In this document: positions 1-27,592 of the stretch, piece by piece
Numbering within the stretch: position 1 is the stretch's first letter
How the letters are laid out: the number at the start of each line of letters is the position of its first letter
IMG/VR virus record: IMGVR_UViG_2522572164_000008
Reading direction: 5' to 3' (one strand)
DNA from: a virus
Taxonomy: Duplodnaviria; Heunggongvirae; Uroviricota; Caudoviricetes
Length of the DNA stretch: 27,592 nucleotides
Position numbers and translations under genes: made by a program
Notes under the pieces: generated by a model
The model's database searches: none
What the model was told of the DNA's origin: nothing
What the model saw: only the letters and a program-made list of their open reading frames with translations

Positions 1-153
1 ATGAAAAACATTGCAGCTATCAAACGTAATAACCGCAAGATTCACGCTCGTAAGTTCCTGTCTACGCCAGAAGGAAAAGCCTGGCTAGAGCGTAAACAGC
101 GAGAGAACGAAGAAAGAAAACTCCTTAGTGAGTTGAAATGGCTTAAGGATTGA
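1..153 (+). CDS. Possible small basic protein (50 aa) or 3' end of a gene truncated by the window start
   Basis: Open frame from position 1 ATG to TGA at 151-153 (MKNIAAIKRNNRKIHARKFLSTPEGKAWLERKQRENEERKLLSELKWLKD). Below the 60-aa cutoff of the ORF track; no upstream context visible. Confidence 0.2.
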   Translation: MKNIAAIKRNNRKIHARKFLSTPEGKAWLERKQRENEERKLLSELKWLKD

Positions 154-219
154 ACCACCAGTAGGCGCATAACACATCCAGCGATCAAAGATGTGTTTAT
201 GCACCTGATAGTGAAATTA

Positions 220-378
220 TTAAAGTCGTTTAGTTAACATCGCCATTGCTTGAGCAATAATTGCAACAGCGTCCATCTCTTCACTGGAAGCGATGCAAAT
301 GCGGTAACTAATAGCCACAACGAATACATCAATAACGAGAAAGTGAATAGTGTGAAGATGTTTTGAAAGTAAATGCAT
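220..378 (-). CDS. Unannotated 52-aa ORF with hydrophobic N-terminal half
   Basis: Minus-strand ATG at 378 preceded by GGAGG 5 nt upstream; translation MHLLSKHLHTIHFLVIDVFVVAISYRICIASSEEMDAVAIIAQAMAMLTKRL, stop at 220-222. Missing from the ORF track only because it is under 60 aa. Confidence 0.35.
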   Translation of the reverse strand: MHLLSKHLHTIHFLVIDVFVVAISYRICIASSEEMDAVAIIAQAMAMLTKRL

Positions 379-718
379 AACTTCCTCCGGTTTTACGATA
401 GGAAGATTAGAACATGCATTAAATGATGTTACAAGGGTGGTAATTTACCCTAATAGTCTACTATTCACCTCAATCTACGTCAACCAATATTTGATGTAGA
501 TTTAATTTTCTTTTAAAAACAATGTGTTGCAATTTGTTGAATTTTGGGGTTAGGTTGTTTTTTGAACGTTTTCATCAAGTGTAAAGATACGTTTAGCCTT
601 CATAGTGAGTTCAGTTACTGTCTTTTTCTCTGAAATCGGCGCAGACGTGATCAATGTTTAACGCGAAGATCAGCGGCGTCAGGTCCACGCAGCGACAATT
701 CTCAAATATCAGGAGGCA

Positions 719-1270
719 TTACGCTTCCTGCTCTTTCTTGATACGTTGCACCGTCTGTGTGCTGACACTGAAATCTTTTGCTACGCTCCGAATTGATCCA
801 CCATTCGCGAGAGCGGCAACAATTCCCGCTCGATCAATTGCTTTTCCATTACCACGTTTTGCTATACGTCCAGCGGCCTTAGCTGCGGCGATCCCCTCAC
901 GCTGCCGCTCAAGCATCATTTCACGTTCCATTTGTGCCACTGCTGCAAGCACTGTGAGCATCATATTCCCTGCGGGAGAGTTCTTCCCTGTCTTAAAGTC
1001 TTCTTTATGGAAATGCACAGACACGCCGCGCTCTGTTAATTGCTCAACCGTTGCCAGAAGGTCGGCTGTATTACGACAAAGGCGATCAATACTATGGACG
1101 TGTAACACGTCACCCTCCCGCACATAGTTCATCATTGCCTCAAACTGTGGGCGCTGAGTGTTCTTGCCTGACGCTTTATCTTCAAAGACTTTATCAAGAG
1201 TTACTCCAGCTAATTGACGGTCTGTGTTTTGTTGCACAGTCGATACCCTAATGTATCCAATATTAGCCAT
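719..1270 (-). CDS. Serine recombinase, resolvase/invertase family
   Basis: N-terminal GYIRVSTVQQNTDRQ catalytic-serine motif and C-terminal HTH (SIRSVAKDFSVSTQTVQRI), about 183 aa. Start taken as the second ATG (MANIGY), which has AAGGA 8 nt upstream; ORF-track start is 1276. Confidence 0.85.
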   Translation of the reverse strand: MANIGYIRVSTVQQNTDRQLAGVTLDKVFEDKASGKNTQRPQFEAMMNYVREGDVLHVHSIDRLCRNTADLLATVEQLTERGVSVHFHKEDFKTGKNSPAGNMMLTVLAAVAQMEREMMLERQREGIAAAKAAGRIAKRGNGKAIDRAGIVAALANGGSIRSVAKDFSVSTQTVQRIKKEQEA

Positions 1271-1835
1271 TTTCATTTTCCTTCTGTGTTGATTTGAGTG
1301 TAGTGATTATTGATCGTGTTGATTAGGTGTGTAAAGGACTTTTTTCACTACGAAATTCGAAGGTTTTTAGTGTGGTGATTTAGCCTGCTTTATCACTACA
1401 CGTCTTGCATGAGAATCATGTAGTTACATTTTGGTAAAATTAGCAAGCTATTAAATAGTGTGTTTATTTTGAAAAAATAATTTTTTGTTGCATTAAAGGA
1501 AACTTGTTCGACAAATAATAGATTGATTTTTAATCAACAATTTCTGATAGTGCTCTGTAAGCCGTATTACACAAGGCTTTGCGAAAGTGATGTAAAAGTG
1601 AAGAAAGCTAACATTGCACTTTTTAAGCTACTTTTCATTGGATTTTTACGTAGGAATTACACAGGGATTAATCATCAATTACATTGAATTTAAGCCTGTT
1701 TTAGATGTTTAATTTTGGTAGCAAGAAACACTTTTAGAAGATCATTGCACAGATGCTATGTGATGATTGGATGTAACGGTAGGTCACTGTGAGCTACCCC
1801 TATCAAGTCTGATACCCGATAAGTATAAATAACAC

Positions 1836-1934
1836 CTGGGAAATGAGTTCCGATCTATTTAGGAAATAACCGTGGAAGTGGTTTCCTACCTACCTAGGAA
1901 ATGAGTTCCTATCACCTAGGAAATGATTTCCGAC
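1836..1934. repeat. Three copies of a 13-bp dyad GGAAATGA(G/T)TTCC plus one split copy, next to a roughly 90% AT stretch (1935-2000)
   Basis: Copies read at 1836-1855, 1895-1913 and 1917-1934; split inverted half-sites at 1861-1889. Iteron-like or operator-like architecture. Confidence 0.6.
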
Positions 1935-2944
1935 AATACTATAATTAAACTACAATTAAACTATATAATATAATTCTTTTTTATCTTTATAAGAATAATT
2001 ATAGGGATACCCGTTAGGGAGTCTAACGACTATCCCTTAATCTATTGGCATTCGCCAGAACCTTGCACAAGTTAGAGTGTTAGTCGTTAGACTGCTTGTC
2101 ATAACACATAGTTTTTGTTTGTTGATGTTAGTTAGTAGATCTATGTTCGCTAATGCCGCTCACAACGAATATGTAATCTACTATGTGCAAATAGCCTACG
2201 GCTTGCGTAAGGCTAAATAGTCTTGCGCTGTGCGCTTCAATAGTTCCATTGATGAGGCTTACGCCAATCTAACGATCATCAATCTATTTAAGAGAAAATC
2301 TATTGTGCAATACTCTGACGAGTGCAATAACCTTGTGTGCTACGCGTTAGCGATGTTAGCACATAGACACAGACAACAACCAACAACAAACAAAAAAGAA
2401 AGAATGGTTTTAGTAGTTGAAGGTTAAATAAGTTTCTACCGCTTAAATCAAGCCGTAGGCGAGCTAAACGTATATAAGGCAGGGAAACCTTAGCGGTAAT
2501 AGATTAGCTCATTATAGAGCTTCTGAGGAGCTTTACAGGTATTTTATAAGGTGTCTGAAATTAGAGTTTATCTATCATCTCCTTTTCATATACCTAACAA
2601 ATACAAAATAAGCCCCTTAAATAAACCTCTGGCGAGCTAAACTGTCATTACATAAGGGAATGTATTGTTTTTATCAAAACCTCGTTAGAACGCGTTTTAG
2701 AGAATAAGGAAGAATAGCATCACACAGAAGAGCACGAATTGCTAAGCAAAATCATAACATACTGAAAAATGATCAATATTTTATGGGCGGGGTTGACAAA
2801 AGCCTTTAGTTATGGTAAAGTAATATTAGGGGCAGGAAAACATTCCTATCCTCTAAATAATTAAACCAATGCACCGCACTTTGAAGCCCAAGAGGCTTGC
2901 AAGGTGTCTTTTTCTTTTAACCAAATAGAATAGGAGGTTAATTA

Positions 2945-3127
2945 GTGAAGTATTTCACTTCTCAAGATGTAGTTGAAGCCTGGAAACGTGGTGAGATCAA
3001 CCGCTTTAGGGTAAGAATGAATAGGAACACAGCGCGACGCTGTGGTTATCCAGAGCGTGAAAAATGTTTTGACGATGCACTAAAAATTATTGATGAACTG
3101 CGTAAGGCAGGAGCAGAGAAAGAATAA
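2945..3127 (+). CDS. Hypothetical small protein (60 aa)
   Basis: GTG start with AGGAGG 7 nt upstream; first gene of a tightly packed same-strand array. Confidence 0.5.
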   Translation: MKYFTSQDVVEAWKRGEINRFRVRMNRNTARRCGYPEREKCFDDALKIIDELRKAGAEKE

Positions 3128-3150
3128 TAACAGGAGAAGGAGAAAACCAA

Positions 3151-3339
3151 ATGAATATTAATTTTGATTCTGCAACTTATAACGCGTTGTTAAATCGTGC
3201 AAAGGCAGAAGGGAAATCAATTCCAAAACTTGTTAATGAATTACTAATTACAGTCCTTACAAAGGAGGAACTAAATGATCAAAAATATCAAAACAATTGC
3301 CGAAGCGAAAGCCAAATGTCTAAATCAGAAAGATGGTAA
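3151..3339 (+). CDS. Putative ribbon-helix-helix (CopG/Arc-like) DNA-binding protein
   Basis: N-terminal strand-helix-turn-helix pattern (INFDSATYNALLNRAKAEGKSIPKLVNELL); GGAGAAGGAG upstream. Family call by pattern only. Confidence 0.45.
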   Translation: MNINFDSATYNALLNRAKAEGKSIPKLVNELLITVLTKEELNDQKYQNNCRSESQMSKSERW

Positions 3340-3943
3340 ACAAAAATATGTAGTCGTTGAGCAGTGGTTGAAGATGTTTAAAAAGTGGTTCTCACCGTCA
3401 GGTAATGAATACACCGCTACACTGCCAGCCGTTGAAATCTATAGCTATATAGCTGGATTCAATGAACAAGGGCAAGAATGTTACGCCACTCAAAAAACAT
3501 TATCTAATATTGGAATGGTTAGTGATCGCCAGGTTCGCAATATTATAAATATGTTTGTTGATATGGGAGTTCTTTCTGTAGAGGCTCGGGACGGGCAAAC
3601 ATCACTCTATAAAGCATTACCATTCACAGATGCACATATTACTCCCCCTGGAGAGTCATCACTACCTGATCCTTCTGAGAAAGAAGACGAATCTAATGAA
3701 ATATTGAATGTTTCCGAAATCATCGTTGAAGAAGAAACACAAGAGCCAGAGTTCCCTGAGCGGCCCGAAATTTTTACTTGGCTTCTTTCCCTTGATAAGA
3801 AGAAACCACCGCACGAAGAAACAGAAGATTTTGTAAAACGAGCATTAGATTCAAAGAATATCTATCTTTGTGAAAATGATTTTGACTCTTTGATAATTGA
3901 TCTCAAAAGTGAGAGCACAATATATGATTCACTACCCTTCTAA
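3275..3943 (+). CDS. Winged-helix/HTH protein with acidic C-terminal tail (222 aa), regulator or initiator-like
   Basis: AAGGAGG 6 nt upstream of ATG; HTH-like segment YATQKTLSNIGMVSDRQVRNIINMFVDMGVLSVE; C-terminal half rich in E/D/P. Overlaps the preceding ORF by 65 nt. Confidence 0.6.
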   Translation: MIKNIKTIAEAKAKCLNQKDGKQKYVVVEQWLKMFKKWFSPSGNEYTATLPAVEIYSYIAGFNEQGQECYATQKTLSNIGMVSDRQVRNIINMFVDMGVLSVEARDGQTSLYKALPFTDAHITPPGESSLPDPSEKEDESNEILNVSEIIVEEETQEPEFPERPEIFTWLLSLDKKKPPHEETEDFVKRALDSKNIYLCENDFDSLIIDLKSESTIYDSLPF

Positions 3944-3952
3944 GGAGAATAA

Positions 3953-4222
3953 ATGACTTATAACATCACTATAGGAAACAAAACTATTGAAATAACTGAA
4001 AGCGGATACAACATTTTAAAAGCTATTTTGGACATAGAGTTTTCACCACCGACAGTGGTTAGCTTTTGTAGTTTAGGCGGCTACAGCGCACAACACGTAA
4101 ATCATTGGTTAAATCATTTTACATCGTTCGGTGTGCTGGATTATGAAGGGATTAACAGCACTACATTTCGTCTTTTGAAATTAAACAAAGATTTTGAATT
4201 GTTTCTCACAAACAATCAATAA
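3953..4222 (+). CDS. Hypothetical protein (89 aa)
   Basis: Strong RBS (TAAGGAGAATAA-ATG); same-strand operon context. Confidence 0.5.
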   Translation: MTYNITIGNKTIEITESGYNILKAILDIEFSPPTVVSFCSLGGYSAQHVNHWLNHFTSFGVLDYEGINSTTFRLLKLNKDFELFLTNNQ

Positions 4223-4319
4223 CAACAGATCGGGCAATACATATGGCAAATGCATTTATGGCGATATTCATCGTAACAATGGCGTCCAGTTTTTATAATC
4301 CACATAAAAAGAGGGAAAA

Positions 4320-4703
4320 ATGGGAAGAAAGAAAAAGAACAACTTAAAACGTATTGAAAAAAACAGTAATTTCAATTCAAAAAGACAACGTCCACCGACA
4401 CACACCAATAACGAAATTCCAGGGGAAGAGATAATCTTTATTCTTGAAACAGAATCCCCTGAATTAAGTGATGAAGAATTAGAAATAATCCAATCAATGC
4501 CAGGCGTTTACTTTCGCCCAAGAACAAGAAAACAAACTATCATTTCTGATGGCACTCTGAAACGTTGGCAGCTTTTAGGGTTTAGCTCCTATCATCATTT
4601 TTTGGGATTTAACGCTTTCAATAATTGTGTAGGTGGTGCATCGGAAGTCGATCTGATGGCTCATTTAGAAGATACATTAGCTTCTAACAAACGTTCTAAC
4701 TAA
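4320..4703 (+). CDS. Hypothetical protein (127 aa) with basic N-terminus and acidic centre
   Basis: RBS AGAGGGAAAA-ATG; N-terminus MGRKKKNNLKRIEKN. Confidence 0.5.
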   Translation: MGRKKKNNLKRIEKNSNFNSKRQRPPTHTNNEIPGEEIIFILETESPELSDEELEIIQSMPGVYFRPRTRKQTIISDGTLKRWQLLGFSSYHHFLGFNAFNNCVGGASEVDLMAHLEDTLASNKRSN

Positions 4704-4718
4704 TAAAATGATGGGTGT

Positions 4719-4964
4719 ATGTATAAGCGCCCAATGAAAATATTCAAAAAAGGAAAAATAATGATTGGCTATATTCAAGAAACACAATTATTTCAGATGA
4801 TCCTGTCTGATGCAAAAAACTATGCAGAGTTAATTCGGCTGGCAAAAGAAACAGAAGACTACGAAGCATTAGAGCGTTACCGTGATGAAGTGCTGACGCT
4901 CAAGACACCTTTTAACATCGTATTGAATATGATTAATGATGCATTACAAGGAGAATACGCATAA
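4719..4964 (+). CDS. Hypothetical small protein (start ambiguous, alternative ATG at 4761)
   Basis: Open frame with AGGAAA upstream of the internal ATG at 4761; stop overlaps the start of the next gene. Confidence 0.4.
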   Translation: MYKRPMKIFKKGKIMIGYIQETQLFQMILSDAKNYAELIRLAKETEDYEALERYRDEVLTLKTPFNIVLNMINDALQGEYA

Positions 4965-5263
4965 TGGAAGAAGATATTAGCAATGCAATGGAACAACTTT
5001 TAGATCTGACTATCTCACTACAAACAAGAATAAATCAAGCCTATTCAGATTTATGCGATTACACGCTCTCTCAATGCGTTATTAGCTTAATGAAGGTGAA
5101 TGTAAGCCTTGACGATTTTATCTCTCTGGTGAGCGTATCAGAGGACGATGCAAAACAGTGTAATCAAATCATCACAGACATCGCCACCACGTTAAAGGTT
5201 GCAAGTGAAGAGATTCAGCAATTAGTAGATGATTTAGCAAAAAGTGCTATTTTCTCTAAATGA
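4964..5263 (+). CDS. Hypothetical protein (99 aa)
   Basis: RBS AAGGAGAA upstream; ATG overlaps the previous stop (TAATGG), suggesting translational coupling. Confidence 0.5.
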   Translation: MEEDISNAMEQLLDLTISLQTRINQAYSDLCDYTLSQCVISLMKVNVSLDDFISLVSVSEDDAKQCNQIITDIATTLKVASEEIQQLVDDLAKSAIFSK

Positions 5264-6253
5264 TAATGAAAATTATTTGCATTTATAATGATTTTGTTAT
5301 ATAATAATTTAGGGGTAGATAAAAAGATTTTAGTTGGTGTTAATCCTTCTACTGTCATAAATCCCTGCATATGGAAGGTGATAGCCTCAAAGGTTGAGTG
5401 GCATTAACCTCTAACAAATATTACCTTCCATCTCTCAAGAAGTTTTAGAATAATCATAACTCCCTCTTTGATTGTTGATTGTTGATTGTTTCTACGTTGT
5501 GTTGATGAATGTTGTTAGGCATTGTGCTTAATTTTGATAAAAGCGGGTAGGTGTTATCTCCTTGCCCTTCCCGCTCTTATTTTTCATCTATGCTTATCCT
5601 AAAGCTCCTTATTTTGTCAGAAAACATTAAAGAGCCTTACACTGATAGTTATATTTTATAACTATTTACTAACATCATTAAACTATTATTTAATGACAGA
5701 AGTTAGTAACAGAATAATCTATTAAGTTGTTGTCAAAAACAATCATCTGCATAGCGTTAGCCGCAAGCAGAGAGAGTTTAGCTAAGAATGGTGCAATAAA
5801 CTTTGGAAATATTGATAGCAAAACGGGTTTTATAGAATGCGGATCTATAAGCTTTGGTTGTAAAAACGATTTTCTGAAACGGTAGATTACTGTTGGTGTA
5901 GTTAATCATTATTAAAAATTTAATCCGTGAGTAGATTGGAATAGTGATTCCTTAAAATCTGACTGGTGCATCCACACCATGAAAGATAGCGGTTGGCCAC
6001 CGCGCCCCGAATAGATATTCCTGATTGATTCCGCATGTTTTCCTAAGAGCATGTTTTCAGGAGTATCTATTCACCCTTTAAGCATATCATCAAGTATATT
6101 TAAAAAGTGTATTTGCTGATATGTTTAATCCTCTTATAGTTTAACTTATCAATTATGTAATTGCCCGCACGTTAAAGCCCCTTTGCTGGTCAGAATTAAC
6201 CTCTTACGGCATTGGGGCTTTTTATTTGTCTGGCACTAACAGGAACATTATTT

Positions 6254-6451
6254 ATGAAACAAGAAATGATTATCAGCAAAGACGGGGAAACGATGATTGT
6301 TAGTGATGAAAACCTCATTAAGGTTGCCGCACTGTTGGGAGTTACTCCCGAAAGTCTTCGTTCTACCACTGCTCAATTATTTAAATCGGCTGATGCGGTT
6401 AGTCTTGCTGATGCCCTTAAATCTAAAATTAAACAACTGAAAGGAAAATAA
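6254..6451 (+). CDS. Hypothetical small protein (about 65 aa)
   Basis: ATG at 6254 with AGGAA 8 nt upstream; the ORF-track start at 6212 lies inside a terminator-like hairpin and is unlikely. Confidence 0.45.
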   Translation: MKQEMIISKDGETMIVSDENLIKVAALLGVTPESLRSTTAQLFKSADAVSLADALKSKIKQLKGK

Positions 6452-6455
6452 TCTT

Positions 6456-6839
6456 ATGGCTAACCCATATGGAAAATTAAAAGCAGTGAATGCGGATAAC
6501 TCCCGTTCACGCTGTAAGGTAGTAGCTTACGCTGCTGATCCAGTGCTGCAAGATCGCCTCGTCAAACTGGCTTCACCTCTCACTGACGATCTTATTGTCG
6601 GGGCTTTGCTGAAAGCCGATGGCACCAAAGCAACAACCGCATCTGATATTGCTCACGTAGTAGTTGAACCGGCTTATGAAGGACAGGAAAGCGTAGTGGT
6701 TGCACATCCTACTTTCGTTATTCTGGCTGAAGATGGGATTGAATTTAACAGCATGGAAAAGGCAAGTGTTATTGCAAAACTGCAATCTCTCGGCTTTGTA
6801 ATTGCTGGTTATGAAGAACTTGCGATCCCTACGACTTAA
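6456..6839 (+). CDS. Hypothetical protein (127 aa)
   Basis: RBS AAAGGAAAA; starts 4 nt after the upstream gene and is followed 14 nt later by the next gene. Confidence 0.55.
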   Translation: MANPYGKLKAVNADNSRSRCKVVAYAADPVLQDRLVKLASPLTDDLIVGALLKADGTKATTASDIAHVVVEPAYEGQESVVVAHPTFVILAEDGIEFNSMEKASVIAKLQSLGFVIAGYEELAIPTT

Positions 6840-6853
6840 CAAGGAAAATAATA

Positions 6854-7885
6854 ATGAATGATTTATCAACATATTTTGGCGTTAATACTGCGGTAGTAAC
6901 TCCATTTGCTTATGAGAATGCACTTAATACCCTGATTACTAATCTCGATCTGTTCGATGTGCAATATCATACAGAAAACAGCATTCTTCTTACCGACCTG
7001 ATTGATCAGTTTGTGCAGGTAGCTGGGGAAACCTCGCCTTACGCTCAAAGCGACTGGAACGCCTCTAAACGTCAGGAATGGTCAAACAAACTTTTCCAGA
7101 TGAAACACGTCGGCAGTATTAACGCTGTTACTTCTCGTGACCTGGAACAATACAGCCGCCAATATCCAAACCGTTCTGATGCTATGCTGATAGCGGTTAA
7201 TGATTTCTCTGAGGCTCATTACCGTTCACACGCAAACCGTGTTGAAGTGGATCTGATTACCGCGCTGCTGGGCCTGAAAGTTGAATCTGAATATGCCGGA
7301 CAAGGTGATCTCGACTTCCTCGACGGTCAGGCTAAAACCACGGTACCCGCTATCGACTTTGCATCGACTACTGTTAACCCGTTCCTTGCTATTCGTAAAG
7401 CGGTGCGCTTACAGAGTGAAAAGCTGGGGTCTGGTCTTGCTGCAAAGCGAACTGGTGTAATTATCTTTGCTGCTGGCACTGCTGCTGATGGTTTGTCATC
7501 TAACCCGCTGATCAGTGACATGGTGAAATATGCAGGCGATGCGAGTGCTACGGCCCTGTTTACCCGTATGGTTGATTCTAACCCAGCCTATGACTCTTTC
7601 CAGATTGGTGGGATCACTGTTATTGATGTGTCAATGTTTCCTGAGATTGTTGCTCACATCGGAGAGAACGGTTTCGCAATTGTTCCGGTAATGGATAAAG
7701 CGGCACAGTGTTACCAGCTTCATAGCGGCGTTGGTGTGCGTCATGCTGAGTTAGGTCAAGATGCCGTGTTGCATCACCAATATCTAATCAAGGATGAATT
7801 CCAATTCCCATCTGTGGTTACTGAGACATCTTATCTGCCAGTAAACAACATTCCGCAAGCTATCATCTTCGGATCTGCTGCGTAA
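6854..7885 (+). CDS. Hypothetical protein (343 aa), no recognisable catalytic or nucleotide-binding motif
   Basis: RBS CAAGGAAAA; long ORF with protein-like composition; no Walker A seen. Confidence 0.65.
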   Translation: MNDLSTYFGVNTAVVTPFAYENALNTLITNLDLFDVQYHTENSILLTDLIDQFVQVAGETSPYAQSDWNASKRQEWSNKLFQMKHVGSINAVTSRDLEQYSRQYPNRSDAMLIAVNDFSEAHYRSHANRVEVDLITALLGLKVESEYAGQGDLDFLDGQAKTTVPAIDFASTTVNPFLAIRKAVRLQSEKLGSGLAAKRTGVIIFAAGTAADGLSSNPLISDMVKYAGDASATALFTRMVDSNPAYDSFQIGGITVIDVSMFPEIVAHIGENGFAIVPVMDKAAQCYQLHSGVGVRHAELGQDAVLHHQYLIKDEFQFPSVVTETSYLPVNNIPQAIIFGSAA

Positions 7886-8036
7886 TAAAGCGTTAATAGA
7901 CGATTCCCCATCGGGGCAATAAGGGTAAAGGGATTAACTAACCTGTAGGCGCAAATACAGTAACGAATCTCTTTGCCCTTTTTGTTTTTCTACTGTCTAC
8001 AAACCCAAATAAAAATATATATGTGAGAGAAAACCA

Positions 8037-8234
8037 ATGAATACAGAAAACCCACAATCCTTTATTCTTAAGGCTGTAAAAGAACTGGCAGCTATTAGCG
8101 AGGAATCAGTTATAAACACATCGGCGCTTTGCCGCCTTTTAGAAATTGATGCAAATAATGTGCGCCAGCGTGTCTTTCAGACTGGGTGCAGCACTTTCGA
8201 AGCAATTCAATACTATTGCTCTAAAAAACAATAA
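8037..8234 (+). CDS. Possible small HTH-like protein (65 aa)
   Basis: Weak RBS; segment TSALCRLLEIDANNVRQRV is HTH-like. Could be non-coding leader. Confidence 0.3.
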   Translation: MNTENPQSFILKAVKELAAISEESVINTSALCRLLEIDANNVRQRVFQTGCSTFEAIQYYCSKKQ

Positions 8235-8268
8235 TAAACAACAATCATAATACAGGGAAACAATTAGC

Positions 8269-10110
8269 ATGTTAGAACTTAACGTCAGCCGCTTATCAAA
8301 CGTTGTCACCTTCCAGGTTGATCGACCATCATTAGAGAAAGCAAAAGCAGAAGTAGAAAAACTTCGTAAACAAATGGCGGCGGTGAAAGATATAGAATTG
8401 CGTGTTAAGACACATAAACAATCAACTTCTAAAGCAAAAAAAGACGTAGACGATATTGCTAAAAAGCAAGCACAGGCAGATAAAGCCAATGCTAAAGCAC
8501 AATTAGCCGCTCAACGTGTAGTTGCAAGAGAACAAAAAGCCCTGGCAGCACGCAAAGAGAAGGCAGACTTAAAACTGTTAGACGTTGGATCAAGCATTAG
8601 TGCATTGCACCGCCTTTCTGTAGCGGAACAATATAAAGCTATTGCACAGGCTAGAGAAATTGCCCTCCAATATGAAAGAGGAGCTATTAGTCTGGCACGT
8701 ATGAATAGCCAAATGAAACGCCTACAACAGCAACAACGTAAGATTAATGGCAATCGTAACGCTCACGCTAAAGCCTATGCACCTGTTAAGGGTAGCGGGA
8801 GTATTGGCGGCGGTGCTGCGGCTGTTATGCTGGGTGGCTTAGGCGCTGGCGCTACGTATATGGCTATGAGCAAAGCCTCTGAATTTGTTACTAACAGCTT
8901 TGCGAATGCTGAAACGCTGGGTGAATTGTATAGCCGTGCGAAGCTGGGCGGTGTAGACGTTAACCAGATGAACAATATTGAGCAATGGGCCTACAAAAAC
9001 GGCGTTGATTCAATGATGGGGGATCAAGGTAAACGTAAGTATCTCGATCAGATGAAAGATGTGCGTGAGCGTGCAACCAAAAGCTATGATGAGGCTGAAT
9101 ATGTAGTCGATAAAAAAACAGGCAAAGGTGAATGGAAGGGCGGCGATAGCGGCATCAATACTTTAATGAATGAAGGATTCTTAACTAAAAAGGATCTAAA
9201 AGACTTTGCTGATAATCCGGCTGGTCTGGTTAGTAAAGCAGTTCAGGGAATGGTGAAGAAAGGCTATTCAGATGCACAAATCGGTAGTCGTCTGGAAGAT
9301 CTGGCTGATGATTTGATGCTCACCTCTAAATACTGGACACGCTCCGCTAAAGAAGTGGAACAATCAGCACGAGAACAACGAGAATCAGGGCGCTGGGTAA
9401 CACAGGCACAACAGGAAAGCGTTATTAAATTCCGTGAACTGAATAATGCACTTAGTGGGCTTTCTGACTCACAAGGGATCGCCTTTGTTGATGGCTTTAT
9501 GAAATCTCTTGATCCGAAAGTGATTGAAGAGTTTAAAAAGAGCATGGTTGCAATGCTGCCAATGTTTACCAAATTAGGCGAGGCTATCGGCGGATTGGTT
9601 AACGCCGTAATGAAAACAATCAACTGGCTGATGAAAAACGACGAGAAGACGGAAGCTATTCAGAAGAATTTAGGGGATGCACCGCCACTATCTAACGAAG
9701 GAATGAAGCAGAATCTTTCTAATCTCACTCCTGATCAATATAAAGGCGCTGGCACCGGAACAACTAAGCCAGATAACAGCAATTCCCTGGTTAACACTAT
9801 TAAAAGCTGGTTTATGCCAGAAGAAACGGTAGGTGGGGCGCAGGCTGTAAATCAATACAGTCTCGAAGGACAAAACATTGCAAATCTGAAACAGAGTGCA
9901 GCACAACAAGCTTTCAAGGCTCCTTCTTACACCTTTGCACCTGTTATTAACTTCAATCCAGAATTACAAGTAAATGCAGAAGTGCCGCTAACTATCGAAT
10001 CAGACACCGGACGATTGAGCGAATTTATCGACTTCAAATCAAAGGCATCCTCCGCTGAGTTTAGCAAGCTATTAACGCTGGGTGTTATGTCAGGCGGGTC
10101 AACCTATTAA
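8269..10110 (+). CDS. Large protein (613 aa) with Lys/Ala/Gln-rich N-terminal predicted coiled coil, a Gly/Ala-rich hydrophobic segment and a roughly 400-aa C-terminal domain
   Basis: RBS CAGGGAAACA; residues about 20-160 are K/A/Q/E-rich heptad-like; about 170-200 reads GSGSIGGGAAAVMLGGLGAGATYMAM. Confidence 0.7.
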   Translation: MLELNVSRLSNVVTFQVDRPSLEKAKAEVEKLRKQMAAVKDIELRVKTHKQSTSKAKKDVDDIAKKQAQADKANAKAQLAAQRVVAREQKALAARKEKADLKLLDVGSSISALHRLSVAEQYKAIAQAREIALQYERGAISLARMNSQMKRLQQQQRKINGNRNAHAKAYAPVKGSGSIGGGAAAVMLGGLGAGATYMAMSKASEFVTNSFANAETLGELYSRAKLGGVDVNQMNNIEQWAYKNGVDSMMGDQGKRKYLDQMKDVRERATKSYDEAEYVVDKKTGKGEWKGGDSGINTLMNEGFLTKKDLKDFADNPAGLVSKAVQGMVKKGYSDAQIGSRLEDLADDLMLTSKYWTRSAKEVEQSAREQRESGRWVTQAQQESVIKFRELNNALSGLSDSQGIAFVDGFMKSLDPKVIEEFKKSMVAMLPMFTKLGEAIGGLVNAVMKTINWLMKNDEKTEAIQKNLGDAPPLSNEGMKQNLSNLTPDQYKGAGTGTTKPDNSNSLVNTIKSWFMPEETVGGAQAVNQYSLEGQNIANLKQSAAQQAFKAPSYTFAPVINFNPELQVNAEVPLTIESDTGRLSEFIDFKSKASSAEFSKLLTLGVMSGGSTY

Positions 10111-10157
10111 TCATCACTGTGGGGCTGTTTAGCCCCCTTAAATAAGGATTACAAATT

Positions 10158-10835
10158 ATGGCAATGGGTCCGTTAACCATTGGTCGCCCGACTGAGGCGA
10201 AAATCAACAGCACAAGCAACGATAGCAACGGTAGAACAACCAAAGGGGGTAACGGCTTTGCGATCATTACCTCTAATCTCGGCAGTGGTGCAAATGCTGC
10301 TTACAATGACTACCAGGCATTATCATTTGATAGCGTGGAATCGACGAAAGTTAGCAGAAATGCGGACGTTACAAGCTATGCCGTCGAATCAGGATCAGAA
10401 GTTAGTGATCATGTTCAAATACGGAATAACAAGTTCACATTACAAGGGCGTATCTCTGAAACCGTATTGAAGCTCAATCCTGATATGATTAAGAATGCTG
10501 GAATTAACGGCAATCGACGTATGCTTATGCTTGAATACCTAAATCAGTTGATGGACAGTCGCCAACCTTTCCTACTTGTCACTGAGTTAAAAAATTATGA
10601 CAACGTTGTGTTAGTTGGCATGTCTTACGAAGAAGAAGCAAGCGAAAGCCTATTGTTTACTCTTGATTTTGAGCAAATCCGTCTTGTCTCTAAAGCAACT
10701 ACAAGCGCAATTGCGGTAAAAACAGCACCAAATAAATCTGTAGGAGGCCAGGTTAAAATGCAGGTAAATACAACAGAACAGAAAAATCAAAAAAGCCCAG
10801 GGCAAGACGTTGTAACGCCAGTATTTAAACAATAG
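10158..10835 (+). CDS. Hypothetical protein (225 aa)
   Basis: RBS TAAGGATTACAAATT-ATG; last gene of the same-strand array. Confidence 0.6.
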   Translation: MAMGPLTIGRPTEAKINSTSNDSNGRTTKGGNGFAIITSNLGSGANAAYNDYQALSFDSVESTKVSRNADVTSYAVESGSEVSDHVQIRNNKFTLQGRISETVLKLNPDMIKNAGINGNRRMLMLEYLNQLMDSRQPFLLVTELKNYDNVVLVGMSYEEEASESLLFTLDFEQIRLVSKATTSAIAVKTAPNKSVGGQVKMQVNTTEQKNQKSPGQDVVTPVFKQ

Positions 10836-10876
10836 CCTTAAACGCCTATGAAACGCTCTGTAACGAGATAATCATA

Positions 10877-10908
10877 AAAGAGGCATCAGTCTATATTGAA
10901 GCCTCTTT
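10877..10908. terminator. Putative bidirectional terminator between convergent genes
   Basis: AAAGAGGC ... GCCTCTTT 8-bp inverted repeat followed by T-rich sequence, between the 225-aa gene stop and the integrase stop. The loop is long (16 nt). Confidence 0.4.
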
Positions 10909-10915
10909 ATTACGT

Positions 10916-11820
10916 CTATAGCGTTGTTTTACGCCTTAAATTTGATTTTTTATTGATTGATAAGCCTTTCTCTATTTCAGGGTAGCGTAAAAGCTCAATA
11001 TATTTTTTAAGCTCTATTGGAGAAGCTGCATTTTTGCTATATGTGCGGAATGTTTCTGTATTGCCGCGTGTATGGCCCAGGAGAAGGGCGATCCTGTCTT
11101 CTGGAATTTGATTTCGATCAAGAAGCTGTGCTACTCCGTGTCTCAGAGAATGAAACACTTTCCTTTCTGTTCCCTTTTCCCCTAAAGCCTTTCGTTTAGC
11201 TCTTGTAAATCGTTGTGTATGCCACGTAGAGCGTTTACCGTCAGCACGTTCTGTAATGCTGGCGTGATAGAACAAAAAGCCATTGTGAGGCTTTTCACGC
11301 AGCGACAACACCAACGGAGTGATAAGGTTATGCACAGGCACAACACGTGCCGCAGCTTTCGTCTTTCCCTGTGTGATTTCAAAACACAGCACACCTTCGA
11401 TCTCTTTCACATCGTCTATTGTGAGACTTGCTATCTCATTGATCCGCATACCTGTATATAAACCGATAAGACACAAAGCCGTCATTTCTTTGTTTTCTGC
11501 TGAATTACCGGAAAATACTTGCAACACCTGCAATAGCTCTTTGTTAGAAAATGCCTCGTAGCTCTCTCTACTTTGTGCCACATCAAGCCTATGCCCTCGC
11601 CAGGGGGAGAGCGCCCTTTCTGGCGCATCGTGGTAACGTGATGAAGCTAATTCCCATAGCTGGGCCATTGGACTGATATAATTTGCAATTGATTGTTGTG
11701 AAAGAGTTTTTTGCATGTGTTCAATCCAGCCTGTAACAGTGGTGCGGCTTACATCTTGCAATGCAATATCAGGCTTTTTACGGTAGGAGAGAAACATCTC
11801 TACCGCTTTTCTTGCCTTAG
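10916..11820 (-). pseudogene. Tyrosine integrase, C-terminal catalytic fragment (separated from its N-terminus by IS5)
   Basis: Contains H-x-x-R (FHSLRHG), LLGH and a C-terminal Tyr (RTYSK) typical of tyrosine recombinases. The first 23 codons of the ORF-track protein are read from inside IS5. Confidence 0.8.
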
Positions 11821-13015
<1,195 letters not shown>

Positions 13016-13479
13016 TTAGCTAAAGTGGCTGGCTTCTTCTTCGTGCTGTTAATTGTCAGGTAGATTTCAAGAATTTTAAGCAATGACGGACACGAAGACG
13101 CTGTATCTTGCACTCTGGTAGCTGTTTTGGCGTATTTAGCCTTACTGCGTAACAGTTCCAGCGTGTTTTCTATTGTGCTGTTTACAGGGGCAACACTCTC
13201 CCGTAAGCAATGGTATTCATCTGCAATCTGATCACGCTTTCTACGTGCAACACGAAGATTACTTGTGTGTAGACTTCTGACAAACGTCCTTTTTCCTTCA
13301 AAAAAGGGCTGCATATACACAGGCAGCGTGATCCTTAAATAGTAGTTACCGTAAGAATCACAGATTAAGTATTGGTTAGGCTTGTATCTCATAAAATCTC
13401 CGGCTAAAGTGTCGGAGCGTTTGTAATGTGAAAATTGATTGTGACGCATAGAAAATGATGATTTTTCTATAAGATTCAA
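13016..13479 (-). pseudogene. Tyrosine integrase, N-terminal fragment (continues at 11820-10916 across IS5)
   Basis: N-terminal integrase-like segment (YYLRITLP...GKRTFVRSL). The ORF-track protein then reads through into IS5 (about 36 aa of IS-derived sequence). Frame arithmetic shows the two fragments are in frame once IS5 and one TTAG copy are removed. Confidence 0.8.
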
Positions 13480-13644
13480 TCAATTAGTAATGGTCGTAGG
13501 TGATGGCATTAACACGAGATTAATCGAGTGTTTTACTCCTATTATCGGCACCATTCTAATGTCTCCCCAAGTCTACTCAAGTATTTAAAAACCTCTTATA
13601 ATCCGCATGTTAGCGCCCCTTTTAGTCTTTTGACGTCTACTTAA

Positions 13645-13717
13645 GTACCCCAAAATCTACAGTCAATTGGGGGTACTTTTGGGGGTATTTGCTGTTCAGT
13701 TTAGTGGAGGTACCCCC
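13645..13717. promoter_or_regulatory. GGGGGTA(C/T)/TACCCC(C) repeat cluster in the inter-integrase region
   Basis: Four copies in rev-fwd-fwd-rev orientation (13645-13651, 13669-13676, 13681-13688, 13709-13717), immediately upstream of and overlapping the integrase RBS. Confidence 0.4.
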
Positions 13718-13719
13718 AA

Positions 13720-14934
13720 GTGAAACTCAATGCCCGTCAAATAGACACTGCCAAGCCAAAAGAGAAGGCTTACAAGCTGGCTGATGGTGGTGGTCTGTAT
13801 CTCTTGGTAAAACCTAGTGGAGGAAAATATTGGCGCTTCAAGTATCGTGTAGCTGGTAAAGAGAAGCTGTTAGCACTAGGTGTGTATCCTGAAGTTACTT
13901 TGGCTGATGCTCGTGCAAAACGTGAAGAAGCTAAAAGGGGTATCGCTGGGGGTATCGATCCGATGGAAGCGAAACGAGAGGAAAAGATTGCCCGGGAAAC
14001 GCAGTTAAACAACACCTTCAAAGATATTGCCCTTGAGTGGCACAGCAGCAAATTAAAAAAATGGTCTGCTGGTTATGCTTCAGACATCCTCGAAGCCTTC
14101 AACAAAGATGTGTTCCCTTACATTGGCAAAAAACCAATCGCCGAAATCAAACCACTTGAACTGCTGAATGTGCTGCGGCGCATCGAGGGGCGCGGTGCTA
14201 CCGAAAAAGCCAAAAAAGTGAGGCAGCGATGCGGGGAAGTTTTCCGCTATGCAATTGTCACTGGACGTGCTGAGTATAACCCTGCACCGGATCTCACCAG
14301 CGCGATGCAAGGTCATGAATCTAATCATTATCCTTTCCTCACAGCCAAAGAATTACCTGATTTTTTCAAGGCATTGTCCAGTTACTCAGGAAGTGCATTG
14401 GTTGTTATGGCGGCTCGTCTACTGATTATCACCGGTTTGCGGACTGGCGAACTGCGCGGTGCATTATGGGATGAAATCGATCTCAACAAGGCTATCTGGG
14501 AGATACCTGCTTCACGGATGAAAATGCGTCGCCCTCATGTGGTGCCTTTGTCTAAGCAGGCTCTTTCGCTTATTGGGCAGATTAAAGAATTAACTGGCAA
14601 TTATCCGCTTATGTTTCCCGGCCGTAATGATCCAAGGAAAACAATGAGCGAGGCTAGCATAAACCAAGTATTTAAACGCATCGGCTATAACGGAAAGGTT
14701 ACTGGTCATGGATTCCGGCACACCATGAGCACCATTTTGCATGAGCAGGGCTATAACACCGCGTGGATAGAGACGCAGCTCGCACACGTCGATAAAAACT
14801 CAATTCGTGGCACATACAACCATGCGCAATATCTGGATGGACGGCGGGAAATGCTTCAGTGGTACGCCGATTATATGGATTCGCTCGAGCATGGCGGAAA
14901 TGTGGTGCATGGTGAGTTCGGAAAATGCGGGTGA
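13720..14934 (+). CDS. Tyrosine integrase, P4/CP4-57-like family (404 aa)
   Basis: GTG start with GGAGG 9 nt upstream; N-terminus ARQIDTAKPKEKAYKLADGGGLYLLVKPSGGKYWRFKYR typical of P4-type integrases; catalytic R...HGFRHT...Y region near the C-terminus. Confidence 0.9.
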   Translation: MKLNARQIDTAKPKEKAYKLADGGGLYLLVKPSGGKYWRFKYRVAGKEKLLALGVYPEVTLADARAKREEAKRGIAGGIDPMEAKREEKIARETQLNNTFKDIALEWHSSKLKKWSAGYASDILEAFNKDVFPYIGKKPIAEIKPLELLNVLRRIEGRGATEKAKKVRQRCGEVFRYAIVTGRAEYNPAPDLTSAMQGHESNHYPFLTAKELPDFFKALSSYSGSALVVMAARLLIITGLRTGELRGALWDEIDLNKAIWEIPASRMKMRRPHVVPLSKQALSLIGQIKELTGNYPLMFPGRNDPRKTMSEASINQVFKRIGYNGKVTGHGFRHTMSTILHEQGYNTAWIETQLAHVDKNSIRGTYNHAQYLDGRREMLQWYADYMDSLEHGGNVVHGEFGKCG

Positions 14935-15062
14935 CTGGTTGAGTATACAGTAGTAGACTTTGAGCGACGAAAGAAAAGGCTGTGTCTAGGGGCGCTCCCG
15001 AAAATCCGTACATCTCGACGGACTGGTACAGCCACTACAGTAGAGGACGCTGAGGTGTGCGT

Positions 15063-15860
15063 ATGATTGATATTCATGCCGAATTAAACGAATACAAAAA
15101 AGATTTTATTTCTTTACGTGAATTTCTTGAGGTCGTGCTTAAGGTCGCTGGTGATGATTATGATGTTTCAGATGTCATAACTTGGATACTCAGGAGAATA
15201 AGCGGAGAACATATCCGCCTGTACACAGTAAATGAATTTAAGCTGTTGGAATCTTTTTGTAACCCGTATCGGGATGAATTTGATTATGATGTTCTTTATA
15301 GAAATCTGAATGCGGTTCGGAAACGTGGTTGTTTACCTGGTGAGAGGGATGAAAATGGTTTTCTGGTGTCCGGTTATTGGGAAGATCCCGAATTTGAGAA
15401 CATTGGATTTATAAGGGGTGAAATTTTCGCAATTTTTCCCGATGTCCTTGACGCGTTAACGAAGCTGGAAGGCGCTAACTCTTCTGAAAATGACGAGGCA
15501 CAAGGACGCGATATTGAAAAGAAAGAGTTGCGTACAGAGGATGATTTATTATCCCAAATCGCAATGCTGGAAAAAGAAAACGCAGAGTTAAGGGCAAGGA
15601 TAGAGCAGTTAGAGCAAGAGCGCCCGATACACTTATATAAATACTGGGATAAAGACCCATTAGCTAAGGCTATTGAGATTAGAAACAGAGAGTGGGCCAA
15701 TTACGATCCAGAAAATGATTTTGCCACTAGGGGAAATCAAGAAGCGATAACCAGGGAGCTTAAGCAGTGGGGGGCAAGTAATGCTCTTGCAACGCTCATA
15801 GAGAGGACTGCCTGCCCTATTAACCGAGACAACAGCCAAAAGAACGCAAAGCCGGATTAA
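15063..15860 (+). CDS. Hypothetical protein with predicted coiled-coil segment (about 265 aa)
   Basis: ATG at 15063 with GAGGTG 6 nt upstream; coiled-coil-like EDDLLSQIAMLEKENAELRARIEQLEQE. Sits between int and alpA. Confidence 0.6.
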   Translation: MIDIHAELNEYKKDFISLREFLEVVLKVAGDDYDVSDVITWILRRISGEHIRLYTVNEFKLLESFCNPYRDEFDYDVLYRNLNAVRKRGCLPGERDENGFLVSGYWEDPEFENIGFIRGEIFAIFPDVLDALTKLEGANSSENDEAQGRDIEKKELRTEDDLLSQIAMLEKENAELRARIEQLEQERPIHLYKYWDKDPLAKAIEIRNREWANYDPENDFATRGNQEAITRELKQWGASNALATLIERTACPINRDNSQKNAKPD

Positions 15861-15875
15861 CGCACCATACCGCAT

Positions 15876-15985
15876 ACCCTGAGGGTGATTTACTGTTACC
15901 CTGAGGGTATTTTTTTATCTTCCCCGTCAATTTTACCATCACCCTTAGGGTTAATTTCCTTCCGGTAACCATTAGGCCTGAGGGT
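15876..15985. promoter_or_regulatory. Array of ACCCT-N-AGGGT palindromes upstream of alpA
   Basis: Perfect copies at 15876-15886 and 15898-15908, variant ACCCTTAGGGT at 15941-15951, partial at 15977-15985. Confidence 0.5.
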
Positions 15986-16054
15986 ATGAAAATATTCGTT
16001 ATTTCTGTGCCATGATTACCTCGTCAAATTGAGTAGACGTTATGAGGTAAATAT

Positions 16055-16252
16055 ATGTCAAATACGCTTATTCGTTTAACAGAAGTTCAGCGTAGAACTG
16101 GATATAGCAAGGCATGGATTTATCGCCTTATGGGGCAAGGTAAATTTCCTGCATCAGTTAAAATTGGCTCGCGAGCTATTGCTTTCGTTGAGAGTGAAAT
16201 TGACGAGTGGATTAATCAGCGTATTGCTGAATCACGCGGAACAGCTACCTGA
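16055..16252 (+). CDS. alpA: AlpA-family phage transcriptional regulator/excisionase-like HTH protein (65 aa)
   Basis: Sequence LIRLTEVQRRTGYSKAWIYRLMGQGKFPASVKIGSRAIAFVESEIDEWI matches the AlpA family pattern; RBS GAGGTAAATAT-ATG. Confidence 0.85.
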   Translation: MSNTLIRLTEVQRRTGYSKAWIYRLMGQGKFPASVKIGSRAIAFVESEIDEWINQRIAESRGTAT

Positions 16253-16330
16253 TTAAATGGCTACGGGGCCAGAAGCCCCCAGCTATCCACCAGCAAATAA
16301 AAGTAACTTAATTCGATAGCAGGAGTTTTT

Positions 16331-17131
16331 ATGAAACTGCGAAAAACGCCCGTACAGGGGCAGGGCTTCGTTCGGCCTGAAAACCAGAATCTGCAAAATT
16401 TCGGCGAAATTATCCCGGTTATTTCCGGCGTTATTGGCGGGCGTGAAACCAATATTGTTAGCGGCAGAGCGTTGCATAAGGCGTTAGGTGTAGGTCGCGT
16501 TTTCCGTTCGTGGATCAAGGGGCGCATTGAAGAATACGGCTTCACGGAAGGCGTGGATTATGAGGTTGTTGAATATTTGAGCCGACCCGATCCGGTGAGC
16601 GCAAAATCTCGCCAGCAAACAGCTCTTGAGTACATCATTACCGTGAACATGGCGAAAGAACTGGCGATGGTCGAACGCACCGAACAGGGGCGCGCCGTTC
16701 GTCAGTACTTCATCAAATGCGAGGAAGAGCTACACAAGGTTGCGCCTGTACGTTCCGCAGCGTTACGCCGGGAACTGAAAGCCCGTATCACAGTTGCCAG
16801 CTACTTTAAGCCAATGTGTGCCGCGCTGGAGGACTACCGGGCTGAACTGGGTAAAAACACTCTACAGCACCACTACACCACGGAAGCCAATATGCTGGCG
16901 CGTATCGTGCTGGGTGGCATGACTGCAAAACAGTGGGCGCAGGTGAACGGCATCACAGGCGAACCACGCGACCACATGAGCACGTTGCAGCTTGAGCACC
17001 TTTCTTACCTTGAGCAGAGCAATATCACGCTGATTGAGTTAGGCCAGGACTACCACCAGCGGAAGGCTGAATTAATTCGTCTTTCGCAGCGTTGGTTAGC
17101 CCGTCGCATGGAGGAAAACAGCCATGTGTAA
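16331..17131 (+). CDS. Phage antirepressor-like protein (266 aa)
   Basis: RBS AGGAG; N-terminal region resembles prophage antirepressor proteins as recalled. Family assignment tentative. Confidence 0.6.
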   Translation: MKLRKTPVQGQGFVRPENQNLQNFGEIIPVISGVIGGRETNIVSGRALHKALGVGRVFRSWIKGRIEEYGFTEGVDYEVVEYLSRPDPVSAKSRQQTALEYIITVNMAKELAMVERTEQGRAVRQYFIKCEEELHKVAPVRSAALRRELKARITVASYFKPMCAALEDYRAELGKNTLQHHYTTEANMLARIVLGGMTAKQWAQVNGITGEPRDHMSTLQLEHLSYLEQSNITLIELGQDYHQRKAELIRLSQRWLARRMEENSHV

Positions 17132-17590
17132 CGCTCTGACCGTTACAAAAAGAGAAAGCGCCCCGTTGCCGGAGCGCCTTTGTGAACGAATAGCCTACTG
17201 CGCCATATTGCTTACTGTCTACGAGGCAGATTATAGCGTTGTGGTCGCACAGAGTGAAGGCGCTGATCACCGTTACTACAGCACGCCAGAAATGCAGAAT
17301 ATTTTGCTGCAAAATGCCGTTGGCCACGCTGTCCGGAAAGCAAAAAATTTTGCTGGTGGCGCGACTGATGCGATTTTGTCAGGTCGCCAGGTGCTGATCA
17401 ATCTGATGTCTGATTTCGTTCTGGATAAAACAAAGGCGACCGCAGAGAGCCGCCAGTGGAAAAGCTACATACTTGAACGCATCACCAACAATGCCACATT
17501 TGCGGCTGGTGGGCAATGTGTCAGCTTTGCACCAATGACTCTAGGTTTAACTGAGGGTCATTATGGTGAATATGCTGGCTTGCTGGTGGG
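17124..17590 (+). other. Coding-like 5' part of a 1.57-kb stop-free frame; status unresolved, possibly a decayed or fused gene
   Basis: ATG at 17124 overlaps the upstream stop and has GGAGGA 9 nt upstream, but the frame has no stop until 18692 and runs antisense through a plausible minus-strand gene and a promoter region. The end coordinate is arbitrary. Confidence 0.3.
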
Positions 17591-17848
17591 CTATTCCTGC
17601 TCTTTAACATCGCCATGCCGCGATGTTTTCCAGGTATGCGACCCCATTTTTGTGCGCCTGTACTCTTTAAGGAATTTCTCAAGGATAAACGCACAGGGCG
17701 CGAATCTGTCTGACTCATGCTCGTACGCTATCTTTCTGCGCTGTCTTTTCCGTGCCGGTGATGGTGTATTGGTTGATTCTTTGTTGGTCATGGCGCTGCC
17801 CTGTAAAACGATGCACCGTAGTTCCTCACACCACGGCGCTGGTGATGG

Positions 17849-18154
17849 TTACTCCTGTTCTTTGGCCTTGCGCCGCTGGAGTTCTTCACGCGCGACGGTG
17901 ACGAGTTGCCCGATCTCCTCGGCTGCTTTGACACCGATTTTTTCCACCTGCGCCAGTGCATCGAGCGAAGAAACCAGGGGATTTTCTCCGCTTCCTTCTG
18001 CCTGGCGGCGGGCGATTTCACCGCGAACGGCTGTAATCACGAAAGCGGCTATTGTTTCCCCTTCCGTTTTCGAATTTTCCATTTCCTCGATTACATCATG
18101 GGGGAAGCGGATATTTTTCATTTGCGATCTGCTGTTGATGTTTCCTGTTGCCAT
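17849..18154 (-). CDS. Putative ribbon-helix-helix-type regulator with C-terminal coiled coil (101 aa)
   Basis: MKNIRFPHDVIEEMEN strand-helix pattern; divergent from the downstream plus-strand operon across a palindrome-rich region. No clear SD. Confidence 0.6.
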   Translation of the reverse strand: MATGNINSRSQMKNIRFPHDVIEEMENSKTEGETIAAFVITAVRGEIARRQAEGSGENPLVSSLDALAQVEKIGVKAAEEIGQLVTVAREELQRRKAKEQE

Positions 18155-18176
18155 CAGAATGTCCGGTTATTTTGAG

Positions 18177-18279
18177 GTGTGTACACATTACACCAAAAGG
18201 TGTGTTGATAAAACACTTGACACTGTAGCACACTTAAATCTAATCTGTATATACACTAATGATTGTGGTGTATATACAG
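18177..18279. promoter_or_regulatory. Divergent promoter/operator region with three palindromes
   Basis: Perfect 12-bp inverted repeat CTGTATATACAC (18245-18256) / GTGTATATACAG (18268-18279) with 11-bp spacer; TGTGTACACA (18177-18186); ACACCAAAAGGTGT (18190-18203); TTGACA at 18217-18222 with a TAATCT -10 candidate 18 bp downstream. Confidence 0.55.
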
Positions 18280-18346
18280 CAACGCCCCGCAGTGGTGGCA
18301 CACATGCAGGGCGTCTAACCAAACCGTTAAACGAGGTAACGATTAT

Positions 18347-18692
18347 GGCTGGAACACAGCATACCCAAACTCACCCTAAATTTATATACACCTTCCTGGC
18401 GGTGCACCGTGATTGCATAGCTGACGGTAAAAACACTGTACACGTAGCCGCTGATACGCTGGTTGATGCCTGCGAGATGCTCAATGACATGGGCTATATC
18501 TCGGCAACATGGAAAGGGCGCGAAGAAAACACGCTGTTTATTCAGAAATGCGAGAACAATTTTATCTGGCGTTTTATCGCCCTGAGCACAGCACAACCGC
18601 GCGTAATTCACATCGAGGCCACCAGCGAACAGGAAGCGCGTCAGCAATCTCCTGATGGCTGCGTGATGGTATTCGCTGCCCGTATTCGCTAG
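18347..18692 (+). CDS. Hypothetical protein (115 aa)
   Basis: ATG at 18347 with GAGGTAACGATT upstream; this is the 3' part of the long stop-free frame and is probably the real gene. Confidence 0.5.
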
Positions 18693-18702
18693 GAGGTGCA
18701 CC

Positions 18703-19068
18703 ATGCATAACCTGTCAATTTATGACCTTAACAGCATTCAGTTTCGTGAGAAATTCACCGAGCAGCTACTGGTTAACGTGGAGAATGGACGCGTGGTAAG
18801 TAATTATCACCTGCCGGATGGTGCAATTGCCGGAAGCGTTGAAGCATTGCTGGAACTGGCAGAACGTGCGCGACTTATTAAGCCGTTAACGAACCATCAC
18901 GATGATGATCTGCATTTTACCGGACGCATGGTGAGTCACTACGAAAACGGCGTCGAGGTATCCCGCGAACGGCTGCGTGATGATTGCTGTTTCGGAACAC
19001 TGCCGGAATTTAGCGAACTGCTGACCCGTTGCGATTACCGGATCATTCAGGGGGGAAGTCATGGGTAA
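18703..19068 (+). CDS. Hypothetical protein (121 aa)
   Basis: Strong RBS TAGGAGGTGCACC-ATG. Confidence 0.6.
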   Translation: MHNLSIYDLNSIQFREKFTEQLLVNVENGRVVSNYHLPDGAIAGSVEALLELAERARLIKPLTNHHDDDLHFTGRMVSHYENGVEVSRERLRDDCCFGTLPEFSELLTRCDYRIIQGGSHG

Positions 19069-19261
19069 TCAGCCAGCAACAATGACAATTACCCTGAATG
19101 TGCCAGATGATTTCACCGGGCGCGTACTGGTTTACCTGGATAAAGGGAAAGTGAAATCACAATGCCGACTGCGAAATAATGAAATTGTAAGTACGGTAGA
19201 AGGCTTTTCTGAACTATGTATTCGTGCAGGAATAAAACCGGAACTGCTGACAGGAAAATAA
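19061..19261 (+). CDS. Hypothetical small protein (66 aa)
   Basis: RBS GGGGGGAAGTC-ATG; start overlaps the upstream gene end. Confidence 0.5.
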   Translation: MGNQPATMTITLNVPDDFTGRVLVYLDKGKVKSQCRLRNNEIVSTVEGFSELCIRAGIKPELLTGK

Positions 19262-19265
19262 AACC

Positions 19266-19556
19266 ATGAAAAAGAAAAATTCTGGCTTTACTGCCAGCGG
19301 CCTCTCTCGGTCTGCAATTCGCTCTGGCGATATTTACCGCGACACCAGACGTGGGGGACGAGTGGTTATTCGTCACGTTACGCCAGGCAATATCACCTAC
19401 CGCCGTGAGGCTTACGAATATGACTGCGTAATGCCGCGCCGTCAGTTTGAGCGTGATTTTATTCTGGTGGAAAACAAACAATTGGCGGTGGCAAGACGTG
19501 CAGCCTCGAATATTAAAAAAATCCGGGCAATGTTGGTTGCGGGAGGTAAGAAGTGA
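19266..19556 (+). CDS. Hypothetical small basic protein (96 aa), possibly of a conserved island-associated family
   Basis: Motif GDIYRDTRRGGRVVIRHV...YEYDCVMPRRQFERDF resembles small proteins recalled from P4-integrase islands; stop overlaps the start of the next gene. Confidence 0.5.
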   Translation: MKKKNSGFTASGLSRSAIRSGDIYRDTRRGGRVVIRHVTPGNITYRREAYEYDCVMPRRQFERDFILVENKQLAVARRAASNIKKIRAMLVAGGKK

Positions 19557-21685
19557 AAAACGCACCGAATTTAAAATATCAGCCAAAGGATAAATTCACC
19601 GAGGTAATCATTTTTGCCGGGACGGATGCTTACGCCCATGCTCAACACTGGATTGAAAGCGAAGGACGAAAACACGGCGATAACGTGCCACCTGTTTACC
19701 TGGGGCCAACGCAACTGGCAGATCTGGCTAATATCCGCATTATCGACGATGAGCGCCGCTTTGCGCGTGTTTATATCGCGGGGGAGATAGAGCCAATCCA
19801 GATCAATGCTATCGCTGAAAAGCTGGCGCTGGCTGGCGTACAGGATGCGAAATTATACAAAGGCATCACCGACCGGGAGCCGGAGAACTGGCGCGACTAC
19901 CTGCAACGGATCCGCGAACAGGCAGAGCGCGGGGAAACCATTCCTGAAGGAATCGGAATAGCTGGTGGATCACCCGGTAAAACAGACCCCATGAAACCGC
20001 ATATTACCGAAAAAGACGGGGCGCTCTGGTATATCGAGCCAATCCCCAACACCAGGGCAGAGGAGATGAATTATAAAGAAACCTGGCTGAGTGACCGGAT
20101 GCGCACGGCAGGTATTGGTAACGACGGAAGGGAAGCGTATCTGATCATTGAAATGATCCCGGAAGGGACACAAAAAATTATTTACGAAGCGATGCCGCGC
20201 AATGAAATCGGTATGCCCGCAGGATGGGCGCGATTACGTGGGCGGGGAGTTGCAATCACTACCAGTGCCCATTTACTGAACAAACTGGCGGAATACCTGC
20301 AACGTCATGGAGATCGCACGGTGTGGGAGGTCACATCAACAGCAGGTTGGCATTGTGGAGCCTATGTTATGCCTGATGGCGAGGTGATTGGTGTGCCTGA
20401 CCGTCCCGTAGCATTCTGCGGCGGATCTGCCGCCATCAAAGGCTATATTGTCAGGGGCACGGTGCATGAATGGCGAAATAATGTTGCTTCTCTGATGCGT
20501 GGCAATCACTCAATGATGCTTGGGGTGCTGGTCGGGCTGGCAGCCCCGCTAAATTCCCTTGTGGGTGGTAGTTGTTTTGGTATTCATCTTTTCGCGCAGT
20601 CGTCAGCGGGGAAAACCACGACTGTGGAGGCCGCCACCAGCCTTTATGGCGACCCTGAAATGCTTAAACTCTCGTGGGATGCCACCCGGCACGGGCTGAC
20701 AGTGGAAGCAGCTGCACGTAATGACGGTTTTATCCCTATTGATGAAATTGGTCAGGGAGGAAGGGTTAATGACATTGCGCAATCCGCCTACAGCCTGTTT
20801 AACGGTGTGGGCAGGATTCAGGGGCGCAAGGACGGCGGTAATCGTGCGGTAATGCGCTGGAAAATAGCGGCACTAAGCACCGGAGAAGAAGATTTTGAAA
20901 CCTTCCTGTTAAAAGGGGGAATTGCCCCAAAGGCAGGGCAACTGGTGCGACTGCTAAGCATTCCCTTTACCGATACAACGGTGTTTAACGGTTATGACGA
21001 TGGTGATCAACATGCCAGGGCCATAAAGCGACTTTCATCAAATTATTGTGGCGCTGCGGGACGTGAGTGGGTGCGCTGGTTATCCGCTCACAAGGAGCTG
21101 GCTATCAACACCACTTCAGATAAAGAAAATGCCTGGCTGGGAAATCTGCCTGAAAATGCCTCGTCACAGGTAAGGCGAGTGGCATCGCGATTCGCCATGC
21201 TGGATGCAGCCGGAGAGCTTGCCACCGCAATTACTGGCTGGACAGCTGAAGAATGCCGGGAAGCAACGCAACGGGCTTTTGATGACTGGCTACAGGATTT
21301 CGGGCTGGAAAACCGGGAAAAATATCAGGTCATCAGTCGCGCCCGTGACTTTATTCAGCGCCATGCCCTGAGTCGTTTTCAGCCTTATACCTACGGGAAA
21401 AGCAATGGGGATATGGATAACCACTATGCATCCCGTATAAGCAATCTTGCAGGCTATCTTGTCAGCGGTAAGCGTGAGGATGGAAAACCCGAATATCACA
21501 TTATCCCGTCAGTGTTTGATAGCGAAATTTTATGCGGTATATCCAGGAACTTTGGGTGTCAGGCGCTGGAAGAAGCCGGAATGCTGGTTTGTGCAGAACC
21601 TGGTCGCTGGACATCGAAAACAGTGAAGATTAACGGAACACAGCAGCGATTTATCGTGCTGATTGATCAGGCAGAAGACGAATAG
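19553..21685 (+). CDS. Replication protein, primase/helicase-like P-loop NTPase (710 aa)
   Basis: GTG start with GGAGGT upstream; Walker A GxxxxGKT (FAQSSAGKTTTVE); large N-terminal domain; followed directly by an iteron array. Confidence 0.75.
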   Translation: MKNAPNLKYQPKDKFTEVIIFAGTDAYAHAQHWIESEGRKHGDNVPPVYLGPTQLADLANIRIIDDERRFARVYIAGEIEPIQINAIAEKLALAGVQDAKLYKGITDREPENWRDYLQRIREQAERGETIPEGIGIAGGSPGKTDPMKPHITEKDGALWYIEPIPNTRAEEMNYKETWLSDRMRTAGIGNDGREAYLIIEMIPEGTQKIIYEAMPRNEIGMPAGWARLRGRGVAITTSAHLLNKLAEYLQRHGDRTVWEVTSTAGWHCGAYVMPDGEVIGVPDRPVAFCGGSAAIKGYIVRGTVHEWRNNVASLMRGNHSMMLGVLVGLAAPLNSLVGGSCFGIHLFAQSSAGKTTTVEAATSLYGDPEMLKLSWDATRHGLTVEAAARNDGFIPIDEIGQGGRVNDIAQSAYSLFNGVGRIQGRKDGGNRAVMRWKIAALSTGEEDFETFLLKGGIAPKAGQLVRLLSIPFTDTTVFNGYDDGDQHARAIKRLSSNYCGAAGREWVRWLSAHKELAINTTSDKENAWLGNLPENASSQVRRVASRFAMLDAAGELATAITGWTAEECREATQRAFDDWLQDFGLENREKYQVISRARDFIQRHALSRFQPYTYGKSNGDMDNHYASRISNLAGYLVSGKREDGKPEYHIIPSVFDSEILCGISRNFGCQALEEAGMLVCAEPGRWTSKTVKINGTQQRFIVLIDQAEDE

Positions 21686-21717
21686 CACAACCTACGCTCG
21701 CAGAGGGTCAAAAATCG

Positions 21718-21990
21718 CGGGATATGCGGGATATCGGGATATGGAAATATATTGCATAAATATCAGTTATTTATGTGTTGTTGTCGTATCCCGCTGTATC
21801 CCGCCGTATCCCGGTATTTAGGTTTACGAGTGGTTGTAAAACAAACAAAATAACCGTATCCCGGAATGTATCCCGCAATATCTTATTGATGCATAAGCAA
21901 AAAAAAACTTACCGGGATATGGCGGGATATGAAAAATCACATAACGCTATGAAATAAATGGGTTTTTTTTGTTTATATCCCGATATCCCG
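21718..21990. repeat. Iteron array: 12 copies of the octamer CGGGATAT (or its complement) in alternating blocks, with A/T runs; candidate replication origin
   Basis: Forward copies at 21718, 21727, 21735, 21913, 21923; reverse copies at 21787, 21797, 21807, 21857, 21868, 21975, 21983; A- and T-runs at 21899-21907, 21963-21970 and 22005-22013. Confidence 0.7.
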
Positions 21991-22143
21991 GTAAAAAATG
22001 TTTTTTTACGCCTTATAGAGTACAGAAAAAAAGGTTGTTCAAATTTTGTATTACGATTGACTACTGTCAGCCATCCCACCCGGAAAAGGCATAAAAGCTG
22101 ACAGGTAACTGACAATGAGACTGTTTTATTTTTACGTGCCGAT

Positions 22144-22701
22144 ATGACGGCAACAATGATGGGGCAGAGCATGACAAAACTGACCATTAACAGAAAACCG
22201 AAAGGTATTTACGGCACGCCGCAGAAAACGACGCAGGCGGCACAGAAGCAGGATAAAACCACATCGGCACATAAAGTGATGCCCGGTAACCAGAAAGCGC
22301 AGCAGAAGCCCACAGGGGCGACACCGTGGCGGCATATGACCAAACGCCAGCGCAAAAACCGCAGGCGCGTTAACCGTCTCACTGAGTTGTGGCCTGAATT
22401 ATTCAGCCGGGAAGCACCGAAGCCACTTAAGGTGGGGATATTCGACGACCTGATGCAGGATATCGCCGTCAGGGGGCTGGCATTCGGTCCAGGGGCATTA
22501 CGTGCGACGCTGGCATCTTATGCGCAGTGTCCGCGCTATTACCGCGCCTTAATGGCTGGTGGGGTGCGCTATGACCTGAAAGGCCAGCCGTGCGGCGAGG
22601 TGACACCACAGAAACAGAACGAGGCAGAAATGCGGCTGATGGCGCTGAATGAGAAGCGCAAACGCCAGCGCCGGGCAGCCAGGGAGAAAACAGGCGCATG
22701 A
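22144..22701 (+). CDS. FinO/ProQ-domain RNA-binding protein-like (185 aa)
   Basis: Core PLKVGIFDDL...LRATLASYAQCPRYYRALMAGGVRYDLKGQPCGEV follows the ProQ/FinO domain pattern as recalled; basic N-terminal tail. Start codon uncertain. Confidence 0.65.
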   Translation: MTATMMGQSMTKLTINRKPKGIYGTPQKTTQAAQKQDKTTSAHKVMPGNQKAQQKPTGATPWRHMTKRQRKNRRRVNRLTELWPELFSREAPKPLKVGIFDDLMQDIAVRGLAFGPGALRATLASYAQCPRYYRALMAGGVRYDLKGQPCGEVTPQKQNEAEMRLMALNEKRKRQRRAAREKTGA

Positions 22702-22985
22702 TTCACGACAGCAAAGCGGAAGCACTGGAAGCGCGTGGACTGTACCGGAGAGCGGCGGCGCGGTGGGCTGAGGTCATCATGCTGGCGAATGATGACAAGG
22801 CACGGGAACAGGCGGCAAAACGTCGCGCGGAATGTATCCACAAGGCAGCACGCCCACCAGCAAGGCAGGATAATTTCGGGGAGATGCGCGAAACCATCAG
22901 CCGGGCACATGCCGGGATGGGATTACATCAGCCCAATGGTGAGGCATTCAGGAAATACCAAAAAAAGAACAATTGTAGTCAGTAA
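22698..22985 (+). CDS. PerC-like transcriptional activator-like small protein (95 aa)
   Basis: N-terminus AEALEARGLYRRAAARWAEV resembles PerC/Pch-family activators as recalled; ATG overlaps the upstream stop (ATGA). Confidence 0.5.
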   Translation: MIHDSKAEALEARGLYRRAAARWAEVIMLANDDKAREQAAKRRAECIHKAARPPARQDNFGEMRETISRAHAGMGLHQPNGEAFRKYQKKNNCSQ

Positions 22986-23119
22986 CAGAGGATGGGATTC
23001 TCTTGGTTTTTTGTTGATGCTTTCTGAGGAAATCTACTACGTTGCTGAGCAGATGAATATTCAATTGCATCTGGGTTCCTGATAAGATTAATCTGAATAT
23101 TTTCATTTGGAATAGGGAT

Positions 23120-23923
23120 ATGAATAAAACTTTAATTGCAACATTAGTCGGTATAGTAATGTTAACCGGATGTGGGCCAGAAGAGTTAACTCCAGAACAG
23201 AAACAGGAAGTAGCTGCTCTTAAAGCTGAACTGTCGCAAACGGAAGGTGAAATATCAGCAGCTAAGGAAGTTGACCAGCAGTTTTCTGGTGGGTTGATAA
23301 AAAATCTGACAACAGCAAGACTGGAAATATTAGGAACTAATAAAGCGCTTTTGGAACAGCGTATTAATGCTATTGAATCAGGTGCCAAAATTGATGTTGT
23401 TGTATCTGGAGTAAAACCTGATCCTGAGCTTGCGGCTTCAATTAAAACTGAAATTGACAGCTTAGATGCAAAAATCAACGAAGCCAAAGCTGATGCTCGT
23501 CAGTATAGTGGTGGTCTGATAAAGGTACTAAAATTATCTACTGTTGCCACTGAAGAGCAGACCATGGCAATGTTGCAGCAAAAGTACCTCACAGCCAAGT
23601 ATGGCCTCGCTGAAGTTAAGCTGGCATCAGTACAAGCTAATGACGCAAAAAACAGTACTGAAACGGAAGTAACAGCCAAAAATTCCCAAGAGCAACTTCC
23701 TTTACTCCCGCCAGCGGATGGTCCGTTTGGCTTAGAAGCCGGTCTTACACAGAAAAACATCGAAGATATGATCGGTGCTAAGCTCAAGCCACTACCAGAC
23801 AGTGTGAATCTGTATACTTCTGATAAATTACCGAAGCAAAACGCAGATTTTGAAATGTATGGTTTGCTGATCTCCCCGAAAGCTGGTTTATGTCAAATAC
23901 GGGCTTTAGGAAAAAAATATTGA
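23120..23923 (+). CDS. Lipoprotein (267 aa) with internal sequence repeats
   Basis: Signal peptide plus lipobox (MLTGC); internal repeat QQFSGGLIKNL / RQYSGGLIKVL; AT-rich relative to neighbours; RBS AGGGAT. Confidence 0.7.
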   Translation: MNKTLIATLVGIVMLTGCGPEELTPEQKQEVAALKAELSQTEGEISAAKEVDQQFSGGLIKNLTTARLEILGTNKALLEQRINAIESGAKIDVVVSGVKPDPELAASIKTEIDSLDAKINEAKADARQYSGGLIKVLKLSTVATEEQTMAMLQQKYLTAKYGLAEVKLASVQANDAKNSTETEVTAKNSQEQLPLLPPADGPFGLEAGLTQKNIEDMIGAKLKPLPDSVNLYTSDKLPKQNADFEMYGLLISPKAGLCQIRALGKKY

Positions 23924-23939
23924 TACTGATAGCTATGGA

Positions 23940-24263
23940 TTGGCTCTTAAATCCAAGTTTGAAGAATTGAGTAATTCTTTAAGTTCTCTGTATGGAAAGG
24001 CTGATACTACAGACTTTTTGCTGGCTGGTTCAATTTGGAAAGATCCTCAGGACTGGATGAGGGGGCTAAACAAAAAAGAACGCTTCTTATCTGCCACATG
24101 GAAGGGAACAAAAGAAATACCATTAAAAAACAATATTGATACTATATCTATTGAGGCCAGAGCGAACAATTCCACTCAGGGATATGTCTATCTGCAGTAC
24201 TCATTTACAAATGACGAAATTTGTCAGGCAGAAATTGAAGGGGCGAAAAAAAGTTCCCTTTAA
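23940..24263 (+). CDS. Hypothetical protein (about 107 aa, start uncertain)
   Basis: Open frame right after the lipoprotein gene; the first codon in the track is a non-ATG start; followed by a clear terminator. Confidence 0.35.
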   Translation: MALKSKFEELSNSLSSLYGKADTTDFLLAGSIWKDPQDWMRGLNKKERFLSATWKGTKEIPLKNNIDTISIEARANNSTQGYVYLQYSFTNDEICQAEIEGAKKSSL

Positions 24264-24275
24264 ACAATCCGTGCA

Positions 24276-24300
24276 AAGCCCCTTAGTAAGGGGCTTTTAT
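24276..24300 (+). terminator. Rho-independent terminator
   Basis: AAGCCCC-TTAGTAA-GGGGCTT stem-loop followed by TTTTAT. Confidence 0.6.
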
Positions 24301-24327
24301 ATATTAATGTTCAACGTGGGGGATTAG

Positions 24328-24651
24328 ATGAAAGATAATCTAGCAAAACTAATTGAAAATACTTTAAAAGATATTCTATTAGCTAATGCTGCTCTAACAT
24401 TCATTTTTGCAATACCAATGGCTATTATCAGTAGGCATGGGATGGGCATCACAATCTGGTTTATAACTGTGCTCATTGCACCTGCTCTGTGTGCAGTAGG
24501 TGCATGGCTTGTATCTCGAACATCCGGCCATGCTGAGGAGTTCTTTCATCGTCGGTGGGCTAAGCGAATTTATGTTTTTTATACTCTTGCGGCTGCCGAG
24601 TTTTTGCTTGTGTACTCAATCGCGCAAATAATGAAAAATCTGATGAAATAA
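24328..24651 (+). CDS. Small membrane protein (107 aa, two to three predicted TM helices)
   Basis: Hydrophobic segments AALTFIFAIPMAII and ITIWFITVLIAPALCAVGAWLV; RBS GGGGGATTAG-ATG. Confidence 0.6.
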   Translation: MKDNLAKLIENTLKDILLANAALTFIFAIPMAIISRHGMGITIWFITVLIAPALCAVGAWLVSRTSGHAEEFFHRRWAKRIYVFYTLAAAEFLLVYSIAQIMKNLMK

Positions 24652-24840
24652 TTAACAAGTTATTATCATGGAGCTTGTGGCTGTTAACCTGCAGTGAGGC
24701 GACAATCGTGTATTTATAAAAACTTCCCCTTTTCACTCCCCGCAGCTTCTTCTGCTATTGCCTTTATGTTTGCATGCACCAACATCTGCCATACCTTTGC
24801 AGAAAAATCAGAGCATTCAGTGCCGAAGGTTGGTTTATTG

Positions 24841-24933
24841 ATGCTTTTCGTTTCATTTGTTGCAATTGTCTCTGGTATCATTTCAATTTGTGCAATAATT
24901 GCAATTATTGTCATTCAGAAGGGATCATCATGA
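24841..24933 (+). CDS. Possible 30-aa single-pass hydrophobic peptide (alternative 55-aa form from ATG 24766)
   Basis: MLFVSFVAIVSGIISICAIIAIIVIQKGSS; stop overlaps the next ATG (ATGA). RBS spacing is suboptimal. Confidence 0.3.
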   Translation: MLFVSFVAIVSGIISICAIIAIIVIQKGSS

Positions 24934-25097
24934 AAAATCACGGAGTAAAGCCAGTTTTACTTTCCCGGAGGCAGATCGAAGCCCTGCAACGCATCCAGGA
25001 CGAAGAGCGTCAGAAATCTGTGCTTGGTGTGGCACCGTCGATTCATGTTATCGCTCGGCAACTGATGGATAAGGCACTTAAAGAGGTGAGACTGTGA
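24930..25097 (+). CDS. Hypothetical small protein (55 aa)
   Basis: ATG with AGAAGGGA upstream; overlaps both neighbours through ATGA and GTGA junctions. Confidence 0.4.
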   Translation: MKNHGVKPVLLSRRQIEALQRIQDEERQKSVLGVAPSIHVIARQLMDKALKEVRL

Positions 25098-25366
25098 AAT
25101 TAAATATCAGAGTGGATAAACGCCAGCTATGGCAGAAAAAAGAGAACAGCGAGGCATTCAGGGCGTTGCTGGTGGAAAATCTTCAGCATCGGTTCAGTGG
25201 AGAGTTGCCTGATGCTCTAGGGAAGAAACTGGAATCCCTGACGGTGGAAATTGGCGATTATGGCTTTGTTGATGTTGAAAGCACGACTGCCAACACAGAA
25301 ATCGTAAAACAGGTCGTCAATGATGTAATGAAAACCACGCTTAGCCAGCCATCCTGGCGCAACTGA
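25094..25366 (+). CDS. Hypothetical protein (90 aa)
   Basis: GTG start with AGAGGTGAG upstream; followed by a hairpin. Confidence 0.5.
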   Translation: MKLNIRVDKRQLWQKKENSEAFRALLVENLQHRFSGELPDALGKKLESLTVEIGDYGFVDVESTTANTEIVKQVVNDVMKTTLSQPSWRN

Positions 25367-25372
25367 ATCAGT

Positions 25373-25397
25373 AAGGGGCGGTTATTGCCCCTTTCCT
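25373..25397 (+). terminator. Putative terminator hairpin
   Basis: AAGGGGC-GGTTATT-GCCCCTT stem-loop followed by a weak T-rich tract. Confidence 0.45.
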
Positions 25398-25465
25398 CCA
25401 TACCCACAACGCATTCCCTTTCCGCATGAAATTATTTTTTATCGTATATGCATGAGGTGAGCTAC

Positions 25466-25993
25466 ATGTTGATGAGTAAAGCCGAATACGCCAAATACAA
25501 AGGCGTAAGCCGCCAGACAGTTTACGACTGGCTCGAGAAAGGCGAAGTGGTCATGTCCGGTAAAAAAATTGATGTGGAAGCGACAGAGCAGCGGAACAGC
25601 CCACCAGCACAGGGGAAAGACACCATTTCTGAAATGTGGCCAGAAAGAACGCTGGAAATGACATGGGGCGAGTTCTGGAAAGCAGTTAAGGCCAGAGACG
25701 GTAAAATTCCTGCGCCAGTAACGGACGAGGGCATACAGCAGCGTGTGCTGTATGCAGCCGGGGAATTAGGCTGGGAAGTGCACTTTCTTGATGATGGTGC
25801 TATCTGCCTTGAGGATGATGAAGGGCAGCATTACTTTGAAAAATACAATTTGCGAGGTAATGCCAGGCTGGCAATTCGTATGCTGCGTTGCGAACTCTGC
25901 TATGTTGCAGGTGATTATCCCGATGAACCGGAATCATGGAGTGAAGCCGGGTTAAACGCCCTGGCTGAGTGGGAAAAATCAGACCATCAATGA
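25466..25993 (+). CDS. HTH DNA-binding protein (about 175 aa), terminase-small-subunit-like or regulator-like
   Basis: N-terminal HTH SKAEYAKYKGVSRQTVYDWLEKGEV; GAGGTGA upstream; its stop is followed immediately by an array of direct repeats. Functional call speculative. Confidence 0.55.
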   Translation: MLMSKAEYAKYKGVSRQTVYDWLEKGEVVMSGKKIDVEATEQRNSPPAQGKDTISEMWPERTLEMTWGEFWKAVKARDGKIPAPVTDEGIQQRVLYAAGELGWEVHFLDDGAICLEDDEGQHYFEKYNLRGNARLAIRMLRCELCYVAGDYPDEPESWSEAGLNALAEWEKSDHQ

Positions 25994-25997
25994 CATC

Positions 25998-26221
25998 AAA
26001 AAGTGTCAAGTTGAGCAGCTTGCCGGGTTGACACTTTACACTCTGAACACGAAAAAGTGTCAACCTCGCTGTAAGCCCCGCCGTTACTGGCCTTGCGCCA
26101 GATTTACCACGTCAAAAAGCCGAAAAAATCGCGAAAAGTGTCAAGTTGCCATGCTTAGAAATGCCAGGGGAGGTTAAGTTTTGTTAAGGTTTTTCCCGAA
26201 AAAGTGTCAAGTGTGTCAACC
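25998..26221. repeat. Array of six copies of GAAAAAGTGTCAA(G/C)-type repeats (one inverted)
   Basis: Copies at 25998-26010, 26028-26039 (inverted), 26053-26066, 26133-26145, 26198-26211 and 26211-26221. Confidence 0.6.
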
Positions 26222-26596
26222 CGCGATATACAGATTTATTAAGGTTTTGAGCCAGAAAGAGTTAACCGCGCCGCTTTAGAAAACTTCAGGCACGCATTTG
26301 TGAAAGCATCAAATGAAGTTCTGTCATACTTTGCAAATCATGCAGATGCATCGTTACTGAGCATTTTAAGTTACAGTTGATGCGGACTGTCCACTTTAAC
26401 CTTTCAAAACGTTTCGTAGTAGGTACTAACTAGAATGCCAAGAGTCTTTCAGGTTCCGTGATGTTTAGCGTTGGATTTGATATTAAGTGTTTAAATTCAA
26501 TGTGTTACATTGTATTATAAAGTTTATTGCTAACAACTGTAGGGTAGATGCCAAGCGCACGCTAAGCATGTTATAATCATTTCAACTTTCATAATA

Positions 26597-27592
26597 ATGG
26601 ATACGAGAGTGGCGACGATAATCAAAAATATAGCAATCAAAGGTCTTTTTAAACGGAAGGACATTGATTGGAGTTTAAAAGATGTGAATGTTTTAGTGGG
26701 TAAAAATGGCTCAGGTAAGAGCACGATAATTCAAAGTGTTTTTGCCCTCTTAAAACAAGAATTAAATGAAAGTTTAAGTAATGCTGCGTTGGCTCAAATA
26801 ACATTGGCCAATGGAGGCACAATTACTCACAAAGTTAATTTTCGCGAAATTGACTCTGTCCAGCTTCTAAACCTACTTAATAACCTTAAGAAAAACAGTA
26901 TTAAAGGTAAATCAAAGGGTAAGGAAATAAAGGAGTTAAATGAACTTATTGAGTTGCTTGAATCGAAAAAAGAAGACACTGAAATTAAAGAGTTCGGGAT
27001 GGGAACTGTTAGCGTAAGTGATAATATTAAAAACACTAAGCGAATAAATGTTGAGTTAATATCAACTATCAATATGAGTGCCAATTCCATCTATGAATTC
27101 AAAAAAAGTGATGGTGAGCGCACCACAATTCTTGATATGGAAATTGCTGGTGAATTAGAAAGGTTAAAGAATACTTTCAAAGTAAGTGAGTCTAAAGGTA
27201 TTCTCATAAAGGATAAGTTGGAATCAGCTATAAATAATTTATTTTCTGAATGTAACAAAGTTGTTTCTTTTAGTAATGGTAACATTTCTATTAAGATGAG
27301 TGATTCTGGTGAAGATATTAGGTATAATCTTCTTTCATCAGGTGAACGTCAGTTGTTATATATTCTGATTAAAACAGCTAATACTTCATTGGATGAATCT
27401 GTCTTGTTGATGGATGAGCCAGAAATATCCTTGCACCTTACGTGGCAAGAAAGATTAATAAGCACCATCAAATCAATTAACGATAATTGTCAGTTAATTA
27501 TTGTTACTCATAGTCCTGCAATATTAATGAAAGGCTGGATGGATTCTTTCGTAGATATAAAAAATATTTCAAAGGAATCTTCTCATGACTGA
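26597..27592 (+). CDS. ABC-type/SMC-like ATPase (331 aa), defence-associated type
   Basis: Walker A GKNGSGKST, ABC signature LSSGERQ, Walker B LLMDEPE, H-loop IVTHSP; very AT-rich versus island backbone; TATAAT at 26573-26578 upstream. Confidence 0.85.
   Translation: MDTRVATIIKNIAIKGLFKRKDIDWSLKDVNVLVGKNGSGKSTIIQSVFALLKQELNESLSNAALAQITLANGGTITHKVNFREIDSVQLLNLLNNLKKNSIKGKSKGKEIKELNELIELLESKKEDTEIKEFGMGTVSVSDNIKNTKRINVELISTINMSANSIYEFKKSDGERTTILDMEIAGELERLKNTFKVSESKGILIKDKLESAINNLFSECNKVVSFSNGNISIKMSDSGEDIRYNLLSSGERQLLYILIKTANTSLDESVLLMDEPEISLHLTWQERLISTIKSINDNCQLIIVTHSPAILMKGWMDSFVDIKNISKESSHD
27585..27592 (+). CDS. Start of a translationally coupled downstream gene (truncated by the window end)
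   Basis: ATG at 27585 overlaps the ATPase stop (ATGACTGA) with AAGGAA 8 nt upstream; only 2.7 codons visible. Confidence 0.3.

Follow-up and report, generated by a model that had tools for sequence, protein, structure and literature searches.

A probable iteron-type replication origin and its candidate cognate initiator in a satellite-like island of Escherichia coli

What is the function of a 1.7-kb stretch of DNA that carries conspicuous repeats and next to no coding capacity? The stretch in question, at 1277-2944 of the 27,592-nt sequence analysed here (hereafter the window, meaning that whole sequence), was called ORF-free by a first-pass annotation made from the letters alone, and mechanical ORF-calling does find just two short ORFs in it, of 54 and 65 aa. 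RefSeq gene annotation is absent across 1277-2944 in the identical sequence of E. coli O104:H4. Rfam scans (of the whole window at the gathering threshold, and of 1200-3000 by E-value) gave no RNA family in the region, no tRNA is present, and there is no DnaA box in 1277-2944 at up to one mismatch. Our reading, from comparison of related loci, is that 1834-2002 very probably represents an iteron-type origin with a cognate initiator and a lambda-origin-like layout, within a mobile island of ~13 kb.

The dyad repeats that had been noticed in this stretch are real: three exact or near-exact 18-bp copies and one degenerate copy occupy 1834-1931 (Table 1). The 13-bp unit originally described is present, as GGAAATGAGTTCC at 1839-1851 and 1897-1909 and as the variant GGAAATGATTTCC at 1919-1931, but the true repeat is 18 bp long, ACCT(A/G)GGAAATGA(G/T)TTCC, starting at 1834, 1892 and 1914 against an expected count of 0.00. 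At two or fewer mismatches the dyad is matched six times where 0.65 would be expected, and six matches were reached in none of 100 shuffles. What had been taken for a split copy resolves into the degenerate fourth copy ACCGTGGAAGTGGTTTCC (1869-1886) plus a half-site AGGAAATAACC (1861-1871). The AT tract adjoining the repeats was also correctly recognised; 1935-1999 is 89.2% AT and the richest 65-nt stretch of all 27,592 bases, with 0.02% of the 65-nt stretches of the window being as AT-rich.

The palindrome that follows the tract exists as described, except that its end had been placed at 2036, one base short of the true span of 2003-2037. It folds with -10.3 kcal/mol (z = -4.1; equalled by none of 200 shuffles). 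The inverted recurrence of its inner right arm, GTCTAACGAC (2021-2030), is likewise genuine but lies at 2084-2093, one base away from where it had been put; this inverted copy is not conserved, because it is deleted in three related loci (L003, L007 and L029). The palindrome itself is perfect in L018 (z = -7.8) and precisely missing from L017, the T2 backbone is without it (L004, z = -0.07), and the hairpins of T3 backbones are unrelated. We asked whether the origin needs the palindrome and decided against it as a general feature, since it varies or is absent among backbones.

Table 1. Features of the candidate origin region and of the operon downstream, in window coordinates
Feature	Coordinates	Strand	Remarks
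Lone non-cognate B-type dyad repeat, GGTAGGTCACTGTGAGCTA	1778-1796	+	Missed by the first-pass annotation
Lone non-cognate C-type dyad repeat, CCCTATCAAGTCTGATACC	1798-1816	+	Missed by the first-pass annotation
A-type iteron 1 (cognate), ACCTGGGAAATGAGTTCC, core GGAAATGAGTTCC	1834-1851	+	
Half-site AGGAAATAACC and degenerate A-type iteron 2, ACCGTGGAAGTGGTTTCC	1861-1886	+	Arrangement also in L041
A-type iteron 3, ACCTAGGAAATGAGTTCC	1892-1909	+	
A-type iteron 4, ACCTAGGAAATGATTTCC	1914-1931	+	22 bp past iteron 3
AT-rich tract, putative DNA-unwinding element	1932-2002		89.2% AT over 1935-1999; equivalents in 35/35 loci
35-bp imperfect palindrome, AGGGATACCCGTTAGGGAGTCTAACGACTATCCCT	2003-2037		Accessory feature of backbone T1
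Inverted copy of the palindrome's right arm	2076-2093		Versus 2020-2037, 18 nt, 89%
Sigma-70-type operon promoter (TTGACA, 17 nt, TG-TAAAGT)	2793-2821	+	~860 bp downstream of the iterons
Leader hairpin, then U-run, between promoter and first gene	2876-2918	+	-16.2 kcal/mol
ORF3, putative cognate initiator	3275-3943	+	222 aa; third operon gene

The comparison set comprised 35 related loci, representing 15 distinct module combinations (the locus scan used a p60 alignment of E. coli sequences only, the multi-genus p60 alignment being too divergent). In every one of the 35, two to five helically phased dyad repeats are followed by an AT-rich tract, always on the same side of the iterons. Spacings within the cognate arrays are 22-23, 32-33, 43-44 or 54-55 bp, and the 60 nt after the last cognate iteron are 68-90% AT (mean 84%), compared with 61% upstream. 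This shared layout of repeats and then AT tract strongly supports the origin that the first-pass annotation had proposed.

That annotation had also held that repeats not conserved in related elements would speak against its reading. The letters are indeed replaced from locus to locus, into eight unrelated repeat types (A, B, C, D, E, F, G and J), but the architecture and the match to a protein are conserved; sequence that changes while architecture and protein match are kept is the signature of a specificity module. Each repeat type, taken as the array adjoining the AT tract, corresponds to one cluster of ORF3 N-terminal domains, with no exception among the 15 module combinations. N-domains of one type are 86-100% identical; from type to type the figure does not exceed 27% for E. 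coli-type domains, and it is 33-42% among D, E and F. A perfect match of type to domain arose in none of 200,000 shuffles, a figure that overstates independence because the loci are related and physically linked. We take this co-variation as proof that protein and site are paired, but not of the function of that pairing. The winged-helix protein at 3275-3943, proposed earlier as one candidate binder, is thus well borne out across the 35 loci: its N-domain co-varies one-to-one with the repeat type, and its family matches are to initiators only.

Types A, B, G and J each occur with both types of ORF3 C-domain and with both downstream backbones (T1/C1 and T2/C2), and none of the ORF3 C-domain, the small ORF2 and the recombinase tracks the repeat type. 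The array and the N-domain lie ~1.3 kb apart and, because the DNA between them is unswapped, they were exchanged as two separate pieces. Read from these comparisons, the iteron cassette plus the initiator N-domain is a specificity module swapped between island backbones. Where two complete modules are stacked (L003, L034 and L035), it is the operon-proximal one that matches ORF3. The two lone repeats upstream of the window's own array belong to types found elsewhere: the B-type unit GGTAGGTCACTGTGAGCTA forms 22-bp tandem arrays of two to five copies in L004, L029, L032-L035 and L038-L040, and the C-type unit forms a four-copy array in the Citrobacter locus L010, with one copy identical to the window's CCCTATCAAGTCTGATACC. 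The single B-type copy is probably a remnant of cassette exchange. We also considered the small RHH-like ORF2 as the repeat binder and rejected it, its type 1 occurring with B, G and J repeats and its type 3 with B, D and J; ORF2 type 2 occurs only with A repeats, and that ORF overlaps the A-type ORF3 start by 65 nt.

ORF3 consists of an N-terminal winged-helix region (~aa 30-120), a disordered acidic linker (aa 129-160) and a helical C-terminal domain, and its AlphaFold model has one winged-helix domain and a helical C-domain. Pfam assigns HTH_36 to the window's protein and HTH_36 or DUF6945 across the variants, and gives no match in ORF3 to RepA_N, Rep_3 or Phage_rep_O. All eight ORF3 types weakly match only PHROG families of replication initiation proteins, O-like initiators and DnaD-like loaders (E from 1e-4 to 8e-10), including phrog_391, phrog_678 and phrog_345, which lambda O also matches; a direct hhalign comparison of the ORF3 family with lambda O was not significant (probability 0.2%). 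The window's ORF3 ends in YDSLPF, and tails of the forms YDS[L/I]PF, DFDIPF and FDPIPF are common to unrelated C-domains. In their letters these tails are similar to DDDIPF, the tip by which SSB binds DnaG and chi (PMC5872125, PMC3632105).

We propose that dimers of ORF3 would bind the four dyad-symmetric A-type iterons via the N-terminal winged-helix domain. Since the sites lie whole helical turns apart, the bound proteins would be placed on one face of the DNA, and this complex could then melt the adjoining 70-bp, 89% AT tract. Once the strands are apart, the C-terminal domain with its SSB-tip-like tail might attract replication proteins of the host or of a phage. Every activity in this scheme, from binding and unwinding to recruitment and replication, is what we infer, as is the cleavage by phage proteins discussed below; what the analysis directly establishes is the set of sequence features and how far they are conserved, the co-variation, the weak homology to initiators, and that phage chimeras exist. 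With no Rep_3 domain, a single winged-helix domain and no DnaA box, the system falls outside the plasmid iteron replicon class (Rep_3/RepA-pi-TrfA).

The region belongs to a discrete element of ~13 kb, whose ends are direct repeats of a tRNA 3′ end (12.96 kb at thrW, about 12.2 kb at glyU). The island is found in 734 of 5426 complete E. coli genomes (~1 in 7), including the O104:H4 outbreak lineage, and occurs in seven further genera of enterobacteria; within IMG/VR, pairs of A-type iterons are confined to this island family. It looks like a phage satellite, encoding capsid-like and tail-like proteins without a terminase. No helicase, primase or loader is recognisable among its genes by Pfam or PHROG, an SF2 helicase occupying the initiator slot only in the L008/L016 subfamily, and by Pfam it has no AlpA, Stl-like or Pri-Rep genes. 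NCBIfam gave no match for the six island proteins scanned, ORF3 among them, and we found no description of the island family or of the phage chimeras in the open-access literature. The TTGACA hexamer of the operon promoter is kept in all 16 of the E. coli-type loci aligned. The leader hairpin behind it is kept in L003 and L004, with sequence changes that preserve the stem, and together with its U-run this element (2876-2918) looks like a terminator.

Could the array serve packaging rather than replication? ORF3 would then be a satellite-specific, small-terminase-like adaptor, its N-domain contacting the repeats in the way that lambda Nu1 binds the R sites of cosB, and its C-domain docking a helper's large terminase. 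Such a role would suit the two-domain build of ORF3 with its swappable N- and C-domains, and the predicted repeated binding sites adjoining a bendable AT tract. An island that has capsid-like and tail-like genes without a terminase needs some packaging route, and a phage nuclease directed at a packaging site would harm it too (a nuclease against any essential site would give equal phage evidence). However, none of the eight ORF3 types has a Pfam or PHROG match to a terminase family, all of their matches being replication initiators; the ORF3 gene is part of the promoter-proximal module, separated from the capsid gene by ~3 kb and one non-coding gap; no lambda cosN-like sequence was found; and diversification into many specificities, eight-way here, is typical of replicons. 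We regard a packaging site as unlikely. The operator that the first-pass annotation had offered as one of its readings is decidedly unlikely: ORF3 would repress or activate a promoter in or near the array, or the operon from afar, and the array lies ~860 bp upstream of the operon promoter, the only conserved strong one. The fold of ORF3 is a generic winged helix, nearest to MarR, ArsR and CRP-type regulators, and some homologues are named ‘transcriptional regulator’ in RefSeq, but its PHROG matches are limited to initiators. Within the palindrome there is a promoter-like site on the minus strand (2025 to 1998) that is directed into the AT tract, but most T1 relatives have lost its -35 and show AGTCTTCGAC there, and promoter-like sites in the region number four against 6.5 by shuffles, which is below expectation. 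Shortly before the ORF3 start there is a weak A-like dyad, GGAAATCAATTCC (3212-3224); an array of four to five phased sites with an AT tract behind it nonetheless has the layout of an origin.

That the array is a serine recombinase res site, or a partition centromere, is highly improbable, as this reading is contradicted by the locus comparison. The repeats are dyad-symmetric and a recombinase gene (719-1276) is close by, and the resolvase had for that matter been suggested earlier as a possible binder. However, A-type repeats also stand beside a tyrosine recombinase (L003 and L005), L004, with another repeat type, has no annotated recombinase at that position, and the recombinase is 99-100% identical across repeat types (the window, A, versus L001, G). 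As for partition, which had also been raised, Pfam finds no ParA, ParB or ParR-like gene among the ORFs of the island, and the element is chromosomally integrated.

The reading of the array as an origin bears on an observation in phages. Four virulent Stephanstirmvirinae phages (muut, inny, Mt1B1_P17 and BI-EHEC) encode proteins that each combine two island-type N-domains with an endonuclease domain, the phage-borne domains being 69-100% identical to island ORF3 domains. In muut_154 the two domains are of C type (69% identity over 114 aa) and A type (89%); in the inny protein they are of G type (92% over 128 aa) and A type; and in the proteins of Mt1B1_P17 and BI-EHEC they are of J type (100% and 93.5%, respectively, over 92 aa) and A type. 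The C-terminal domain of each chimera matches phrog_681 ‘endonuclease’ (E 2e-18) and Pfam MUG113/T5orf172; for MUG113 the score of 22.5 bits is just above the cut-off (22.3). No iteron site occurs anywhere in the muut genome, which shares only 261 nt with the island, at 93.5% identity. No counterpart of the B-type domain was found in the phage collection, and blastn of the origin region against that collection gave chance AT-rich matches only.

By analogy with a known satellite-phage system, described below, the chimeras suggest that these phages may attack or cut this origin, which would explain the diversification of specificity. There may even be an arms race, in which an island family with at least eight interchangeable iteron/initiator modules faces two-headed, origin-directed nucleases of phages (captured A+C, A+G and A+J domains joined to a GIY-YIG-type nuclease), and in which the upstream ‘fossil’ repeats, and the B type, of which no copy turned up in phages, reflect escape by cassette switching. 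We find this plausible, though we stop short of favouring it. If true, the principle known from PLE and ICP1 Odn would have a second, independent example, and a more elaborate one, in a model organism.

Iteron origins are well known as a class. The present one gives a candidate function to the most conspicuous part of an unannotated 1.7-kb stretch. It does the same for a winged-helix protein labelled ‘hypothetical’, whose island is found in 734/5426 complete E. coli genomes. The eight protein-DNA specificities, each with its domain and its site, form a natural table that is directly testable and could be reused as orthogonal replicons. The system also raises the idea of an initiator with an SSB-tip-like tail, possibly recruiting primase, chi or PriA. 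As sequenced coliphages that encode the chimeras grow on K-12, a satellite-phage conflict of the PLE/Odn type becomes testable in E. coli.

The closest layout is that of the lambda origin, whose record shows iterons with start positions 39034, 39054, 39078 and 39101, then an AT-rich tract and a palindrome; like the window it has four dyad iterons (at ~20-24 bp spacing), an AT-rich tract and a palindrome. Lambda O is, as we propose for ORF3, a two-domain protein with N-terminal specificity and a separate C-terminal interaction domain, and matches some of the PHROG families that the ORF3 variants match (391, 678 and 345); lambdoid phages show iterons that co-vary with the N-domain of O. In contrast, the lambda origin lies inside the O gene, whereas the island array is non-coding and precedes both the operon promoter and, by 1.3 kb, ORF3. 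For the island no P homologue was found, and the ORF3 C-domain is unrelated to that of O and has an SSB-like tail.

SaPI/PICI elements are integrated at tRNA or att sites, are 12-15 kb in size and have an origin in which short repeats (iterons) flank an AT-rich region, with a matched island initiator; in integration, size range, putative origin and putative initiator our island is like them. The SaPI initiator is, however, a helicase (Rep) paired with a primase, with the origin just 3′ of rep, while the putative initiator studied here is small, of winged-helix type, and lacks an ATPase.

A close parallel for the possible conflict with phages is the PLE of Vibrio cholerae, in which, as in the island, the iterons are non-coding and the initiator/origin module is exchanged regardless of backbone (PMC8263062). 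The ICP1 nuclease Odn joins a DNA-binding domain like that of PLE RepA to T5orf172 and cuts the PLE origin, for which the iterons are required, and it has been proposed to select for replicon diversification (PMC8263062). The coliphage chimeras have the same layout, an initiator-like DNA-binding domain with a T5orf172-type nuclease domain (predicted here), but carry two DNA-binding domains, which are 69-100% identical to those of the island, where Odn is 42% identical to RepA. The initiators (RepA_N in PLE, HTH_36/DUF6945-type in the island), the hosts and the phage families all differ, and against the two replicon types of PLE the island family has at least eight specificities.

The repeats, AT-rich tract and palindrome at 1834-2037 are a real feature of this DNA. 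The 13-bp dyad, which the first-pass annotation had described, has six matches in the window at up to two mismatches against 0.65 expected, and the tract that it had noted alongside is the AT maximum for 65-nt stretches of the 27.6-kb window. The palindrome and the inverted copy of its arm are likewise both present, with the earlier coordinates off by one in two places, and in the surrounding stretch 1277-2944, earlier called ORF-free, RefSeq annotates no gene in the identical O104:H4 sequence.

Features of the window array, repeat types of the compared loci and two-headed phage proteins
Feature	Position	Detail
13-bp dyads GGAAATGA(G/T)TTCC	1839-1851, 1897-1909, 1919-1931	motif scan
18-bp direct repeats ACCT(A/G)GGAAATGA(G/T)TTCC, cores are the 13-bp dyads	starts 1834, 1892, 1914	0.00 expected
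Degenerate repeat copy	1869-1886	
Repeat half-site	1861-1871	
AT-rich tract	1935-1999	65 nt, 89.2% AT
Palindrome	2003-2037	much more stable fold than shuffles, z = -4.1
Inverted copy of palindrome right arm	2076-2093	
Repeat type A		GGAAATGAGTTCC
Repeat type B		GGTAGGTCACTGTGAGCTA
Repeat type C		CCCTATCAAGATTGATACC
Repeat type D		GGTGTCAAAATGGCACC
Repeat type E		ACATCAAAATGATGT
Repeat type F		ATACACGGGAAAAACCCG
Repeat type G		GTAACG-4 nt-GTTACA
Repeat type J		CCCTAACAGAATTCTGTTA
muut protein	MN850573.1 81258-82256	head 1 C-type, 69% over 114 aa to L010 ORF3; head 2 A-type, 89% to window ORF3 aa 30-122
inny protein	MN850601.1 ~119797-120549	head 1 G-type, 92% over 128 aa; head 2 A-type
Mt1B1_P17 protein	MT496970.1 ~20722-21351	head 1 J-type, 100% over 92 aa; head 2 A-type
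BI-EHEC protein	OL505078.1 ~130450-131058	head 1 J-type, 93.5% over 92 aa; head 2 A-type

The window comes from an E. coli chromosome, and 1277-2944 is identical to the O104:H4 outbreak lineage. The feature belongs to an island whose insertion site is the tRNA-Thr gene thrW, and the window begins ~605 bp inside it. The tRNA 3′ end, repeated directly over 20 bp, bounds the island, which measures 12.96 kb in strain 2011C-3493 (relatives at glyU are ~12.2 kb). The conserved gene order runs from variable cargo (a serine recombinase in the window) through 1.7-2.7 kb of non-coding DNA and a promoter to a 60-aa gene, the small RHH-like ORF2 and the variable winged-helix ORF3 (3275-3943); there follow small genes, a second non-coding gap, a capsid-like gene (with a Pfam Phage_cap_E match in relatives), a tape-measure-like gene, a Dit-like gene and a tyrosine integrase adjoining attR. 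This order recurs in Citrobacter, Buttiauxella, Kosakonia, Phytobacter, Kluyvera, Scandinavium and Raoultella, and the non-coding region is matched in 734 of 5426 complete E. coli genomes. In the window the island integrase (10916-13479), intact in 2011C-3493, is split by an IS5-like insertion with its transposase at 11889-12869. A second, P4-like satellite lies in tandem with the island (13720-27592; integrase 13720-14934); it has an int-alpA RNA at 14979-15046 (Rfam RF02996, 44.2 bits) and a 710-aa ORF (19553-21685) named a DUF927-domain protein by RefSeq in the matching O104:H4 locus.

The comparison covers 35 informative loci, drawn from complete genomes of E. coli, a single plasmid copy, contigs in IMG/VR and further genera. 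All 35 carry two to five dyad-symmetric repeats at the same place, spaced by whole helical turns (22-23, 32-33, 43-44 or 54-55 bp), with an AT-rich tract on the operon side: AT content there is 68-90% over 60 nt (mean 84%) versus 61% on the other side. The repeats themselves fall into eight unrelated types; upstream of its A array the window also has one B and one C copy, apparently left over from cassette exchange. Downstream of the AT tract two backbones occur, T1 and T2; the palindrome is present in T1 and absent from T2, whose equivalent DNA folds no better than shuffles. Since the palindrome is confined to T1, varies there (perfect in locus L018, cleanly missing from L017) and gives way to unrelated hairpins outside E. 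coli, in other genera, we regard it as an accessory feature; its downstream inverted arm copy is deleted in several relatives.

Sequence clusters of the first ~120 residues of ORF3 map one-to-one onto the repeat type adjoining the AT tract. N-domain identity is 86-100% within a repeat type and at most 27% across types for the E. coli-type domains (33-42% among D, E and F), and the pairing holds without exception in 15 distinct module combinations; a perfect match arose in none of 200,000 shuffles, a count which, the loci being related, illustrates the fit and should not be taken as a probability. ORF3 has two main types of C-terminal half, which do not track the repeats; A, B, G and J each occur with both C-domain types and both backbones, and ORF2 types are common to different repeat types. 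In a plasmid copy of the island (L001), both flanks and most proteins share 92-100% identity with the window, yet G repeats replace the A repeats and the ORF3 N-domain also differs. Where complete modules are stacked (L003, L034, L035), the operon-nearest one matches ORF3. That array and N-domain, ~1.3 kb apart, are replaced jointly across unswapped DNA argues for functional pairing rather than simple linkage. The plasmid carrying L001 is a 166-kb IncF plasmid of avian pathogenic E. coli (NZ_CP126938.1, 25181-58171), and this copy has many IS3 insertions, one within the non-coding region downstream of the origin.

All eight ORF3 types have an N-terminal winged helix (HTH_36 or DUF6945), and their PHROG matches (E from 1e-4 to 8e-10) are solely to replication initiation protein, O-like initiator or DnaD-like loader families, three of which are also matched by lambda O. 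Structure modelling of the window protein gives, with good confidence, a winged-helix domain (pLDDT 85-93), which an acidic, disordered linker (aa 129-160) connects to a small helical C-domain. This fold is generic, and direct comparison of ORF3 with lambda O was not significant, so homology backs an initiator weakly; architecture supports it more strongly. The tails YDS[L/I]PF, DFDIPF or FDPIPF are common to the ORF3 proteins of the window and 31 related loci despite unrelated C-domains, and resemble the DDDIPF tip of E. coli SSB, which has PriA as one of its partners. That tip also binds DnaG primase and chi (PMC5872125, PMC3632105), and the SSB-like tail hints at a possible route of replisome recruitment. 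In Citrobacter and Raoultella loci L008 (6038-7522) and L016 (6422-7891), the place of ORF3 is taken by a helicase-like protein of ~490 aa (DEAD/ResIII, SF2), and no clear iteron array was found in either; this gene fits the slot being one for replication, and may represent a different replication module. Inside ORF2, ~50 nt before ORF3 begins, there is a perfect dyad, GGAAATCAATTCC (3212-3224), two positions off the A-type core. Autoregulation through this site is conceivable, yet such a match is no more than chance would give (0.65 per window).

The feature is best read, with fairly high confidence, as a putative replication origin of the iteron type, paired with a predicted cognate initiator. 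The suggestion of an origin in the first-pass annotation is supported by the conserved layout, the repeat/N-domain pairing, the initiator-family matches and a lambda-like order of elements. A packaging site bound by an adaptor protein is very unlikely, as no ORF3 type matches a terminase family in PHROGs. A transcriptional operator is about as improbable: the array lies ~860 bp from the only conserved promoter (2793-2821), and none of the eight types matches a repressor family. That the repeats serve as a resolvase site or centromere, as the resolvase and partition proposals had it, is barely credible, being directly contradicted by the comparison of loci.

Between the conserved promoter and the first gene stand a hairpin and U-run (2876-2918), themselves conserved, with stem-preserving changes in relatives. 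The layout resembles a leader terminator such as lambda pR'/tR', and antitermination may accordingly turn the operon on. Another ORF-poor gap, ~1 kb long (5263-6253), precedes the capsid-gene block; it holds the stretches that rank second and third in the window for AT content (around 5248 and 5645), and a strong hairpin and U-run (6174-6232, z = -3.5) close it immediately ahead of the following gene. The gap may serve as a leader of the late operon or as a packaging region. In the conserved half of the non-coding region a ~30-nt unit, CCGCTTAAATCAA...GGCGAGCTAAAC, occurs twice, 174 bp apart (2439-2469 and 2613-2642). The most widely conserved block, 1526-1670, contains repeated ATTACACA(A/G)GG motifs and is matched in many further E. 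coli genomes, STEC strains included, without the rest of the region.

A search for ORF3 homologues returned a 332-aa protein of the virulent coliphage muut, and two-headed proteins of this kind are encoded by four virulent Stephanstirmvirinae phages of 146-151 kb, muut among them; no copy of the B-type domain was found in the phage collection. In the three protein sequences read (P0132 of muut, and P0135 and P0137, both J+A), an ORF3-type linker joins the heads, and the C-terminal domain matches phrog_681 ‘endonuclease’ (E 2e-18) and Pfam MUG113/T5orf172. Muut and the island share just 261 nt, at 93.5% identity. The whole muut genome has no iterons of any type, and with ~0.1 A-type sites expected by chance this means absence of an array, not depletion; within IMG/VR, A-type iteron pairs are confined to this island family.

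We found no description in the literature searched of the ORF3 protein family, this origin position, the eight-fold specificity series or two-headed phage chimeras. The nearest parallel to the chimeras is Odn, the origin-directed nuclease of phage ICP1, in which T5orf172 is fused to an N-terminal domain that shares 42% identity with the DNA-binding domain of the initiator of the Vibrio satellite PLE; Odn cleaves the PLE origin, requiring its iterons, and is proposed to drive PLE replicon diversification (PMC8263062). The chimeras share this architecture, but with two heads, which suggests that their ORF3-type domains are directed at island DNA, at a site that the island cannot do without; by the same analogy, we infer that they would cleave its origin. 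The lambda origin, in its own record, has four 18-bp dyad iterons (starts 39034, 39054, 39078 and 39101), then an AT-rich tract and then a palindrome, the same order as in the window. The kind of system is already known: its layout is that of the lambda origin, and its logic that of the PLE replicon.

Follow-up and report, generated by a model that had tools for sequence, protein, structure and literature searches.

The window analyzed here, a stretch of 27,592 nucleotides, contains a 13-gene array carried as cargo by a 12.96-kb integrative element, which is inserted in thrW of Escherichia coli O104:H4. The last block of the array encodes a capsid decoration protein, a major capsid protein (MCP), a tape measure protein (TMP), and a tail tube initiator, and, by sequence comparison, the element is a member of a conserved Enterobacterales family and not debris. 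We give an even chance to the reading that it is a phage satellite, of a new family, of large virulent Stephanstirmvirinae myoviruses. No prior description of such an element was found in the literature.

The element is flanked by 20-nt repeats of the 3' end of the thrW tRNA-Thr (ACTCCTATTATCGGCACCAT; in sequence L001 at 16877-16896, inside the tRNA, and at 29837-29856), and its left end lies approximately 605 nt upstream of the window start. A P4-like or PICI-like island directly adjoins it in the thrW array. An earlier note on this DNA had placed the genes between a resolvase and a disrupted integrase, beside an ori-like repeat region, and both descriptions were borne out. The features outside the array are as follows.

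1..153, + strand: small basic ORF of 50 aa near the left (thrW-proximal) end, hypothetical in RefSeq
637..712, + strand: 75-nt non-coding block with homology to the Phapecoctavirus direct terminal repeat (DTR) at its left boundary
719..1276, - strand: serine recombinase (resolvase/invertase type), PF00239 (1.1e-38) plus a C-terminal HTH
1794..1935, no strand: ori-like region with a conserved 33-nt block and, after it, three 22-nt iterons
2023..2304, no strand: two copies of the composite motif CTAACGA-N-AATCTATT, at 2023 and 2269
2766..2841, + strand: operon 1 promoter/operator region, TTGACA-17-TAAAGT, with a sigma-70-like match at 2793-2821
5264..6253, no strand: 1-kb non-coding spacer separating the two operons; 5940-6003 holds a conserved 65-nt block and hairpin
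10916..11820, - strand: C-terminal catalytic part of a tyrosine integrase, PF00589 (7.6e-18)
11821..13015, + strand: IS5 (ISKpn26-family) insertion disrupting the integrase, with a TTAG target duplication, from the L001 comparison
13020..13392, - strand: N-terminal part of the integrase (DUF6538), PF20172 (2.5e-9), coordinates from the L001 comparison
13535..13554, no strand: attR, the 20-nt direct repeat of the thrW tRNA-Thr 3' end, at the right end of the element

The tyrosine integrase sits at the element end distal to thrW and is intact (425 aa) in strain 2011C-3493; because the IS5, whose identity is also given by the RefSeq annotation of IS-bearing strains, splits it, the window copy cannot excise by itself. 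The 2011 outbreak strain has an intact version of the element. In the Klebsiella and Yersinia elements, a small tyrosine recombinase takes the place of the serine recombinase. The 50-aa ORF is the best conserved protein of the family, its counterparts in the elements of Citrobacter, Kluyvera, and Raoultella being 73-78% identical in amino acid sequence. Within the ori-like region, the 33-nt block (1794-1826) is 94% identical to the Citrobacter element, and the iteron-like triple repeat at 1834-1935 has the core CCTAGGAAATGAGTTCC. The operon 1 promoter region is 80% identical to the Klebsiella element and the spacer block at 5940-6003 is 80% identical in a second E. coli variant, the surrounding DNA being unalignable in both cases. 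Promoter-like sites were found for the spacer at 5260-5305, and an Rfam search of it gave no match.

The 13 ORFs, of which RefSeq annotates 12, all lie on the + strand in two blocks (2945-5263 and 6254-10835), as had been noted. The description of the array as AT-rich clearly holds for block 1, given its GC content of 36.5%; block 2 has 43.3% GC and the E. coli genome about 51%. The ribosome-binding sites reported as consistently AGGA-type are AGGA/GGAG-type, 5-12 nt upstream, for most ORFs and weak for those at 8037 and 8269.

2945..3127, + strand: 60-aa conserved small protein, 34-79% identity across genera, dN/dS 0.03-0.04
3151..3339, + strand: 62-aa RHH-like regulator, weak PHROG transcription-regulator match
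3275..3943, + strand: 222-aa winged-helix (wHTH) protein, replication-initiator-like, HTH_36 (5.5e-5) and PHROG replication-initiation matches down to 3.6e-6
3953..4222, + strand: 89-aa variable protein, homologue only in E. coli variants, dN/dS 0.33
4320..4703, + strand: 127-aa core protein with a basic N-terminus, 30-50% identity in elements of seven loci
4719..5263, + strand: two small variable ORFs of 81/67 aa (starts 4719/4761, to 4964) and 99 aa (4964-5263), dN/dS 0.16-0.37
6254..6451, + strand: 65-aa protein that opens the structural operon, 58% identical in the L007 variant
6456..6839, + strand: 127-aa capsid decoration (cement) protein, lambda gpD/phage 21 SHP-like, AF2 model pLDDT 70
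6854..7885, + strand: 343-aa HK97-fold MCP (lambda gpE family), PHROG 29 (4.7e-5)
8037..8234, + strand: 65-aa conserved protein preceding the tape measure gene, 30-47% identity in seven elements
8269..10110, + strand: 613-aa TMP, PHROG 16051 (3.4e-34)
10158..10835, + strand: 225-aa tail tube initiator, PF21821 Dit_like (1.2e-27)

In operon 1, the 60-aa protein had no family match and is perhaps a regulator or an excision factor. The 127-aa core protein showed dN/dS values of 0.06-0.16, its sole match being PHROG 5488 (unknown function), and the ORF pair at 4719..5263 gave no family matches.

The earlier view that the array holds no recognizable protein does not stand: at least four of the 13 ORFs encode head or tail components with clear homology to phage structural genes, and the wHTH protein is a fifth recognizable product. 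Foldseek, a structure-based search of the kind the note had suggested, led from the 343-aa protein to capsid proteins, which made up all of its top matches and included the ICP1 capsid protein (8g1r) among the best folds, and from the decoration protein first to decoration chains (PhiTE, Sf14, and Bas63; E 6e-6 to 1e-4) and next to SHP and gpD. PF03864 (Phage_cap_E) is present in homologues of the 343-aa protein at 42-49% identity; its best PDB sequence match is Phi92_gp124, and hhalign against gp145, the MCP of phage Mt1B1_P17, gave an E-value of 2.9e-5 over 294 columns, the Yersinia orthologue matching gp145 over its full length (E 1e-12). The decoration protein falls in 138 protein clusters, every named one from Enterobacteriaceae, and showed no sequence-level match to gp146 of the putative helper. 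Remote-homology profile searches, also proposed earlier, identified the 613-aa protein as a tape measure and the 225-aa protein as a Dit_like tube initiator. The former matched Phi92_gp134 (E 1.5e-22) and is 25-30% identical to the TMPs of 134 Stephanstirmvirinae-type records; its Klebsiella orthologue matches 134 phage records too, with a near-identical organism/host breakdown, and is 40% identical to phage TMPs (E 1e-73). The latter matched Phi92_gp135 (E 7e-54) and the tube initiators of PDB 9cuy and phage Pam3, and is 53% identical to Phapecoctavirus gp134, whose gene lies immediately 3' of the phage TMP gene. The best solved homologues are Phi92 gp124, gp134, and gp135.

As the note had observed, terminase, portal, and packaging ATPase genes are absent from the array, and the recombinase-bracketed unit with its ori-like region is not a conventional phage. 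Searches with Pfam, PHROGs, and NCBIfam, and tblastn against the full genome of the putative helper, detected no genes for terminase, portal, sheath, tube, baseplate, or lysis.

The same gene order was found in 10 loci from nine genera, and the architecture recurs in Klebsiella, Citrobacter, Raoultella, Kluyvera, Yersinia, and others. Capsid protein identity across the family is 29-56%, other genes going down to 23%, and all comparisons in which divergence could be measured, for 11 of 12 analyzed ORFs, gave dN/dS values of 0.03-0.37. The retained order and these dN/dS values indicate that the ORFs of the array are real genes. The conserved core across genera consists of structural genes, not replication genes.

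Each time, the structural genes point to one phage lineage. The element order decoration-MCP ... small ORF-TMP-initiator mirrors gp146-gp145 ... gp136-gp135-gp134 of Mt1B1_P17, and homologous genes stand in this order in Stephanstirmvirinae (phi92, phAPEC8/Phapecoctavirus, Justusliebigvirus). The 65-aa protein at 8037..8234 stands in place of gp136 (72 aa), with no detectable similarity to it; at the 6254..6451 position, the Yersinia gene mimics the N-terminus of helper gp147, whereas the E. coli protein shows no such mimicry. GC content is also similar (element, 40.0%; phage, 38.9%). However, these phages are approximately 150 kb, whereas the element is 13 kb, is integrated, and has an integrase. 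About 95% of the phage genome has no counterpart in it, the missing part taking in every packaging, tail-shell, and lysis gene, and the identity of its MCP and TMP to those of the phages is only 22-30%.

DNA patches 93-98% identical are shared by the element and strictly lytic phages, indicating at the sequence level that the element has recently exchanged DNA with Stephanstirmvirinae. The segment 3137-3303 is 98% identical to gene bas60_0101 of phage PaulScherrer, and the 222-aa protein matches the second wHTH domain of Mt1B1_P17 gp053 at 88% identity over 93 residues, with a common linker; gp053 comprises two wHTH domains and an endonuclease-like domain. Independently, the Raoultella element has 67 nt at 95.5% identity in common with FBKp34, a Stephanstirmvirinae phage. 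The patches sit in a phage cassette that behaves like a mobile homing-endonuclease region, and they therefore prove co-residence and recombination, not parasitism. The motif CTAACGA-N-AATCTATT also occurs in the Raoultella element and FBKp34, and its sole copy in Mt1B1_P17 lies in the intergenic gap 22964-23132, approximately 1.3 kb downstream of gp053; it is a candidate protein-binding site common to the element and these phages. The iteron was not found in the phage genome, allowing up to three mismatches.

The 637..712 block, whose homology has sharp edges in the alignment, has a non-coding counterpart, 81-86% identical, in 65 phage records (E ~1e-11 against 2.3 Gb). Its counterpart in Mt1B1_P17 is 150846-150926, and position 1 of that record, the start of a 328-nt terminal redundancy, corresponds to window position 660. 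The termini of Mt1B1_P17 were determined with PhageTerm (PMC10470868), and a related phage has a 342-bp DTR (PMC12210895). The block is a candidate mimic of a packaging or cleavage site.

The satellite reading draws on the att repeats and integrase, the conserved family, the structural-gene subset of a single phage lineage, the recent DNA exchange, the 75-nt DTR-boundary block, the similar GC content, and a recent precedent for tape measure genes. This precedent is the EPIPs of Mycolicibacterium, satellites reported in a preprint to have both an MCP and a TMP, whose authors emphasize the lack of TMPs in other satellites (PMC12822802); compared by description only, EPIPs differ in being actinobacterial, in having a prophage helper, and in carrying a serine integrase, small terminase, head-tail adaptor, stopper, and scaffold. 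Capsid-forming PICIs (cfPICIs) are small integrative satellites of Enterobacteria and others with their own HK97-fold capsid protein and no remodeling of the helper capsid (bioRxiv 10.1101/2022.09.08.507074). They encode a whole capsid and packaging set (portal, protease, connectors, and small terminase) and steal only tails, whereas our element has only the MCP and decoration protein, lacks portal, protease, and terminase, adds tail-core genes (TMP and tube initiator), and has a virulent 150-kb myovirus as its putative helper. PLEs of Vibrio cholerae are, as proposed here, chromosomal satellites of a large strictly lytic myovirus (ICP1), and rely on this helper for replisome, virion parts, and terminase (bioRxiv 10.1101/2024.04.22.590561). 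However, PLEs reuse the helper capsid protein with an external scaffold, whereas the element has its own; recombinase, replication protein, and host clade all differ, and no PLE-type genes were detected. P4-like satellites are also tRNA-integrated E. coli elements, of ~11-13 kb, but P4 has no capsid or tail homologues of its helper, and its Sid, Psu, Delta, AlpA, and alpha primase were not detected in the 13-gene element (Pfam, PHROGs).

Several observations count against a satellite. The terminal-repeat-like block is not family-wide, being present only in E. coli variants and as a 41-nt Citrobacter trace; the TMP lengths are close (613 aa versus 659-662 aa in the helper), so that a change in tail length is not evident; no promoter motif common to element and phage was found; and, as a weak negative, viral and metagenome contigs yielded no excised attP junction. 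Compatibility of the capsid protein with the helper portal, scaffold, and protease is only putative, since the MCP is ~22-24% identical to that of the putative helper.

The missing excised or packaged form would also fit a domesticated, phage-derived interference or defense island, in which the capsid, TMP, and tube-initiator homologues act as dominant-negative decoys against Stephanstirmvirinae assembly and the element itself is neither packaged nor transferred by these phages. We consider this combination unlikely. In its favor, the homologues are all directed at a single phage lineage, a benefit to the host is suggested by purifying selection and wide distribution, and the wHTH protein, lacking the gp053 nuclease domain, could compete with gp053 for binding. 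However, no protein matches any of 5027 PADLOC defense models, a capsid protein of 22% identity is unlikely to poison the phage protein by co-assembly, and a conserved integrase, att sites, second recombinase, iterons, and terminal-repeat-boundary copy would serve no obvious purpose in a pure defense locus. The two readings overlap, as known satellites also interfere with their helpers.

Still less probable is an integrative plasmid-like or hitcher element moved by another route (conjugative mobilization or generalized transduction), with the phage genes as mere captured cargo. The initiator-like wHTH protein, iterons, and resolvase do form a plasmid-style maintenance set, and 62% of the query region occurs at 94% identity on a 166-kb conjugative plasmid, but no relaxase, oriT, or mobilization gene was detected in the element, its conserved core is structural, and the terminal-repeat-boundary homology is left unexplained. 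Finally, a decaying remnant of a once complete prophage, as the tRNA integration beside another island, AT-richness, phage structural genes, and IS5 might suggest, is very improbable, because the same reduced gene set and order persist from E. coli to Yersinia with capsid identity down to 29%, all ORFs are intact and under the dN/dS constraint given above, the 1-2-kb non-coding regions hold no pseudogene traces relative to phage, and the related phages are large lytic viruses of 145-150 kb, with no integrase annotated in the one genome inspected in full.

With the proteins recognizable, the puzzle is now why an integrative element has only this subset of the structural genes of a large myovirus. 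If it is a satellite, helper infection would lead to its excision by its integrase, and it would replicate from the iteron region through the wHTH initiator-like protein together with replication functions of the helper or host. The shell and cement proteins encoded by the element would build a capsid, presumably of a size to hold 13 kb, on the portal and scaffold of the helper, and the helper terminase would recognize and cut the terminal-repeat-boundary mimic. The particle would be finished with helper tails, nucleated and measured by the tube initiator and TMP of the element, and the diversion of helper resources would thereby interfere with the phage.

The window is chromosomal DNA of Escherichia coli O104:H4. 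The 8.5 kb searched (window 2500-11000) is 100% identical to strains such as 2009EL-2050 and 2009EL-2071, both of which carry an IS5-family insertion nearby that is absent from the 2011 outbreak strain 2011C-3493, and at least 80% of this region is present in approximately 141 of 5426 complete Escherichia coli genomes. proA and the tRNA-Thr gene thrW lie immediately upstream. The 20 nt at the 3' end of thrW (ACTCCTATTATCGGCACCAT) are found once more, between the integrases of the element and of the next island, and this single recurrence delimits the element at 12.96 kb without IS5. The array described in the earlier note (2945-10835) holds up as a set of genes: all 13 plus-strand ORFs are present at the positions reported there, and AGGA/GGAG-type ribosome-binding sites precede most of them. 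RefSeq annotates 12 of the 13, all but one as "hypothetical". The layout of the element is as follows.

Left end, 605 nt before the start of the window
Left part, two small ORFs, followed by the 75-nt block and then the resolvase gene
637-712, non-coding, 75-nt block just 3' of the resolvase gene
719-1276, minus strand, serine resolvase (PF00239 at 1e-38)
After the resolvase gene, approximately 1.7 kb of non-coding sequence containing three 22-nt iterons
Operon 1 (GC 36.5%), plus strand, regulators, a winged-helix (wHTH) protein and small proteins
Spacer between the operons, 1 kb, non-coding
Operon 2 (GC 43.3%), plus strand, proteins in the order 65 aa, decoration, capsid, 65 aa, tape measure, tube initiator
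Right part, strand opposite to the operons, tyrosine integrase with an N-terminal DUF6538 domain
11821-13015, IS5 (ISKpn26-family, 1195 bp), splits the integrase of the element, TTAG target duplication
13554, right end of the element

The resolvase and the disrupted integrase said to bracket the array are thus both there, and because IS5 splits the integrase, the copy in the window should not be able to excise unaided. A second island lies next to the element, in tandem in the same thrW site, and its terminus is a degenerate third copy of the thrW repeat. It occupies window 13555-27592 and beyond (29857 to approximately 45190 in L001, the IS5-free reference locus) and encodes an integrase (13720-14934), an AntA/AntB antirepressor, an Icd-like protein, a DUF927 primase (19553-21685), ProQ/FinO, and PerC, and it looks like a P4-like or PICI-type satellite. 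The AAA ATPase at its end (26597-27592) matches PARIS AriA at 4e-43, and a DUF4435 gene comes next in the reference strain.

The earlier note had called the proteins of the array unrecognisable, but profile, PDB-sequence, and Foldseek searches yielded tube initiator, tape measure, capsid, decoration, and wHTH assignments; the array is much more interpretable than was judged, and the finding itself is real. The remote-homology searches proposed there gave matches to known phage tail families for the 613-aa and 225-aa proteins. The 225-aa protein matched PF21821 (Dit-like) at 1e-27, with 97 bits against a gathering cutoff of 24.2, and, among PDB sequences, Phi92_gp135 at 7e-54 as well as the tube initiators of 9cuy and phage Pam3; it is a tail tube initiator (Dit-like). 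The 613-aa protein matched the tape measure family PHROG 16051 at 3.4e-34 and Phi92_gp134 at 1.5e-22, and its gene lies directly upstream of the tube initiator gene, syntenic with gp135-gp134 of the reference phage Mt1B1_P17. Both homology and position therefore identify it as a tape measure protein (TMP), of nearly the same length as the TMPs of the presumed helper phages (613 versus 659-662 aa).

The 343-aa protein itself falls under the Pfam reporting level and has a weak match to PHROG 29 "major head protein" (4.7e-5). Its homologues (42-49% identity), named as major capsid proteins (MCPs), belong to PF03864, the capsid family of lambda gpE. The profile of its family aligned end to end with the Mt1B1_P17 capsid protein gp145 (hhalign E 2.9e-5, 294 columns), which is a strong member of PHROG 29, and its top match among PDB sequences, a weak one, was Phi92_gp124. 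The structure-based search suggested in the earlier note was also informative: with a low-confidence AlphaFold model (pLDDT 56), all 12 Foldseek matches at E <= 0.001 were HK97-fold capsid proteins. Sequence and model together place this protein in the lambda gpE/PF03864 family as an HK97-fold MCP, with 22-24% identity to the capsid protein of the presumed helper. The gene directly upstream encodes a 127-aa protein whose model (pLDDT 70) is closest to proteins that decorate the capsids of PhiTE, Sf14, and Bas63, with phage 21 SHP and lambda gpD next. No sequence-family match was obtained for it, and neither BLAST nor hhalign detected similarity to the helper decoration protein gp146; its kinship with phage decoration proteins is predicted by fold alone. 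The 65-aa protein that precedes the TMP showed no similarity to phage gp136.

Among phages, the relatives of the tail genes are all Stephanstirmvirinae-type myoviruses of 145-150 kb. The element TMP matched 134 phage records with 25-32% identity, and the TMP of the Klebsiella element also matched 134 records, with a near-identical breakdown by organism and host, up to 40% identity, and E 1e-73. The tube initiator has 53% identity to the Phapecoctavirus protein encoded directly after the tape measure. The gene order in Mt1B1_P17 is gp147, decoration gp146, capsid gp145, and, further on, gp136 (72 aa), TMP gp135 (662 aa), and initiator gp134; its decoration-capsid and small ORF-TMP-initiator groupings recur in the same order in the element. 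In the Yersinia member of the family, the capsid protein matched gp145 over its full length (E 1e-12), and a 96-aa protein encoded upstream of the decoration gene has 50% identity with the N-terminus of gp147. The GC content is 40.0% for the element and 38.9% for the phage.

By contrast with these head and tail genes, the rest of a virion is missing. None of the ORFs matched a large terminase or portal in Pfam, PHROGs, or NCBIfam; tblastn with the element ORFs did not find terminase gp150 or portal gp149 of Mt1B1_P17, and window 1-13600 had no DNA match to either. Tail tube and sheath, baseplate, and lysis genes were likewise not found by the same family searches or by tblastn and DNA comparison with Mt1B1_P17, so that the tail genes of the element are the TMP and the tube initiator only. 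We conclude that this integrative element carries a limited selection of head and tail-core genes, which share homology and synteny with those of Stephanstirmvirinae, and lacks the other virion, packaging, and lysis genes.

DNA has also been exchanged with Stephanstirmvirinae. Window 3137-3303 has 98% DNA identity with Justusliebigvirus PaulScherrer, and window 3370-3687 has approximately 93% with several phages. The 222-aa winged-helix protein of operon 1, which has PHROG matches of a replication-initiator-like kind, is 88% identical over 93 residues to the second winged helix of phage gp053. gp053 and its counterpart inny_184 comprise two wHTH domains and an endonuclease-like domain, and the gene is present in inny and Mt1B1_P17 but cleanly absent in PaulScherrer (sequence loci compared: L003 3519-4622, L008 20722-21708, and L057 2515-2867). 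These results suggest a mobile cassette of the homing-endonuclease type that exchanges with the chromosomal element too. Because the cassette is variable among phages, the shared patches show only that DNA of the element and of the phages has come together in the same cells and recombined there.

A separate tie was found in the Raoultella element, in which 67 nt (L019 5572-5638) have 95.5% identity with FBKp34 (L058 2501-2567), a Klebsiella phage of the Stephanstirmvirinae. This is its only match above 90% among 50,697 phage records, and its other two phage matches are marginal (48 nt at 84% identity). The FBKp34 block lies approximately 130 nt downstream of a TnpB-like IS200/IS605 gene, and the 67 nt include the motif CTAACGA-N-AATCTATT, also present in the E. 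coli element. In the Klebsiella element, a non-coding 46-nt block approximately 230 nt upstream of operon 1 (L004 5956-6001) has 87.5% identity with non-coding sequence of T5-like Salmonella phages (Epseptimavirus), where, in several records, it lies a few hundred nucleotides from the genome end or repeat region; this block may be a promoter, an operator, or another terminus-proximal mimic.

The element also carries a copy of a phage terminal-repeat boundary, and it has iterons as well as an initiator-like DNA-binding protein. The 75-nt block at 637-712 has 81-86% identity with non-coding sequence of 65 Phapecoctavirus-type records, and the homology has sharp limits on both sides. Its counterpart in Mt1B1_P17 is 150846-150926. 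This phage, whose termini were determined by PhageTerm (PMC10470868), has a terminal redundancy of 328 nt, the first base of which (position 1 = 150875) aligns with window 660; a direct terminal repeat (DTR) of 342 bp was reported for a related phage, also by PhageTerm (PMC12210895). The BI-EHEC and WPEC1 records end 357 nt from the block, as do WPEC4 and WPEC6 by their listed coordinates. Because the block matches the mapped left edge of the DTR, the element has sequence that straddles this boundary in the phage concatemer, where the terminase must cut. The block is thus a candidate packaging signal, whose copy in the element the helper terminase might recognize. A weak 34-nt match (82%, E 0.04) of window 5019-5052, inside a 99-aa ORF, to phage DTR positions 271-304 is probably due to chance.

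The iteron (CCTAGGAAATGAGTTCC) is absent from the phage at up to three mismatches, and k-mer counting of the element intergenic regions against the phage genome returned common words that were all of low complexity, with no shared promoter or other short motif. The core 127-aa protein of operon 1 (4320-4703) gave nothing interpretable, either alone against Pfam or as a seven-member alignment against PHROGs and PDB sequences. No assignment came from the Pfam, PHROGs, PADLOC, NCBIfam, or PDB-sequence searches run on the remaining small ORFs, and NCBIfam matched no element protein. An Rfam scan of window 1-14000 (E <= 1) found no RNA family, and the window has no tRNAs. In the spacer, two sigma-70-like promoters (5260-5305) are followed approximately 270 nt on by a GC-rich hairpin and T-run seen by eye (approximately 5541-5585), which the terminator scan did not list; a separate 65-nt block with a hairpin (5940-6003) is conserved between E. 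coli variants. Together these features hint at a small RNA or leader.

The element is a discrete integrative unit with an integrase and att sites, is well below phage genome size, and is without functions for forming particles alone, as is general for phage satellites, and we judge the chance about even that it represents a candidate new family within this known category. Its gene repertoire would be unusual for a satellite, and its helper is plausible. It is not a complete tailed prophage, as it has no terminase, portal, tail shell, baseplate, or lysis genes. Like cfPICIs, it encodes its own capsid protein, but cfPICIs combine the MCP with their own portal, prohead protease, head-tail connectors, and small terminase, whereas family and fold searches found the MCP and decoration protein only. 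Classical PICIs have a primase or replicase and packaging-redirection genes and no virion structural genes; this element has structural genes, and no primase was detected in it. No match to Sid, Psu, Delta, AlpA, or the alpha primase-helicase of P4-like satellites was found in the 13 ORFs. By analogy, the element would work most like a satellite of a virulent phage, as PLEs do for ICP1, although PLE-type genes were not detected in it. A tailocin (no sheath or tube, capsid genes present) and a filamentous phage (no Zot-like ATPase, capsid genes present) were also rejected. The actinobacterial EPIPs are satellites reported to carry a tape measure gene; according to their authors, no other satellites have a TMP, with the exception of PLE11, for which one has been proposed (PMC12822802). 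Beyond EPIPs, no other satellite reported with such a gene was found in the literature searched, and the limited full-text library searched yielded no account of this family or of any satellite of Stephanstirmvirinae, Phapecoctavirus, or phi92.

Three other explanations were weighed. A non-mobilised defence or decoy island would be consistent with the lineage specificity of the phage relatives, but this would leave the integrase, att sites, second recombinase, iterons, and terminal-repeat copy unexplained, and PADLOC lends it no support, as its defence-protein models gave 0 matches for all element proteins tested; we consider it unlikely. A plasmid-like hitcher is compatible with the genes for replication and resolution and with a copy on a conjugative plasmid. 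The latter, on the 166-kb plasmid NZ_CP126938.1 (34734-40614) of E. coli from chicken liver, covers 62% of the query region at 94% identity, so the element or part of it occurs on plasmids too. The conserved core is structural, however, and mobilisation genes are absent, which makes this explanation improbable. A prophage remnant is very unlikely, being contradicted by the conservation data.

These data come from loci across Enterobacterales that share one gene order: a recombinase (minus strand), a 2-kb gap, small regulators, the core 127-aa protein, decoration, capsid, a small ORF, tape measure, in some loci the tube initiator, and then an integrase (minus strand). This order was found in a second E. 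coli variant at a different chromosomal site, in Klebsiella, Citrobacter, Buttiauxella, Phytobacter, Kluyvera, Scandinavium, and Raoultella, and, with a capsid identity of 29%, in Yersinia massiliensis. Capsid proteins share 29-56% identity among the family loci, and other genes less, down to 23%. The decoration protein falls into 138 protein clusters, the named ones all from Enterobacteriaceae, and dN/dS was 0.03-0.37 in each ORF comparison that had measurable divergence. A prophage in decay would not retain one and the same reduced set of genes intact over such a range, and the sequence comparisons demonstrate a conserved family under purifying selection, not debris. The best-conserved protein of the family is a basic 50-aa product of the thrW-proximal ORF at window 1-153, with 73-78% identity in Citrobacter, Kluyvera, and Raoultella. 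Citrobacter sp. NCU1 (L013 5884-12326) has a second operon-1 regulator set and a 41-nt trace of the DTR-like block downstream of the integrase of the first element, which suggests two family members in tandem.

Contigs of IMG/VR and of JGI metagenomes were searched for the exact attP junction that an excised circle would have, with 0 matches, and the seven metagenome contigs with the DTR-like block that were checked had no circularised junction, most of them running into chromosomal flanks. IMG/VR relatives of the capsid gene lie on 20-58-kb contigs, most with IDs resembling isolate-genome (prophage-call) identifiers, and they are therefore not evidence of encapsidation.

As a satellite, the element could act as follows. 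On infection by a virulent helper, it would excise and replicate; its own shell and cement proteins would form a capsid on the helper portal and scaffold; the helper terminase would cut and package it at the mimic site; and the particle would acquire tails of the helper, built on the tube initiator and TMP of the element. We tentatively propose, at somewhat below an even chance, that this is the first recognised satellite family of Stephanstirmvirinae, which are large phi92/phAPEC8-like virulent phages infecting Enterobacterales, with a strategy new to description in which the capsid shell, the cement, and the TMP and tube initiator, located in the lumen and at the base of the tail tube, are its own, the portal, terminase, sheath, tube, baseplate, and fibres are those of the helper, and packaging proceeds via mimicry of the DTR boundary. 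If so, the family would stand midway between satellites that remodel the capsid of the helper and satellites that make a complete capsid themselves, and it would be a rare example of tail-core proteins being supplied by a satellite; a satellite with such proteins in E. coli would make the role of a TMP for a satellite experimentally accessible.

Phages like phi92 and phAPEC8 are common in coliphage collections, and members of the group have been considered for therapeutic use against E. coli and Klebsiella. If a widespread element parasitises them, their host range, burst size, and therapeutic reliability would be affected, and Enterobacteriaceae, including outbreak lineages such as O104:H4, would have a gene-transfer route driven by virulent phages.

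Follow-up and report, generated by a model that had tools for sequence, protein, structure and literature searches.

A predicted tail tape measure protein in a satellite-like 13 kb element of the Enterobacteriaceae

The element and its genes

The stretch of DNA analysed here (the window) comprises 27,592 nucleotides of IMG/VR virus record IMGVR_UViG_2522572164_000008, and contains most of a mobile element, or island, integrated at tRNA-Thr/thrW. Across its known copies this element measures 12.4–13.8 kb, the intact form being about 13 kb. Its features in the window are as follows.

633..715, no strand: copy, about 85 bp long, of a terminal-repeat boundary of helper-type phages; candidate packaging site
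719..1276, minus: serine recombinase of resolvase/invertase type, 185 aa (PHROG 125, E 2e-62; RefSeq “recombinase family protein”)
1834..1947, no strand: four iteron- or operator-like palindromic repeats (ACCTrGGAAATGAkTTCC); candidate origin
3151..3339, plus: 62-aa ORF, RHH-like by eye, in common with helper-type phages
3275..3943, plus: putative replication initiator Rep, 222 aa, winged helix-turn-helix (wHTH; Pfam HTH_36, PHROG replication-initiator families)
6212..6451, plus: small conserved ORF, about 65–79 aa, first gene of the structural module
6456..6839, plus: possible cement/decoration-like protein, 127 aa (weak assignment)
6854..7885, plus: major capsid protein, 343 aa, PF03864 / phi92 gp124-type (family profile, homologues)
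8037..8234, plus: conserved 65-aa ORF, directly 5′ of the tape measure gene
8269..10110, plus: tape measure protein (TMP), 613 aa (homology to phi92 gp134 / PHROG 16051)
10158..10835, plus: tube initiator, Dit-like, phi92 gp135 homologue, 225 aa (PF21821, Phi92_gp135)
10916..13393, minus: island tyrosine integrase (DUF6538 + Phage_integrase by Pfam), split by IS5
11821..13015, plus: IS5 insertion of 1,195 bp within the integrase gene, with a 326-aa DDE transposase (comparison with locus L001)
13530..13554, no strand: attR, a direct repeat of the tRNA-Thr 3′ end (core found at 13536)

The matching attL lies about 600 bp before the start of the window. In locus L001, to which the window is equivalent except for the IS5 insert, the two att repeats (10103–10127 and 23063–23087) are 92% identical and lie 12,960 bp apart. 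The insert has terminal inverted repeats at 11821 and 13004 and a transposase matching PHROG 3598 (E 2e-174). The integrase is intact in O104:H4, as a 425-aa gene; in the window it is broken by IS5, and this particular copy may therefore no longer excise. Other copies of the element have different integrases and insertion sites, and four Logan contigs of 12.4–13.8 kb are self-closing, with breakpoints inside different genes; such circles indicate a free or tandem form of the element, not encapsidation. Circular contigs came from runs SRR31140684, ERR11027388, ERR5014346 and ERR6294143, and from assembly GCA_949767545.1. No plasmid record in PLSDB matches the circular form. Of 5,426 complete E. 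coli genomes, 629 (about 12%, or about one in nine) contain related DNA, the O104:H4 outbreak lineage among them, and the hosts overall comprise Escherichia, Klebsiella and other Enterobacteriaceae.

Replication functions appear to be modular. The Rep allele or module is swapped among otherwise near-identical islands, and the palindromic repeats are found in all seven loci that have the window-type Rep, as well as in one other island locus (the exception, L021). Other variants carry a helicase for replication instead of the Rep-like wHTH protein and iterons; when a whole element of this helicase type was compared with the phage database at the nucleotide level there was no match.

The structural genes form a conserved six-gene module in the order small ORF, cement-like protein, major capsid protein, 65-aa ORF, TMP, tube initiator; the same architecture is seen in all E. 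coli variants, and in Klebsiella without the tube initiator. Each of the six is intact and subject to purifying selection (dN/dS 0.03–0.29) among variants whose synonymous divergence is saturated. The first ORF is present in all variants, with dN/dS 0.09–0.22 in unsaturated comparisons. For the presumed cement gene, which matches a phage decoration gene in size and position and has dN/dS of about 0.19, the best match among 177,635 PDB sequences is the Phi92_gp123 cement protein at an E-value of only 0.98. The capsid assignment required a family profile: this profile (A2) matches Phi92_gp124 over its full length in the PDB (E 1.5e-13) and the capsid protein 9zbi_A (E 5e-15), and PF03864 is found in homologues at 42–49% identity, which bear the name major capsid protein. 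When the window's own capsid and cement alleles were compared directly with phage proteins by BLASTP, only short motifs matched, and the capsid allele has zero tblastn matches in 50,697 phage genomes. The 65-aa ORF occurs in every variant (28–85% identity, dN/dS 0.08–0.27), and its position makes it a candidate TMP partner or chaperone. It has no family match and no similarity to the 57-aa gene that takes the same position in the phages, or to the phage chaperone; it is the only ORF in the place before the TMP gene where a tail assembly chaperone, usually with a frameshift product, would be expected, and no homologue of such a chaperone is recognised in the element. Beginning 48 bp 3′ of the TMP gene, the tube initiator gene has matches to Pfam PF21821 (E 1.2e-27) and Phi92_gp135 (E 7.4e-54). 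Its product is 49% identical to PHB05 gp127, encoded directly after the TMP gene of that phage, it has dN/dS 0.03–0.13, and the gene order is the same in phages PHB05 and phiWec188. An earlier reading of the DNA made from the sequence alone had found no tail, capsid or packaging genes near the 613-aa ORF, a view that does not survive these assignments, given that a tube initiator lies directly 3′ and cement-like and major capsid genes lie 5′.

Nevertheless, the set of virion genes is small. Capsid, cement-like, TMP and tube initiator genes are all that the element possesses, most baseplate genes being absent, and neither the ORF list nor the PHROG searches of island ORFs gave a match for portal, terminase, protease, sheath or tube, none of the ORFs otherwise being long enough. 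The element thus combines integration and replication functions of its own with only part of the gene set for virions and packaging, the combination by which satellites are recognised. PADLOC and NCBIfam searches with the island proteins gave no matches, an Rfam search of positions 1–14000 gave nothing at E ≤ 0.1, and a scan for sigma-70 promoters and terminators around the structural module revealed no enrichment.

The tape measure protein

The ORF at 8269–10110 on the plus strand is real, as the sequence-only reading had proposed, and starts with ATG; RefSeq annotates its 613-aa product as “hypothetical”. A match to PHROG 16051, “tail length tape measure protein”, covers residues 154–611 (E 3.4e-34), a match to PDB 21vq_V (Phi92_gp134, E 1.5e-22) includes the N-terminal 15-mer, and the TMP of phage PHB05 shows 29% identity (E 3e-28). 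In the cryo-EM structure of phi92, gp134 is the trimeric TMP and gp135 the tube initiator, with the C-terminus of gp134 (residues 631–656) sitting in the baseplate interior. Judged by sequence comparison, the 613-aa protein is homologous from end to end with the phi92 gp134 / rV5-type TMP, and among the options that had been raised for it (tape measure, pilot or ejection protein, membrane-active toxin) it is the tape measure that this full-length homology firmly supports. Across island variants the gene has dN/dS 0.14–0.29. A Pfam search with the protein gave no match. The AlphaFold2 model finds tape measure proteins as its fold matches in BFVD; with Foldseek against the PDB it finds only generic helical bundles (best E 0.38), which argues against any hidden lysozyme or peptidase domain. 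Tai tail-assembly-inhibition systems were also considered and were set aside, the work on Tai involving no TMP-like proteins. A scan of the genome collection with this single TMP added just a single E. coli locus, the peptide patterns used being too specific.

Four regions of the protein need to be distinguished.

8269..8373, plus: N-terminal conserved segment, aa 1–35, MLELNVSRLSNVVTFQVD... (identity to phage TMP N-termini)
8779..8871, plus: Gly/Ala-rich hydrophobic segment, aa 171–201 (composition, hydropathy)
8890..9462, plus: central helical domain, aa 208–398 (AlphaFold2 pLDDT about 90)
9976..10107, plus: C-terminal peptide, aa 570–613 (equivalent of the baseplate-resolved part of phi92 gp134)

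All four are common to island and phage TMPs in alignment A1, the central domain by its motifs. The N-terminal segment has 45–56% identity with the first 33–66 residues of phage TMPs, and M1, L2, N11, V13, T14, F15, D18, S21, L22 and K26 are invariant. Residues 1–170 contain 54% K/A/Q/E/R and a single Pro, bearing out the earlier description of the N-terminus as rich in K, A, Q and E, and AlphaFold2 predicts long helices over residues 19–169. The further description “heptad-like” has to be abandoned, since residues 20–170 show no 3.5-residue hydrophobic periodicity above that of shuffled sequences (fraction of shuffles at or above the observed value, 0.45).

The Gly/Ala-rich stretch GSGSIGGGAAAVMLGGLGAGATYMAM (residues 175–200) had been singled out as a membrane-type segment. 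Its place and composition are correct, residues 171–201 being 29% Gly and 52% Gly plus Ala with small-xxx-small spacing, but “membrane-type” is too strong for a segment that is only moderately hydrophobic (Kyte-Doolittle maximum 1.28 in a 19-residue window). A second, similar hydrophobic segment lies at residues 425–448 (maximum 1.34). The first aligns to NAAIALNPAMFGAALLGAGLY in phage TMPs, and its pLDDT is low; on the sequences compared it is a conserved feature of the TMP family rather than the mark of a toxin.

About 400 residues do follow, as had been stated, but they do not form a single domain: residues 208–398 are helical, while residues 398–613 are a low-confidence tail in the AlphaFold2 model, ending in the conserved C-terminal peptide. 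The central helical domain has strong 3.5-residue periodicity, carries the motifs W..NGVDS, KDVRER, WKGGDSGIN and QIG..E.L.DD.M, and holds most of the invariant columns of alignments A1 and A3; it has no fold match in the PDB. In the C-terminal peptide, D579, S584, D588, S594, F598, L602, T603, L604, S608, G609 and S611 are invariant across island and phage TMPs. The model as a whole has helices across most of residues 19–547 and a mean pLDDT of 63.9, with high confidence at about 60–169 and 208–398. Structure prediction, which had been proposed as a check, has given a mostly helical model in line with a TMP, and together with the hydropathy this fits an extended, largely alpha-helical protein with hydrophobic segments.

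Likeness to the phage protein has its limits. Identity to phi92 gp134 and the rV5-type TMPs is only 25–29%, and although the N-terminal 35 residues, the Gly-rich segment, the KDVRER and WKGGDSGIN helical domain, the C-terminal peptide and the gp135-type gene that comes next are all in common with phi92 gp134 and the rV5-type TMPs, the latter also carry a Gly/Pro-rich insert and an Arg/Glu/Lys helical insert of about 40 aa, both of which the island TMP lacks. The rV5-type TMP is encoded by a 150 kb lytic phage and the island TMP by a 13 kb integrative element, with no recognisable chaperone, tube or sheath gene beside it.

Sequence in common with lytic Stephanstirmvirinae phages

Proteins of phages Mt1B1_P17, BI-EHEC, muut and inny consist of two Rep-type wHTH domains together with an endonuclease domain (PHROG 681, E 2e-18; MUG113/T5orf172). 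These wHTH domains are 99% and 85–90% identical to two different island Rep alleles, and residues 30–122 of the window's own Rep match the second wHTH of the muut nuclease, gp094, at 89% identity; the Mt1B1_P17 nuclease is gp053. The 62-aa ORF agrees in 52 of 53 residues with bas60_0101 of phage PaulScherrer (98% nucleotide identity over 167 nt), and this phage counterpart occupies the same phage slot as the chimeric nuclease. Finally, the element at 633–715 has counterparts, at about 81% identity, in the non-coding DNA of some 60 Phapecoctavirus-type phages; in phage WPEC1 it lies across the left boundary of the direct terminal repeat (DTR) of 328 bp, with 29 bp outside the repeat and 56 bp inside. 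For comparison, a phi92-like phage has DTRs of 342 bp. Neither the helicase-type circular variants nor the Klebsiella islands yielded this terminal-repeat-like element, a search of the non-coding DNA of a helicase-type variant giving only an uninterpretable 43-nt match.

At the level of sequence, these comparisons establish that the element family and Stephanstirmvirinae phages have exchanged sequence recently. They also point, indirectly but in three ways, to a specific molecular interplay of the element with a helper phage.

Possible role of the tape measure, and known satellites

The role favoured on balance for the 613-aa protein is that of TMP of an element of about 13 kb behaving like a satellite of lytic Stephanstirmvirinae (rV5/phi92/phAPEC8-like) myophages, and the best reading of the analysis is that it would build chimeric tails, as demonstrated for the PLEs of Vibrio. 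It also seems fairly likely that the elements make up an undescribed Enterobacteriaceae satellite family, one that parasitises strictly lytic Stephanstirmvirinae phages of about 150 kb, brings its own capsid and cement proteins, TMP and usually tube initiator, is packaged through a mimic of the DTR junction, exists integrated or as circles of about 13 kb, and is engaged in an arms race in the style of PLE and ICP1, the helper phages having double-headed nucleases of the Odn kind and a small regulator that they captured, and the satellites escaping through swapped replication modules and capsid alleles. The literature covered on satellites of rV5, Stephanstirmvirinae or Phapecoctavirus yielded no description of such a family, although one may exist beyond it.

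On infection by a helper phage, the element would replicate from its own Rep/iteron module, and helper terminase would cut and package it at its copy of the phage terminal-repeat junction, into small heads made of its own capsid and cement proteins. Reliance on a helper for portal and scaffold by an element with its own capsid protein would be unusual for a satellite. The TMP trimer might then dock into the helper baseplate hub through its conserved C-terminal peptide and, ringed by the island's own tube initiator, template polymerisation of helper tube and sheath to give a chimeric tail. Island TMPs all have 610–618 aa and phage TMPs 651–660 aa; the tail would therefore be shorter by roughly 7 nm, or about two tube rings, a figure that is arithmetic on residue counts only. 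TMPs are generally assumed to be ejected and to form a conduit for DNA through the envelope; the island TMP could be ejected likewise on infection, its two hydrophobic segments helping to form the conduit. Substituting its own TMP could also allow the element to sabotage or bypass helper tail assembly.

This last point leads to a different interpretation, namely that the island TMP and tube initiator, perhaps with the capsid protein, serve mainly as a decoy or poison that co-assembles with phage parts and aborts the assembly of phage tails or heads, so that the element would provide a population-protecting defence without infectious particles. The TMP has kept the termini with which it should meet phage partners but has diverged elsewhere, phages carry island-directed nucleases, implying that the island harms them, and interference with tail assembly is a known defence strategy of satellites (Tai, Rta). 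Even so, this interpretation is judged unlikely: the length of the TMP is held at 610–618 aa even where island TMPs are only 28% identical to one another, and a working ruler is therefore to be expected rather than a poison, while the tightly constrained size of the element (12.4–13.8 kb), together with its copy of the phage terminal-repeat junction, is a pointer to packaging. Moreover, the two roles are compatible, PLEs showing both (PMC12987554).

That the island is instead a prophage in decay, derived from a temperate relative of rV5-like phages, with the TMP a leftover of no current role, is very improbable, despite its position at a tRNA beside an integrase, the interruption of that integrase by IS5 in this copy and the classing of such regions by IMG/VR as predicted prophages. 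Decay is hard to square with six intact module genes kept under purifying selection through saturated synonymous divergence, or with a compact architecture and size found repeatedly in both E. coli and Klebsiella, at different sites with different integrases, and in circular molecules; in addition, no larger parent prophage is seen in any locus, and the known relatives of the virion genes belong to strictly lytic phages of about 150 kb. The earlier suggestion of a membrane-active toxin, in the form of a stand-alone glycine-zipper protein or pore former unrelated to virion assembly, can scarcely be entertained any longer. It drew on the Gly/Ala-rich small-xxx-small segment, to which the second hydrophobic segment could be added, but both fall below the usual transmembrane thresholds (1.28 and 1.34), the former is conserved in phage TMPs, the gene is in strict synteny with tube initiator and capsid genes, and the protein has no match to a toxin, defence or enzyme family or fold (PADLOC, Pfam, NCBIfam, Foldseek).

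Among satellites, only the PLEs of Vibrio cholerae have so far been shown to encode a tape measure and to produce chimeric tails (reported 2025–2026). PLEs encode TMP, TAC and BhuB and form chimeric tails, 96–99% of transduction being lost without tmp (Nature 2026, PMC12987554), and their TMP and baseplate-core protein are respectively 20% and 41% identical to those of ICP1 (PMC12987554). The island presents a similar picture of a small element, here a putative parasite of a lytic myophage, with a diverged TMP and a less diverged baseplate-core protein, the corresponding identities to phage being 26–35% for the TMP and 49–61% for the tube initiator. Modular swapping of Rep and origin is a further likeness, as is the occurrence in the phages of a T5orf172-type nuclease fused to captured Rep DNA-binding domains. 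The Odn protein of ICP1, a counter-defence against PLE, has just this construction (eLife 2021, PMC8263062), so that the opposition of Odn to PLE RepA is mirrored by that of the chimeric phage nucleases to island Rep; however, Odn has one captured DNA-binding domain at 42% identity, whereas the nucleases here have two in tandem at 85–99%. There are other differences. The island hosts are Enterobacteriaceae, not Vibrio, the two being likened by features and not by homology to PLE genes; PLE remodels the ICP1 coat protein, whereas major capsid and cement-like proteins are among the island's own products; and the island, at 12.4–13.8 kb, also occurs as circular contigs.

Interest in the protein lies in this context, a small mobile element with a mere subset of virion genes. 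If the satellite reading is true, a PLE-type strategy and an Odn-like counter-defence exist in E. coli and Klebsiella, providing a genetically tractable system in which to study how satellites parasitise virulent phages. The targets would be rV5/phi92/phAPEC8-like phages, which are in wide use in therapeutic cocktails, and parasitism could account for some of their host-range failures. Names would also be available for genes now “hypothetical”: the TMP, the capsid protein, the chimeric phage nuclease and the captured 62-aa gene.

Two other classes of satellite invite comparison. Like the island, cf-PICIs have their own HK97-fold capsid protein, and some reportedly carry putative tmp genes (PMC12987554, Extended Data Fig. 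10 legend). However, a cf-PICI has a complete head module (portal, protease, connectors, small terminase) and takes only tails from its helper, whereas the island has tail genes and no portal, protease or terminase ORF, and so falls outside the cf-PICI definition. P4, whose helper is P2, resembles the island in being an element of 11–13 kb, integrated or circular. It also copies the helper packaging site (cos) and has small capsids stabilised by a decoration protein (Sid, Psu), features proposed for the island too. P4 differs in having temperate helpers and in lacking genes for capsid or tail structural proteins; PHROG searches of the TMP island found none of the P4 hallmark genes. As a separate matter, a genuine P4-like island adjoins the TMP island within the window.

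Identity of the 613-residue protein

The open reading frame under study was borne out by both ORF listing and translation (ATG start, 8269-10110, + strand, 613 aa), and its product is almost certainly a tape measure protein (TMP). It matches PHROG 16051, "tail length tape measure protein" (E 3.4e-34), and, in the PDB sequence set, chain V of 21vq, Phi92_gp134 (E 1.5e-22), the latter match taking in the first 15 residues (MLELNVSRLSNVVTF against MLEINTSKIKNTVTF). In the cryo-EM structure of phage phi92 the tape measure protein is gp134, a trimer with its C-terminal residues 631-656 inside the baseplate, and the tube initiator is gp135, a hexamer (PMC13450770). Relatives found by tblastn (about 30% identity) come only from lytic Stephanstirmvirinae myophages of about 145-150 kb (Justusliebigvirus, Phapecoctavirus). 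An alignment of these phage TMPs with those of the E. coli island and its relatives shows four parts common to both:

N-terminal ~35 residues
Gly-rich hydrophobic segment
Central domain, with invariant W..NGVDS, KDVRER, WKGGDSGIN and QIG..E.L.DD.M motifs
Last ~45 residues

In contrast, a Gly/Pro-rich insert and an Arg/Glu/Lys helix of about 40 residues are present in the phage TMPs and lacking from those of the islands.

The sequence-only reading had described a heptad-like N-terminal region rich in K, A, Q and E, followed by a Gly/Ala-rich membrane-type segment. The richness is real (K/A/Q/E/R make up 54% of residues 1-170), while the heptad pattern did not hold up, there being no 3.5-residue hydrophobic periodicity over residues 20-170 (fraction of shuffles at or above the observed value, 0.45), despite the long helices that AlphaFold2 places in this region. 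The segment is indeed present at residues 175-200 (Gly and Ala make up 52% of residues 171-201), although its hydrophobicity is only moderate (Kyte-Doolittle 19-residue maximum 1.28); a second hydrophobic segment occupies residues 425-448. The AlphaFold2 model, built on a 37-sequence alignment, has confident helix at about residues 60-169 and 208-398 (mean pLDDT 63.9). Foldseek found no fold for it in the PDB (best E 0.38), and in BFVD retrieved viral proteins some 650 residues long (E 6e-16), those with names being tape measure proteins. When 1.84 billion representatives were scanned exhaustively with HMMER, no more than 75 clusters reached E <= 0.001, their full-length members measuring 578-668 aa, which makes this a narrow family. 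The protein, labelled hypothetical in RefSeq and matched by no NCBIfam or Pfam model, is a new, so far unannotated member of a known TMP family.

The structural module and its relatives

The same reading had recognised no tail or capsid genes in the vicinity, which is contradicted by a tube initiator downstream and a major capsid protein upstream. Directly 3' of the TMP gene is that of a 225-aa Dit-like protein, a homologue of the phi92 tube initiator gp135 (E 7.4e-54) and 49% identical to the product of the gene following the TMP in phage PHB05. The 343-aa protein encoded upstream is the major capsid protein: its homologues in Klebsiella, Citrobacter, Cronobacter and Enterobacter (42-49% identity) contain PF03864, and the family profile matches both Phi92_gp124, from end to end (E 1.5e-13), and a further capsid, 9zbi_A (E 5e-15). 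The 127-aa protein preceding it, which has the position and size of the product of the phage decoration gene and whose best PDB match is the phi92 cement protein gp123 (E 0.98), is tentatively assigned as a cement/decoration protein. No further island ORF is long enough for, or matches, a portal, terminase, protease, sheath or tube protein.

Immediately upstream of the module are some 950 bp without ORFs (5263-6212), including a 16-bp inverted repeat (6009-6024 / 6057-6072). This stretch, which matches nothing in Rfam and is not enriched for sigma-70-like promoters, may be a control region for helper-dependent late expression. In strain BA92, PGAP gives two island ORFs of about 66 aa the implausible names "ABC transporter ATPase" and "ACP S-malonyltransferase" (L038, the BA92 locus, 9640-9843 and 11195-11395); the structural module starts with the second of the two.

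Comparison of 25 loci (from scans of IMG/VR and the genome collection), five Logan/NCBI contigs and three Klebsiella-type loci revealed a recurring block comprising, in order, a ~70-aa ORF, a ~120-128-aa protein, a 342-345-aa capsid protein, a 62-67-aa ORF and a 610-618-aa TMP, followed in the E. coli versions by a 225-237-aa tube initiator. Between E. coli variants the TMP and tube initiator are 59-100% identical. The capsid/cement pair (window 6456-7885) exists as at least three very divergent alleles, less than 20% identical to each other (others are in island loci L013/L029 and L020-L024); two of the capsid alleles align end to end with a phage capsid protein (E 2e-11 and 1e-7), and that of the window has no tblastn match in 50,697 phage genomes. 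Values of dN/dS (Nei-Gojobori; for the capsid only where dS was unsaturated) lie at 0.14-0.29 in the TMP gene, 0.03-0.13 in that of the tube initiator and 0.12-0.22 in that of the capsid protein, with similar values for the small module ORFs, so that the module genes are working ones and not remnants.

In the Klebsiella-type islands (L034-L037) the tube initiator gene is absent. Their TMP (616-618 aa) is 35% identical to the phage TMP (E 1e-80) and 28% identical to that of the E. coli island, and this greater closeness to the phage suggests separate exchanges with different helper lineages. In two loci (L031, 7831-10996, and L032) the TMP gene is split into ORFs of 326 and 322 aa by about 1.2 kb of inserted DNA with small ORFs.

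Chromosomal setting and mobility

The window is E. coli chromosome, its TMP gene being 100% identical to that of O104:H4 and other strains, and throughout its length it equals O104:H4 strain FDAARGOS_349, apart from an IS5 of 1,195 bp at 11821-13015. This insertion, the sole difference from the reference over 27.6 kb, interrupts the tyrosine integrase gene of the island, so that the window copy may be locked in the chromosome. On either side of the island stands a copy of a direct repeat derived from the 3' end of tRNA-Thr; in the intact island 12,960 bp separate the two:

attL: ~600 bp ahead of the window start
attR: 13530-13554

A P4-like island comes next (13668-27592; 23201-38355 in L001, the O104:H4 reference), delimited by copies of a perfect 21-bp repeat, TGGGGGTACTTTTGGGGGTAT. 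It encodes an Arm-type integrase, an AntA-family protein, an Icd-like protein and a DUF927 primase, and has at its far end the PARIS defence pair (AriA, E 5e-43; AriB, E 4e-22), the AriA gene starting at 26597 and extending past the window end.

Island-related DNA is present in 629 of 5,426 complete E. coli genomes, always in the chromosome, and integrases and insertion sites vary among copies (one has a 557-aa integrase and lies between yciQ and rluB); in a Klebsiella copy a 21-bp att repeat recurs 12,689 bp apart. Four complete Logan contigs (L004, L005, L007 and L034; 13,846, 13,237, 13,685 and 12,390 bp) have identical 30-nt ends, the overlap being k-1 for k=31, and differ in the gene that holds the breakpoint; a 13,599-bp NCBI contig (L008; GCA_949767545.1 contig 6) is a rotation of the same circle. 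Identical ends with varied breakpoints argue for a circular or tandem form, not an att-repeat artefact, and att spacing and circle lengths together indicate an element size held at about 12.4-13.8 kb. The helicase-type circles have no integrase, suggesting an episomal state, and the L034 circle has one, suggesting an excised form.

Exchange with Stephanstirmvirinae phages and the proposed role

When the small island ORFs were concatenated and compared with phages by tblastn, ~330-aa proteins of Mt1B1_P17, BI-EHEC, muut and inny stood out, their middle part sharing 83-90% identity with residues 30-122 of Rep, the putative replication initiator (at the nucleotide level, 93% across 261 nt). These proteins, labelled "hypothetical", have two Rep-type wHTH domains and then a C-terminal nuclease-type domain (Pfam MUG113/T5orf172; PHROG 681 "endonuclease", E 2e-18):

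Window 3275-3943: island Rep, counterpart of the phage nucleases
L039:2168-3154: chimeric nuclease gp053, phage Mt1B1_P17
L040:2135-3133: chimeric nuclease gp094, phage muut

The first wHTH of gp053 shares 99% identity, across 105 residues, with another island Rep allele (that of L012-14, L017 and L019), and the second is 85-90% identical to window-type Rep. Odn of ICP1, helper phage of the Vibrio cholerae satellite PLE, is a T5orf172 nuclease with a captured PLE RepA DNA-binding domain (42% identity), which cleaves the PLE origin and drives replicon swapping (PMC8263062). The phage proteins have the same architecture, except in being double-headed, and look like a double-headed analogue of Odn; the Rep module is swapped between islands with 98-100% identical TMP and capsid genes, which is consistent with replicon swapping of this type. 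Four palindromic repeats of about 22 bp (ACCTrGGAAATGAkTTCC, window 1834-1947) occur in 7/7 loci with window-type Rep and in only one other island locus, L021, an exception to this co-variation in that its Rep is only 33% identical. The repeats lie inside an AT-rich, gene-poor stretch of about 1.9 kb.

A 62-aa island ORF (3151-3339) is identical at 52 of 53 residues to bas60_0101 of phage PaulScherrer (L041:2501-2686), which holds the phage slot filled in muut by the chimeric nuclease; the phage copy may be a captured satellite regulator. A matching gene is found in phage VEcB too, and by eye the ORF is ribbon-helix-helix-like.

Non-coding DNA at 633-715 is about 81% identical to non-coding DNA of some 60 Phapecoctavirus-type phages. 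In the WPEC1 record the first and last 328 bp are the same, i.e. a direct terminal repeat (342 bp by PhageTerm in a phi92-like phage; PMC12210895), and the corresponding ~85-bp element (L043 1501-1585 and L045 1-56) comprises 29 bp outside and the first 56 bp inside this repeat at its left boundary, placing the physical end within the element, at about window position 660. The island thus has a copy of the helper concatemer junction, the expected terminase target, and 633-715 is, from sequence, a candidate packaging-site mimic, which would account for the island doing without a terminase gene. Neither in the helicase-type circles nor in the Klebsiella islands was the element found. In the window it lies just downstream of the island serine recombinase gene, and a role as a recombination site is also possible.

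What the analysis establishes is the identity of the protein, the existence of the module and the selection on it, its mobility, and an exchange of sequence with the phages. By inference, the island is likely to be a satellite of lytic Stephanstirmvirinae phages. A function of its TMP in chimeric tails is plausible and somewhat favoured. The TMP would dock in the helper hub via its conserved C-terminal peptide and be ringed by the island tube initiator; it would then template polymerisation of helper tube and sheath, and the chimeric tail would join small heads made of island capsid protein. A source in a decaying prophage is contradicted by the purifying selection, the recurring compact architecture and the circular forms. 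It is possible that the island proteins act purely as decoys or poisons, a role compatible with the chimeric-tail reading; the strongest argument that the TMP is a ruler, and not a poison only, is its constant length of 610-618 aa even though E. coli and Klebsiella versions are only 28% identical (phage TMPs are 651-660 aa). As arithmetic only, some 46 fewer residues at about 1.5 Å per helical residue would give a tail about 7 nm shorter, or roughly two of the 24 tube rings of phi92. A stand-alone membrane toxin found no support.

The literature searched describes no satellites of rV5, Stephanstirmvirinae or Phapecoctavirus phages, though they may be described elsewhere, and the island falls outside the definitions of both cf-PICI and P4. 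In strategy it resembles PLE, the precedent from experiment, whose TMP, chaperone and baseplate hub proteins are 20%, 20% and 41% identical to their ICP1 counterparts; PLEs make chimeric tails of altered length, deletion of tmp costs 96-99% of transduction, and putative tmp genes have been noted in other putative satellites (PMC12987554). It differs from PLE in encoding its own capsid, in host and helper, and in the double-headed form of the phage counter-nuclease.

Follow-up and report, generated by a model that had tools for sequence, protein, structure and literature searches.

Repeats in the attachment site of P4 are annotated in its record (NC_001609; Pierson & Kahn 1987) as 'attP arm sequence repeats' (TTGGGGGCAYNN). 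In the direction of int, a tandem pair (GTGGGGGCACAA and AAGGGGGCATAT) is placed 53 nt before the 20-bp core, a second tandem pair (TTGGGGGCATAA and TTGGGGGCATCT) follows the core after a spacer of 112 nt, and an inverted copy (TGTGCCCCCAAA) abuts the int ATG. According to PMC7286903, which cites Pierson & Kahn 1987, Cali 2004 and Piazzolla 2006, the P4 int promoter (Pint) is repressed by both Int and Vis, and an IHF site is located there. In KplE1 (CPS-53) of E. coli K-12, attL runs from the tRNA 3' end through the excisionase (TorI) sites and the P' arm-type sites over the int promoter into int (Panis et al. 2010, PMC2951348). The arm-type and excisionase sites overlap the intS promoter in this attL, and both Int and the excisionase repress int (PMC2951348).

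The tRNA gene thrW is an integration hot spot (PMC7545054). In K-12 it is the site of CP4-6, which has a minus-strand integrase gene, intF, at its right end by a thrW 3' fragment, with yagP/paoD as the native flank. Grad et al. (2013) described GI-6 'by aspV and thrW', with a region 1 that is absent from strain 55989 and a region 2 that is absent from other isolates (PMC3551546). Islands can also share one target in tandem: tandem PICIs (TIGER/Islander, PMC10111431) have three direct att copies with an internal hybrid att, their components also occur singly, and a doubled motif is found at fixed distances on both sides of the attP crossover.

We analyzed a stretch of 27,592 nucleotides (the window) from the virus record IMGVR_UViG_2522572164_000008 of IMG/VR. 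An earlier reading made from the letters alone (the sequence-only reading) had described two divergent integrase genes 240 bp apart, with GGGGGTA-type repeats and no tRNA between them. The back-to-back arrangement was real, and the minus-strand gene (intA) is split by an IS5-family element with a TTAG duplication. The spacing of 240 bp holds for the longest open reading frame, which begins at TTG 13479, but the RefSeq start at ATG 13392 widens the gap to 327 bp. We concluded that, very probably, two unrelated integrative islands lie in tandem at thrW, island A with intA and island B with the plus-strand P4-family gene intB, and the interval is the internal att site between them. Every element seen here has a described precedent, and the locus is a textbook tandem-island junction, its P4-type attL having the GGGGGTA variant of the arm and thrW as the target.

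When window positions 12800-15000 were compared with complete E. coli genomes by megablast, O104:H4 outbreak genomes matched at 100% from the IS5 edge onward, while E. coli 55989 and many others matched only from 13535 onward, and the annotated feature under this match was a tRNA-Thr. The nearest complete genome was O104:H4 2011C-3493 (locus L001), in which window 1-11820 corresponds to L001 8191-20010 with 100% identity and window 13011-27592 to L001 20001-34582 with 99.98%. The gene order in 2011C-3493 is proA, thrW, a 13-kb block ending in a minus-strand integrase gene (island A, low-GC and phage-like), the P4-like integrase gene with a further 15 kb (island B, P4-family), a truncated LysR gene and paoD. 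There, 606 bp separate the end of thrW from the point that corresponds to window position 1. The window itself ends with the stop codon of the second-to-last gene of island B, and a degenerate right core of B lies about 1.3 kb beyond that point in 2011C-3493, so that the att order is thrW, A, core, B, degenerate core and LysR pseudogene.

The two islands were found in all the states expected of separate units. B alone is seen in 55989, where proA and tRNA-Thr (thrW) are followed 166 bp on by the same P4-like integrase gene. A alone is seen at thrW in 2009EL-2071 and ET791, followed by the native thrW flank, and A with B is seen in 2011C-3493. In strain 1070/13, an intF-type element precedes A, with a 47-nt thrW fragment between them. 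The empty site, in which thrW is followed directly by TTAAAATCAAAG... and the LysR pseudogene, was present at 100% coverage in 948 of 5426 genomes; a comparison with empty-site genomes had been proposed by the sequence-only reading. Island A was present at 80% coverage or more in 141 genomes, and it adjoined B in at least 15 complete genomes. The array has at least three direct att copies including an internal one, and each unit alone as well as the empty site exist. These states bear out the suggestion that the interval is a junction of two elements, the seam lying between the minus-strand integrase gene of A and the P4-family gene of B. The opposite possibility, a single conventional element spanning both integrase genes, was not what we found: both genes do lie between the outer att copies, but A and B are divided into two units by the internal core and by the pattern of presence and absence. 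Region 1 of Grad et al. fits island A, and region 2 would then be island B.

The core at 13535-13553, ACTCCTATTATCGGCACCA, matched the thrW 3' end at 19 of 19 nt in alignments with thrW of both 55989 and 2011C-3493. It occurs once in the window, and 100 shuffled sequences gave 0 matches even with 3 mismatches allowed. To the left of the core, the window is identical to the right end of A-only genomes; to the right, it is identical to the thrW-int interval of 55989. The sequence-only reading had seen no tRNA-like sequence in the interval and supposed that att might lie elsewhere. Both points fell with this result, since the last 19 nt of thrW, and with them the core, are inside the interval. 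A scan for tRNA and tmRNA did agree with that reading in so far as ARAGORN detected no complete gene of either kind in the whole window, but the flank in 2011C-3493 has thrW. Rfam gave no tRNA match in the interval (E-value mode) or in the whole window (gathering mode) and no RNA family at threshold in the interval; two sub-threshold miRNA-like matches there are hairpin artefacts. The 19-nt fragment was missed by ARAGORN because it is too short, and only the comparison with 55989 and a pattern search revealed it. Judging from the nearest complete genome, the full thrW gene lies outside the window, whose first position is about 606 bp past the end of the gene. The puzzle of a P4-like integrase without a tRNA is thereby closed: it arose because the window starts just past thrW and neither the eye nor a tRNA finder picks out the remaining fragment, with the start call based on open reading frames contributing to the apparent anomaly.

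The exact core occurs twice in the 2011C-3493 locus, at thrW and at the junction, and no third copy was found there with up to 3 mismatches. The core at the right end of B carries a 1-nt deletion (TATC-GCACCA; in full TCCTATTATC-GCACCA) and was recognized by reading the sequence that adjoins a second GGGGGTA pair. The three att copies (thrW, junction, right end of B) are direct repeats, and only the internal one is inside the window. The search for direct repeats at the module ends, also proposed earlier, gave an exact core copy at thrW, a degenerate one at the right end of B, and the repeat pair recurring at the latter. The 1-nt deletion is present in the right-most core whichever island abuts the native flank and is absent in K-12. 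It is best read as decay of a non-functional tRNA duplicate, and it might impair excision of B. The features of the junction are listed in Table 1.

Table 1. Features at the junction of islands A and B (window coordinates).
Feature	Position	Strand	Remarks
intA C-terminal fragment (catalytic domain)	10916..11820	-	cut off by the IS5 insertion
IS5-family (ISKpn26-like) element, 1195 bp	11821..13015	+	transposase ORF 11889-12869
intA N-terminal fragment (DUF6538 region)	13016..13392	-	true start ATG 13392, not TTG 13479
int-proximal arm of island A, between intA and the core	13393..13534		identical in A-alone genomes up to the core
att core, exact 19-nt copy of the tRNA-Thr thrW 3' end	13535..13553	+	attR (island A) and attL (island B)
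P' arm of the P4-type att site of island B and putative intB regulatory region	13554..13719	+	100% identical to the 55989 thrW-int interval
First RTCTAC-type array	13571..13594	+	GTCTAC at 13571; candidate AlpA sites; 24-nt direct repeat with 13635-13658
Second RTCTAC-type array, 10-bp phase	13635..13660	+	GTCTAC 13635, GTACCC 13645, ATCTAC 13655
Putative arm repeat P'1, TTGGGGGTACTT	13667..13678	+	conserved at -50 in relatives; same position as the P4 annotated repeat TTGGGGGCATAA
Putative arm repeat P'2, TTGGGGGTATTT	13679..13690	+	head to tail with P'1, 12-bp phase
Putative arm repeat P'3, inverted copy (TTGGGGGTACCT on the minus strand)	13708..13719	-	conserved at -9 in relatives
intB, P4-family tyrosine integrase, 404 aa	13720..14934	+	start GTG 13720
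int-alpA RNA motif (Rfam RF02996)	14979..15046	+	44.2 bits against a gathering score of 35.8; just downstream of intB
alpA, 65-aa AlpA/Vis-family helix-turn-helix protein	16055..16252	+	Pfam Phage_AlpA, E 2.4e-19

Intact intA in the 2011C-3493 locus codes for 425 aa (L001 19106-20383), with the Pfam domains Phage_integrase, Phage_int_SAM_5 and DUF6538. The start at ATG 13392 follows the RefSeq start positions in two loci (L001 and L087), and a GGAG is present 5 nt upstream of this ATG. The insertion in intA has the features of the IS5 family: it is about 1.2 kb long, has terminal inverted repeats (GGAAGGTGCGAA...TTCGCACCTTCC) and a DDE transposase, and is flanked by a 4-bp target duplication, TTAG, at 11817-11820 and 13016-19, as shown by comparing the junctions with the uninterrupted target in 2011C-3493. 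Because IntA is split by this insertion, island A would be unable to excise by itself here. IntA was considered as a relative of K-12 IntF and of IntB and rejected as either (about 25% identity in the catalytic region alone for IntF, E 0.04 for IntB); the three integrases are mutually unrelated outside the catalytic fold. Island A resembles CP4-6 in its thrW site, in its minus-strand integrase gene at the right end beside a thrW 3' fragment and in its native flank, but differs from it in the integrase, in the length of the thrW fragment (19 nt instead of 47 nt in CP4-6) and in other content. In the arm of A, an imperfect inverted repeat of 23 nt is found at 13433-13455 and 13463-13485, and a hairpin at 13398-13417 overlaps the intA ribosome-binding site. 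No convincing family of arm repeats was detected for integrase A: both ends of A share only the 23-nt imperfect palindrome and a few 9-mers.

IntB is intact and has the Pfam domains Arm-DNA-bind_3 (residues 3-88), Phage_int_M (core-binding) and Phage_integrase (catalytic), and its residues 2-99 match the solved arm-binding domains 3ju0 and 3jtz/3rmp of P4-like integrases. It is 43% identical to P4 Int over the full length (E 2e-117). The product of alpA, whose coordinates were transferred from L001 23046-23243, is likely the excisionase or regulator of island B, judging from its family. Island B also codes for AntA, a DUF927 primase, ProQ/FinO, PerC and the PARIS anti-phage system; no sid, psu or delta gene was seen in its annotation and Pfam results. 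The att site of B thus combines the parts of P4-family sites, namely a three-domain integrase, a tRNA 3'-end core upstream of int, arm repeats and an AlpA/Vis-type gene.

Four copies of GGGGTAY/RTACCCC are present in the interval, at 13645-13651 (minus), 13670-13676 (plus), 13682-13688 (plus) and 13710-13716 (minus). The 27.6-kb window as a whole has 6 GGGGTAY sites against 2.8 expected, and four within 72 bp compare with an expectation of about 0.007. The four copies noted in the sequence-only reading are therefore all there, but only three of them are conserved in relatives. The copy at 13645-13651 is present only in the window, in one other locus (L003) and in one clade of 86% identity, and it is the middle position of the second RTCTAC array; it forms the left half of the inverted pair GTACCCC...GGGGTAC, a pair that exists in the window as had been stated but lacks this half in most relatives. 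The overlap of a repeat with the ribosome-binding site of the P4-like integrase gene was correctly seen: P'3, with GTACCCCCAA at 13710-13719, is placed between GGAGG (13706-13710) and the intB GTG. The spacer between the core and the P'1/P'2 pair is 115 nt. An identical 20-mer, GGGGGTACTTTTGGGGGTAT, occurs at both ends of island B, and its right-end copy (L001 35794-35813, outside the window) is the tandem pair P1 and P2, 57 nt before the degenerate core.

This layout is close to that of P4, the three conserved copies matching the positions of the annotated P4 repeats nearly to the base. The integrases are of the same family with the same three domains, a tRNA 3' end is targeted with a core of 19-20 bp, int reads away from the tRNA, a pair in 12-bp phase precedes the core, another pair follows about 112-115 nt after it, an inverted copy stands at the int start, and an AlpA/Vis-type excisionase gene is found downstream of int. 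The two differ in the repeat unit (TTGGGGGTAY in island B, TTGGGGGCAY in P4), in the target (thrW and leuX, respectively), in the cargo, and in what borders the core on the tRNA-proximal side, which is another island here and the tRNA body in P4. KplE1 has a related integrase (Sf6/IntS-type, about 49% identical to IntB) and the same order of sites in attL, but it targets argW and has a TAAA-containing arm motif; its sites were mapped experimentally, whereas those of B are predicted. The likeness to tandem PICIs lies in the three direct att copies, the internal hybrid att and the occurrence of the components as single islands. Those arrays mostly have related integrases at fis, while the array described here has unrelated integrase families, a thrW core and opposite orientation.

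We then compared the P' arm of B across relatives. Eighty loci with IntB relatives of 61-100% identity were fetched from many Enterobacterales genera. A tRNA was found upstream of int in 53 of the 60 relatives scanned, with its end about 165 bp from the start in most, and the targets were Thr-CGT, Arg-TCT, Arg-CCT, Gly-CCC, SeC and Ser-TGA. An alignment of 23 diverse relatives including P4 showed conserved blocks in the P' arm. De novo search recovered a direct pair in 12-13-bp phase with a downstream inverted copy in all but a few of the 80 loci; the phase was exactly 12 bp in all but two, and the repeats were at -50, -38 and -9 from the int start in most. The motif itself varied between loci. 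GGGGGTA was used in 38 loci, GGGGGCA in 22 (P4 included) and GTATAG in 9, with GGGGGCT, GGGGGCC and GGGGTG among the rarer variants, and within one locus the variant was identical at all three sites.

A motif class could be assigned to 69 of the 80 relatives (plus the window and P4), and the comparison of classes was made on these loci. When neighbors were chosen by the N-terminal domain, the nearest non-close relative had the same motif class in 69 of 69 cases, compared with 47 of 69 when the C-terminal domains were used. Among 404 alignment columns, residues 29, 50 and 53 alone separated the TA and CA classes without exception, and all three are in the arm-binding domain. They switch between L/L/[LIV] and [EQ]/R/F together with T or C at position 6 of the TTGGGGGYAY unit, and the GTATAG class has a signature of its own. 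Three loci (L016-L018) illustrate this: they target thrW and have a C-terminal part 80% identical to that of IntB, but their N-domain is only 63% identical and they use GGGGGCA. The motif variant tracks only the N-terminal arm-binding domain, a pattern that would be expected if this domain reads the repeats. Chance or an unrelated regulator would hardly explain such co-variation, with the between-domain comparison controlling shared ancestry only in part. Homology to P4 together with the co-variation indicates that the GGGGGTA repeats are P4-type integrase arm sites.

A second family of repeats is found between the core and the arm sites. Across the 23 diverse P' arms the array has the consensus GTCTAC N4 GTCTAT N4 ATCTAC, and a related array stands just after the core. 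Within any one locus the hexamers switch together (TCTAC, TCCAC, TCAAC or TCAAT; TCCGA in P4), and they vary independently of the arm-motif class. The clade with TCAAC has a strongly divergent AlpA-like protein of about 30-36% identity, while AlpA identity was 64-87% in most TCTAC loci from which AlpA was recovered, with one exception (L013). Direct repeats one helical turn apart are presented as typical of excisionase sites in PMC7498355, and the TorI sites of KplE1 likewise stand between its core and its P' sites (PMC2951348). Because of this spacing and this position, we tentatively propose that the RTCTAC arrays are AlpA sites. It is also conceivable, at a similar level short of an even chance, that P4-family integrases recognize their arm repeats by a simple code that can be read from the N-terminal domain and the repeat unit, with the RTCTAC repeats as the matching code of the AlpA excisionase.

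The array could have formed as follows. We infer from the strain comparison that A came after B: A would have integrated into the intact thrW that already flanked B, leaving the 19-nt thrW copy between them. The integrase genes then stand back to back over a shared core because both att sites lie just upstream of int, in opposite orientation relative to the tRNA. By analogy with P4 and KplE1, the N-terminal domain of IntB would bind the arm sites and its C-terminal domains the core, and IntB, the AlpA-family excisionase and IHF would assemble a complex that recombines the junction core with the right-end core of B. Excision would join 13535-13553 to the right-end core, presumably with AlpA and IHF bending the P' arm, and IntB bound at P'1-P'3 may hold down transcription of its own gene.

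The promoter that such autoregulation would act on was sought in a sigma-70 scan, which gave no good plus-strand promoter upstream of intB. In relatives, a TTGAAA -35 box is followed after 17-18 nt by a TAYATT or CATAAT box, which overlaps P'1 and extends into the P'1-P'2 spacer, so that their -10 box would lie under bound Int; in the subfamily of the window, the equivalent of the -35 box has diverged from TTGAAA. Because no promoter passed the scan and the -35 box has diverged, autoregulation was not anchored to a mapped promoter. The scan's only hit, a 9-of-12 minus-strand match from 13580 to 13553, which spans the last core base and the B side and points at intA, was treated as chance because it is not conserved in A-alone genomes.

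Other explanations of the interval were weighed against the tandem array. The bracketing of both integrase genes by thrW and the degenerate right-end core, together with the adjacency of A and B in at least 15 complete genomes of different lineages at 93-100% identity, would also be seen if A and B were modules of one composite island that moves as a unit via its outer att copies, with redundant or cooperating integrases. In such an island, however, an exact core copy between the modules would be out of place, as would integrases unrelated outside the catalytic fold. Moreover, B alone and A alone both occur, A being found in 141 genomes against 15 in which it adjoins B, and the left outer site is without the B arm repeats, since the only GGGGGTA pairs are those flanking B. 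We consider a composite island highly improbable. The repeats might instead be operators for another regulator (AlpA or an island repressor) that control intB only and are not recombination sites, a view suggested by their position in the expected promoter region, by their overlap with the ribosome-binding site and start codon of intB, and by the AlpA-family protein encoded in island B. A simple int operator should not recur beside the core at the far end of the island, 15 kb away from intB, as this tandem pair does. The motif class tracks the arm-binding domain of the integrase and not the rest of the protein, the RTCTAC repeats, which vary independently of the arm class, are the better candidate for AlpA, and the P4 record annotates these repeats as attP arm repeats. 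We regard the operator explanation as unlikely.

That the repeats reflect only chance or low complexity, or a hairpin in RNA or DNA without a protein partner, has next to no probability. A 7-bp inverted pair (GTACCCC...GGGGTAC) with an 18-nt loop does exist, and the weak sub-threshold miRNA-like Rfam matches merely mirror this hairpin, no Rfam family reaching threshold in the interval. Yet most relatives lack the left half of this hairpin but keep the 12-bp-phased pair and the -9 inverted copy at invariant positions, and the density of sites in the interval is far above expectation, as given above. Positional conservation and the lineage-specific switching of the motif effectively refute this reading. 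The tandem array of two islands at thrW is the reading we retain.

Exact boundaries can now be given for two islands at thrW in O104:H4-type E. coli. With its att sites defined, there is a basis for asking whether island B, which carries PARIS, still excises. A by-product of the comparison is a family-wide view of how the arm repeats co-vary with the integrase N-terminal domain; the co-variation with three N-domain residues and the independent RTCTAC family are only modestly new as results. If the three residues are the true determinants, the arm specificity of any P4-family island would be predictable from its sequence. It would then also be possible to forecast cross-talk or insulation between co-resident islands, for example in tandem arrays, and to re-engineer arm specificity without touching the tRNA target.

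No complete E. coli genome of the collection had exactly the configuration seen in the window. The IS5::intA allele was found in only two records, strain 1070/13, where the same insertion is annotated as ISKpn26-family, and its derivative, both of which are without island B. The 2009 O104:H4 isolates (2009EL-2071/2050) are likewise without B and have IS5 in the neighboring Dit-like gene, not in intA. Should these IS5::intA alleles descend from a single insertion event, the gain or loss of island B came later, which would argue for recent mobility of B.

Three alignment columns of IntB, the P4-family integrase of island B, were the only ones that separated integrases with GGGGGTA arm repeats from those with GGGGGCA arm repeats. 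Residues 29, 50 and 53 were L, L and L/I/V, respectively, with GGGGGTA arms, versus E/Q, R and F with GGGGGCA arms. Judging from the alignment, these residues are candidate determinants of arm-site specificity.

A second tandem pair, GGGGTATCGCTGGGGGTATCG, was also found inside intB, with the same 12-bp phase as in the arm repeats P'1 and P'2 that precede the gene. In the closest subfamily (80-100% identity), most members had kept the pair, but synonymous changes disrupted it in three comparison loci (L004, L012, and L014). In the P4 record, one arm repeat is likewise annotated within the P4 int gene. The intragenic pair may be an additional arm site or a coding coincidence.

The RTCTAC-type hexamers of two other arrays varied in concert inside each locus, with no linkage to the arm class. 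These arrays are candidate sites for AlpA, the likely excisionase or regulator of island B. When the entire window was scanned, the int-alpA RNA motif was the sole Rfam family found.

Features of the two islands and their junction (window positions unless stated otherwise)
Feature	Position	Strand	Description
Island A	1-13534		13 kb, 34-46% GC
Hairpin, 7-bp stem	13398-13417		Upstream of intA; 3' half on the intA strand includes GGAG ribosome-binding site
23-nt imperfect inverted repeat, AATTGATTGTGACGCATAGAAAA / TTTTCTATAAGATTCAATCAATT	13433-13485		Farther upstream of intA than the hairpin
Two arrays of RTCTAC-type hexamers	13571-13594 and 13635-13660	+	10-bp phase; between thrW core and arm repeats
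IntB residues 29, 50, 53	13804-13806, 13867-13869, 13876-13878		Alignment columns
Second tandem pair, GGGGTATCGCTGGGGGTATCG	13937-13955	+	Within intB, codons ~73-79, RGIAGGI
int-alpA RNA motif (Rfam RF02996)	14979-15046	+	Directly 3' of intB; 44.2 bits vs gathering score 35.8
AriA	26608-27592	+	Last window gene; E 5e-43
AriB (DUF4435)	34575-35555 of L001 (thrW locus of 2011C-3493)		Just past window end; E 3.6e-22

Island A, the element with the IS5-split integrase intA, was present in 141 E. coli genomes and was strongly conserved, with 98.5-100% identity among the best 40 of the 141. Its genes code for a DNA invertase, a replication-initiator-like protein, a tape-measure protein, a Dit-like tail protein, an integrase with DUF6538 at the N-terminus, and a protein with a weak match to a major head protein; extended stretches at about 1277-3274 and 5264-6455 were poor in ORFs. 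Island A could be a satellite or a phage remnant. The hairpin or the 23-nt inverted repeat upstream of intA could have a role in intA control or as an arm site.

In E. coli 1070/13 (L087 1-2145 and 15160-15824), the IS5::intA allele was identical to that of the window, island B was lacking, and an intF-type element was placed between thrW, the tRNA-Thr gene used as integration target, and island A, with a thrW fragment of 47 nt at the junction of the two elements. Therefore, thrW arrays can carry varying combinations of elements. The exact configuration of the window was not found among the complete E. coli genomes of the collection.

The right-most copy of the thrW core carried a 1-nt deletion, TATC-GCACCA (L001 35873-35888, and the right junctions of the comparison loci L084 and L085), and it was seen with either island A or island B adjoining the native flank. 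In K-12, the right-most copy was intact. The deletion is probably decay of a redundant tRNA fragment.

Island B is closed by the PARIS anti-phage system, composed of AriA and AriB. At position 23911, the window has one additional A in a poly-A run (A7 versus A6 in 2011C-3493), which interrupts a hypothetical island B gene of 380 aa and leaves two ORFs, at 23120-23923 and 23940-24263. Besides this insertion and that of IS5, the sole difference between the window and 2011C-3493 was a one-base change at 26514.

Follow-up and report, generated by a model that had tools for sequence, protein, structure and literature searches.

A probable EcCIMP1-like phage-inducible chromosomal island with a predicted PARIS system in thrW of Escherichia coli O104:H4

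What kind of mobile element fills the right-hand half of a 27,592-nucleotide stretch of DNA catalogued as caudoviral (IMG/VR record IMGVR_UViG_2522572164_000008; hereafter the window)? A preliminary description had read it as a satellite or phage-inducible chromosomal island (PICI) in which int, alpA, an antirepressor-like gene, a divergent regulator, small conserved ORFs, a large replication protein with iterons, and AT-rich genes follow one another. All these elements are present, on the strand and in the order given. The window is 100% identical to genomes of E. coli O104:H4, where the island, 15.4 kb from attL to attR, is inserted in the tRNA-Thr gene thrW. With a probability of roughly three in four, it is a Gram-negative PICI of the EcCIMP1 lineage that uses a P4-type integrase.

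The left end does not lie at 13720, where it had first been placed. The true left end is an attL core, CTCCTATTATCGGCACCA, at 13537–13554, which copies the 3′ end of thrW and matches it exactly (L001 4177–4194; L001 is the O104:H4 complete-genome locus). The window holds the first 14.1 kb of the island, from 13537 to the window end; as had been anticipated, the island runs on, through AriB and then attR in the complete genome. The preliminary description had staked its reading on a downstream attR or direct repeat, and this was found at L001 32482–32498 as an imperfect copy of the core, TTCCTATTATCG-CACCA, with a 1-bp deletion; it corresponds to about window position 28882, some 1.3 kb past the window end. 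A motif search located four arm-type sites, TTGGGGGTA(C/T), at 13643–13720, comprising a tandem direct pair at 13667–13690 with one inverted copy on either side, the last touching the int start codon. Within the 48-kb locus TTGGGGGTA has four exact copies, all of them at the island ends, as are two copies with one mismatch; measured from the attL and attR cores, the doubled motif stands at about +133 bp and −77 bp, respectively. Among the features by which PICIs are recognized is a terminal tyrosine integrase gene whose specific att site yields flanking direct repeats.

The integrase is a P4-type tyrosine recombinase of 404 aa (13720–14934, plus strand; Arm-DNA-bind_3, Phage_int_M, Phage_integrase). 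The reported order of int then alpA stands, with an RNA motif and an ORF intervening. The int-alpA RNA motif (Rfam RF02996; 14979–15046, plus strand) scores 44.2 bits (gathering score, 35.8), spans the full-length model, and is present in sibling islands L003–L005. The 267-aa ORF (15057–15860, plus strand) lies in the 5′ accessory position, after int and before alpA; it has no match in Pfam, PHROGs, NCBIfam, PADLOC, or PDB sequences and is retained across the sibling islands. Upstream of alpA, three ACCCTNAGGGT palindromes and one half-site (15876–15987) are candidate regulator-binding sites; three palindromes are observed where 0.38 are expected, and sibling islands carry three to five. The AlpA-family protein (16055–16252, plus strand; PF05930, 2.4e-19), presumed to be both master activator and excision factor, is encoded 3′ of int and co-oriented with it, another PICI hallmark.

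The next zone is regulatory. The suspected antirepressor is confirmed as an AntA/AntB-family Bro-network protein (16331–17131, plus strand) by PF08346 (7e-23) and by phrog_5817, “anti-repressor Ant” (2e-41). A strong hairpin terminator at 17155–17180, with an 11-bp stem, seven GC pairs, and a minus-strand T-run, separates the alpA-antA unit from a leftward unit. The latter contains a 66-aa ORF (17591–17791, minus strand; phrog_21027, 8e-33), annotated in RefSeq and belonging to a family with no assigned function, which is co-transcribed with a gene for a 101-aa YlcI/YnfO-family protein (17849–18154, minus strand; NF041551, 8e-18). This protein is a candidate repressor. The divergent gene and its operators are as first described; the ribbon-helix-helix (RHH) fold then attributed to the protein is unproven, its sole support being a sub-threshold Pfam match to PSK_trans_fac (E 0.003). 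A beta-alpha-alpha sequence pattern is compatible with that fold, and no relative is found among PDB sequences. The divergent promoter/operator region (18175–18392) has a TTGACA at 18218, read from the sequence, and perfect TGTATATACA palindromes at 18246 and 18269, with a degenerate one at 18381; the operators form a perfect 12-nt inverted repeat with an 11-nt spacer. Rightward from here lie an Icd-like gene (18345–18692, plus strand; NF033153, 2e-22; RefSeq start 18489), whose product also matches PHROG “transcriptional repressor” families, and the anticipated three small conserved ORFs (18703–19556, plus strand), which profile matches assign to phrog_340 (121 and 66 aa) and DUF4222 (96 aa).

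The expected large P-loop protein (710 aa; 19553–21685, plus strand) has a GKT Walker A motif and combines an N-terminal TOPRIM-like fold (residues ~1–125), a beta-rich linker domain, and a DUF927 P-loop helicase. Its earlier label of primase finds no sequence support: Pfam detects the DUF927 domain alone and no zinc ribbon, and primase activity is doubtful. The replication origin follows at 21718–21990, where a motif count gives 12 CGGGATA(T) iterons, grouped into five clusters that alternate in orientation and are set apart by AT-rich spacers. These are 12 of the 16 copies of CGGGATA in the whole window, where about 2 would be expected by chance and 16 were reached in none of 100 shuffles. 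Among sibling islands the rep and iteron cassettes co-vary; where the helicase is another one, other iterons occupy the same place. A replication module followed by an iteron origin is likewise characteristic of PICIs.

Beyond the origin the AT-rich accessory genes begin, GC falling from about 0.50 in the core to 0.40 at 23000–25000 and 0.32–0.38 at 26000–27592. A ProQ/FinO-family RNA-binding protein (22144–22701, plus strand; PF04352, 3e-23) and a PerC-family regulator (22698–22985, plus strand; PF06069, 1e-31) precede a lipoprotein gene (23120–24263, plus strand; lipobox LTGC) that encodes 380 aa in reference genomes and is frameshifted in the window copy by one extra A in the A-run 23905–23911. 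The 380-aa protein is conserved, with constant length, across Enterobacterales and unannotated everywhere. Its slot is variable, the gene being missing or replaced in some sibling islands, and the lipoprotein is always accompanied by a 107-aa predicted membrane protein (24328–24651, plus strand; hydrophobic segments seen in translation) in E. coli siblings L003, L004, L008, and L009; in Enterobacter loci L013 and L015, proteins matched to the pair by length (380 aa, then 107 aa) are also adjacent. Two small ORFs of 55 and 90 aa (24930–25366, plus strand), annotated in every sibling island and without family matches in profile searches, lie upstream of the gene with which the core closes ahead of the cargo slot. 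That gene encodes a 175-aa protein (25466–25993, plus strand) with an N-terminal MerR/Xis/TerS-type winged helix and a C-terminal alpha/beta domain. In Klebsiella loci, prophage tail genes or a truncated capsid gene come directly after the winged-helix homologue, and in one sibling island a DUF2213 gene, weakly head-protease-like, adjoins the winged-helix gene.

Defence cargo near the distal end had been foreseen, and the slot is there. Homology with the sibling islands ends at 26266 and restarts at L001 32403; the slot (26267–27592 in the window, plus strand) is the last 2.5 kb before attR, and its contents come in at least seven alternatives among the siblings. Here it holds PARIS. A predicted sigma-70-like promoter inside the slot (26548–26577, plus strand) precedes ariA, the ABC ATPase gene (start 26597 or 26609, to 27592, plus strand), whose product has AriA as its top PADLOC match (4e-43); the downstream gene, outside the window at L001 31185–32165, has AriB (4e-22). 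An 8-bp overlap joins the two genes. Under the Rousset 2022 rule, PARIS is called from an adjacent AAA_15/AAA_21 ATPase (at least 32 or at least 27 bits) and DUF4435 protein (at least 27 bits); the ariA/ariB pair conforms to it, with 74.2 bits for AAA_21, 71.9 for AAA_15, and 62.6 for DUF4435. AriA has 331 aa versus 464 aa in PARIS of E. coli B185 and aligns to solved AriA (8ux9) over its C-terminal ~90 residues only (E 4e-17); AriB has no PDB match by sequence. Judged from these sequences, the island PARIS is a divergent, short-AriA subtype with predicted activity. PARIS was originally reported from P4-like hotspots (Rousset 2022). The system is defined by abortive infection in which anti-restriction proteins such as Ocr are the trigger and AriB cleaves tRNA. 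Carriage of immune systems at the 5′ or 3′ end is known for PICIs.

To which satellite class does the island belong? Comparison with catalogued families, proposed at the outset, places EcCIMP1 closest. This PICI of E. coli MP1 (Pick, Stadel & Raivio, ISME J 2025; PMC11773190) excises, circularises, and is transduced experimentally only with a helper phage, and at a very low transfer frequency; alpA and int are needed for its mobility, AlpA for excision and transfer. Protein identities make EcCIMP1 the closest described relative of the O104:H4 island: 97% for Int, 81% for AlpA, 59% for AntA, 43% for the DUF927 helicase core, and 48% for PerC (EcCIMP1_025). Integration in thrW at a core, TCCTATTATC, that is contained within the island attL core, together with the 97% identical integrase, is the signature of an EcCIMP1-like lineage. 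The SatelliteFinder PICI model has five core components, three of which are in the island. Because no capsid-morphogenesis gene (no head-related Pfam or PHROG match among the island ORFs) and no clear terS were found, the island is SatelliteFinder “Type C,” a class that its authors caution includes non-satellites too. A capsid-morphogenesis gene is also missing from functional PICIs such as EcCIMP1 and SaPIs, and EcCIMP1 is itself Type C, since it has neither capsid nor terminase genes. Pfam and PHROGs reveal no tail, lysis, portal, large-terminase, or other structural genes in the island; such absence of phage late genes, with 15.4 kb falling within about 10–20 kb, fits a PICI. Those same searches detected none of the own capsid, portal, head-tail connector, and terL that mark a cfPICI, and searches for lambda-type and P2-type cos sites found none.

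It is rather unlikely that the locus is a decayed prophage or fixed genomic island whose integrase, AlpA, and replication genes are relics. Such regions were historically labelled defective prophages, O104:H4 studies give this island merely as part of GI-6, and the imperfect attR core, the one frameshifted gene in the window copy, and the failure of cos searches to identify a packaging determinant would all agree with decay. However, int, alpA, antA, the helicase, the iterons, and both att sites are intact, and there are no remnants of structural or lysis genes. WP_000772650, WP_000072422, and WP_000786266 are identical in the unrelated strains O104:H4 and K99B; in K99B and 55989 the island directly adjoins thrW, and the same backbone is found, with differing cargo, beside dinD, smrA, and the ETT2 (type III secretion gene) cluster as well. 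The nearest relative, EcCIMP1, is experimentally mobile (PMC11773190).

Two other readings fare worse. An integrative mobilisable element, moved by conjugation on a conjugative plasmid or ICE and not by phage, might explain the ProQ/FinO-family protein, a type characteristic of conjugative plasmids, and the absence of capsid and terminase genes; it is very improbable, given that neither a relaxase nor a coupling protein nor any further conjugation gene turned up among the scanned ORFs, that the AntA, Icd-like, DUF4222, and PerC families are associated with phages or satellites, and that EcCIMP1 moves by transduction, not conjugation (PMC11773190). A P4-like satellite, with a P2-like helper, capsid-size redirection by Psu, Delta, and Sid, and P2 cos packaging, is scarcely credible: satellite phage P4 resembles the island in its integrase type, in having a gene of the AlpA family and one large replication protein with the origin after it, and in a defence hotspot where PARIS can sit (PARIS was first known from such hotspots), and the Icd-like gene is reminiscent of P4/P1 immunity regions, but Pfam and PHROGs searches give no Psu, Delta, Sid, or Epsilon match for any ORF, a search for P2/P4 cos sites yields none with up to 3 mismatches, no C4/isrK (CI/seqA-type) RNA is found at E ≤ 1, the helicase is DUF927 where P4 alpha is D5-type, and SatelliteFinder notes that int, alpA, and pri are insufficient to separate P4 from PICI. 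The missing psu-delta-sid and cos, both defining features, refute it. Of the original “satellite or PICI-like” comparison, the PICI half is upheld by kinship to EcCIMP1, by the existence of attR, and by the PARIS cargo in its variable slot, and the P4-like half falls.

For a PICI of the EcCIMP1 lineage, a life cycle may be proposed by homology, and we infer that this copy is inducible, packaged, and helper-dependent. The island would lie silent in the chromosome until a helper prophage goes lytic and alpA transcription rises; AlpA and Int, acting on the TTGGGGGTA arm sites, would then excise it as a circle. The rightward operon would supply the DUF927 helicase, which would fire the adjoining iteron origin, and the amplified DNA would enter helper-made particles and insert in the thrW gene of the next host. 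A regulatory “Bro” zone would comprise AntA plus the divergently encoded YlcI-like protein and its palindromic operators, and a late zone the ProQ/FinO and PerC proteins, the lipoprotein/membrane pair, and the terminal winged-helix protein. PARIS, an abortive-infection system with its own promoter, would, if active here, protect both host and island from competing phages.

EcCIMP1 (20 kb versus 15.4 kb for the island) shares the tRNA-Thr site between proA and yagU, the att core TCCTATTATC, DUF4222 and Icd-like genes, and the lack of capsid or terminase genes. Its primase-helicase is full, annotated TOPRIM plus DUF927, whereas the N-terminus of the island helicase is merely a TOPRIM-like fold; it has C4/isrK immunity RNAs with an Ash gene where the island has a YlcI-like protein regulator and operators. 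EcCIMP1 also has a second alpA_1, no known defence system, and P22-like ejection-protein homologues in common with its helper Kapi1. Since the island late zone has no such homologues, a helper other than that of EcCIMP1 would be needed. Unlike EcCIMP1, in which the int-alpA RNA motif was not found, the island has that motif, the 267-aa 5′ ORF, ProQ/FinO, the lipoprotein pair, the terminal winged-helix protein, and PARIS.

The EcCICFT073 and EcCIEDL933-type PICIs (Fillol-Salom 2018, 2019) share the int-alpA-pri-ori order and PerC with the island and likewise have iterons on the 3′ side of rep and accessory or immune genes in terminal positions; AlpA is their helper-induced activator, a role it would have here by homology. 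The island gene order also fits the four-zone Gram-negative layout of integration, Bro, replication, and late genes seen in helper-embedded PICIs (PMC10111431). In these, a doubled arm motif lies about −80 and +132 bp from the attP centre, compared with −77 and +133 bp in the island, but the motif differs (TGTATTGC versus TTGGGGGTA), as does the target, a prophage late gene in place of a tRNA gene (PMC10111431). Finally, PARIS of E. coli B185 (Rousset 2022; structures 8ux9, 8v45) has in common with the island system an ABC ATPase gene overlapping the DUF4435 Toprim nuclease gene that follows it, and carriage in a satellite hotspot.

The island is a 15.4-kb element whose attL and attR are copies of the 3' end of the tRNA-Thr gene thrW. 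Window positions 13400-27592 are matched almost perfectly by seven E. coli O104:H4 genomes and by strain 55989, and the island differs from its copy at the reference locus L001 (O104:H4 FDAARGOS_349) by one extra A and one mismatch only. At that locus the region is bordered upstream by proA and thrW and downstream by a truncated LysR gene and paoD; the truncated LysR (yagP-like) gene forms the right flank in every examined genome in which the element abuts paoD (L001 and the sibling loci L003, L004 and L008). attL, at 13537-13554, repeats the last 18 bases of thrW, CTCCTATTATCGGCACCA. The preliminary description began the island at 13720, where int starts, which is 183 bp too far right. It had also singled out a downstream attR as the test of its reading, and this site is found at L001 32482-32498, about 1.3 kb past the window end, as a copy of the thrW 3' end with one base missing. 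The sequence TTGGGGGTAC-TT-TTGGGGGTAT, a doubled motif, is found inward of both att sites, about 133 bp from attL and about 77 bp from attR. In the 48-kb locus exact copies of TTGGGGGTA number four and are confined to the island ends; another two copies, near int, are inverted. The geometry matches that of helper-embedded PICIs, which have a doubled arm-type motif at -81 and +132 bp (PMC10111431), although the motif sequence differs.

We regard the island as a PICI-family satellite, with a probability of about 0.75. The main rival reading, that it is a fixed relic, seems distinctly improbable. The island holds three of the five PICI core components of SatelliteFinder (integrase, regulator, primase-replicase, capsid morphogenesis and terS) and is therefore 'Type C' in that scheme, the class in which the authors of EcCIMP1, the functional PICI of E. 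coli MP1, placed their own element (PMC11773190). SatelliteFinder sets 'Type C' elements aside, so that such elements are under-counted. P4-like and cfPICI memberships fail because their defining features are absent. The P4-like alternative had been offered beside the PICI-like one, which the EcCIMP1 identities and a four-zone gene order bear out; among the island ORFs there is no match to Psu, Delta, Sid or Epsilon (Pfam, PHROGs), and the island has neither a P2/P4 cos (up to three mismatches) nor, in an Rfam scan at E<=1, a C4/isrK-type immunity RNA. The same two libraries give no match to capsid, portal, terminase-large, tail or lysis families, and cfPICI membership is rejected on the first three of these. 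Since lambda cosN (up to two mismatches) is likewise missing from the island, as is P2/P4 cos, cos-type packaging is not supported. A conjugative element is very unlikely, as the ORFs scanned include no relaxase or other conjugation gene. A megablast search with the complete island found no match among 50,697 phage records.

Profile searches assign P4-type arm-binding, central and catalytic domains to int (13720-14934). It is followed by an int-alpA RNA motif (14979-15046), which exceeds the Rfam gathering score, and by a 267-aa ORF that matches nothing in any profile library searched; these two were the omissions from an otherwise accurate gene list. Three ACCCTNAGGGT palindromes, against 0.38 expected, occupy 15876-15951, and their number is three to five in sibling islands. 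AlpA (16055-16252) and AntA (16331-17131) are profile matches, and a strong terminator (17155-17180) lies 3' of the AntA gene. A region with two perfect TGTATATACA palindromes separates a leftward YlcI/YnfO-like gene (17849-18154), paired with a 66-aa ORF, from a facing rightward operon that runs from an Icd-like gene through two phrog_340 genes and a DUF4222 gene to the gene for a 710-aa DUF927 protein. PDB sequence searches with the YlcI-like and 267-aa proteins returned nothing usable. Genes for ProQ/FinO and PerC (profile matches) lie 3' of the iterons, followed by a 380-aa lipoprotein gene, a 107-aa membrane protein with small ORFs, a 175-aa winged-helix protein (25466-25993) and an AT-rich AAA_21/AAA_15 ATPase gene that ends exactly at the window end. 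Profiles and counts thus bear out the gene order first proposed, from int, AlpA and AntA through the divergent regulator to the DUF927 protein and iterons; the earlier interpretation is correct except for the labels 'primase' and 'RHH' and for its P4-like option.

The lipoprotein, conserved with an unvarying length throughout Enterobacterales and annotated nowhere, is split in the window copy by the extra A: an A7 run at 23905-23911 (A6 in the reference) shifts the frame to give ORFs of 267 and 107 aa, reflecting either slipped-strand variation or sequencing error. The regulatory RNAs also vary within the lineage. This island and its siblings L003-L005 have the int-alpA motif and no C4 or isrK, whereas the reverse holds for EcCIMP1 (L002 26600-26827), where C4 and isrK are present and the int-alpA motif is not, which suggests protein-based control in the first group as against RNA-based immunity in the EcCIMP1 group. 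Inverted repeats account for the sole weak additional Rfam match in the island, a spurious MIR2670 hit at the iterons.

The DUF927 protein carries Walker A and Walker B motifs and most probably serves as replicative helicase and initiator, its TOPRIM-like domain having degenerated. The name 'primase' lacks sequence support: DUF927 is the only Pfam domain found, and because alignment with the EcCIMP1 replication protein begins at residue 308 of the latter, the O104:H4 protein lacks the first ~300 EcCIMP1 residues, annotated as TOPRIM in RefSeq. With the register set by eye, the position of the catalytic Glu of the DnaG 'EGxxD' motif appears to be Ala or Val in all members of the alignment. Twelve of the 16 CGGGATA copies in the window, where about two are expected, fall within 273 bp directly 3' of the DUF927 gene, in clusters that alternate in orientation around AT-rich spacers. 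Siblings with another helicase have other iterons at the same place (GGTAGACAGTT, AAAAGTGAGG and TGAACCAAC), which supports cognate rep-ori cassettes. Because each helicase family has its own iterons, the rep gene and origin are swapped between sibling islands as one cassette. A TOPRIM-like N-terminal module of about 130 aa is common to sibling islands (L004 13082-13414, L005 10249-10640, L002 21275-21396) and occurs there in fusion with helicases from three unrelated families, each with its own downstream iteron sequence.

The variable distal defence cargo that the preliminary description had anticipated is present. The distal ATPase has AriA as its best PADLOC match (4e-43), and the overlapping gene just past the window matches AriB (PADLOC, 4e-22) and DUF4435 (63 bits); the pair meets the published detection rule for the anti-phage system PARIS (Rousset 2022). 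This AriA is a short form, 331 as against 464 aa, of which the C-terminus alone aligns to the solved AriA; a PDB sequence search with AriB gave nothing usable. By BLAST, homology between islands breaks off at window 26266; it returns at L001 32403, the exact site of the arm motif. The slot so bounded holds PARIS in O104:H4 and cS33a, DUF4747 and 199-aa proteins in K99B (L003 18758-21392), a PDC-S02-like 355-aa protein with a 229-aa protein in ARS-C101 (L005 14814-17832), a 662-aa RNA-binding-domain protein in A41 (L006 6200-8800), SieB in ECamp52, 275-aa and 259-aa proteins in EC5 (L008 6390-8000) and a 193-aa protein in QML220601 (L009 6239-7049). Some siblings are located elsewhere in the chromosome, close to dinD, smrA or the ETT2 cluster. 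A PADLOC scan of the DUF4747/199-aa and 355/229-aa pairs gave a single, weak match (355-aa, PDC-S02), and the uncharacterised occupants, those other than PARIS and SieB, are candidate anti-phage genes by position. The 3' immune hotspot of PICIs has already been described in general terms, and this slot corresponds to it; what is added is PARIS and a sharply bounded 3' slot in an EcCIMP1-type lineage, and that slot can be searched for new defence genes. Another variable slot, smaller than the first, lies between perC and a 55-aa ORF and contains either the lipoprotein pair, or NUDIX with DUF2213, or nothing.

The bounded slot and the terminal winged-helix gene are the most useful by-products of the analysis. 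In this PICI lineage the core ends with the gene for the 175-aa protein. In Klebsiella the gene for its homologue immediately precedes prophage tail genes or a truncated capsid gene, which suggests a 3'-terminal gene of helper-embedded satellites. In Klebsiella loci L010-L012 the homologues end satellite-like units in which Dit_like, Pam3_gp18 and Apex tail-type genes also occur, and E217-like prophage tail genes or a truncated capsid gene follow at once; these units look like helper-embedded satellites. In one E. coli sibling the homologue lies 3' of a DUF2213 gene weakly resembling a head protease. The position parallels that of terS in the SaPIs, where accessory genes likewise come after it at the 3' end. 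The fold evidence does not discriminate between a packaging role and an excisionase or regulator role. Close Rpp membership was not accepted, as the winged helix alone matches; tblastn against the 50,697 phage records gave no match, and a PDB sequence search nothing usable. The protein may redirect a non-cos (headful) helper terminase, as an Rpp analogue with an unrelated alpha/beta partner-binding domain. The joint proposal that it is a new type of packaging-specificity or excision-directionality factor and that the bordering slot is a defence hotspot is tentative and, taken as a whole, rather unlikely. If the hotspot part were true, DUF4747 with the 199-aa protein, the 275- and 259-aa pair, the 355- and 229-aa pair and the 662-aa protein would be new anti-phage systems.

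Between thrW and the PICI attL (window 1-13536) there is another AT-rich element, about 12.9 kb long, so that two elements stand in tandem. Its genes code for a minus-strand resolvase (719-1276), an HTH_36 protein resembling replication initiators (3275-3943), a protein weakly similar to major head proteins (6854-7885; phrog_29, E 5e-5), a tape-measure-like protein (8269-10110; 3e-34), a Dit-like tail protein (10158-10835) and, on the minus strand, a DUF6538-type tyrosine integrase. This element is missing from 55989 and K99B, and may be another satellite-like element. Its integrase is interrupted by an IS5 copy (11821-13015, TTAG target duplication) that is absent from FDAARGOS_349. Within 13492-13554, GGTCGTAGGT matches the stretch of thrW that closely precedes the att core and is parted from that core by a 35-bp insert with the near-palindrome AACACGAGATTAATCGAGTGTT; this arrangement may be a scar of tandem integration.

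Structure, boundaries, family assignments, iterons and cargo polymorphism are shown by the analysis, and the life cycle is proposed by analogy with EcCIMP1 and EcCICFT073. Helper induction would raise AlpA, and raised AlpA would lead to excision by Int; the excised island would be replicated through its helicase and iterons, packaged into helper particles and reintegrated at thrW. Because the late zone lacks the genes common to EcCIMP1 and its helper phage Kapi1, the helper is likely to differ from that of EcCIMP1.

The analysis places the thrW island of a well-studied outbreak pathogen in a recently verified and little-characterised PICI lineage; existing concepts are unchanged and are extended to one more element. 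EcCIMP1 is a PICI in tRNA-Thr, between proA and yagU, with the att core TCCTATTATC; it carries int, AlpA, antirepressor, Ash/Icd, primase and PerC genes, and is transduced by Kapi1 with a requirement for alpA and int (PMC11773190). Compared protein by protein, the two elements share 97% identity in Int, 81% in AlpA, 59% in AntA and 48% in PerC, and their DUF927 cores are 43% identical over 613 residues. They differ in the C4 and isrK RNAs of EcCIMP1, both of which the island lacks. The gene order of the island fits the scheme of four zones (integration, Bro, replication and late) proposed for Gram-negative PICIs (PMC10111431).

What the first reader, a model, noticed from the sequence alone, without database searches (positions are those of the whole stretch)
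15876..15985. Repeated ACCCT-N-AGGGT palindromes upstream of alpA
Two perfect 11-bp palindromes 22 bp apart, plus one variant and one partial copy, lie in the 195-bp gap before alpA. They are likely operator sites controlling AlpA expression, and hence island induction, or binding sites for AlpA itself.
Basis: seen in the sequence. Interest (0 to 1): 0.45.

Follow-up and report, generated by a model that had tools for sequence, protein, structure and literature searches.

The report
Swappable regulator-and-operator cassette upstream of alpA
The repeated ACCCT-N-AGGGT palindromes in front of alpA are real, conserved binding-site-like elements of a phage-satellite island, and they travel together with the uncharacterised gene just upstream (not with AlpA), which points to a previously undescribed regulator/operator module at the island's master switch.

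Summary
Observation confirmed: ACCCTGAGGGT at 15876-86 and 15898-908, ACCCTTAGGGT at 15941-51, degenerate GGCCTGAGGGT at 15975-85; no other exact copy in 27.6 kb and none in 100 shuffles. The window is an E. coli O104:H4 thrW island of the Gram-negative PICI type (int, 265-aa ORF, alpA, AntA, DUF927 primase, PerC). In 14 diverged lineages from about 10 genera the same 15-bp dyad (TTACCCTnAGGGTAA) sits at fixed offsets from the alpA ATG (-211, -179, -157, -113, -80), while the spacers have diverged. The motif co-occurs perfectly with the C-terminal '...ACPIKR' domain of the ORF just upstream. It is independent of AlpA (identical AlpA occurs with three repeat types), integrase, the YlcI/YnfO protein and the downstream gene. 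ORF plus array is exchanged as one cassette between otherwise near-identical islands. Other cassettes carry other repeats at equivalent positions. Best reading: an operator array for the upstream protein, controlling the alpA promoter. Sites 1+2 also form a -24 kcal/mol hairpin with a U7 tract, an intrinsic terminator after the upstream ORF, and flank covariation supports that hairpin. No binding has been shown, and the sign of regulation is unknown. New variant of a known kind; moderate interest.

The parts
15876..15886 (.). Site 1, ACCCTGAGGGT (perfect dyad), 15 nt after the stop codon of the upstream ORF
   Evidence: conserved at -179/-180 from the alpA ATG in 10+ lineages
15898..15908 (.). 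Site 2, ACCCTGAGGGT (perfect dyad), 22 bp from site 1
   Evidence: conserved at -156/-158
15874..15916 (+). Hairpin formed by sites 1 and 2 plus flanks (15874-15910: 15 bp, one G.G mismatch, 5-nt loop, -23.9 kcal/mol), followed by a T7 run (15910-15916). Candidate intrinsic terminator of the int/upstream-ORF transcript.
   Evidence: flank and centre covariation for the long hairpin against none for each site's own flanks
15941..15951 (.). Site 3, ACCCTTAGGGT (perfect dyad), inside the 33-bp unit 15933-15965 that is present in 1-3 tandem copies in other strains
   Evidence: conserved at -112/-114
15968..15985 (.). Site 4, degenerate or composite: GGCCTGAGGGT 15975-15985 overlapping ACCATTAGGCC 15968-15978. 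It abuts the weak -35 position of the putative alpA promoter.
   Evidence: (I12)
16008..16016 (+). Putative extended -10 element of the alpA promoter (TG-c-CATGAT), conserved in all repeat classes. The transcription start is inferred near 16023.
   Evidence: alignment; inference only, and the consensus scan did not call it
16016..16050 (+). Hairpin whose 3' arm (16042-16050) holds the alpA Shine-Dalgarno sequence. It is conserved through compensatory stem changes across lineages.
16055..16252 (+). alpA (65 aa, Phage_AlpA/HTH_17)
15063..15860 (+). Upstream ORF ('ORF-X', 265 aa, WP_000565286.1, hypothetical). It has a variable N-terminal domain, a leucine-zipper-like coiled coil (about aa 159-186) and a conserved C-terminal helical domain (about aa 186-257, ERPI...ACPI(K/N)R). 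It is the proposed binder of the sites.
14979..15046 (+). Rfam int-alpA RNA motif (RF02996), which ends at the ribosome-binding site of ORF-X. It marks the left boundary of the exchangeable cassette.

Best explanation
The four copies are an array of dyad-symmetric operator sites (consensus TTACCCTnAGGGTAA). They sit roughly on one face of the helix, 2, 4 and 3 turns apart. The most likely binder is a dimer of the uncharacterised protein encoded immediately upstream (ORF-X, 15063-15860), acting through its conserved C-terminal 'ACPIKR' domain, with dimerisation through the preceding coiled coil. ORF-X plus array is an exchangeable regulatory cassette. It lies between the conserved int/int-alpA-RNA block and the conserved alpA core promoter and leader, and it sets the activity of the alpA promoter. 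Because alpA is the switch for induction in Gram-negative phage-inducible chromosomal islands (PICIs), the cassette would also set island induction. In this E. coli lineage sites 1+2 have a second role as RNA: they form a hairpin followed by U7 that terminates transcription coming from int/ORF-X, insulating alpA from read-through. Shown by sequence and comparison: the sites, their conservation and positions, and the exclusive co-variation with the ORF-X C-terminus. Also shown: the cassette boundaries, the hairpin with its U-tract, and covariation supporting the hairpin. Inferred: that ORF-X binds the sites, that it acts on the alpA promoter, the sign of regulation, and any link to helper-phage sensing. 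Repression relieved by a helper phage is slightly favoured on biological grounds. Activation from a site centred near -44 of the inferred start is equally compatible with the geometry.
For: (1) Non-random cluster: 3 exact copies here against 0 in shuffles. (2) Footprint: in 10 lineages from E. coli, Pantoea, Symbiopectobacterium, Kluyvera and others, column identity is 0.91 in sites against 0.60 in spacers. Site starts recur at -211/-179/-157/-113/-80 from the alpA ATG. (3) 60 sites give the consensus TTACCCTnAGGGTAA with an unconstrained centre, as expected for a dimer contacting two half-sites. (4) Among 80 loci fetched by AlpA similarity alone, every locus whose upstream ORF ends in ...ACPI(K/N/V/E)R has at least 3 sites with up to 2 mismatches. 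L019, where that ORF was not called, has 2. No other locus has 3 or more. The C-terminal 90 aa are 52% identical within the class and 9% between classes, whereas AlpA is 84% and 78%. (5) Other candidates are excluded by the same logic: AlpA is 100% identical between L030 (this motif), L032 (CTTCCA repeats) and L029. Int is 99% identical between the window and L005, which has different repeats. The downstream protein is 98-100% identical across classes. The YlcI/YnfO protein is identical in L003, L004 and L005. (6) Cassette boundaries: between otherwise 86-99% identical islands, homology is lost just after int and regained 35-55 nt before the alpA ATG. (7) Other cassettes carry their own repeats at equivalent positions: 5-7 direct CTTCCA repeats at -205...-70, and pairs of other palindromes 21-22 bp apart. 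(8) Distant members of the C-terminal domain family keep ACCC-type half-sites downstream (L143 AACCCGACA x4; L144 AGGGTGATAG/CTATCACCCT). (9) The coiled coil resembles dimeric leucine zippers, though weakly. (10) Terminator role: hairpin of -23.9 kcal/mol plus T7, 15 nt after the ORF-X stop. Long-hairpin covariation beat all 500 shuffles on 4 of 5 measures, including the number of pair types. (11) Literature: alpA transcription is the helper-phage-dependent switch of such islands, and neither its inducer nor any repressor is known (PMC6092414; PMC11773190).
Confidence: 0.6

Rival explanations
1. RNA or DNA structure only: the palindromes matter because they pair with each other. Sites 1:2 would be a terminator or 3'-stabilising hairpin of the int/ORF-X mRNA, and sites 3:4 a second leader hairpin. 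No sequence-specific protein would be involved.
For: The minimum-free-energy fold pairs 1 with 2 and 3 with 4, with z = -3.6. The hairpin is -18 to -29 kcal/mol in all lineages that have the pair. Covariation in the outer flanks and the centre of the 1:2 hairpin beat all 500 shuffles on 4 of 5 measures, whereas each site's own flanks show none. A T7 run follows in the window.
Against: Every unit is individually dyad-symmetric, which a long hairpin does not require. Isolated sites (-211, -113) are as conserved as the paired ones. The equivalent positions in another cassette class hold non-palindromic direct CTTCCA repeats that cannot pair. The U-tract is absent in most genera. Flank complementarity could also arise from quasi-palindrome template-switch mutation rather than selection (established knowledge, not tested here).
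Confidence: 0.15
2. The sites are targets of a helper-phage-encoded transcription factor, the unknown inducer of alpA. Different cassettes would be tuned to different helpers, and ORF-X would be a passenger.
For: Helper phages induce alpA transcription through an unidentified factor (PMC6092414; PMC11773190). If the inferred promoter is right, the proximal site is centred near -44, an activator-like position (inference).
Against: Neither the array nor ORF-X is found in 50,697 phage records. In IMG/VR the double-site pattern hit only copies of the island itself or unrelated tandem repeats. This rival does not explain why the motif follows the ORF-X C-terminal domain down to about 35% identity, including related half-sites in distant members.
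Confidence: 0.12
3. AlpA binds the palindromes for autoregulation or as an excisionase-type array.
For: AlpA activates its own promoter in EcCICFT073 and EcCIMP1 (PMC6092414; PMC11773190). AlpA/Xis-family proteins often bind phased repeats (established knowledge).
Against: Identical AlpA proteins sit behind three unrelated repeat types, and within-class and between-class AlpA identity are similar (84% and 78%). An AlpA site is more likely to lie in the promoter-proximal block that is conserved in all classes.
Confidence: 0.04
4. The repeats are sites of another island function: YlcI/YnfO (RHH-like) operators, integrase arm-type sites, or replication iterons.
For: Repeated phased sites are typical of all three (established knowledge).
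Against: The identical YlcI/YnfO protein occurs with different repeats. Int and its arm-binding domain are 99% identical between the window and L005, which has different repeats, and only 41-66% identical among some loci sharing the motif. The array lies 2.2 kb from the thrW attachment site. It is 3.5 kb upstream of the primase gene, whereas the origin of such islands lies downstream of pri (PMC10111431).
Confidence: 0.04

Closest known systems
Phage immunity modules (lambda cI with OR1-OR3 and similar repressor/operator cassettes)
   Same: Several dyad-symmetric sites lie about two helical turns apart beside the gene of the presumed dimeric binder, next to the promoter of the element's master switch. 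The module is exchanged as a unit between otherwise similar elements, like imm regions.
   Different: The presumed binder has no HTH or any known DNA-binding family. The regulator is co-directional with and upstream of the controlled gene, not divergent. The array spans about 110 bp with spacings of 2, 3 and 4 turns and variable copy number. Binding is not demonstrated.
SaPI/Gram-positive PICI master repressor Stl and the stl-str region
   Same: It would be a satellite-encoded, highly polymorphic, modular regulator guarding the induction switch. The variable N-terminal region of ORF-X could play the helper-sensing role.
   Different: There is no sequence or fold similarity. Published work found no repressor in Gram-negative PICIs, where AlpA is an activator (PMC6092414). 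The sign of regulation and any phage partner are unknown here.
Helper-inducible, AlpA-autoactivated alpA promoters of EcCICFT073 and EcCIMP1
   Same: Same kind of island (int, alpA, AntA/Bro zone, DUF927 primase, PerC). EcCIMP1 occupies the same thrW site (PMC11773190). The alpA upstream region is the helper-responsive element.
   Different: No cis sites were defined in those studies. EcCIMP1 has another AlpA allele, no ORF-X homologue and different inverted repeats upstream of alpA.
Rho-independent terminators
   Same: Sites 1+2 give a G+C-rich 15-bp stem and a 5-nt loop followed by a U7 tract, directly after a stop codon.
   Different: The arms are themselves copies of a motif repeated twice more downstream. 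The U-tract is lineage-specific.
Pseudomonas aeruginosa AlpA antiterminator and its 6-bp binding element
   Same: The protein name and HTH type are shared, and a terminator lies in the neighbourhood.
   Different: One molecule of the Pseudomonas protein reads a single GGGACG element between -35 and -10 and uses an N-terminal segment in the RNA exit channel; its DNA-contact residues are numbered up to 142 (PMC9371919). The 65-aa island AlpA is too short to hold such an N-terminal segment in addition to its HTH (inference from length), and the repeats do not track AlpA.

Membership tests
Repressor/activator operator array with cis-encoded cognate regulator | Multiple copies of one motif clustered at a promoter and non-random | tested here: met
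   3 exact plus 1 degenerate copy in 110 bp; 0 exact copies in shuffles
Repressor/activator operator array with cis-encoded cognate regulator | Sites conserved while flanking non-coding DNA diverges (phylogenetic footprint) | tested here: met
   Column identity 0.91 against 0.60; fixed offsets from the alpA ATG in 14 lineages
Repressor/activator operator array with cis-encoded cognate regulator | Motif co-varies with one DNA-binding protein and not with the others | tested here: met
   Perfect association with the ORF-X C-terminal domain; AlpA, Int, YlcI/YnfO and the downstream gene are excluded. Caveat: ORF-X and the array are physically adjacent.
Repressor/activator operator array with cis-encoded cognate regulator | The regulator has a recognised DNA-binding fold | tested here: inconclusive
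Repressor/activator operator array with cis-encoded cognate regulator | Physical binding and an effect on transcription | not testable with these tools
   Needs EMSA or footprinting and reporter assays
Intrinsic (Rho-independent) terminator | Stable G+C-rich hairpin immediately followed by a U-tract, downstream of a gene | tested here: met
   15874-15910 folds at -23.9 kcal/mol and T7 follows at 15910-15916, 15 nt after the ORF-X stop. The consensus scan flagged only the two 5-bp sub-hairpins.
Intrinsic (Rho-independent) terminator | Hairpin and U-tract conserved in relatives | tested here: inconclusive
   The hairpin is conserved with covariation. A T-rich tail is present only in the E. coli subgroup and absent in Pantoea, Kluyvera, Symbiopectobacterium and others.
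AlpA/Xis-type recombination directionality factor binding array | Sites follow the AlpA/Xis protein and lie at the attachment site | tested here: not met
   Identical AlpA occurs with three repeat types; the array is 2.2 kb from thrW
Integrase arm-type sites | Sites follow the Int arm-binding domain and flank the att core | tested here: not met
   The arm domain is 99% identical in L005, which has different repeats; the array is distant from att
Replication iterons (PICI/plasmid ori) | Direct repeats adjacent to and following the initiator gene | tested here: not met
   The array is 3.5 kb upstream of the DUF927 primase. The origin of these islands lies downstream of pri (PMC10111431). No covariation with the primase was examined.

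The most novel reading that the evidence does not exclude
ORF-X and its dyad array could be the missing helper-phage sensor of one large class of Gram-negative phage-inducible islands, a functional analogue of the staphylococcal Stl repressor. The conserved C-terminal domain, a new DNA-binding fold, would hold the alpA promoter in the off state. The fast-swapping N-terminal domain would be the target of a helper-phage protein. The whole cassette would be exchanged between islands to change helper specificity. Terminator and Shine-Dalgarno-sequestering hairpins would guard alpA against read-through.
Probability: 0.25. Interest if true: 0.75.

Novelty: new variant of a known kind. Interest (0 to 1): 0.55.

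Why it matters
In Gram-negative phage-inducible chromosomal islands, transcription of alpA is the step that couples island induction to a helper phage. The published work found here states that the inducer is unknown and that the existence of a repressor is unclear (PMC6092414; PMC11773190). This analysis gives concrete cis elements (four dyads, a 33-bp copy-number-variable unit, a terminator hairpin) and a concrete trans candidate: a roughly 57-cluster protein family with no annotation. It also shows that they form an exchangeable module with many alternative versions. That makes the question testable with a handful of constructs. It also suggests how these islands, which carry defence systems and virulence regulators, diversify their helper specificity.

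Tried and rejected
1. AlpA as binder: rejected by identical AlpA proteins behind different repeat classes.
2. YlcI/YnfO RHH-like protein as binder: rejected because the same protein accession occurs with different repeats.
3. Integrase arm sites: rejected.
4. The downstream AntA or 144-aa gene as binder: rejected.
6. Searching for the array or ORF-X in phage and plasmid collections gave no match, so no helper-phage counterpart was found.
7. The word-indexed protein search with the C-terminal domain alone added almost nothing. The metagenome scan returned mostly identical E. coli copies.
8. Central-base complementarity between sites 1 and 2, taken alone, holds in 7 of 11 lineages against 37.5% expected, which is not decisive. 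It became convincing only together with flank covariation.
9. A Rayleigh test of spacing periodicity gives high R over a wide range of periods (10-11.5 bp), and the loci are related, so it is used only descriptively.
10. EcCIMP1, the characterised island at the same thrW site, turned out to have a different alpA allele and no comparable cassette. It could not serve as direct experimental support.
11. The Rfam scan of the gap found no known RNA family. The only hit was RAGATH-25 at 16 bits against a 49-bit threshold.

Full report
**1. What is in the sequence**

The stretch 15861-16054 is the 194-bp gap between a 265-aa ORF (15063-15860, RefSeq WP_000565286.1, 'hypothetical') and a 65-aa Phage_AlpA/HTH_17 gene (16055-16252). 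It holds four copies of one motif:
- ACCCTGAGGGT at 15876-86 and at 15898-908;
- ACCCTTAGGGT at 15941-51;
- GGCCTGAGGGT at 15975-85.

Exact ACCCTNAGGGT occurs three times in the 27.6-kb window, all here, and never in 100 shuffles. The third copy is also a perfect palindrome, because only the free central base differs.

**2. Context**

The window is 100% identical to E. coli O104:H4. In strain 55989 the same element sits directly next to tRNA-Thr (thrW). The gene order is:
- int;
- the Rfam int-alpA RNA motif (14979-15046, 44 bits);
- ORF-X;
- the palindrome gap;
- alpA;
- AntA/AntB;
- YlcI/YnfO on the minus strand;
- Icd-like, DUF4222, DUF927 primase, ProQ/FinO, PerC;
- AAA ATPase plus DUF4435.

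This is the organisation described for Gram-negative phage-inducible chromosomal islands (PICIs) (PMC10111431). The characterised island EcCIMP1 occupies the same thrW site (PMC11773190). In these islands AlpA is the activator required for induction. It activates its own promoter, and its transcription is switched on by a helper phage through an unknown factor. No repressor is known (PMC6092414; PMC11773190).

**3. Comparative evidence that the copies are functional sites**

I fetched 80 loci from one-genome-per-species contigs using only AlpA similarity (68-87% identity). I added E. coli, metagenome and IMG/VR relatives.

- ACCCTNAGGGT-like sites (up to 2 mismatches) recur in Pantoea, Symbiopectobacterium, Kluyvera, Klebsiella, Cedecea, Atlantibacter, Photorhabdus, Sodalis and several E. 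coli sublineages.
- Their offsets from the alpA ATG are almost fixed: -211, -179/180, -156/158, -112/114 and -78/80.
- In an alignment of ten lineages, columns inside the sites are 91% identical, spacer columns 60%, and the promoter-proximal 62 nt 82%.
- Sixty sites give the consensus TTACCCTnAGGGTAA with a free centre (A10, C16, G19, T15).
- Adjacent spacings cluster at 21-23, 31-34 and 43-44 bp, that is about 2, 3 and 4 helical turns. This is descriptive only, because the loci are related.
- In E. coli the third site is part of a 33-bp unit present in one (this window), two or three perfect tandem copies. Copy number changes by about three helical turns at a time.

**4. Who binds?**

The motif tracks one gene only.

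- ORF-X. Every locus whose upstream ORF ends in ...(V/T)ACPI(K/N/V/E)R has at least 3 sites. L019, where that ORF fell below the calling threshold although the ...VACPIKR coding sequence is visible, has 2. No locus with another upstream ORF has 3 or more. The C-terminal 90 residues are 52% identical within the class and 9% between classes. N-termini are only 29% identical within the class.
- AlpA does not track. L030 (this motif), L032 (CTTCCA repeats) and L029 (a third type) encode the identical AlpA.
- Int does not track. The window and L005 share 99% identical Int, including the arm-binding domain, yet L005 carries two ACCGCAATTGCGGT palindromes instead, also 22 bp apart.
- The YlcI/YnfO protein is the same accession in L003, L004 and L005.
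- The gene downstream of alpA is 98-100% identical across classes.
- Pairwise DNA comparison of otherwise 86-99% identical islands shows that homology stops just after int and resumes 35-55 nt before the alpA ATG. ORF-X plus the array is therefore exchanged as a cassette.

Other cassettes have their own repeats at equivalent positions:
- 5-7 direct (C/T)TTC(C/T)A repeats at about -205, -175, -145, -114, -91 and -70 in twelve loci;
- TTTTGCATGCA x2 and GTAATATTAC x2, each 21 bp apart.

More distant members of the C-terminal domain family keep related half-sites. L143 has AACCCGACA(C/G)C four times in both orientations, and L144 has AGGGTGATAG/CTATCACCCT.

**5. What ORF-X is**

- It has no Pfam, PHROGs or NCBIfam family.
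- Only 31 clusters were found in 5.8 billion proteins with the full-length query. Only 57 representatives in 1.84 billion match the C-terminal domain, which is always at the C-terminus behind varied N-termini.
- AlphaFold gives an alpha/beta N-terminal domain, a long helix (159-186) and a helical C-terminal domain. pLDDT is 73 for the full-length model and 81 for the C-terminal model.
- The helix region resembles dimeric leucine zippers such as Max, USF and GCN4, but weakly (E about 0.05).

A dimeric, zipper-held protein fits dyad sites, but DNA binding is inference.

**6. The hairpin/terminator layer**

A palindrome repeated directly is also an inverted repeat, so sites 1 and 2 pair.

- 15874-15910 folds into a 15-bp stem (one G.G mismatch, 5-nt loop, -23.9 kcal/mol). 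It is followed by T7 (15910-15916) and starts 15 nt after the ORF-X stop. This is a canonical intrinsic terminator.
- Across 14 distinct sequences the long hairpin shows covariation in the positions that the protein motif does not fix. The outer flank pairs appear as UA/AU/CG/GC, and the central pair as GC/AU/CG/GU.
- Four of five measures, including the number of pair types, exceeded all 500 shuffles and all slid controls. The same test on each site's own flanks gave nothing.
- The U-tract exists only in the E. coli subgroup.

I conclude that the 1:2 stem-loop is probably selected as well. In this window it most likely terminates int/ORF-X transcripts. Template-switch 'quasi-palindrome correction' is a non-selective alternative for the flank complementarity.

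A pure RNA explanation does not account for three things. Each unit has its own dyad symmetry. The isolated sites are equally conserved. Another cassette class carries non-palindromic direct repeats at the same positions.

**7. Promoter geometry (inferred)**

- All classes share TG-n-(C/A/T)(A/G)(T/A)NAT about 40 nt before the ATG. In the window this is TGcCATGAT at 16008-16016. It looks like an extended -10 element without a good -35.
- With a start near 16023 the site centres fall at about -44, -78, -121 and -143.
- Immediately downstream, every lineage has a hairpin whose 3' arm contains the Shine-Dalgarno sequence. Stems differ by compensatory changes.
- If transcription starts at about 16023, the 5' arm (16016-16024) is not transcribed. 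Only read-through transcripts from upstream would then have the alpA ribosome site sequestered. This would be a second insulation device, analogous to fold-back inhibition in IS10 (established knowledge).

This part is hypothesis.

**8. Verdict**

Its 'operator' reading is supported by comparative data. Its candidate binders (AlpA, the RHH-like protein) are not. The best-supported model is an exchangeable regulator/operator cassette (ORF-X plus dyad array) placed in front of the alpA core promoter, with the first two dyads doubling as a terminator hairpin.

The kind of system, a cis-encoded regulator with phased operators, is well known. This protein family, this motif and the cassette structure at the PICI switch were not found in the literature searched, so I rate it a new variant of a known kind. 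The sign of regulation and any connection to helper-phage sensing remain open.

Noticed in passing
window 16016-16050 (arms 16016-16024 and 16042-16050); equivalent position in L005-L085: A hairpin directly before the alpA ATG sequesters the Shine-Dalgarno sequence. It is conserved through many compensatory stem variants: CCTCGT/ACGAGG, CTCCTGTAG/CTACAGGAG, TCTCCCGT/ACGGGAGA, CTCCTATAG/CTATAGGAG and CACCTCA/TGAGGTG. It may block translation of read-through transcripts only.
   Followed up: partly
window 16008-16016: An extended -10-like element (TG-c-CATGAT) is conserved at the same place in all repeat classes. It lacks a good -35 and is likely the alpA core promoter. It is also the right-hand boundary of the exchangeable cassette.
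   Followed up: partly
window 14979-15046: The Rfam int-alpA RNA motif (RF02996, 44.2 bits) lies between int and ORF-X, and its 3' end runs into the ORF-X ribosome-binding site. Here it is therefore the leader of ORF-X rather than of alpA.
   Followed up: partly
L003 2654-2720, L004 2654-2747; window 15933-15998: The 33-bp unit TTACCATCACCCTTAGGGTAGATTTCCTCC(C/A)GA is copy-number polymorphic among E. coli strains and metagenomes (1, 2 or 3 copies). Each step adds one dyad and about three helical turns.
   Followed up: yes
L007, L012, L013, L023, L032, L033, L036, L042, L043, L052, L070, L072 (gap before alpA): A second cassette class has 3-7 (mostly 5-7) direct (C/T)TTC(C/T)A repeats, with starts near -205, -175, -145, -114, -91 and -70. 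It goes with a different upstream-ORF C-terminus (...T(D/E)K(A/Q)(L/M)T.L(I/L)..AL...). In several of these loci the first repeat sits in a hairpin right after the ORF stop.
   Followed up: partly
window 26597-27592 and beyond (L001 25109-27065): An AAA-family ATPase gene is followed by a DUF4435 gene at the distal end of the island. This gene pair resembles the PARIS anti-phage system (recalled from memory, not tested).
   Followed up: no
window 10916-12193 (- strand) and 1-12900: In O104:H4 a second element with its own tyrosine recombinase and a 'phage baseplate protein' gene lies between thrW and this island. Strain 55989 has the island directly at thrW, so O104:H4 carries a tandem insertion at that site.
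   Followed up: no
L029, L030, L032, L035: These four islands from different genera (Enterobacter, Kluyvera, Lonsdalea, Atlantibacter) share identical AlpA and 98-100% identical downstream protein. They carry three unrelated int-alpA cassettes (L030 and L035 both carry the ACCCTNAGGGT type but share no nucleotide homology within it), a clear case of module shuffling.
   Followed up: yes

Follow-up and report, generated by a model that had tools for sequence, protein, structure and literature searches.

A putative ribbon-helix-helix repressor and its candidate palindromic operators in the divergent control region of a Gram-negative PICI

Results

Gene layout of the island around the control region

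The window, by which we mean the whole 27,592-nt stretch of DNA analysed, is the thrW island of E. coli 55989/O104:H4, a Gram-negative PICI. It has the gene content of the EcCICFT073 type, with int, alpA and pri/rep in that order, a specific att site and no phage structural or lysis set, and its module order is identical to that of EcCICFT073. The integrase adjoins tRNA-Thr/proA, the site of the island between proA and thrW is that of EcCIMP1, and the PICI marker families AlpA (PF05930), DUF927 primase and PerC are all present. Helper-phage induction and packaging have been demonstrated for EcCICFT073 and EcCIMP1 only. The sole Rfam match at gathering score in the whole window, the int-alpA RNA, lies far from the control region. 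The surrounding genes and features are as follows.

16331-17131, in the alpA operon, upstream of the control region: AntA/AntB gene
17155..17180, minus strand: terminator-like hairpin with an 11-bp stem and a T-run, from a terminator scan
17591..17791, minus strand: small basic ORF of 66 aa, phrog_21027 (PHROG match 8e-33, no other family)
17849..18154, minus strand: YlcI/YnfO-family protein of 101 aa, putative repressor with an N-terminal Arc/Mnt-like ribbon-helix-helix (RHH) domain
18345..18692, plus strand: ORF1 of the rightward operon, 115 aa, with Shine-Dalgarno (SD) GAGG at 18333-18336 and an Icd-like domain in its C-terminal 43 aa
18703..21685, plus strand: remaining rightward operon, with two phrog_340 ORFs, DUF4222 (19266-19556) and the DUF927 primase/helicase (19553-21685), from Pfam, PHROG and NCBIfam

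This layout agrees with the first-pass annotation, which had an RHH-like gene running leftward and a replication-module operon running rightward from a gap of 190 bp; the operon starts with the Icd-like ORF and continues with small ORFs, DUF4222 and the DUF927 primase/helicase. The non-coding gap is exactly that long, from the leftward ATG at 18154 to the first rightward ATG at 18345, and the ORFs of the rightward operon overlap or abut. ORF1 matches NCBIfam NF033153 at 79 bits and is called Icd-like by PGAP, with a later start. The 66-aa ORF and the RHH gene upstream of it probably form one leftward transcript, of which the hairpin at 17155..17180 is the probable end, converging on the alpA-ant operon. 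A homolog of the 66-aa ORF adjoins the RHH gene in EcCICFT073 and is missing from several related loci.

The leftward protein is predicted to have an Arc-like fold

The 101-aa protein belongs to NCBIfam NF041551 (YlcI/YnfO), with residues 9-50 aligned to the full 42-position profile at 64.2 bits against a cut-off of 30, and PGAP uses this name too, both in identical and in related records. Its RHH domain spans residues ~9-55, with a β strand (M12-K-N-I-R-F17) followed by P18, and a long C-terminal helix occupies residues 59-100. The single-chain prediction has the strand, helix and helix of about 45 residues that make up the fold, and the strand bears the Arc-like signature N-x-R-x-P; the modeled fold is Arc-like and compatible with an RHH protein. 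The curated RHH families gave no match above threshold, the best in Pfam being PSK_trans_fac (18.8 bits against 28.3), the Pfam Arc and MetJ models did not match, and a PDB profile search found no RHH structure. Alignment to Arc with hhalign had P = 0.002 but only 13% probability. An hhalign alignment to CopG was rejected for aligning the wrong region of the protein. The PDB profile search gave a weak helix-hairpin-helix-like match of residues 46-86 to Hef (E = 0.043), which the AF2 model, with one long helix in this region, does not support. Sequence variation in the protein is concentrated at residues 2-17, and the C-terminal half is mosaic relative to the N terminus. Literature searches returned no functional study of YlcI/YnfO, of RHH proteins in PICIs or of Icd-like/AlpA.

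Short palindromes overlap two candidate promoters

The 190-bp region contains the following elements, from the RHH gene toward ORF1.

18178..18187, unstranded: O_L, the 10-bp palindrome TGTGTACACA, overlapping −10/+1 of the leftward (RHH) promoter; putative autoregulatory site
18185..18190, minus strand: candidate −10 of the leftward promoter, TAATGT, from positional conservation
18190..18207, unstranded: ACACC-AAAA-GGTGT (18190-18203) plus the half-site GGTGTGTTG, repeat family D2, between the two promoters
18217..18222, plus strand: putative −35 of the rightward promoter P_R, TTGACA, at a conserved position
18223..18232, unstranded: degenerate half-site CTGTAGCACA in the P_R spacer, where relatives have a full repeat copy
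18241..18246, plus strand: putative −10 of P_R, TAATCT, after an 18-bp spacer, from positional conservation; predicted start near 18253
18245..18256, unstranded: O_R1, CTGTATATACAC, with core palindrome TGTATATACA at 18246-18255, overlapping the P_R −10 and +1
18268..18279, unstranded: O_R2, GTGTATATACAG, with core at 18269-18278, about +15 to +26 of P_R

The perfect 12-bp inverted repeat that had been reported downstream of TTGACA can be read directly in the sequence and is returned by a repeat finder. Its arms, CTGTATATACAC and GTGTATATACAG, are separated by 11 nt, and each itself contains the 10-bp palindrome TGTATATACA, the two copies of which start 23 bp apart. Half-sites at 18201 and 18224 join TGTGTACACA and both TGTATATACA copies in a ~23-bp series with five starts (18178, 18201, 18224, 18246 and 18269, at spacings of 23, 23, 22 and 23 bp). 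The two palindromes previously noted upstream are also both present, but ACACC-AAAA-GGTGT makes better sense as a combination of the leftward −10 region and a half-site than as an operator in its own right. The second half of the 18190..18207 element repeats AGGTGTGT, whose first copy, at 18175, is 23 bp away. On the minus strand, O_R2 doubles as the U-rich tail after the terminator of the putative antisense RNA described below.

When the 190-bp region was dinucleotide-shuffled 5000 times, two of the shuffles contained a perfect inverted repeat of at least 12 bp and 26 contained at least three 10-bp palindromes. The whole 27.6-kb window has just two 12-bp inverted repeats whose loop is ≤30 nt. 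Copies of TGTATATACA with ≤1 mismatch number five in the window against 0.84 expected, a count that 0 of 100 shuffles reach, and three of the five fall in 18246-18390.

A consensus sigma-70 scan of 17700-18800 called neither promoter, because the P_R −10 TAATCT matches only 3/6 consensus positions. The leftward −10 in the window also matches 3/6, with no good −35 present; most relatives have TATACT, TATAGT or TATATT at this position, +30/31 from the RHH ATG. Our call of P_R as a putative promoter rests on positional conservation in related loci rather than on consensus strength. The same conservation across related modules bears out the earlier assignment of TTGACA as a −35 box.

A constant scaffold carries repeats that vary with the β strand

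We gathered about 25 related modules, including that of the model PICI EcCICFT073, from E. coli genomes and from contigs encoding the protein, and tabulated element positions in 19 of them, from E. coli, Salmonella, Enterobacter and metagenomes. TTGACn lies at +62/63 from the RHH ATG in 17/19; the rightward −10 is placed 17-18 bp beyond the −35, and the leftward −10 at +30/31 from the RHH ATG. Every one of the 19 modules has one repeat copy directly 3′ of the −35 and another directly 3′ of the −10, so that the scaffold is constant and only the repeats vary between islands. Of 5426 complete E. coli genomes, about 1200 have sequences resembling the module. EcCICFT073 carries the same module, and its small genes there bear late-added locus tags. 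Tandem duplicated modules with different alleles are found in two loci, L006 and L016.

Across the approximately 25 modules, 12-13 repeat types pair one to one with variants of the YlcI/YnfO β strand:

MKNIRF (window allele): TGTATATACA / TGTGTACACA
KKNIRF: TGTGCGCACA
MTTIRV: TGTAT(A/C)TCAC
QISIRI: TGTGATTC
KLQARA: TGGAATCCA
SLTARI: GTGTAAGAC
LTTVRV: GTGTGTTTCA
QLNARF: GGTATTCAC
ALKARV (EcCICFT073): GTGGGCCACACC
MTTVRI: GGTGTATTTCA
TVAARV: GTGTTYAACAC
FQFRLD: TGTAATG/CATTACA

An identical strand always comes with an identical motif, even between genera (E. coli L007 and Enterobacter soli L002), and the O_L palindrome TGTGTACACA is also the putative operator in other KNIRF-strand alleles (L022, L025). 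Three KN[IV]RF alleles fetched later, as a check of the prediction, likewise have TGT..ACA palindromes. Variation located in the strand and operators made of short repeats or palindromes are what RHH specificity would entail. The other components assort differently: the identical AlpA protein WP_000072422.1 accompanies three operator types, one ORF1 N terminus occurs with differing operators and one operator set with differing ORF1s, and the type-E operator is paired both with RepA-helicase and with primase replication genes. Because the repeats track the strand of the YlcI/YnfO protein, while AlpA, ORF1 and the replication protein assort independently, this protein is the probable operator-binding repressor. 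The proposal that the palindromes are operators of the RHH protein is supported, since in about 25 modules their sequence changes with the β strand and with nothing else. Part of the co-variation could reflect physical linkage within one recombination block, as the N-terminal codons lie next to the repeats and the two may travel together.

A putative antisense RNA covers the ORF1 ribosome-binding site

Two further features lie on the minus strand at the start of ORF1.

18281..18350, minus strand: putative cis-antisense RNA of about 70-80 nt, with a probable start near 18350 (AGCCAU...)
18358..18363, minus strand: candidate −10 of the antisense RNA, TATGCT, inside ORF1 codons 5-7

The loop of a 5′ stem-loop (18350-18317) presents the anti-SD CCUC (18336-18333), and a 13-bp terminator hairpin follows (18315-18281). 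In an alignment of 20 leaders, compensatory changes occur in 9/18 pairs. Pairing is 98.1% when the element is read as minus-strand RNA and 81.4% on the plus strand, where 61 G·U pairs turn into A·C mismatches. A covariance model of the PICI RNA recovers copies outside its training set, including that of EcCICFT073 at 64 bits. Judged by these alignments, the putative RNA covers the ORF1 ribosome-binding site and belongs to a conserved family absent from Rfam; a permissive Rfam scan (E ≤ 10, 17500-19000) gave chance-level matches only.

The predicted architecture is of the SymR type: the promoter lies within the opening codons of the target gene, a hairpin at the 5′ end spans the SD region, and a terminator hairpin completes the RNA. 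The candidate −10 aligns with that of K-12 SymR (TAGAAT, 7 nt, AGUCAU), which has been mutationally validated (PMC1891008), and relatives have TATGAT here, some with an upstream TG. Membership of SymR (RF01809) was rejected: the window has no match at E ≤ 10, the relatives L003 and L009 reach 35.7 and 30.8 bits where the gathering score is 61, and, reciprocally, the PICI RNA model R1 does not recover K-12 symR. We considered a C4/CI immunity RNA because ORF1 is named "Icd-like," and rejected it as well, since RF01695, RF03163 and RF01394 (C4, c4-a1b1, isrK) have no match in the window at gathering score and none at E ≤ 10 in 17500-19000. In a relative, L005, C4, c4-a1b1 and isrK matches are all present, further downstream. 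The antisense RNA of R1162 (RF00043) scored 17.9 bits against a gathering score of 55 (E = 4), a resemblance rather than membership.

A stop-free frame runs through the control region into ORF1

One plus-strand reading frame crosses the entire region.

17124..18692, plus strand: stop-free frame of 522 codons, starting 8 nt before the ant stop codon

It follows the antisense strand of the small ORF and of the RHH gene, crosses the operators and the leader, and enters ORF1 in frame. Over the RHH gene, its wobble positions coincide with those of the RHH frame. The same register is stop-free in 16/17 operator regions and 17/17 RHH antisense regions. The stop-free frames in the modules measure 760-1820 nt and begin 0-53 nt from the end of alpA or ant; each ends either as an in-frame ORF1 fusion or at a stop within −22 to +10 nt of the ORF1 ATG. 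The frame of EcCICFT073 has 428 codons.

Discussion

From the sequence anatomy, its non-randomness, the conserved scaffold, the co-variation of repeat and strand, the predicted RHH-compatible fold and the strand-specific covariation of the RNA, all of which are observations made here, we infer binding, repression, transcription starts, antisense-RNA expression and polarity. We consider it likely that the region is an immunity-like control element of the PICI, in which the RHH repressor acts on the palindromes to silence the replication genes, the antisense RNA provides a second layer, and induction by AlpA lies outside. Arc/Mnt-type YlcI/YnfO dimers would insert their N-terminal β ribbon into the major groove of TGT-N4-ACA palindromes. 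O_R1 and O_R2 would cover the −10, start site and early transcribed part of P_R (TTGACA-18-TAATCT), which would drive the Icd-like ORF and the replication genes; because the sites cover the P_R core, their occupancy would block RNA polymerase. O_L, placed over −10/+1 of the weak leftward promoter, would confer autoregulation. Cooperation between bound dimers, of the kind found in Mnt tetramers, is suggested by the ~23-bp site phasing and by the length of the C-terminal helix. In the second, independent layer, the SymR-like cis-antisense RNA would pair with the ORF1 leader and Shine-Dalgarno, and the resulting block to ORF1 translation would cause polarity on the downstream replication genes, by analogy with P1 c4/icd and P4 CI.

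Induction probably comes from outside the RHH/operator unit, through AlpA. In EcCICFT073, overexpressing AlpA is enough by itself to set off excision and runaway replication (PMC6092414). Since this island has the same module, the RHH/operator unit would be at most a maintenance repressor, whose block can be bypassed and which may not be the decisive control. The first-pass description of the region as a "repressor-controlled switch" therefore fits the operator/repressor unit, on the evidence of co-variation, and does not fit the switch as a whole, which in the relative EcCICFT073 is induced by AlpA. According to the founding PICI paper, no global repressor is known in Gram-negative PICIs and only the activator AlpA controls the cycle (PMC6092414); the RHH gene goes unmentioned in the PICI papers searched. 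The switch is of an ordinary kind, and one not described in those papers.

A bolder extension, which we regard as possible though somewhat improbable, is that YlcI/YnfO is the missing maintenance repressor of Gram-negative PICIs and that the control region is built for bypass, by AlpA-driven read-through, rather than for derepression. Because the frame is stop-free, read-through transcripts would stay translated and would therefore be free of Rho polarity; read-through would also collide with RHH transcription, and its ribosomes would reach ORF1 without using the ORF1 Shine-Dalgarno. Translated read-through, collision and this SD-free delivery of ribosomes would therefore let the element escape both the protein repressor and the antisense RNA. 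If it reflects real biology, the stop-free frame would be an unusual override of a repressed promoter.

The immI region of phage P22 contains the Mnt and Arc RHH repressors, the divergent promoters Pmnt and Pant and the sar antisense RNA. The window resembles it in having a small putative RHH repressor divergent from a repressed promoter, putative operators overlapping the core promoter, and a putative short cis-antisense RNA over the ribosome-binding site of the downstream gene; the C-terminal helical extension could also join dimers as in Mnt. Unlike in immI, the regulated gene in the window is not an antirepressor, the target being the Icd-like ORF with the replication genes and the ant homolog lying upstream in the alpA operon. 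The window sites are 10-bp palindromes phased at 23 bp, in contrast to one 17-21-bp operator in P22, and the host element is a satellite rather than a phage. As the Pfam Arc and MetJ models do not match, there is no sequence-level family link.

SymE/SymR of K-12 (PMC1891008) has the same order of a promoter operator followed by a ~77-nt antisense RNA with its −10 in the first codons of the target. Its RNA likewise starts at the start-codon complement and has a 5′ hairpin, a UGrUUAG linker and a terminator hairpin abutting the operator, but the protein at the symE operator is LexA and the target an AbrB-fold toxin. P1 immI (c4 RNA-icd-ant) and P4 immunity (CI RNA, kil/eta) share an Icd-like first ORF whose translation is targeted by antisense RNA (see also PMC10111431), and by analogy the downstream genes are probably shielded from termination here too as long as the leader ORF is translated. 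The integrase, AlpA/Vis and primase of the window element are P4-related. The C4 and CI RNAs are trans-acting and processed from the sense transcript, whereas the window RNA is putatively cis-antisense with a protein repressor added. Stl/Rpr of Gram-positive PICIs and SaPIs (PMC6092414) also place a repressor gene, with alleles varying between islands, divergent from the satellite replication module. Stl, however, is a large HTH protein inactivated by helper-phage proteins, whereas the candidate in these PICIs is a 59-101-aa RHH protein and the known inducer in Gram-negative PICIs is AlpA. Control of repA in RSF1010/R1162 (F repressor and 75-nt countertranscript, RF00043) similarly combines a small autoregulated repressor at the promoter with an antisense RNA that spans the leader and the beginning of the first replication gene, and the leader order in the window (hairpin, CUAACCA, SD hairpin, AUGGCU) is R1162-like.

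Among other explanations, one accepts that the RHH protein binds the repeats and makes it an autoregulated accessory or immunity factor, for example setting a low basal level of the replication genes or excluding incoming PICIs of the same allele, with AlpA and the antisense RNA deciding between on and off. It would account for the excision and runaway replication that AlpA alone brings about in EcCICFT073 despite the same module; the many discrete specificity alleles resemble phage immunity groups, and the tandem modules of L006 and L016 carry differing alleles. We nevertheless think it unlikely, as every locus has its sites over the P_R core promoter, the place of a primary repressor. The position of the repeats on the rightward −35/−10/+1, and not only on the leftward promoter, also counts against a type II toxin-antitoxin pair in which the RHH protein is the antitoxin of the 66-aa ORF (17591-17791), the palindromes are merely autoregulatory and the proximity of the replication operon is incidental. 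This we find very doubtful: the ORF has no toxin family match in Pfam, NCBIfam or PHROGs, and it is missing 3′ of the RHH gene in L003, L005, L008, L009, L010 and L012, so a conserved partner toxin directly downstream is lacking.

The repeats might instead be bound by another factor, namely host LexA (CTGTATAT being like an SOS half-box), AlpA, a Cro-like ORF1/Icd-like product, or a replication initiator acting at origin iterons. CTGTATATACA does resemble a LexA half-site, a real LexA box lies at the analogous position upstream of K-12 symE (PMC1891008), and PHROGs label Icd-like families "transcriptional repressor." A search of 18100-18400 for the LexA box CTG-N10-CAG found none. A host factor is disfavored because the repeats differ completely between islands, and the type of repeat follows neither AlpA nor ORF1 nor the replication genes, making such a binder highly improbable. 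We give almost no weight to the 12-bp inverted repeat acting as RNA, either as a 5′ hairpin of the P_R transcript or as part of the antisense terminator. Its arms could pair into a 12-bp stem around an 11-nt loop and its right arm is the tail of the antisense terminator, but the probable P_R start (~18253) falls inside the left arm, and in relatives the same positions are occupied by direct repeats (EcCICFT073) or by −10-split repeats that are incapable of forming a hairpin.

As widespread phage satellites, PICIs transfer genes for virulence and defence. A candidate repressor with mapped operators, present also in the model element EcCICFT073, makes the question of a global repressor in Gram-negative PICIs directly testable. 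The strand/operator alleles, at least 12 in number, amount to a natural specificity table for an RHH family, which would be useful for building orthogonal repressors or PICI "drones" without cross-talk.

Gene Order of the Island

The window matches E. coli O104:H4 chromosomes at 100% identity and that of strain 55989 at 99.9%. The island adjoins proA/tRNA-Thr, and its proA-side site is also used by EcCIMP1. Judged from sequence, its gene organization is that of Gram-negative phage-inducible chromosomal islands (PICIs), and the model PICI EcCICFT073 has an identical gene order, including the YlcI/YnfO-family gene facing an Icd-like gene.

13720-14934: integrase
14979-15046 (+): int-alpA RNA (Rfam RF02996; 44.2 bits, gathering score 35.8), between the integrase gene and the following ORF
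between int-alpA RNA and AlpA: hypothetical gene
16055-16252: AlpA
16331-17131: AntA/AntB antirepressor-family gene (ant)
17180-17155 (-): good terminator, ending the leftward operon
17230-17258 (-): strong promoter-like site, TTCACT-17-TATAAT (10/12)
17435-17454 (-): extra terminator-like hairpin
17591-17791: 66-aa ORF, strand opposite to alpA/ant
17849-18154: YlcI/YnfO-family gene (RHH), 101 aa, strand opposite to alpA/ant
18345-18692 (rightward): ORF1, 115 aa, Icd-like C terminus
3' of ORF1 (rightward): two small ORFs, then DUF4222
19553-21685 (rightward): DUF927 primase/helicase
after the primase/helicase (rightward): ProQ/FinO and PerC

The promoter-like site at 17230-17258 and the hairpin at 17435-17454 fall within the unannotated 460 bp that separate ant from the 66-aa ORF. 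In 55989 (NC_011748), PGAP starts the Icd-like CDS at an internal ATG (18489) and ends it 18 nt later, at window-equivalent 18710 rather than 18690-18692. Read from the Shine-Dalgarno-proximal ATG at 18345, ORF1 has an N-terminal 70 aa in common with only two related loci, L003 and L004.

Putative Operators on a Conserved Promoter-like Scaffold

The first-pass annotation described a palindrome-rich control region at 18177-18279, and a sequence reading with a repeat search located every element it listed. Each arm of the 12-bp inverted repeat is itself a palindrome, TGTATATACA, and the arms start 23 bp apart; counting TGTGTACACA and two half-sites, the array has starts at 18178, 18201, 18224, 18246, and 18269. 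Among 5000 dinucleotide shuffles of the 190-bp gap between the RHH and ORF1 start codons, 2 contained a perfect inverted repeat of at least 12 bp and 26 contained at least three 10-bp palindromes. The operator motif is enriched, with five copies in the window versus 0.84 expected. A consensus promoter scan called no promoter in the control region.

Control-region-like sequence occurs in 1222 of 5426 complete E. coli genomes, and the YlcI/YnfO family extends through Escherichia, Salmonella, Citrobacter, Yersinia, Klebsiella, Enterobacter, Serratia, Erwinia, and Cronobacter. All of the ∼25 modules that we read, with positions counted from the RHH start codon, have a common scaffold. A minus-strand −10-like hexamer at +30/31 is TATACT, TATAGT, or TATATT in most loci and a weaker TAATGT in the window; TTGACn lies at +62/63 (17/19 modules), with a TAnnnT hexamer 17-18 bp beyond it. 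The short repeats around these fixed points differ wholly in sequence between islands and yet keep their positions: beside the leftward −10, between the promoters, directly after the −35, and directly after the −10 over the start site. This layout is as would be expected for operators occluding two back-to-back divergent promoters.

The operator core recurs in a third, imperfect copy, TTTATATACA, at 18381-18390 within ORF1 codons 13-15; inverted-repeat pairing links it to 18175-18189 and 18267-18276. It is kept in L003 and L004 despite their different operators and may therefore be simply coding sequence. Directly 3' of an HTH_17-like ORF (25448-25993), a second cluster at 26000-26065 carries AAAGTGTCAA at 26000 and 26054 and, at 26028, the same element inverted, TTGACACTTT; together these make up a 12-bp inverted repeat (GGTTGACACTTT / AAAGTGTCAACC). 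Candidate roles for the cluster are another operator, an origin, or a packaging site.

Some islands contain tandem duplications of the module, comprising RHH, operators, leader, and a truncated ORF1 ("MAIKEHSLLF..."), in two to three copies with differing RHH alleles within one island (L006, 2492-3740; L016, 1750-3330; L007 and L014, ∼2480-2580). On plasmid pKFu021_1 (L018, 2258-2700), a more distantly related 59-aa, Arc-like RHH protein is accompanied by palindromes of its own and by the same antisense-RNA leader (80 bits). A hypothetical gene, a WYL regulator, and BREX-like DUF1819/DUF1788 genes follow downstream; reuse of the module thus extends beyond PICIs.

The RHH Protein as Candidate Operator Binder

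Neither the Pfam RHH families at threshold nor Foldseek gave a match for the 101-aa protein. In hhalign, its KSQxxNIRxPHDV segment falls in register with Arc KMPQFNLRWPREV. The corresponding strand residues of Arc contact bases. Short 59-aa forms, such as that of EcCICFT073, lack the C-terminal helix, a difference from the long forms that parallels Arc versus Mnt. Residues 46-86 (17949-18014; LVSSLDALAQVEKIGVKAAEEIGQLV) weakly resemble a helix-hairpin-helix (Hef 1x2i, E = 0.043), whereas AF2 instead gives one unbroken helix at 59-100. Roughly half of the family is only 59-66 aa long, without this C-terminal half.

Variation in the YlcI/YnfO alignment clusters at residues 2-17. R16 and P18 never change, and the residues at 12-15 and 17 sort into distinct classes, with one repeat motif per class.

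Strand classes and their repeats (strand; repeat; source)
MKNIRF; TGTATATACA / TGTGTACACA; window
KKNIRF; TGTGCGCACA; L011
MTTIRV; TGTAT(A/C)TCAC; L003, L004
QISIRI; TGTGATTC; L005, L006a
KLQARA; TGGAATCCA; L006b
SLTARI; GTGTAAGAC; L007, L009, L010, L014, Enterobacter soli L002
LTTVRV; GTGTGTTTCA; L008
QLNARF; GGTATTCAC; L012, L013
ALKARV; GTGGGCCACACC; EcCICFT073
MTTVRI; GGTGTATTTCA; L016a
TVAARV; GTGTTYAACAC; L016b, L017
FQFRLD; TGTAATG..CATTACA; plasmid L018

Three KN[IV]RF alleles fetched later, from Salmonella and metagenomes, have the repeats TGTGTACACA (twice), GTGTGTACACAC, and TGTATACA, so alleles that share this strand also share the outer TGT/ACA triplets. Physical linkage of the first RHH codons to the adjoining repeats may contribute to this match, but naturally tolerated recombination boundaries keep exactly the strand and repeat pair together, and the C-terminal half of the protein is mosaic and does not track the repeats.

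Other candidate binders among the island products show no such match with the repeats. Identical AlpA protein is found with three operator types, ORF1 N termini and operators are shuffled against each other, and one operator type accompanies both RepA-helicase and primase replication genes.

A Putative Antisense RNA in the ORF1 Leader

Conservation between the right operator and ORF1 is far higher than in the flanks, with 91-98% identity even in loci with different neighboring sequence. The consensus of 20 aligned leaders comprises a 5' stem-loop and a 13-bp hairpin, with compensatory changes at 9 of its 18 base pairs. Pairing holds in 98.1% of cells on the minus strand, where it includes 61 G.U pairs, but in only 81.4% on the plus strand, because G.U becomes A.C. 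Folding energy is lower on the minus strand in every leader, and the structure belongs to that strand.

near 18350 (-): putative antisense RNA 5' end (AGCCAU), from the leader model
18336-18333 (-): anti-Shine-Dalgarno CCUC, in the first-hairpin loop
18315-18281 (-): terminal hairpin, its U-rich tail being the right operator arm

A covariance model trained on this alignment recovers copies from outside its training set, among them those of EcCICFT073 (64 bits) and of a plasmid (80 bits). The layout matches that of K-12 SymR, and the leader-RNA −10, 7 nt before the start-codon complement, occupies the position of the SymR −10, which was inactivated by mutation in Kawano et al. (PMC1891008). Membership in SymR was rejected: the Rfam SymR model gives at most 35.7 bits versus 61, and our own model does not match symR. 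No Rfam family reaches threshold for the leader RNA.

If the antisense RNA blocks translation of the Icd-like ORF, the replication genes should in turn come under Rho-dependent polarity, a step that we infer by analogy with P1 c4/icd/ant and P4 CI/kil-eta.

By Rfam, C4/CI RNA is absent from the window and present in the related locus L005. There, 3222-3426 lies 3' of the same RHH/operator/leader module and contains, inside a second Icd-like gene, a C4 antisense RNA (69 bits), its a1/b1 targets, and an isrK-like match. Three immunity layers are thus stacked in some islands; the window is without the C4 layer.

A Stop-free Frame across the Module

One plus-strand frame, kept open in nearly all of the related loci (L002-L025), has no stop codon across the RHH antisense in 17/17 modules and across the 125-nt operator region in 16/17. 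The other two frames have up to seven stops there (median three; in L018 one has none), and shuffling gives P ∼0.03-0.07 per locus. In this register the two strands share their wobble positions. The distance from the end of the preceding plus-strand gene to the start of the frame is 0-53 nt. In the window, the frame spans 17124-18692 (+), its ATG at 17124 overlapping the ant stop codon. It runs into ORF1 without a change of frame in the window (522 codons) and in EcCICFT073 (428 codons); elsewhere it ends at −22, −7, +10, −11, or +10 nt relative to the ORF1 ATG. No family matches its translation. In PGAP annotation, parts of it at times appear as long or pseudo "Icd-like" CDSs overlapping the RHH gene.

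Between alpA and ORF1 there is no strong plus-strand terminator. On one reading, AlpA-driven read-through transcripts would remain under translation across repressor and operators, which would bypass both control layers, the repressor and the antisense RNA. Such a bypass would fit the induction of EcCICFT073 by AlpA alone (PMC6092414).

Implications for Island Control

The first-pass annotation interpreted the region as the repressor-controlled switch of the island. Its RHH repressor, operators, and divergent promoters appear largely right from the sequence; as an account of the switch it is incomplete. The mechanism is of a well-known kind, and the closest known system is P22 immI (Mnt/Arc plus sar). 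The founding Gram-negative PICI paper (PMC6092414) reports no repressor, and the openly searchable PICI papers do not mention the RHH gene, which may have been described elsewhere. Here the known mechanism involves an uncharacterized protein family and a class of elements without a reported repressor.

Follow-up and report, generated by a model that had tools for sequence, protein, structure and literature searches.

Gene content and chromosomal setting of the locus

The window analysed here, by which we mean the whole stretch of 27,592 nt, contains on its + strand an open reading frame (19553-21685) that starts with a GTG codon, is open throughout and codes for a 710-aa protein, hereafter referred to as Rep. 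The start codon of rep is overlapped by 4 nt by a gene of the same strand (19266-19556) coding for a DUF4222 protein (Pfam, E = 2.6e-19), which is a conserved upstream neighbour of the replicase in loci L003 to L006, L087 and L088 and in EcCICFT073. An array of short repeats (21718-21990) lies just after the rep stop codon. The next gene begins 458 nt after rep, and ProQ/FinO-PerC genes are located downstream of the array. Farther upstream, a gene coding for a P4-like tyrosine integrase (13720-14934; domains Arm-DNA-bind_3, Phage_int_M and Phage_integrase) is followed by an int-alpA RNA (14979-15046, Rfam) and by a gene coding for an AlpA-type regulator (16055-16252; Pfam Phage_AlpA, E = 2e-19). 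Gene order in the island is rightward, nearly all annotated genes being on the + strand.

Rep and the repeats are part of an island of approximately 15 kb that is integrated at tRNA-Thr in the chromosome of E. coli O104:H4. In strain 55989 the island adjoins tRNA-Thr; in the O104:H4 window another element intervenes between the two, and no tRNA gene was found in the 27,592-nt window. The copy of 55989 (296286-311648; 15.3 kb) is included in the table of phage-inducible chromosomal islands (PICIs) of Fillol-Salom et al. (2018, ISME J, PMC6092414), in which the O104:H4 island is flagged as ‘chimera prophage & PICI’. All 236 matches in E. coli were chromosomal and none of the 236 was on a plasmid. 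Several hallmarks of PICIs were found: a tyrosine integrase with a specific attachment site (tRNA-Thr, as seen in 55989), alpA downstream of int in a unidirectional rightward set of genes, and a size of 15.3 kb in 55989, within the range of about 10-18 kb, with an annotation devoid of phage lysis or tail genes. The window stops inside the island, and within this visible part the annotation contains no recognisable capsid, terminase or packaging gene, while one gene downstream of rep is frameshifted. Because of these last two features, the island as a whole may be partly decayed even if its replicon is intact.

Rep and its N-terminal domain

Rep belongs to the DUF927 class of MCM-like AAA+ proteins. 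The Pfam DUF927 domain was detected far above its gathering cutoff (E = 2e-40, 139.6 bits compared to 22.6) and includes a P-loop, and a sequence search of the PDB returned 8tch (SaPIbov1 Rep) and 5dgk (Cch). Rep also matched the NCBIfam Cch1 model, but with a score far under the cutoff of that model. Searching structures with the AlphaFold model of Rep (pLDDT 77) using Foldseek retrieved 5dgk Cch as the top match (E = 4e-21, TM-score of 0.66-0.68 on the target), followed by 8tch SaPIbov1 Rep (E = 2e-18), and lower matches were MCM and other AAA+ proteins. The alignments with 5dgk and 8tch span about 570-600 columns, the fold of Rep thus matching that of the solved members of the DUF927 class. 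The ATPase core (20594-20746, + strand) is delimited in the sequence by a Walker A motif, AQSSAGKT (aa 348-355, nt 20594-20617), and a Walker B motif, DE (aa 397-398, nt 20741-20746), and residues G353, K354, T355, T356, D397 and E398 are invariant among 67 homologues. The open reading frame is intact and is 98-100% identical across 25 complete genomes.

Secondary structure of the predicted model delineates a C-terminal alpha/beta domain (aa 609-704; 21377-21664, + strand), which we infer to be a winged-helix-like reader of the repeats. Of 30 residues separating Reps associated with CGGGATA-type repeats from those associated with CGGATA-type repeats, 10 are located within aa 616-696 and are thereby enriched in this domain, a contrast that only suggests that the C-terminal domain determines specificity. 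The distant Reps of loci L034, L037 and L057 (43-47% identity) also use TGGGATAAG, yet no segment of these proteins is more similar, and comparison of per-segment identity between Reps with the same and with different repeats did not assign the specificity determinant to any one domain.

The N-terminal domain of Rep (aa 1-126; 19553-19930, + strand) adopts a TOPRIM-like fold devoid of the catalytic Glu and of the DxD motif. None of the hallmarks of DnaG/TOPRIM primases, namely a zinc ribbon, a catalytic Glu in an EGYATA-type motif and DxD, was found in Rep, which has no credible primase domain. This same N-terminal domain is shared, with 94-97% nucleotide identity, by islands whose replicases are otherwise unrelated; at the amino-acid level its identity is 94-100% within E. 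coli and 49% with EcCICFT073 (E = 9e-34). The remainder of the protein appears to be exchanged among no fewer than four unrelated types of helicase-initiator cassette, all with iterons of their own; they comprise two DUF927/MCM-like alleles, one cassette of the P4-alpha/DUF5906 SF3 type and one of the RepA family. Homologues retrieved with the N-terminal domain as the sole query were for the most part fragments of genes, which did not delimit its fusion partners. We tentatively propose, as a possibility that we would not favour strongly, that the ‘Pri’ of Gram-negative PICI Pri-Rep proteins is a conserved adaptor rather than a primase, and that the N-terminal segment serves as a recombination joint for the exchange of Rep-ori cassettes. 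If so, the adaptor might dock, for instance, host DnaG or SSB, the DUF4222 partner or a helper factor, and swapping of cassettes at this segment might change incompatibility or allow evasion of interference. The dead-TOPRIM appearance of the shared domain calls the ‘primase’ label into question and would mark the place of cassette exchange.

The repeat array and its pairing with Rep

An earlier note on this DNA had described, next to a 710-aa Walker-A protein, 12 octamers arranged in blocks of three forward, three reverse, two reverse, two forward and two reverse copies, and this description matches the array at 21718-21990 exactly. The single octamer unit that it assumed needs to be qualified: CGGGATAY, or more fully (G/C/T)CGGGATAY, is common to all 12 copies, but only seven of them read CGGGATAT, the other five, which make up both middle reverse blocks, being CGGGATAC. 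Accordingly, seven copies end in T and five in C, and all 12 are perfect. Of the 13 occurrences of CGGGATAY in the window, 12 fall within these 273 bp, as against 0.81 on average and at most 3 in the shuffled window, the comparison for which the note had called. Between the blocks, where it had seen A and T runs, the four spacers (37-44 bp) have an A+T content of 69-76%, with a T8 run in spacer 4. No second cluster of the CGGGATA core was found, only four isolated copies being present elsewhere in the window.

Block 1 (21718-21742, + strand) consists of three copies of CGGGATAT at 21718, 21727 and 21735 (spaced 9 and 8 nt), and block 2 (21786-21813, - strand) of three copies of CGGGATAC at 21786, 21796 and 21806 (spaced 10 and 10 nt). 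They are followed by block 3 (21856-21875, - strand), with two copies of CGGGATAC at 21856 and 21868 (spaced 12 nt), block 4 (21913-21930, + strand), with two copies of CGGGATAT at 21913 and 21923 (spaced 10 nt), and block 5 (21975-21990, - strand), with two copies of CGGGATAT at 21975 and 21983 (spaced 8 nt). Blocks 1 and 2 are convergent, and the spacer that separates them, spacer 1 (21743-21785, 74% A+T), contains the least stable duplex of the region and is the primary candidate for a melting site. A second site of low stability is spacer 4 (21931-21974, 75% A+T), between convergent blocks 4 and 5. The least stable 30-mers are located at 21740-21779 (dG = -30.8 kcal/mol) and 21950-21979 (-31.8 kcal/mol), compared to a mean of -39.1 kcal/mol (sd 3.8) and a 99th percentile of -30.7 kcal/mol over the window. 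Five blocks with two possible melting sites form a more elaborate arrangement than a simple one of two sets flanking one A+T-rich region.

The array is bordered by two conserved elements of the + strand. The left flank, GCAGAGGGTCAAAAA (21700-21714), directly precedes block 1 and is kept in origins of Serratia, Klebsiella and Salmonella, and the right flank, TTTTTACGCCTTATAGAG (22003-22020), located just after block 5, is near-identical in the same three genera and could be a promoter element or a border of the origin. We found no DnaA box between 21600 and 22200, no IHF consensus in the origin region, no promoter or terminator beyond shuffled expectation between 21500 and 22300, and no RNA family in the origin in a gathering-threshold Rfam scan. 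Two mechanical open reading frames in this region (21775-21957, + strand; 21909-22187, - strand) were rejected as coding sequences: the spacers are 53% conserved with indels, and RefSeq makes no call.

We compared 75 related loci from Enterobacterales and Pasteurellaceae, scoring as an array any 8-mer repeated at least 4 times within 550 nt after the stop codon. Arrays directly follow the stop codon in 68 of the 75 loci, as opposed to 0 of 75 for the final 550 nt of the gene itself and 1 of 74 for the 550 nt beyond the scored interval. The sequence of the repeats follows the Rep clade: GGGATA-core repeats were found in 30 of the 31 relatives sharing at least 55% identity but in only 3 of the 44 more distant ones (Fisher's test, P = 2e-16), and other clades carry TGAACCAAC, TGAGACAAC, GTGGGTTA, AGTGTGTCA and others as repeats. 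The gene is followed directly by its cognate iterons, as expected of a DUF927/SaPI-Rep/Cch initiator-helicase. In an island of E. coli O91 whose Rep is 73% identical, every copy of the repeat has changed in concert to CGGATA. Loci L005 and L006 code for an identical AlpA-type regulator (WP_000072422.1), yet they differ in both their replicases and their iterons, indicating that the repeats follow the replicase and not the rest of the island. The block layout is retained in origins of Serratia, Klebsiella and Salmonella; across genera the iteron columns are 91% identical compared to 53% for the spacers (P = 2e-31), and the iteron sites are under purifying selection. Taken as sequence comparisons, these data constitute strong evidence for an origin. 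The Rep/iteron specificities catalogued in this way (YGGGATA, CGGATA, the four clade repeats named above, TGGTACAAC, TAGGACCA and others) could serve to decipher the code by which MCM-like self-loading helicases recognise DNA.

A probable PICI replication module and its relation to known systems

The region 19553-22020 is very probably the replication module of a Gram-negative PICI inserted at tRNA-Thr in E. coli O104:H4 and 55989, in which the 710-aa protein would act as a self-loading MCM-like DUF927 initiator-helicase with its own iteron origin. The replicase is followed, as in PICIs, by iteron sets arranged around A+T-rich DNA, the five blocks with two convergent pairs exceeding the minimum. 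The earlier note had proposed a classic iteron origin beside its initiator, and such an origin is supported by the comparisons between loci, by the predicted structure and by published work alike, but it is of the SaPI/PICI type and not of the plasmid RepA type, the initiator itself being an MCM-like AAA+ helicase and the origin lying directly 3′ of its gene. Its description of the replicon as probably self-contained is correct only in part, since no functional primase domain is recognisable; nor does the replicon stand free, being a module of an integrated 15-kb phage satellite with exclusively chromosomal matches in E. coli.

Homology with SaPI Rep and with the EcCICFT073 replicon, which has been tested, suggests how and when binding, melting and self-loading would take place. 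Upon induction and excision of the island, transcription of the rightward AlpA-controlled operon would lead to the production of Rep, whose C-terminal domain would bind the 12 CGGGATAY iterons directly 3′ of its own gene. These iterons fall into two convergent sets, block 1 with block 2 and block 4 with block 5, which each enclose about 43 bp of A+T-rich DNA, and a central pair (block 3). Rep hexamers would form on the flanking iterons and melt one of the A+T-rich spacers, onto which they would load as the replicative helicase without a separate loader. Since Rep has no recognisable functional primase domain, its TOPRIM-like N-terminal domain being without catalytic residues and zinc ribbon, priming and synthesis would have to be provided by enzymes of the host or of a helper phage.

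Alternatively, the locus could be a relic, that is, a PICI-type Rep-ori by descent that no longer fires here because the island is defective or its helper is lacking. The visible part of the island, with no recognisable capsid, terminase or cos function and with a frameshifted downstream gene, would fit such a fate, as would the tandem arrangement of the O104:H4 island with another element and its ‘chimera’ label (PMC6092414). Against this stand the intact rep, nearly invariant in 25 complete genomes, the 12 perfect iterons and a layout under purifying selection across genera, and we consider a relic unlikely.

We regard it as very unlikely that the repeats are instead operators through which a regulator of the island (AlpA, PerC or other) controls the downstream ProQ/FinO-PerC genes. 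The array does lie within the 458-nt gap preceding the next gene, the conserved TTTTTACGCCTTATAGAG after block 5 has a TATA-like core, and the intergenic region has no terminator-like site after the rep stop codon. However, the promoter scan did not exceed shuffled expectation, the repeats track the Rep clade among the 75 loci, islands with identical AlpA carry different repeats matching their different replicases, and long-form Toprim-DUF927 genes of other contexts, with no ProQ or PerC gene downstream (L090), retain the same array. Even less probable is a packaging signal (cos or pac) with which the island would hijack the terminase of its helper phage. Packaging sites are often rich in repeats and in A+T, and helper-type cos sites are present in E. 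coli PICIs (PMC6092414). Nevertheless, no sequence resembling the cosN of lambda or phi80 was found in the window, the sole match with at most 2 mismatches being far off at 6321, as expected by chance, and the repeats co-vary with the replicase and not with any terminase; a site directly 3′ of rep is also the mapped position of the origin in SaPIs and EcCICFT073. Arm sites for the integrase were dismissed, the array being about 8 kb from the end of the island.

The replication module can be compared with several known systems. An initiator gene next to repeats in both direct and inverted orientation, along with an A+T-rich unwinding region, is a feature shared with iteron plasmids (RepA/pi/TrfA, Rep_3). 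Initiators of such plasmids are winged-helix dimers or monomers with no ATPase and depend on DnaA and on DnaB/DnaC loading; the plasmid origins have DnaA boxes and iterons of 17-22 bp. A plasmid-type replicon was rejected here on account of the AAA+ helicase initiator, the lack of a DnaA box, the 8-bp iterons and the absence of plasmid-borne copies in E. coli. With P4 the island shares the logic of a satellite that has a single multifunctional replicase for short octamer repeats, and its family carries an Icd-like gene alongside a P4-like integrase and an AlpA/Vis-like regulator. The sister cassette L004 carries ACTGTTCAC repeats, which we take to resemble the P4 octamer TGTTCACC. In P4 alpha, a TOPRIM primase is combined with an SF3 helicase, and two clusters of repeats, ori and crr, are required. 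In contrast, Rep has an MCM-like helicase, lacks the catalytic TOPRIM residues and is associated with a single repeat cluster; the ori/crr design was rejected, as there is no second cluster and the core is DUF927 and not SF3 (D5 or DUF5906).

The best structural match of Rep, the SCCmec Cch helicase (5dgk), comes from the staphylococcal cassette chromosome and is only about 18% identical. Much closer in sequence (59-77% identity over aa 145-710) are the ‘Zn-ribbon + Toprim_3 + DUF927’ primase-helicases of about 920 aa found in prophages or islands of Enterobacterales (for example Klebsiella L090 and Xenorhabdus); the stop codon of their genes is likewise followed by YGGGATA iterons, arranged in the same blocks. 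At their N-terminus these proteins have a genuine primase (PF08273 and PF13362; EGLATA and DND motifs), in place of which Rep has the PICI-type domain of 125 aa. In SaPIs, 6-12 iterons located downstream of rep are bound by Rep via its C-terminal winged-helix domain, and Rep self-loads (PMC9371898). Rep resembles SaPI Rep/PriRep proteins (SaPIbov1 Rep, 8tch; Rep1 and PriRep5, PMC9371898) in family, in fold and in having a C-terminal domain after the ATPase, and the SaPI origin likewise lies immediately downstream of rep, with 6-12 short iterons in opposite orientation on either side of an A+T-rich region. Differences are an identity of only about 13%, a Gram-negative host, iterons of 8 bp compared to 5-6 bp, five blocks with two convergent pairs, and a TOPRIM-like N-terminus with no separate pri gene.

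In Gram-negative PICIs, the origin is located 3′ of pri-rep and comprises two iteron sets around an A+T-rich region, and the rep-ori fragment of EcCICFT073 drives plasmid replication (PMC6092414). EcCICFT073 resembles the present island in its gene order (P4-like integrase, AlpA, Icd-like gene, DUF4222, replicase, origin, PerC), in the N-terminal domain of its replicase (49% identity) and in the position and make-up of its origin, in which about 12 short iterons of either orientation surround A+T-rich stretches directly after the replicase stop codon. The core of its 584-aa replicase is a P4-alpha/D5-like SF3 protein of the ‘DNA primase family’ with GGTAGAYA iterons, as opposed to the DUF927 MCM-like helicase with CGGGATAY iterons described here, and autonomous replication has been demonstrated for EcCICFT073 only. 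The design of the origin is thus already known: origins of this kind have been described for PICIs and SaPIs, one of them has been put to the test in E. coli, and the island itself is catalogued. The gain at the level of principle is small; what is added is that, in the outbreak strain O104:H4, a protein annotated only as ‘DUF927 domain-containing protein’ and an intergenic region devoid of annotation are now recognised as a Rep-ori pair.

An iteron array directly downstream of Rep

The Rep gene (19553-21685, plus strand, GTG start) codes for the 710-aa Walker-A protein that the earlier note had placed ahead of the repeats, with a P-loop AQSSAGKT at aa 348-355 and a Walker B DE at aa 397-398. 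The array begins 32 nt past its stop codon. Of the 13 copies of the octamer CGGGATAY in the 27.6-kb window, 12 cluster within 21718-21990, whereas dinucleotide-preserving shuffles of the window contain 0.81 copies on average and 3 at most. The 7-base core CGGGATA is found elsewhere in the whole window as four isolated copies only, and there is therefore no second cluster. The copies, spaced by 8-12 nt within a block, form five blocks at 21718-21742 (three forward), 21786-21813 (three reverse), 21856-21875 (two reverse), 21913-21930 (two forward) and 21975-21990 (two reverse), an exact match to the orientations described from the sequence alone. The claim of 12 copies of one octamer holds for CGGGATAY but not for CGGGATAT, which accounts for seven copies only, the five in the two middle reverse blocks being CGGGATAC.

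The inter-block spacers are 37-44 bp long with an A+T content of 69-76%. Spacers 1 (21743-21785) and 4 (21931-21974) both lie between convergent blocks, and each holds one of the least stable 30-mers of the region (dG of −30.8 and −31.8 kcal/mol, respectively; 30-mers across the window average −39.1 kcal/mol with an sd of 3.8, and their 99th percentile is −30.7 kcal/mol). Neither a DnaA box nor an IHF consensus was found at the Rep origin region. Two non-iteron elements, GCAGAGGGTnAAAAA (21700-21714) and TTTTTACGCCTATATAGAG (22003-22020), flank the array on either side, and the origins of Serratia, Klebsiella and Salmonella retain both; borders of the origin, a promoter or a site for a host factor are possible roles.

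Rep and its N-terminal domain

Pfam DUF927 covers aa 227-434 of Rep (139.6 bits, cutoff 22.6), and a PDB sequence search returned two relatives only, 8tch and 5dgk (SCCmec Cch helicase), each with an E value of ~2e-6. Using an AlphaFold model built with 67 homologues (pLDDT 77), Foldseek retrieved as best matches the same 5dgk (E 4e-21, TM 0.66-0.68) and 8tch (E 2e-18), the latter recorded as the initiation-of-replication protein of SaPIbov1, with helicase activity, followed by RavA, NrS-1, BrxL and MCM subunits. This places Rep among the MCM-like AAA+ 'Rep' helicase-initiators known from staphylococcal islands. Its model also has a C-terminal alpha/beta domain (aa 609-704), which appears to match the C-terminal winged-helix domain of the Rep of staphylococcal pathogenicity islands (SaPIs).

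Close relatives of ~920 aa carry a Zn ribbon (PF08273) and a Toprim_3 domain (PF13362) before the DUF927 part, a region replaced in Rep by a 125-aa domain lacking any Pfam match. In Rep, Ala takes the place of the Glu in the EG(Y/L)ATA motif (IIFAGTDAYAHA compared to IIAEGLATALS in the long forms) and the DxD position reads AGE. Since the catalytic Glu and DxD are missing, we infer that this is a degenerate TOPRIM-like domain and that Rep is probably not a primase; profile-profile comparison of the domain with the primase region of the long forms was not significant.

Co-variation of replicases and repeats

Only the first ~384 nt of the Rep gene recur in ~180 further E. coli islands built on the same architecture (94-97% nucleotide identity). 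Past this segment the replicases are unrelated, namely another DUF927 allele, a P4-alpha-like 'DNA primase family' protein, DUF5906 or a 'helicase RepA family' protein, and each variant island has its own repeat array at the equivalent place past the stop codon: TGAGACAAC for the second DUF927 allele (locus L003), ACTGTTCAC for the DNA primase family (L004), GGTAGACAG for DUF5906 (L005) and AAAGTGAGG for the RepA family (L006). The AlpA-type protein WP_000072422.1 is identical in L005, L006 and the island of the window while the repeats differ, and the repeats therefore follow the replicase, not the regulator.

The nearly invariant N-terminal ~125 aa are thus shared by islands with DUF927, DUF5906/primase family and RepA family replicases (window 19553-19936, aa 1-128; L003-L006 4001-4384; L091 4742-5140), with a breakpoint at ~aa 126, and the apparently dead TOPRIM N-terminus is apparently a boundary marker of cassette exchange. 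In L004 (E. coli ETEC1716), the iterons ACTGTTCAC/GTGAACAGT at 5770-6047 have a core that is presumably similar to TGTTCACC, the octamer found in ori and crr of P4.

In a genome-wide scan, DUF927 relatives (35-69% identity) turned up at 80 loci, which belong to Enterobacterales, Pasteurellaceae and a single Pseudomonas; 75 of them were usable. In 68 of these 75 loci, the 550 nt past the stop codon contain some 8-mer in four or more copies, compared to 0/75 for the final 550 nt of the coding sequence and 1/74 for the second 550 nt past the stop (Mann-Whitney p 2e-28). Repeats with a GGGATA core accompany 30 of the 31 relatives at 55% identity or more and 3 of the 44 others (Fisher p 2e-16), and the other Rep clades use about ten different motifs. 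The five-block layout is kept beside Reps of 76-81% identity (Serratia L087, Salmonella L088) and beside the Klebsiella Toprim-type long form L090; in these three, identity to the window is 91% for iteron columns and 53% for spacer columns (Fisher p 2e-31). In an E. coli O91 island with a Rep of 73% identity, the layout is retained with every copy changed to CGGATA, one G fewer, and 10 of the 30 residues that set its Rep apart from three CGGGATA-type Reps fall within aa 616-696.

The Reps of Serratia oryzae (L034), Erwinia psidii (L037) and Pantoea rodasii (L057) are 43-47% identical to that of the window and their iterons are still TGGGATAAG, while other Reps at the same distance have quite different ones. 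The distant Reps that use TGGGATAAG have no conspicuous protein segment in common, and the sequence therefore does not readily reveal the recognition code. The YGGGATAA origin of Xenorhabdus khoisanae (L007) is typical except for an expanded (CGTAA)n microsatellite of ~10 units at ~4950-5000, directly past an iteron block.

Taken together, the cassette variants, the wider sample, the close relatives and the concerted change form the pattern that marks cis sites read by the neighbouring Rep. The repeat observation is confirmed, and its interpretation as an initiator gene with an adjacent iteron origin is supported by array position, conservation and co-variation with the replicase. The replicon might be silent in the O104:H4-type strain, although the Rep ORF is intact and conserved, as are all 12 sites. 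Two findings contradict a reading of the repeats as operator sites for a regulator or as a packaging site: the repeats co-vary with the replicase, and no cos-like sequence is present. Neither a plasmid-type iteron replicon nor the P4 ori/crr design shows its defining features here.

The island and its relation to known replicons

At 100% identity, the region matches E. coli O104:H4 outbreak genomes and strain 55989, and all 236 E. coli matches are chromosomal, with none on a plasmid. In 55989 the Rep gene belongs to an island beginning at tRNA-Thr and encoding, in order, a P4-like integrase, a hypothetical protein, an AlpA-type HTH protein, AntA, YlcI/YnfO (minus strand), an Icd-like protein, small ORFs, DUF4222, the DUF927 protein and, after a gap, ProQ/FinO, PerC and lastly an AAA ATPase with DUF4435. 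Scans of the window confirmed the integrase domains, Phage_AlpA and PerC. This island is the one listed as 'Escherichia coli 55989 ... PICI 296286-311648, 15.3 kb' in supplementary tables of phage-inducible chromosomal islands (PICIs), where the O104:H4 copy is entered as 'Chimera prophage & PICI' (Fillol-Salom et al. 2018, PMC6092414). A second integrative element intervenes between the tRNA and the island in O104:H4 and in the window.

The tyrosine integrase of this upstream tandem element (minus strand, 10916-13479) is split into two ORFs (10916-11890 and 12907-13479) by an IS5-like transposase gene (DDE_Tnp_1 and DUF772, 11889-12869, plus strand); complete O104:H4 RefSeq genomes are without this ~1.2-kb insertion, and their integrase gene is intact at 1278 nt. 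Just past the island integrase gene, with alpA farther downstream at 16055, lies the Rfam int-alpA RNA motif RF02996 (14979-15046, plus strand; 44.2 bits, above the gathering score). A mechanical 522-aa ORF (17124-18692, plus strand) has no Pfam match; RefSeq annotates there a plus-strand Icd-like gene and two minus-strand genes (hypothetical and YlcI/YnfO family) at 17591-17791 and 17849-18154, and the sequence at 17501-18000 has a strongly negative AT skew. This region is the counterpart of the variable 'Bro zone' in Gram-negative PICIs, and neither a C4 nor an isrK RNA was found in it at the Rfam gathering threshold. A lipoprotein-like gene (23120-24263), a single 380-aa protein in RefSeq, is frameshifted after 267 aa, either by a real mutation or by an assembly error, and window coordinates past it are +1 relative to FDAARGOS_349. 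The terminal AAA_15/AAA_21 ATPase gene (26597-27592) runs past the window end in reference genomes; its best PADLOC match is AriA (E 4e-43) and a DUF4435 gene follows it in 55989 and O104:H4, which suggests that the island carries a PARIS-type anti-phage system as cargo at its 3′ end.

Alongside the direct observations (array, statistics, conservation and co-variation, protein fold and island context), work on SaPIs and on the E. coli PICI EcCICFT073 suggests how the module may operate. Upon induction and excision, an AlpA-dependent rightward operon would produce Rep, whose C-terminal domain would bind the CGGGATAY sites; hexamers on convergent iteron sets could then melt an A+T-rich spacer, with spacer 1 as the first candidate and spacer 4 as the next. 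The helicase would self-load, and the primase and polymerase of the host or helper would complete replication, providing a substrate for packaging.

SaPI origins have 6-12 iterons directly downstream of rep, with an A+T-rich middle and oppositely oriented iterons on its two sides; SaPI Rep reads these short iterons through its C-terminal winged-helix domain, needs no ATP for binding or melting, and self-loads as a helicase, probably as two hexamers (PMC9371898). EcCICFT073 (AE014075 1377749-1389210) has the same order of DUF4222, replicase and iterons, but its iterons are GGTAGAYA, the first one 14 nt past the stop codon, and its replicase shares with Rep the N-terminal domain alone (49% identity over aa 1-134, E 9e-34), likewise without the EG(Y/L)ATA Glu and DxD. 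A rep-ori clone of EcCICFT073 sustained replication of a temperature-sensitive plasmid; at the restrictive temperature, deletion of rep gave no colonies and deletion of ori significantly reduced colony formation (PMC6092414). The helicase core is DUF927 in Rep and of SF3 type in this tested example. The module is the Rep-ori of a PICI that was already catalogued, and its design is one known from SaPIs and E. coli PICIs; specific to this module are the DUF927 core, the CGGGATAY iteron, the five-block layout and the apparently dead TOPRIM N-terminus.
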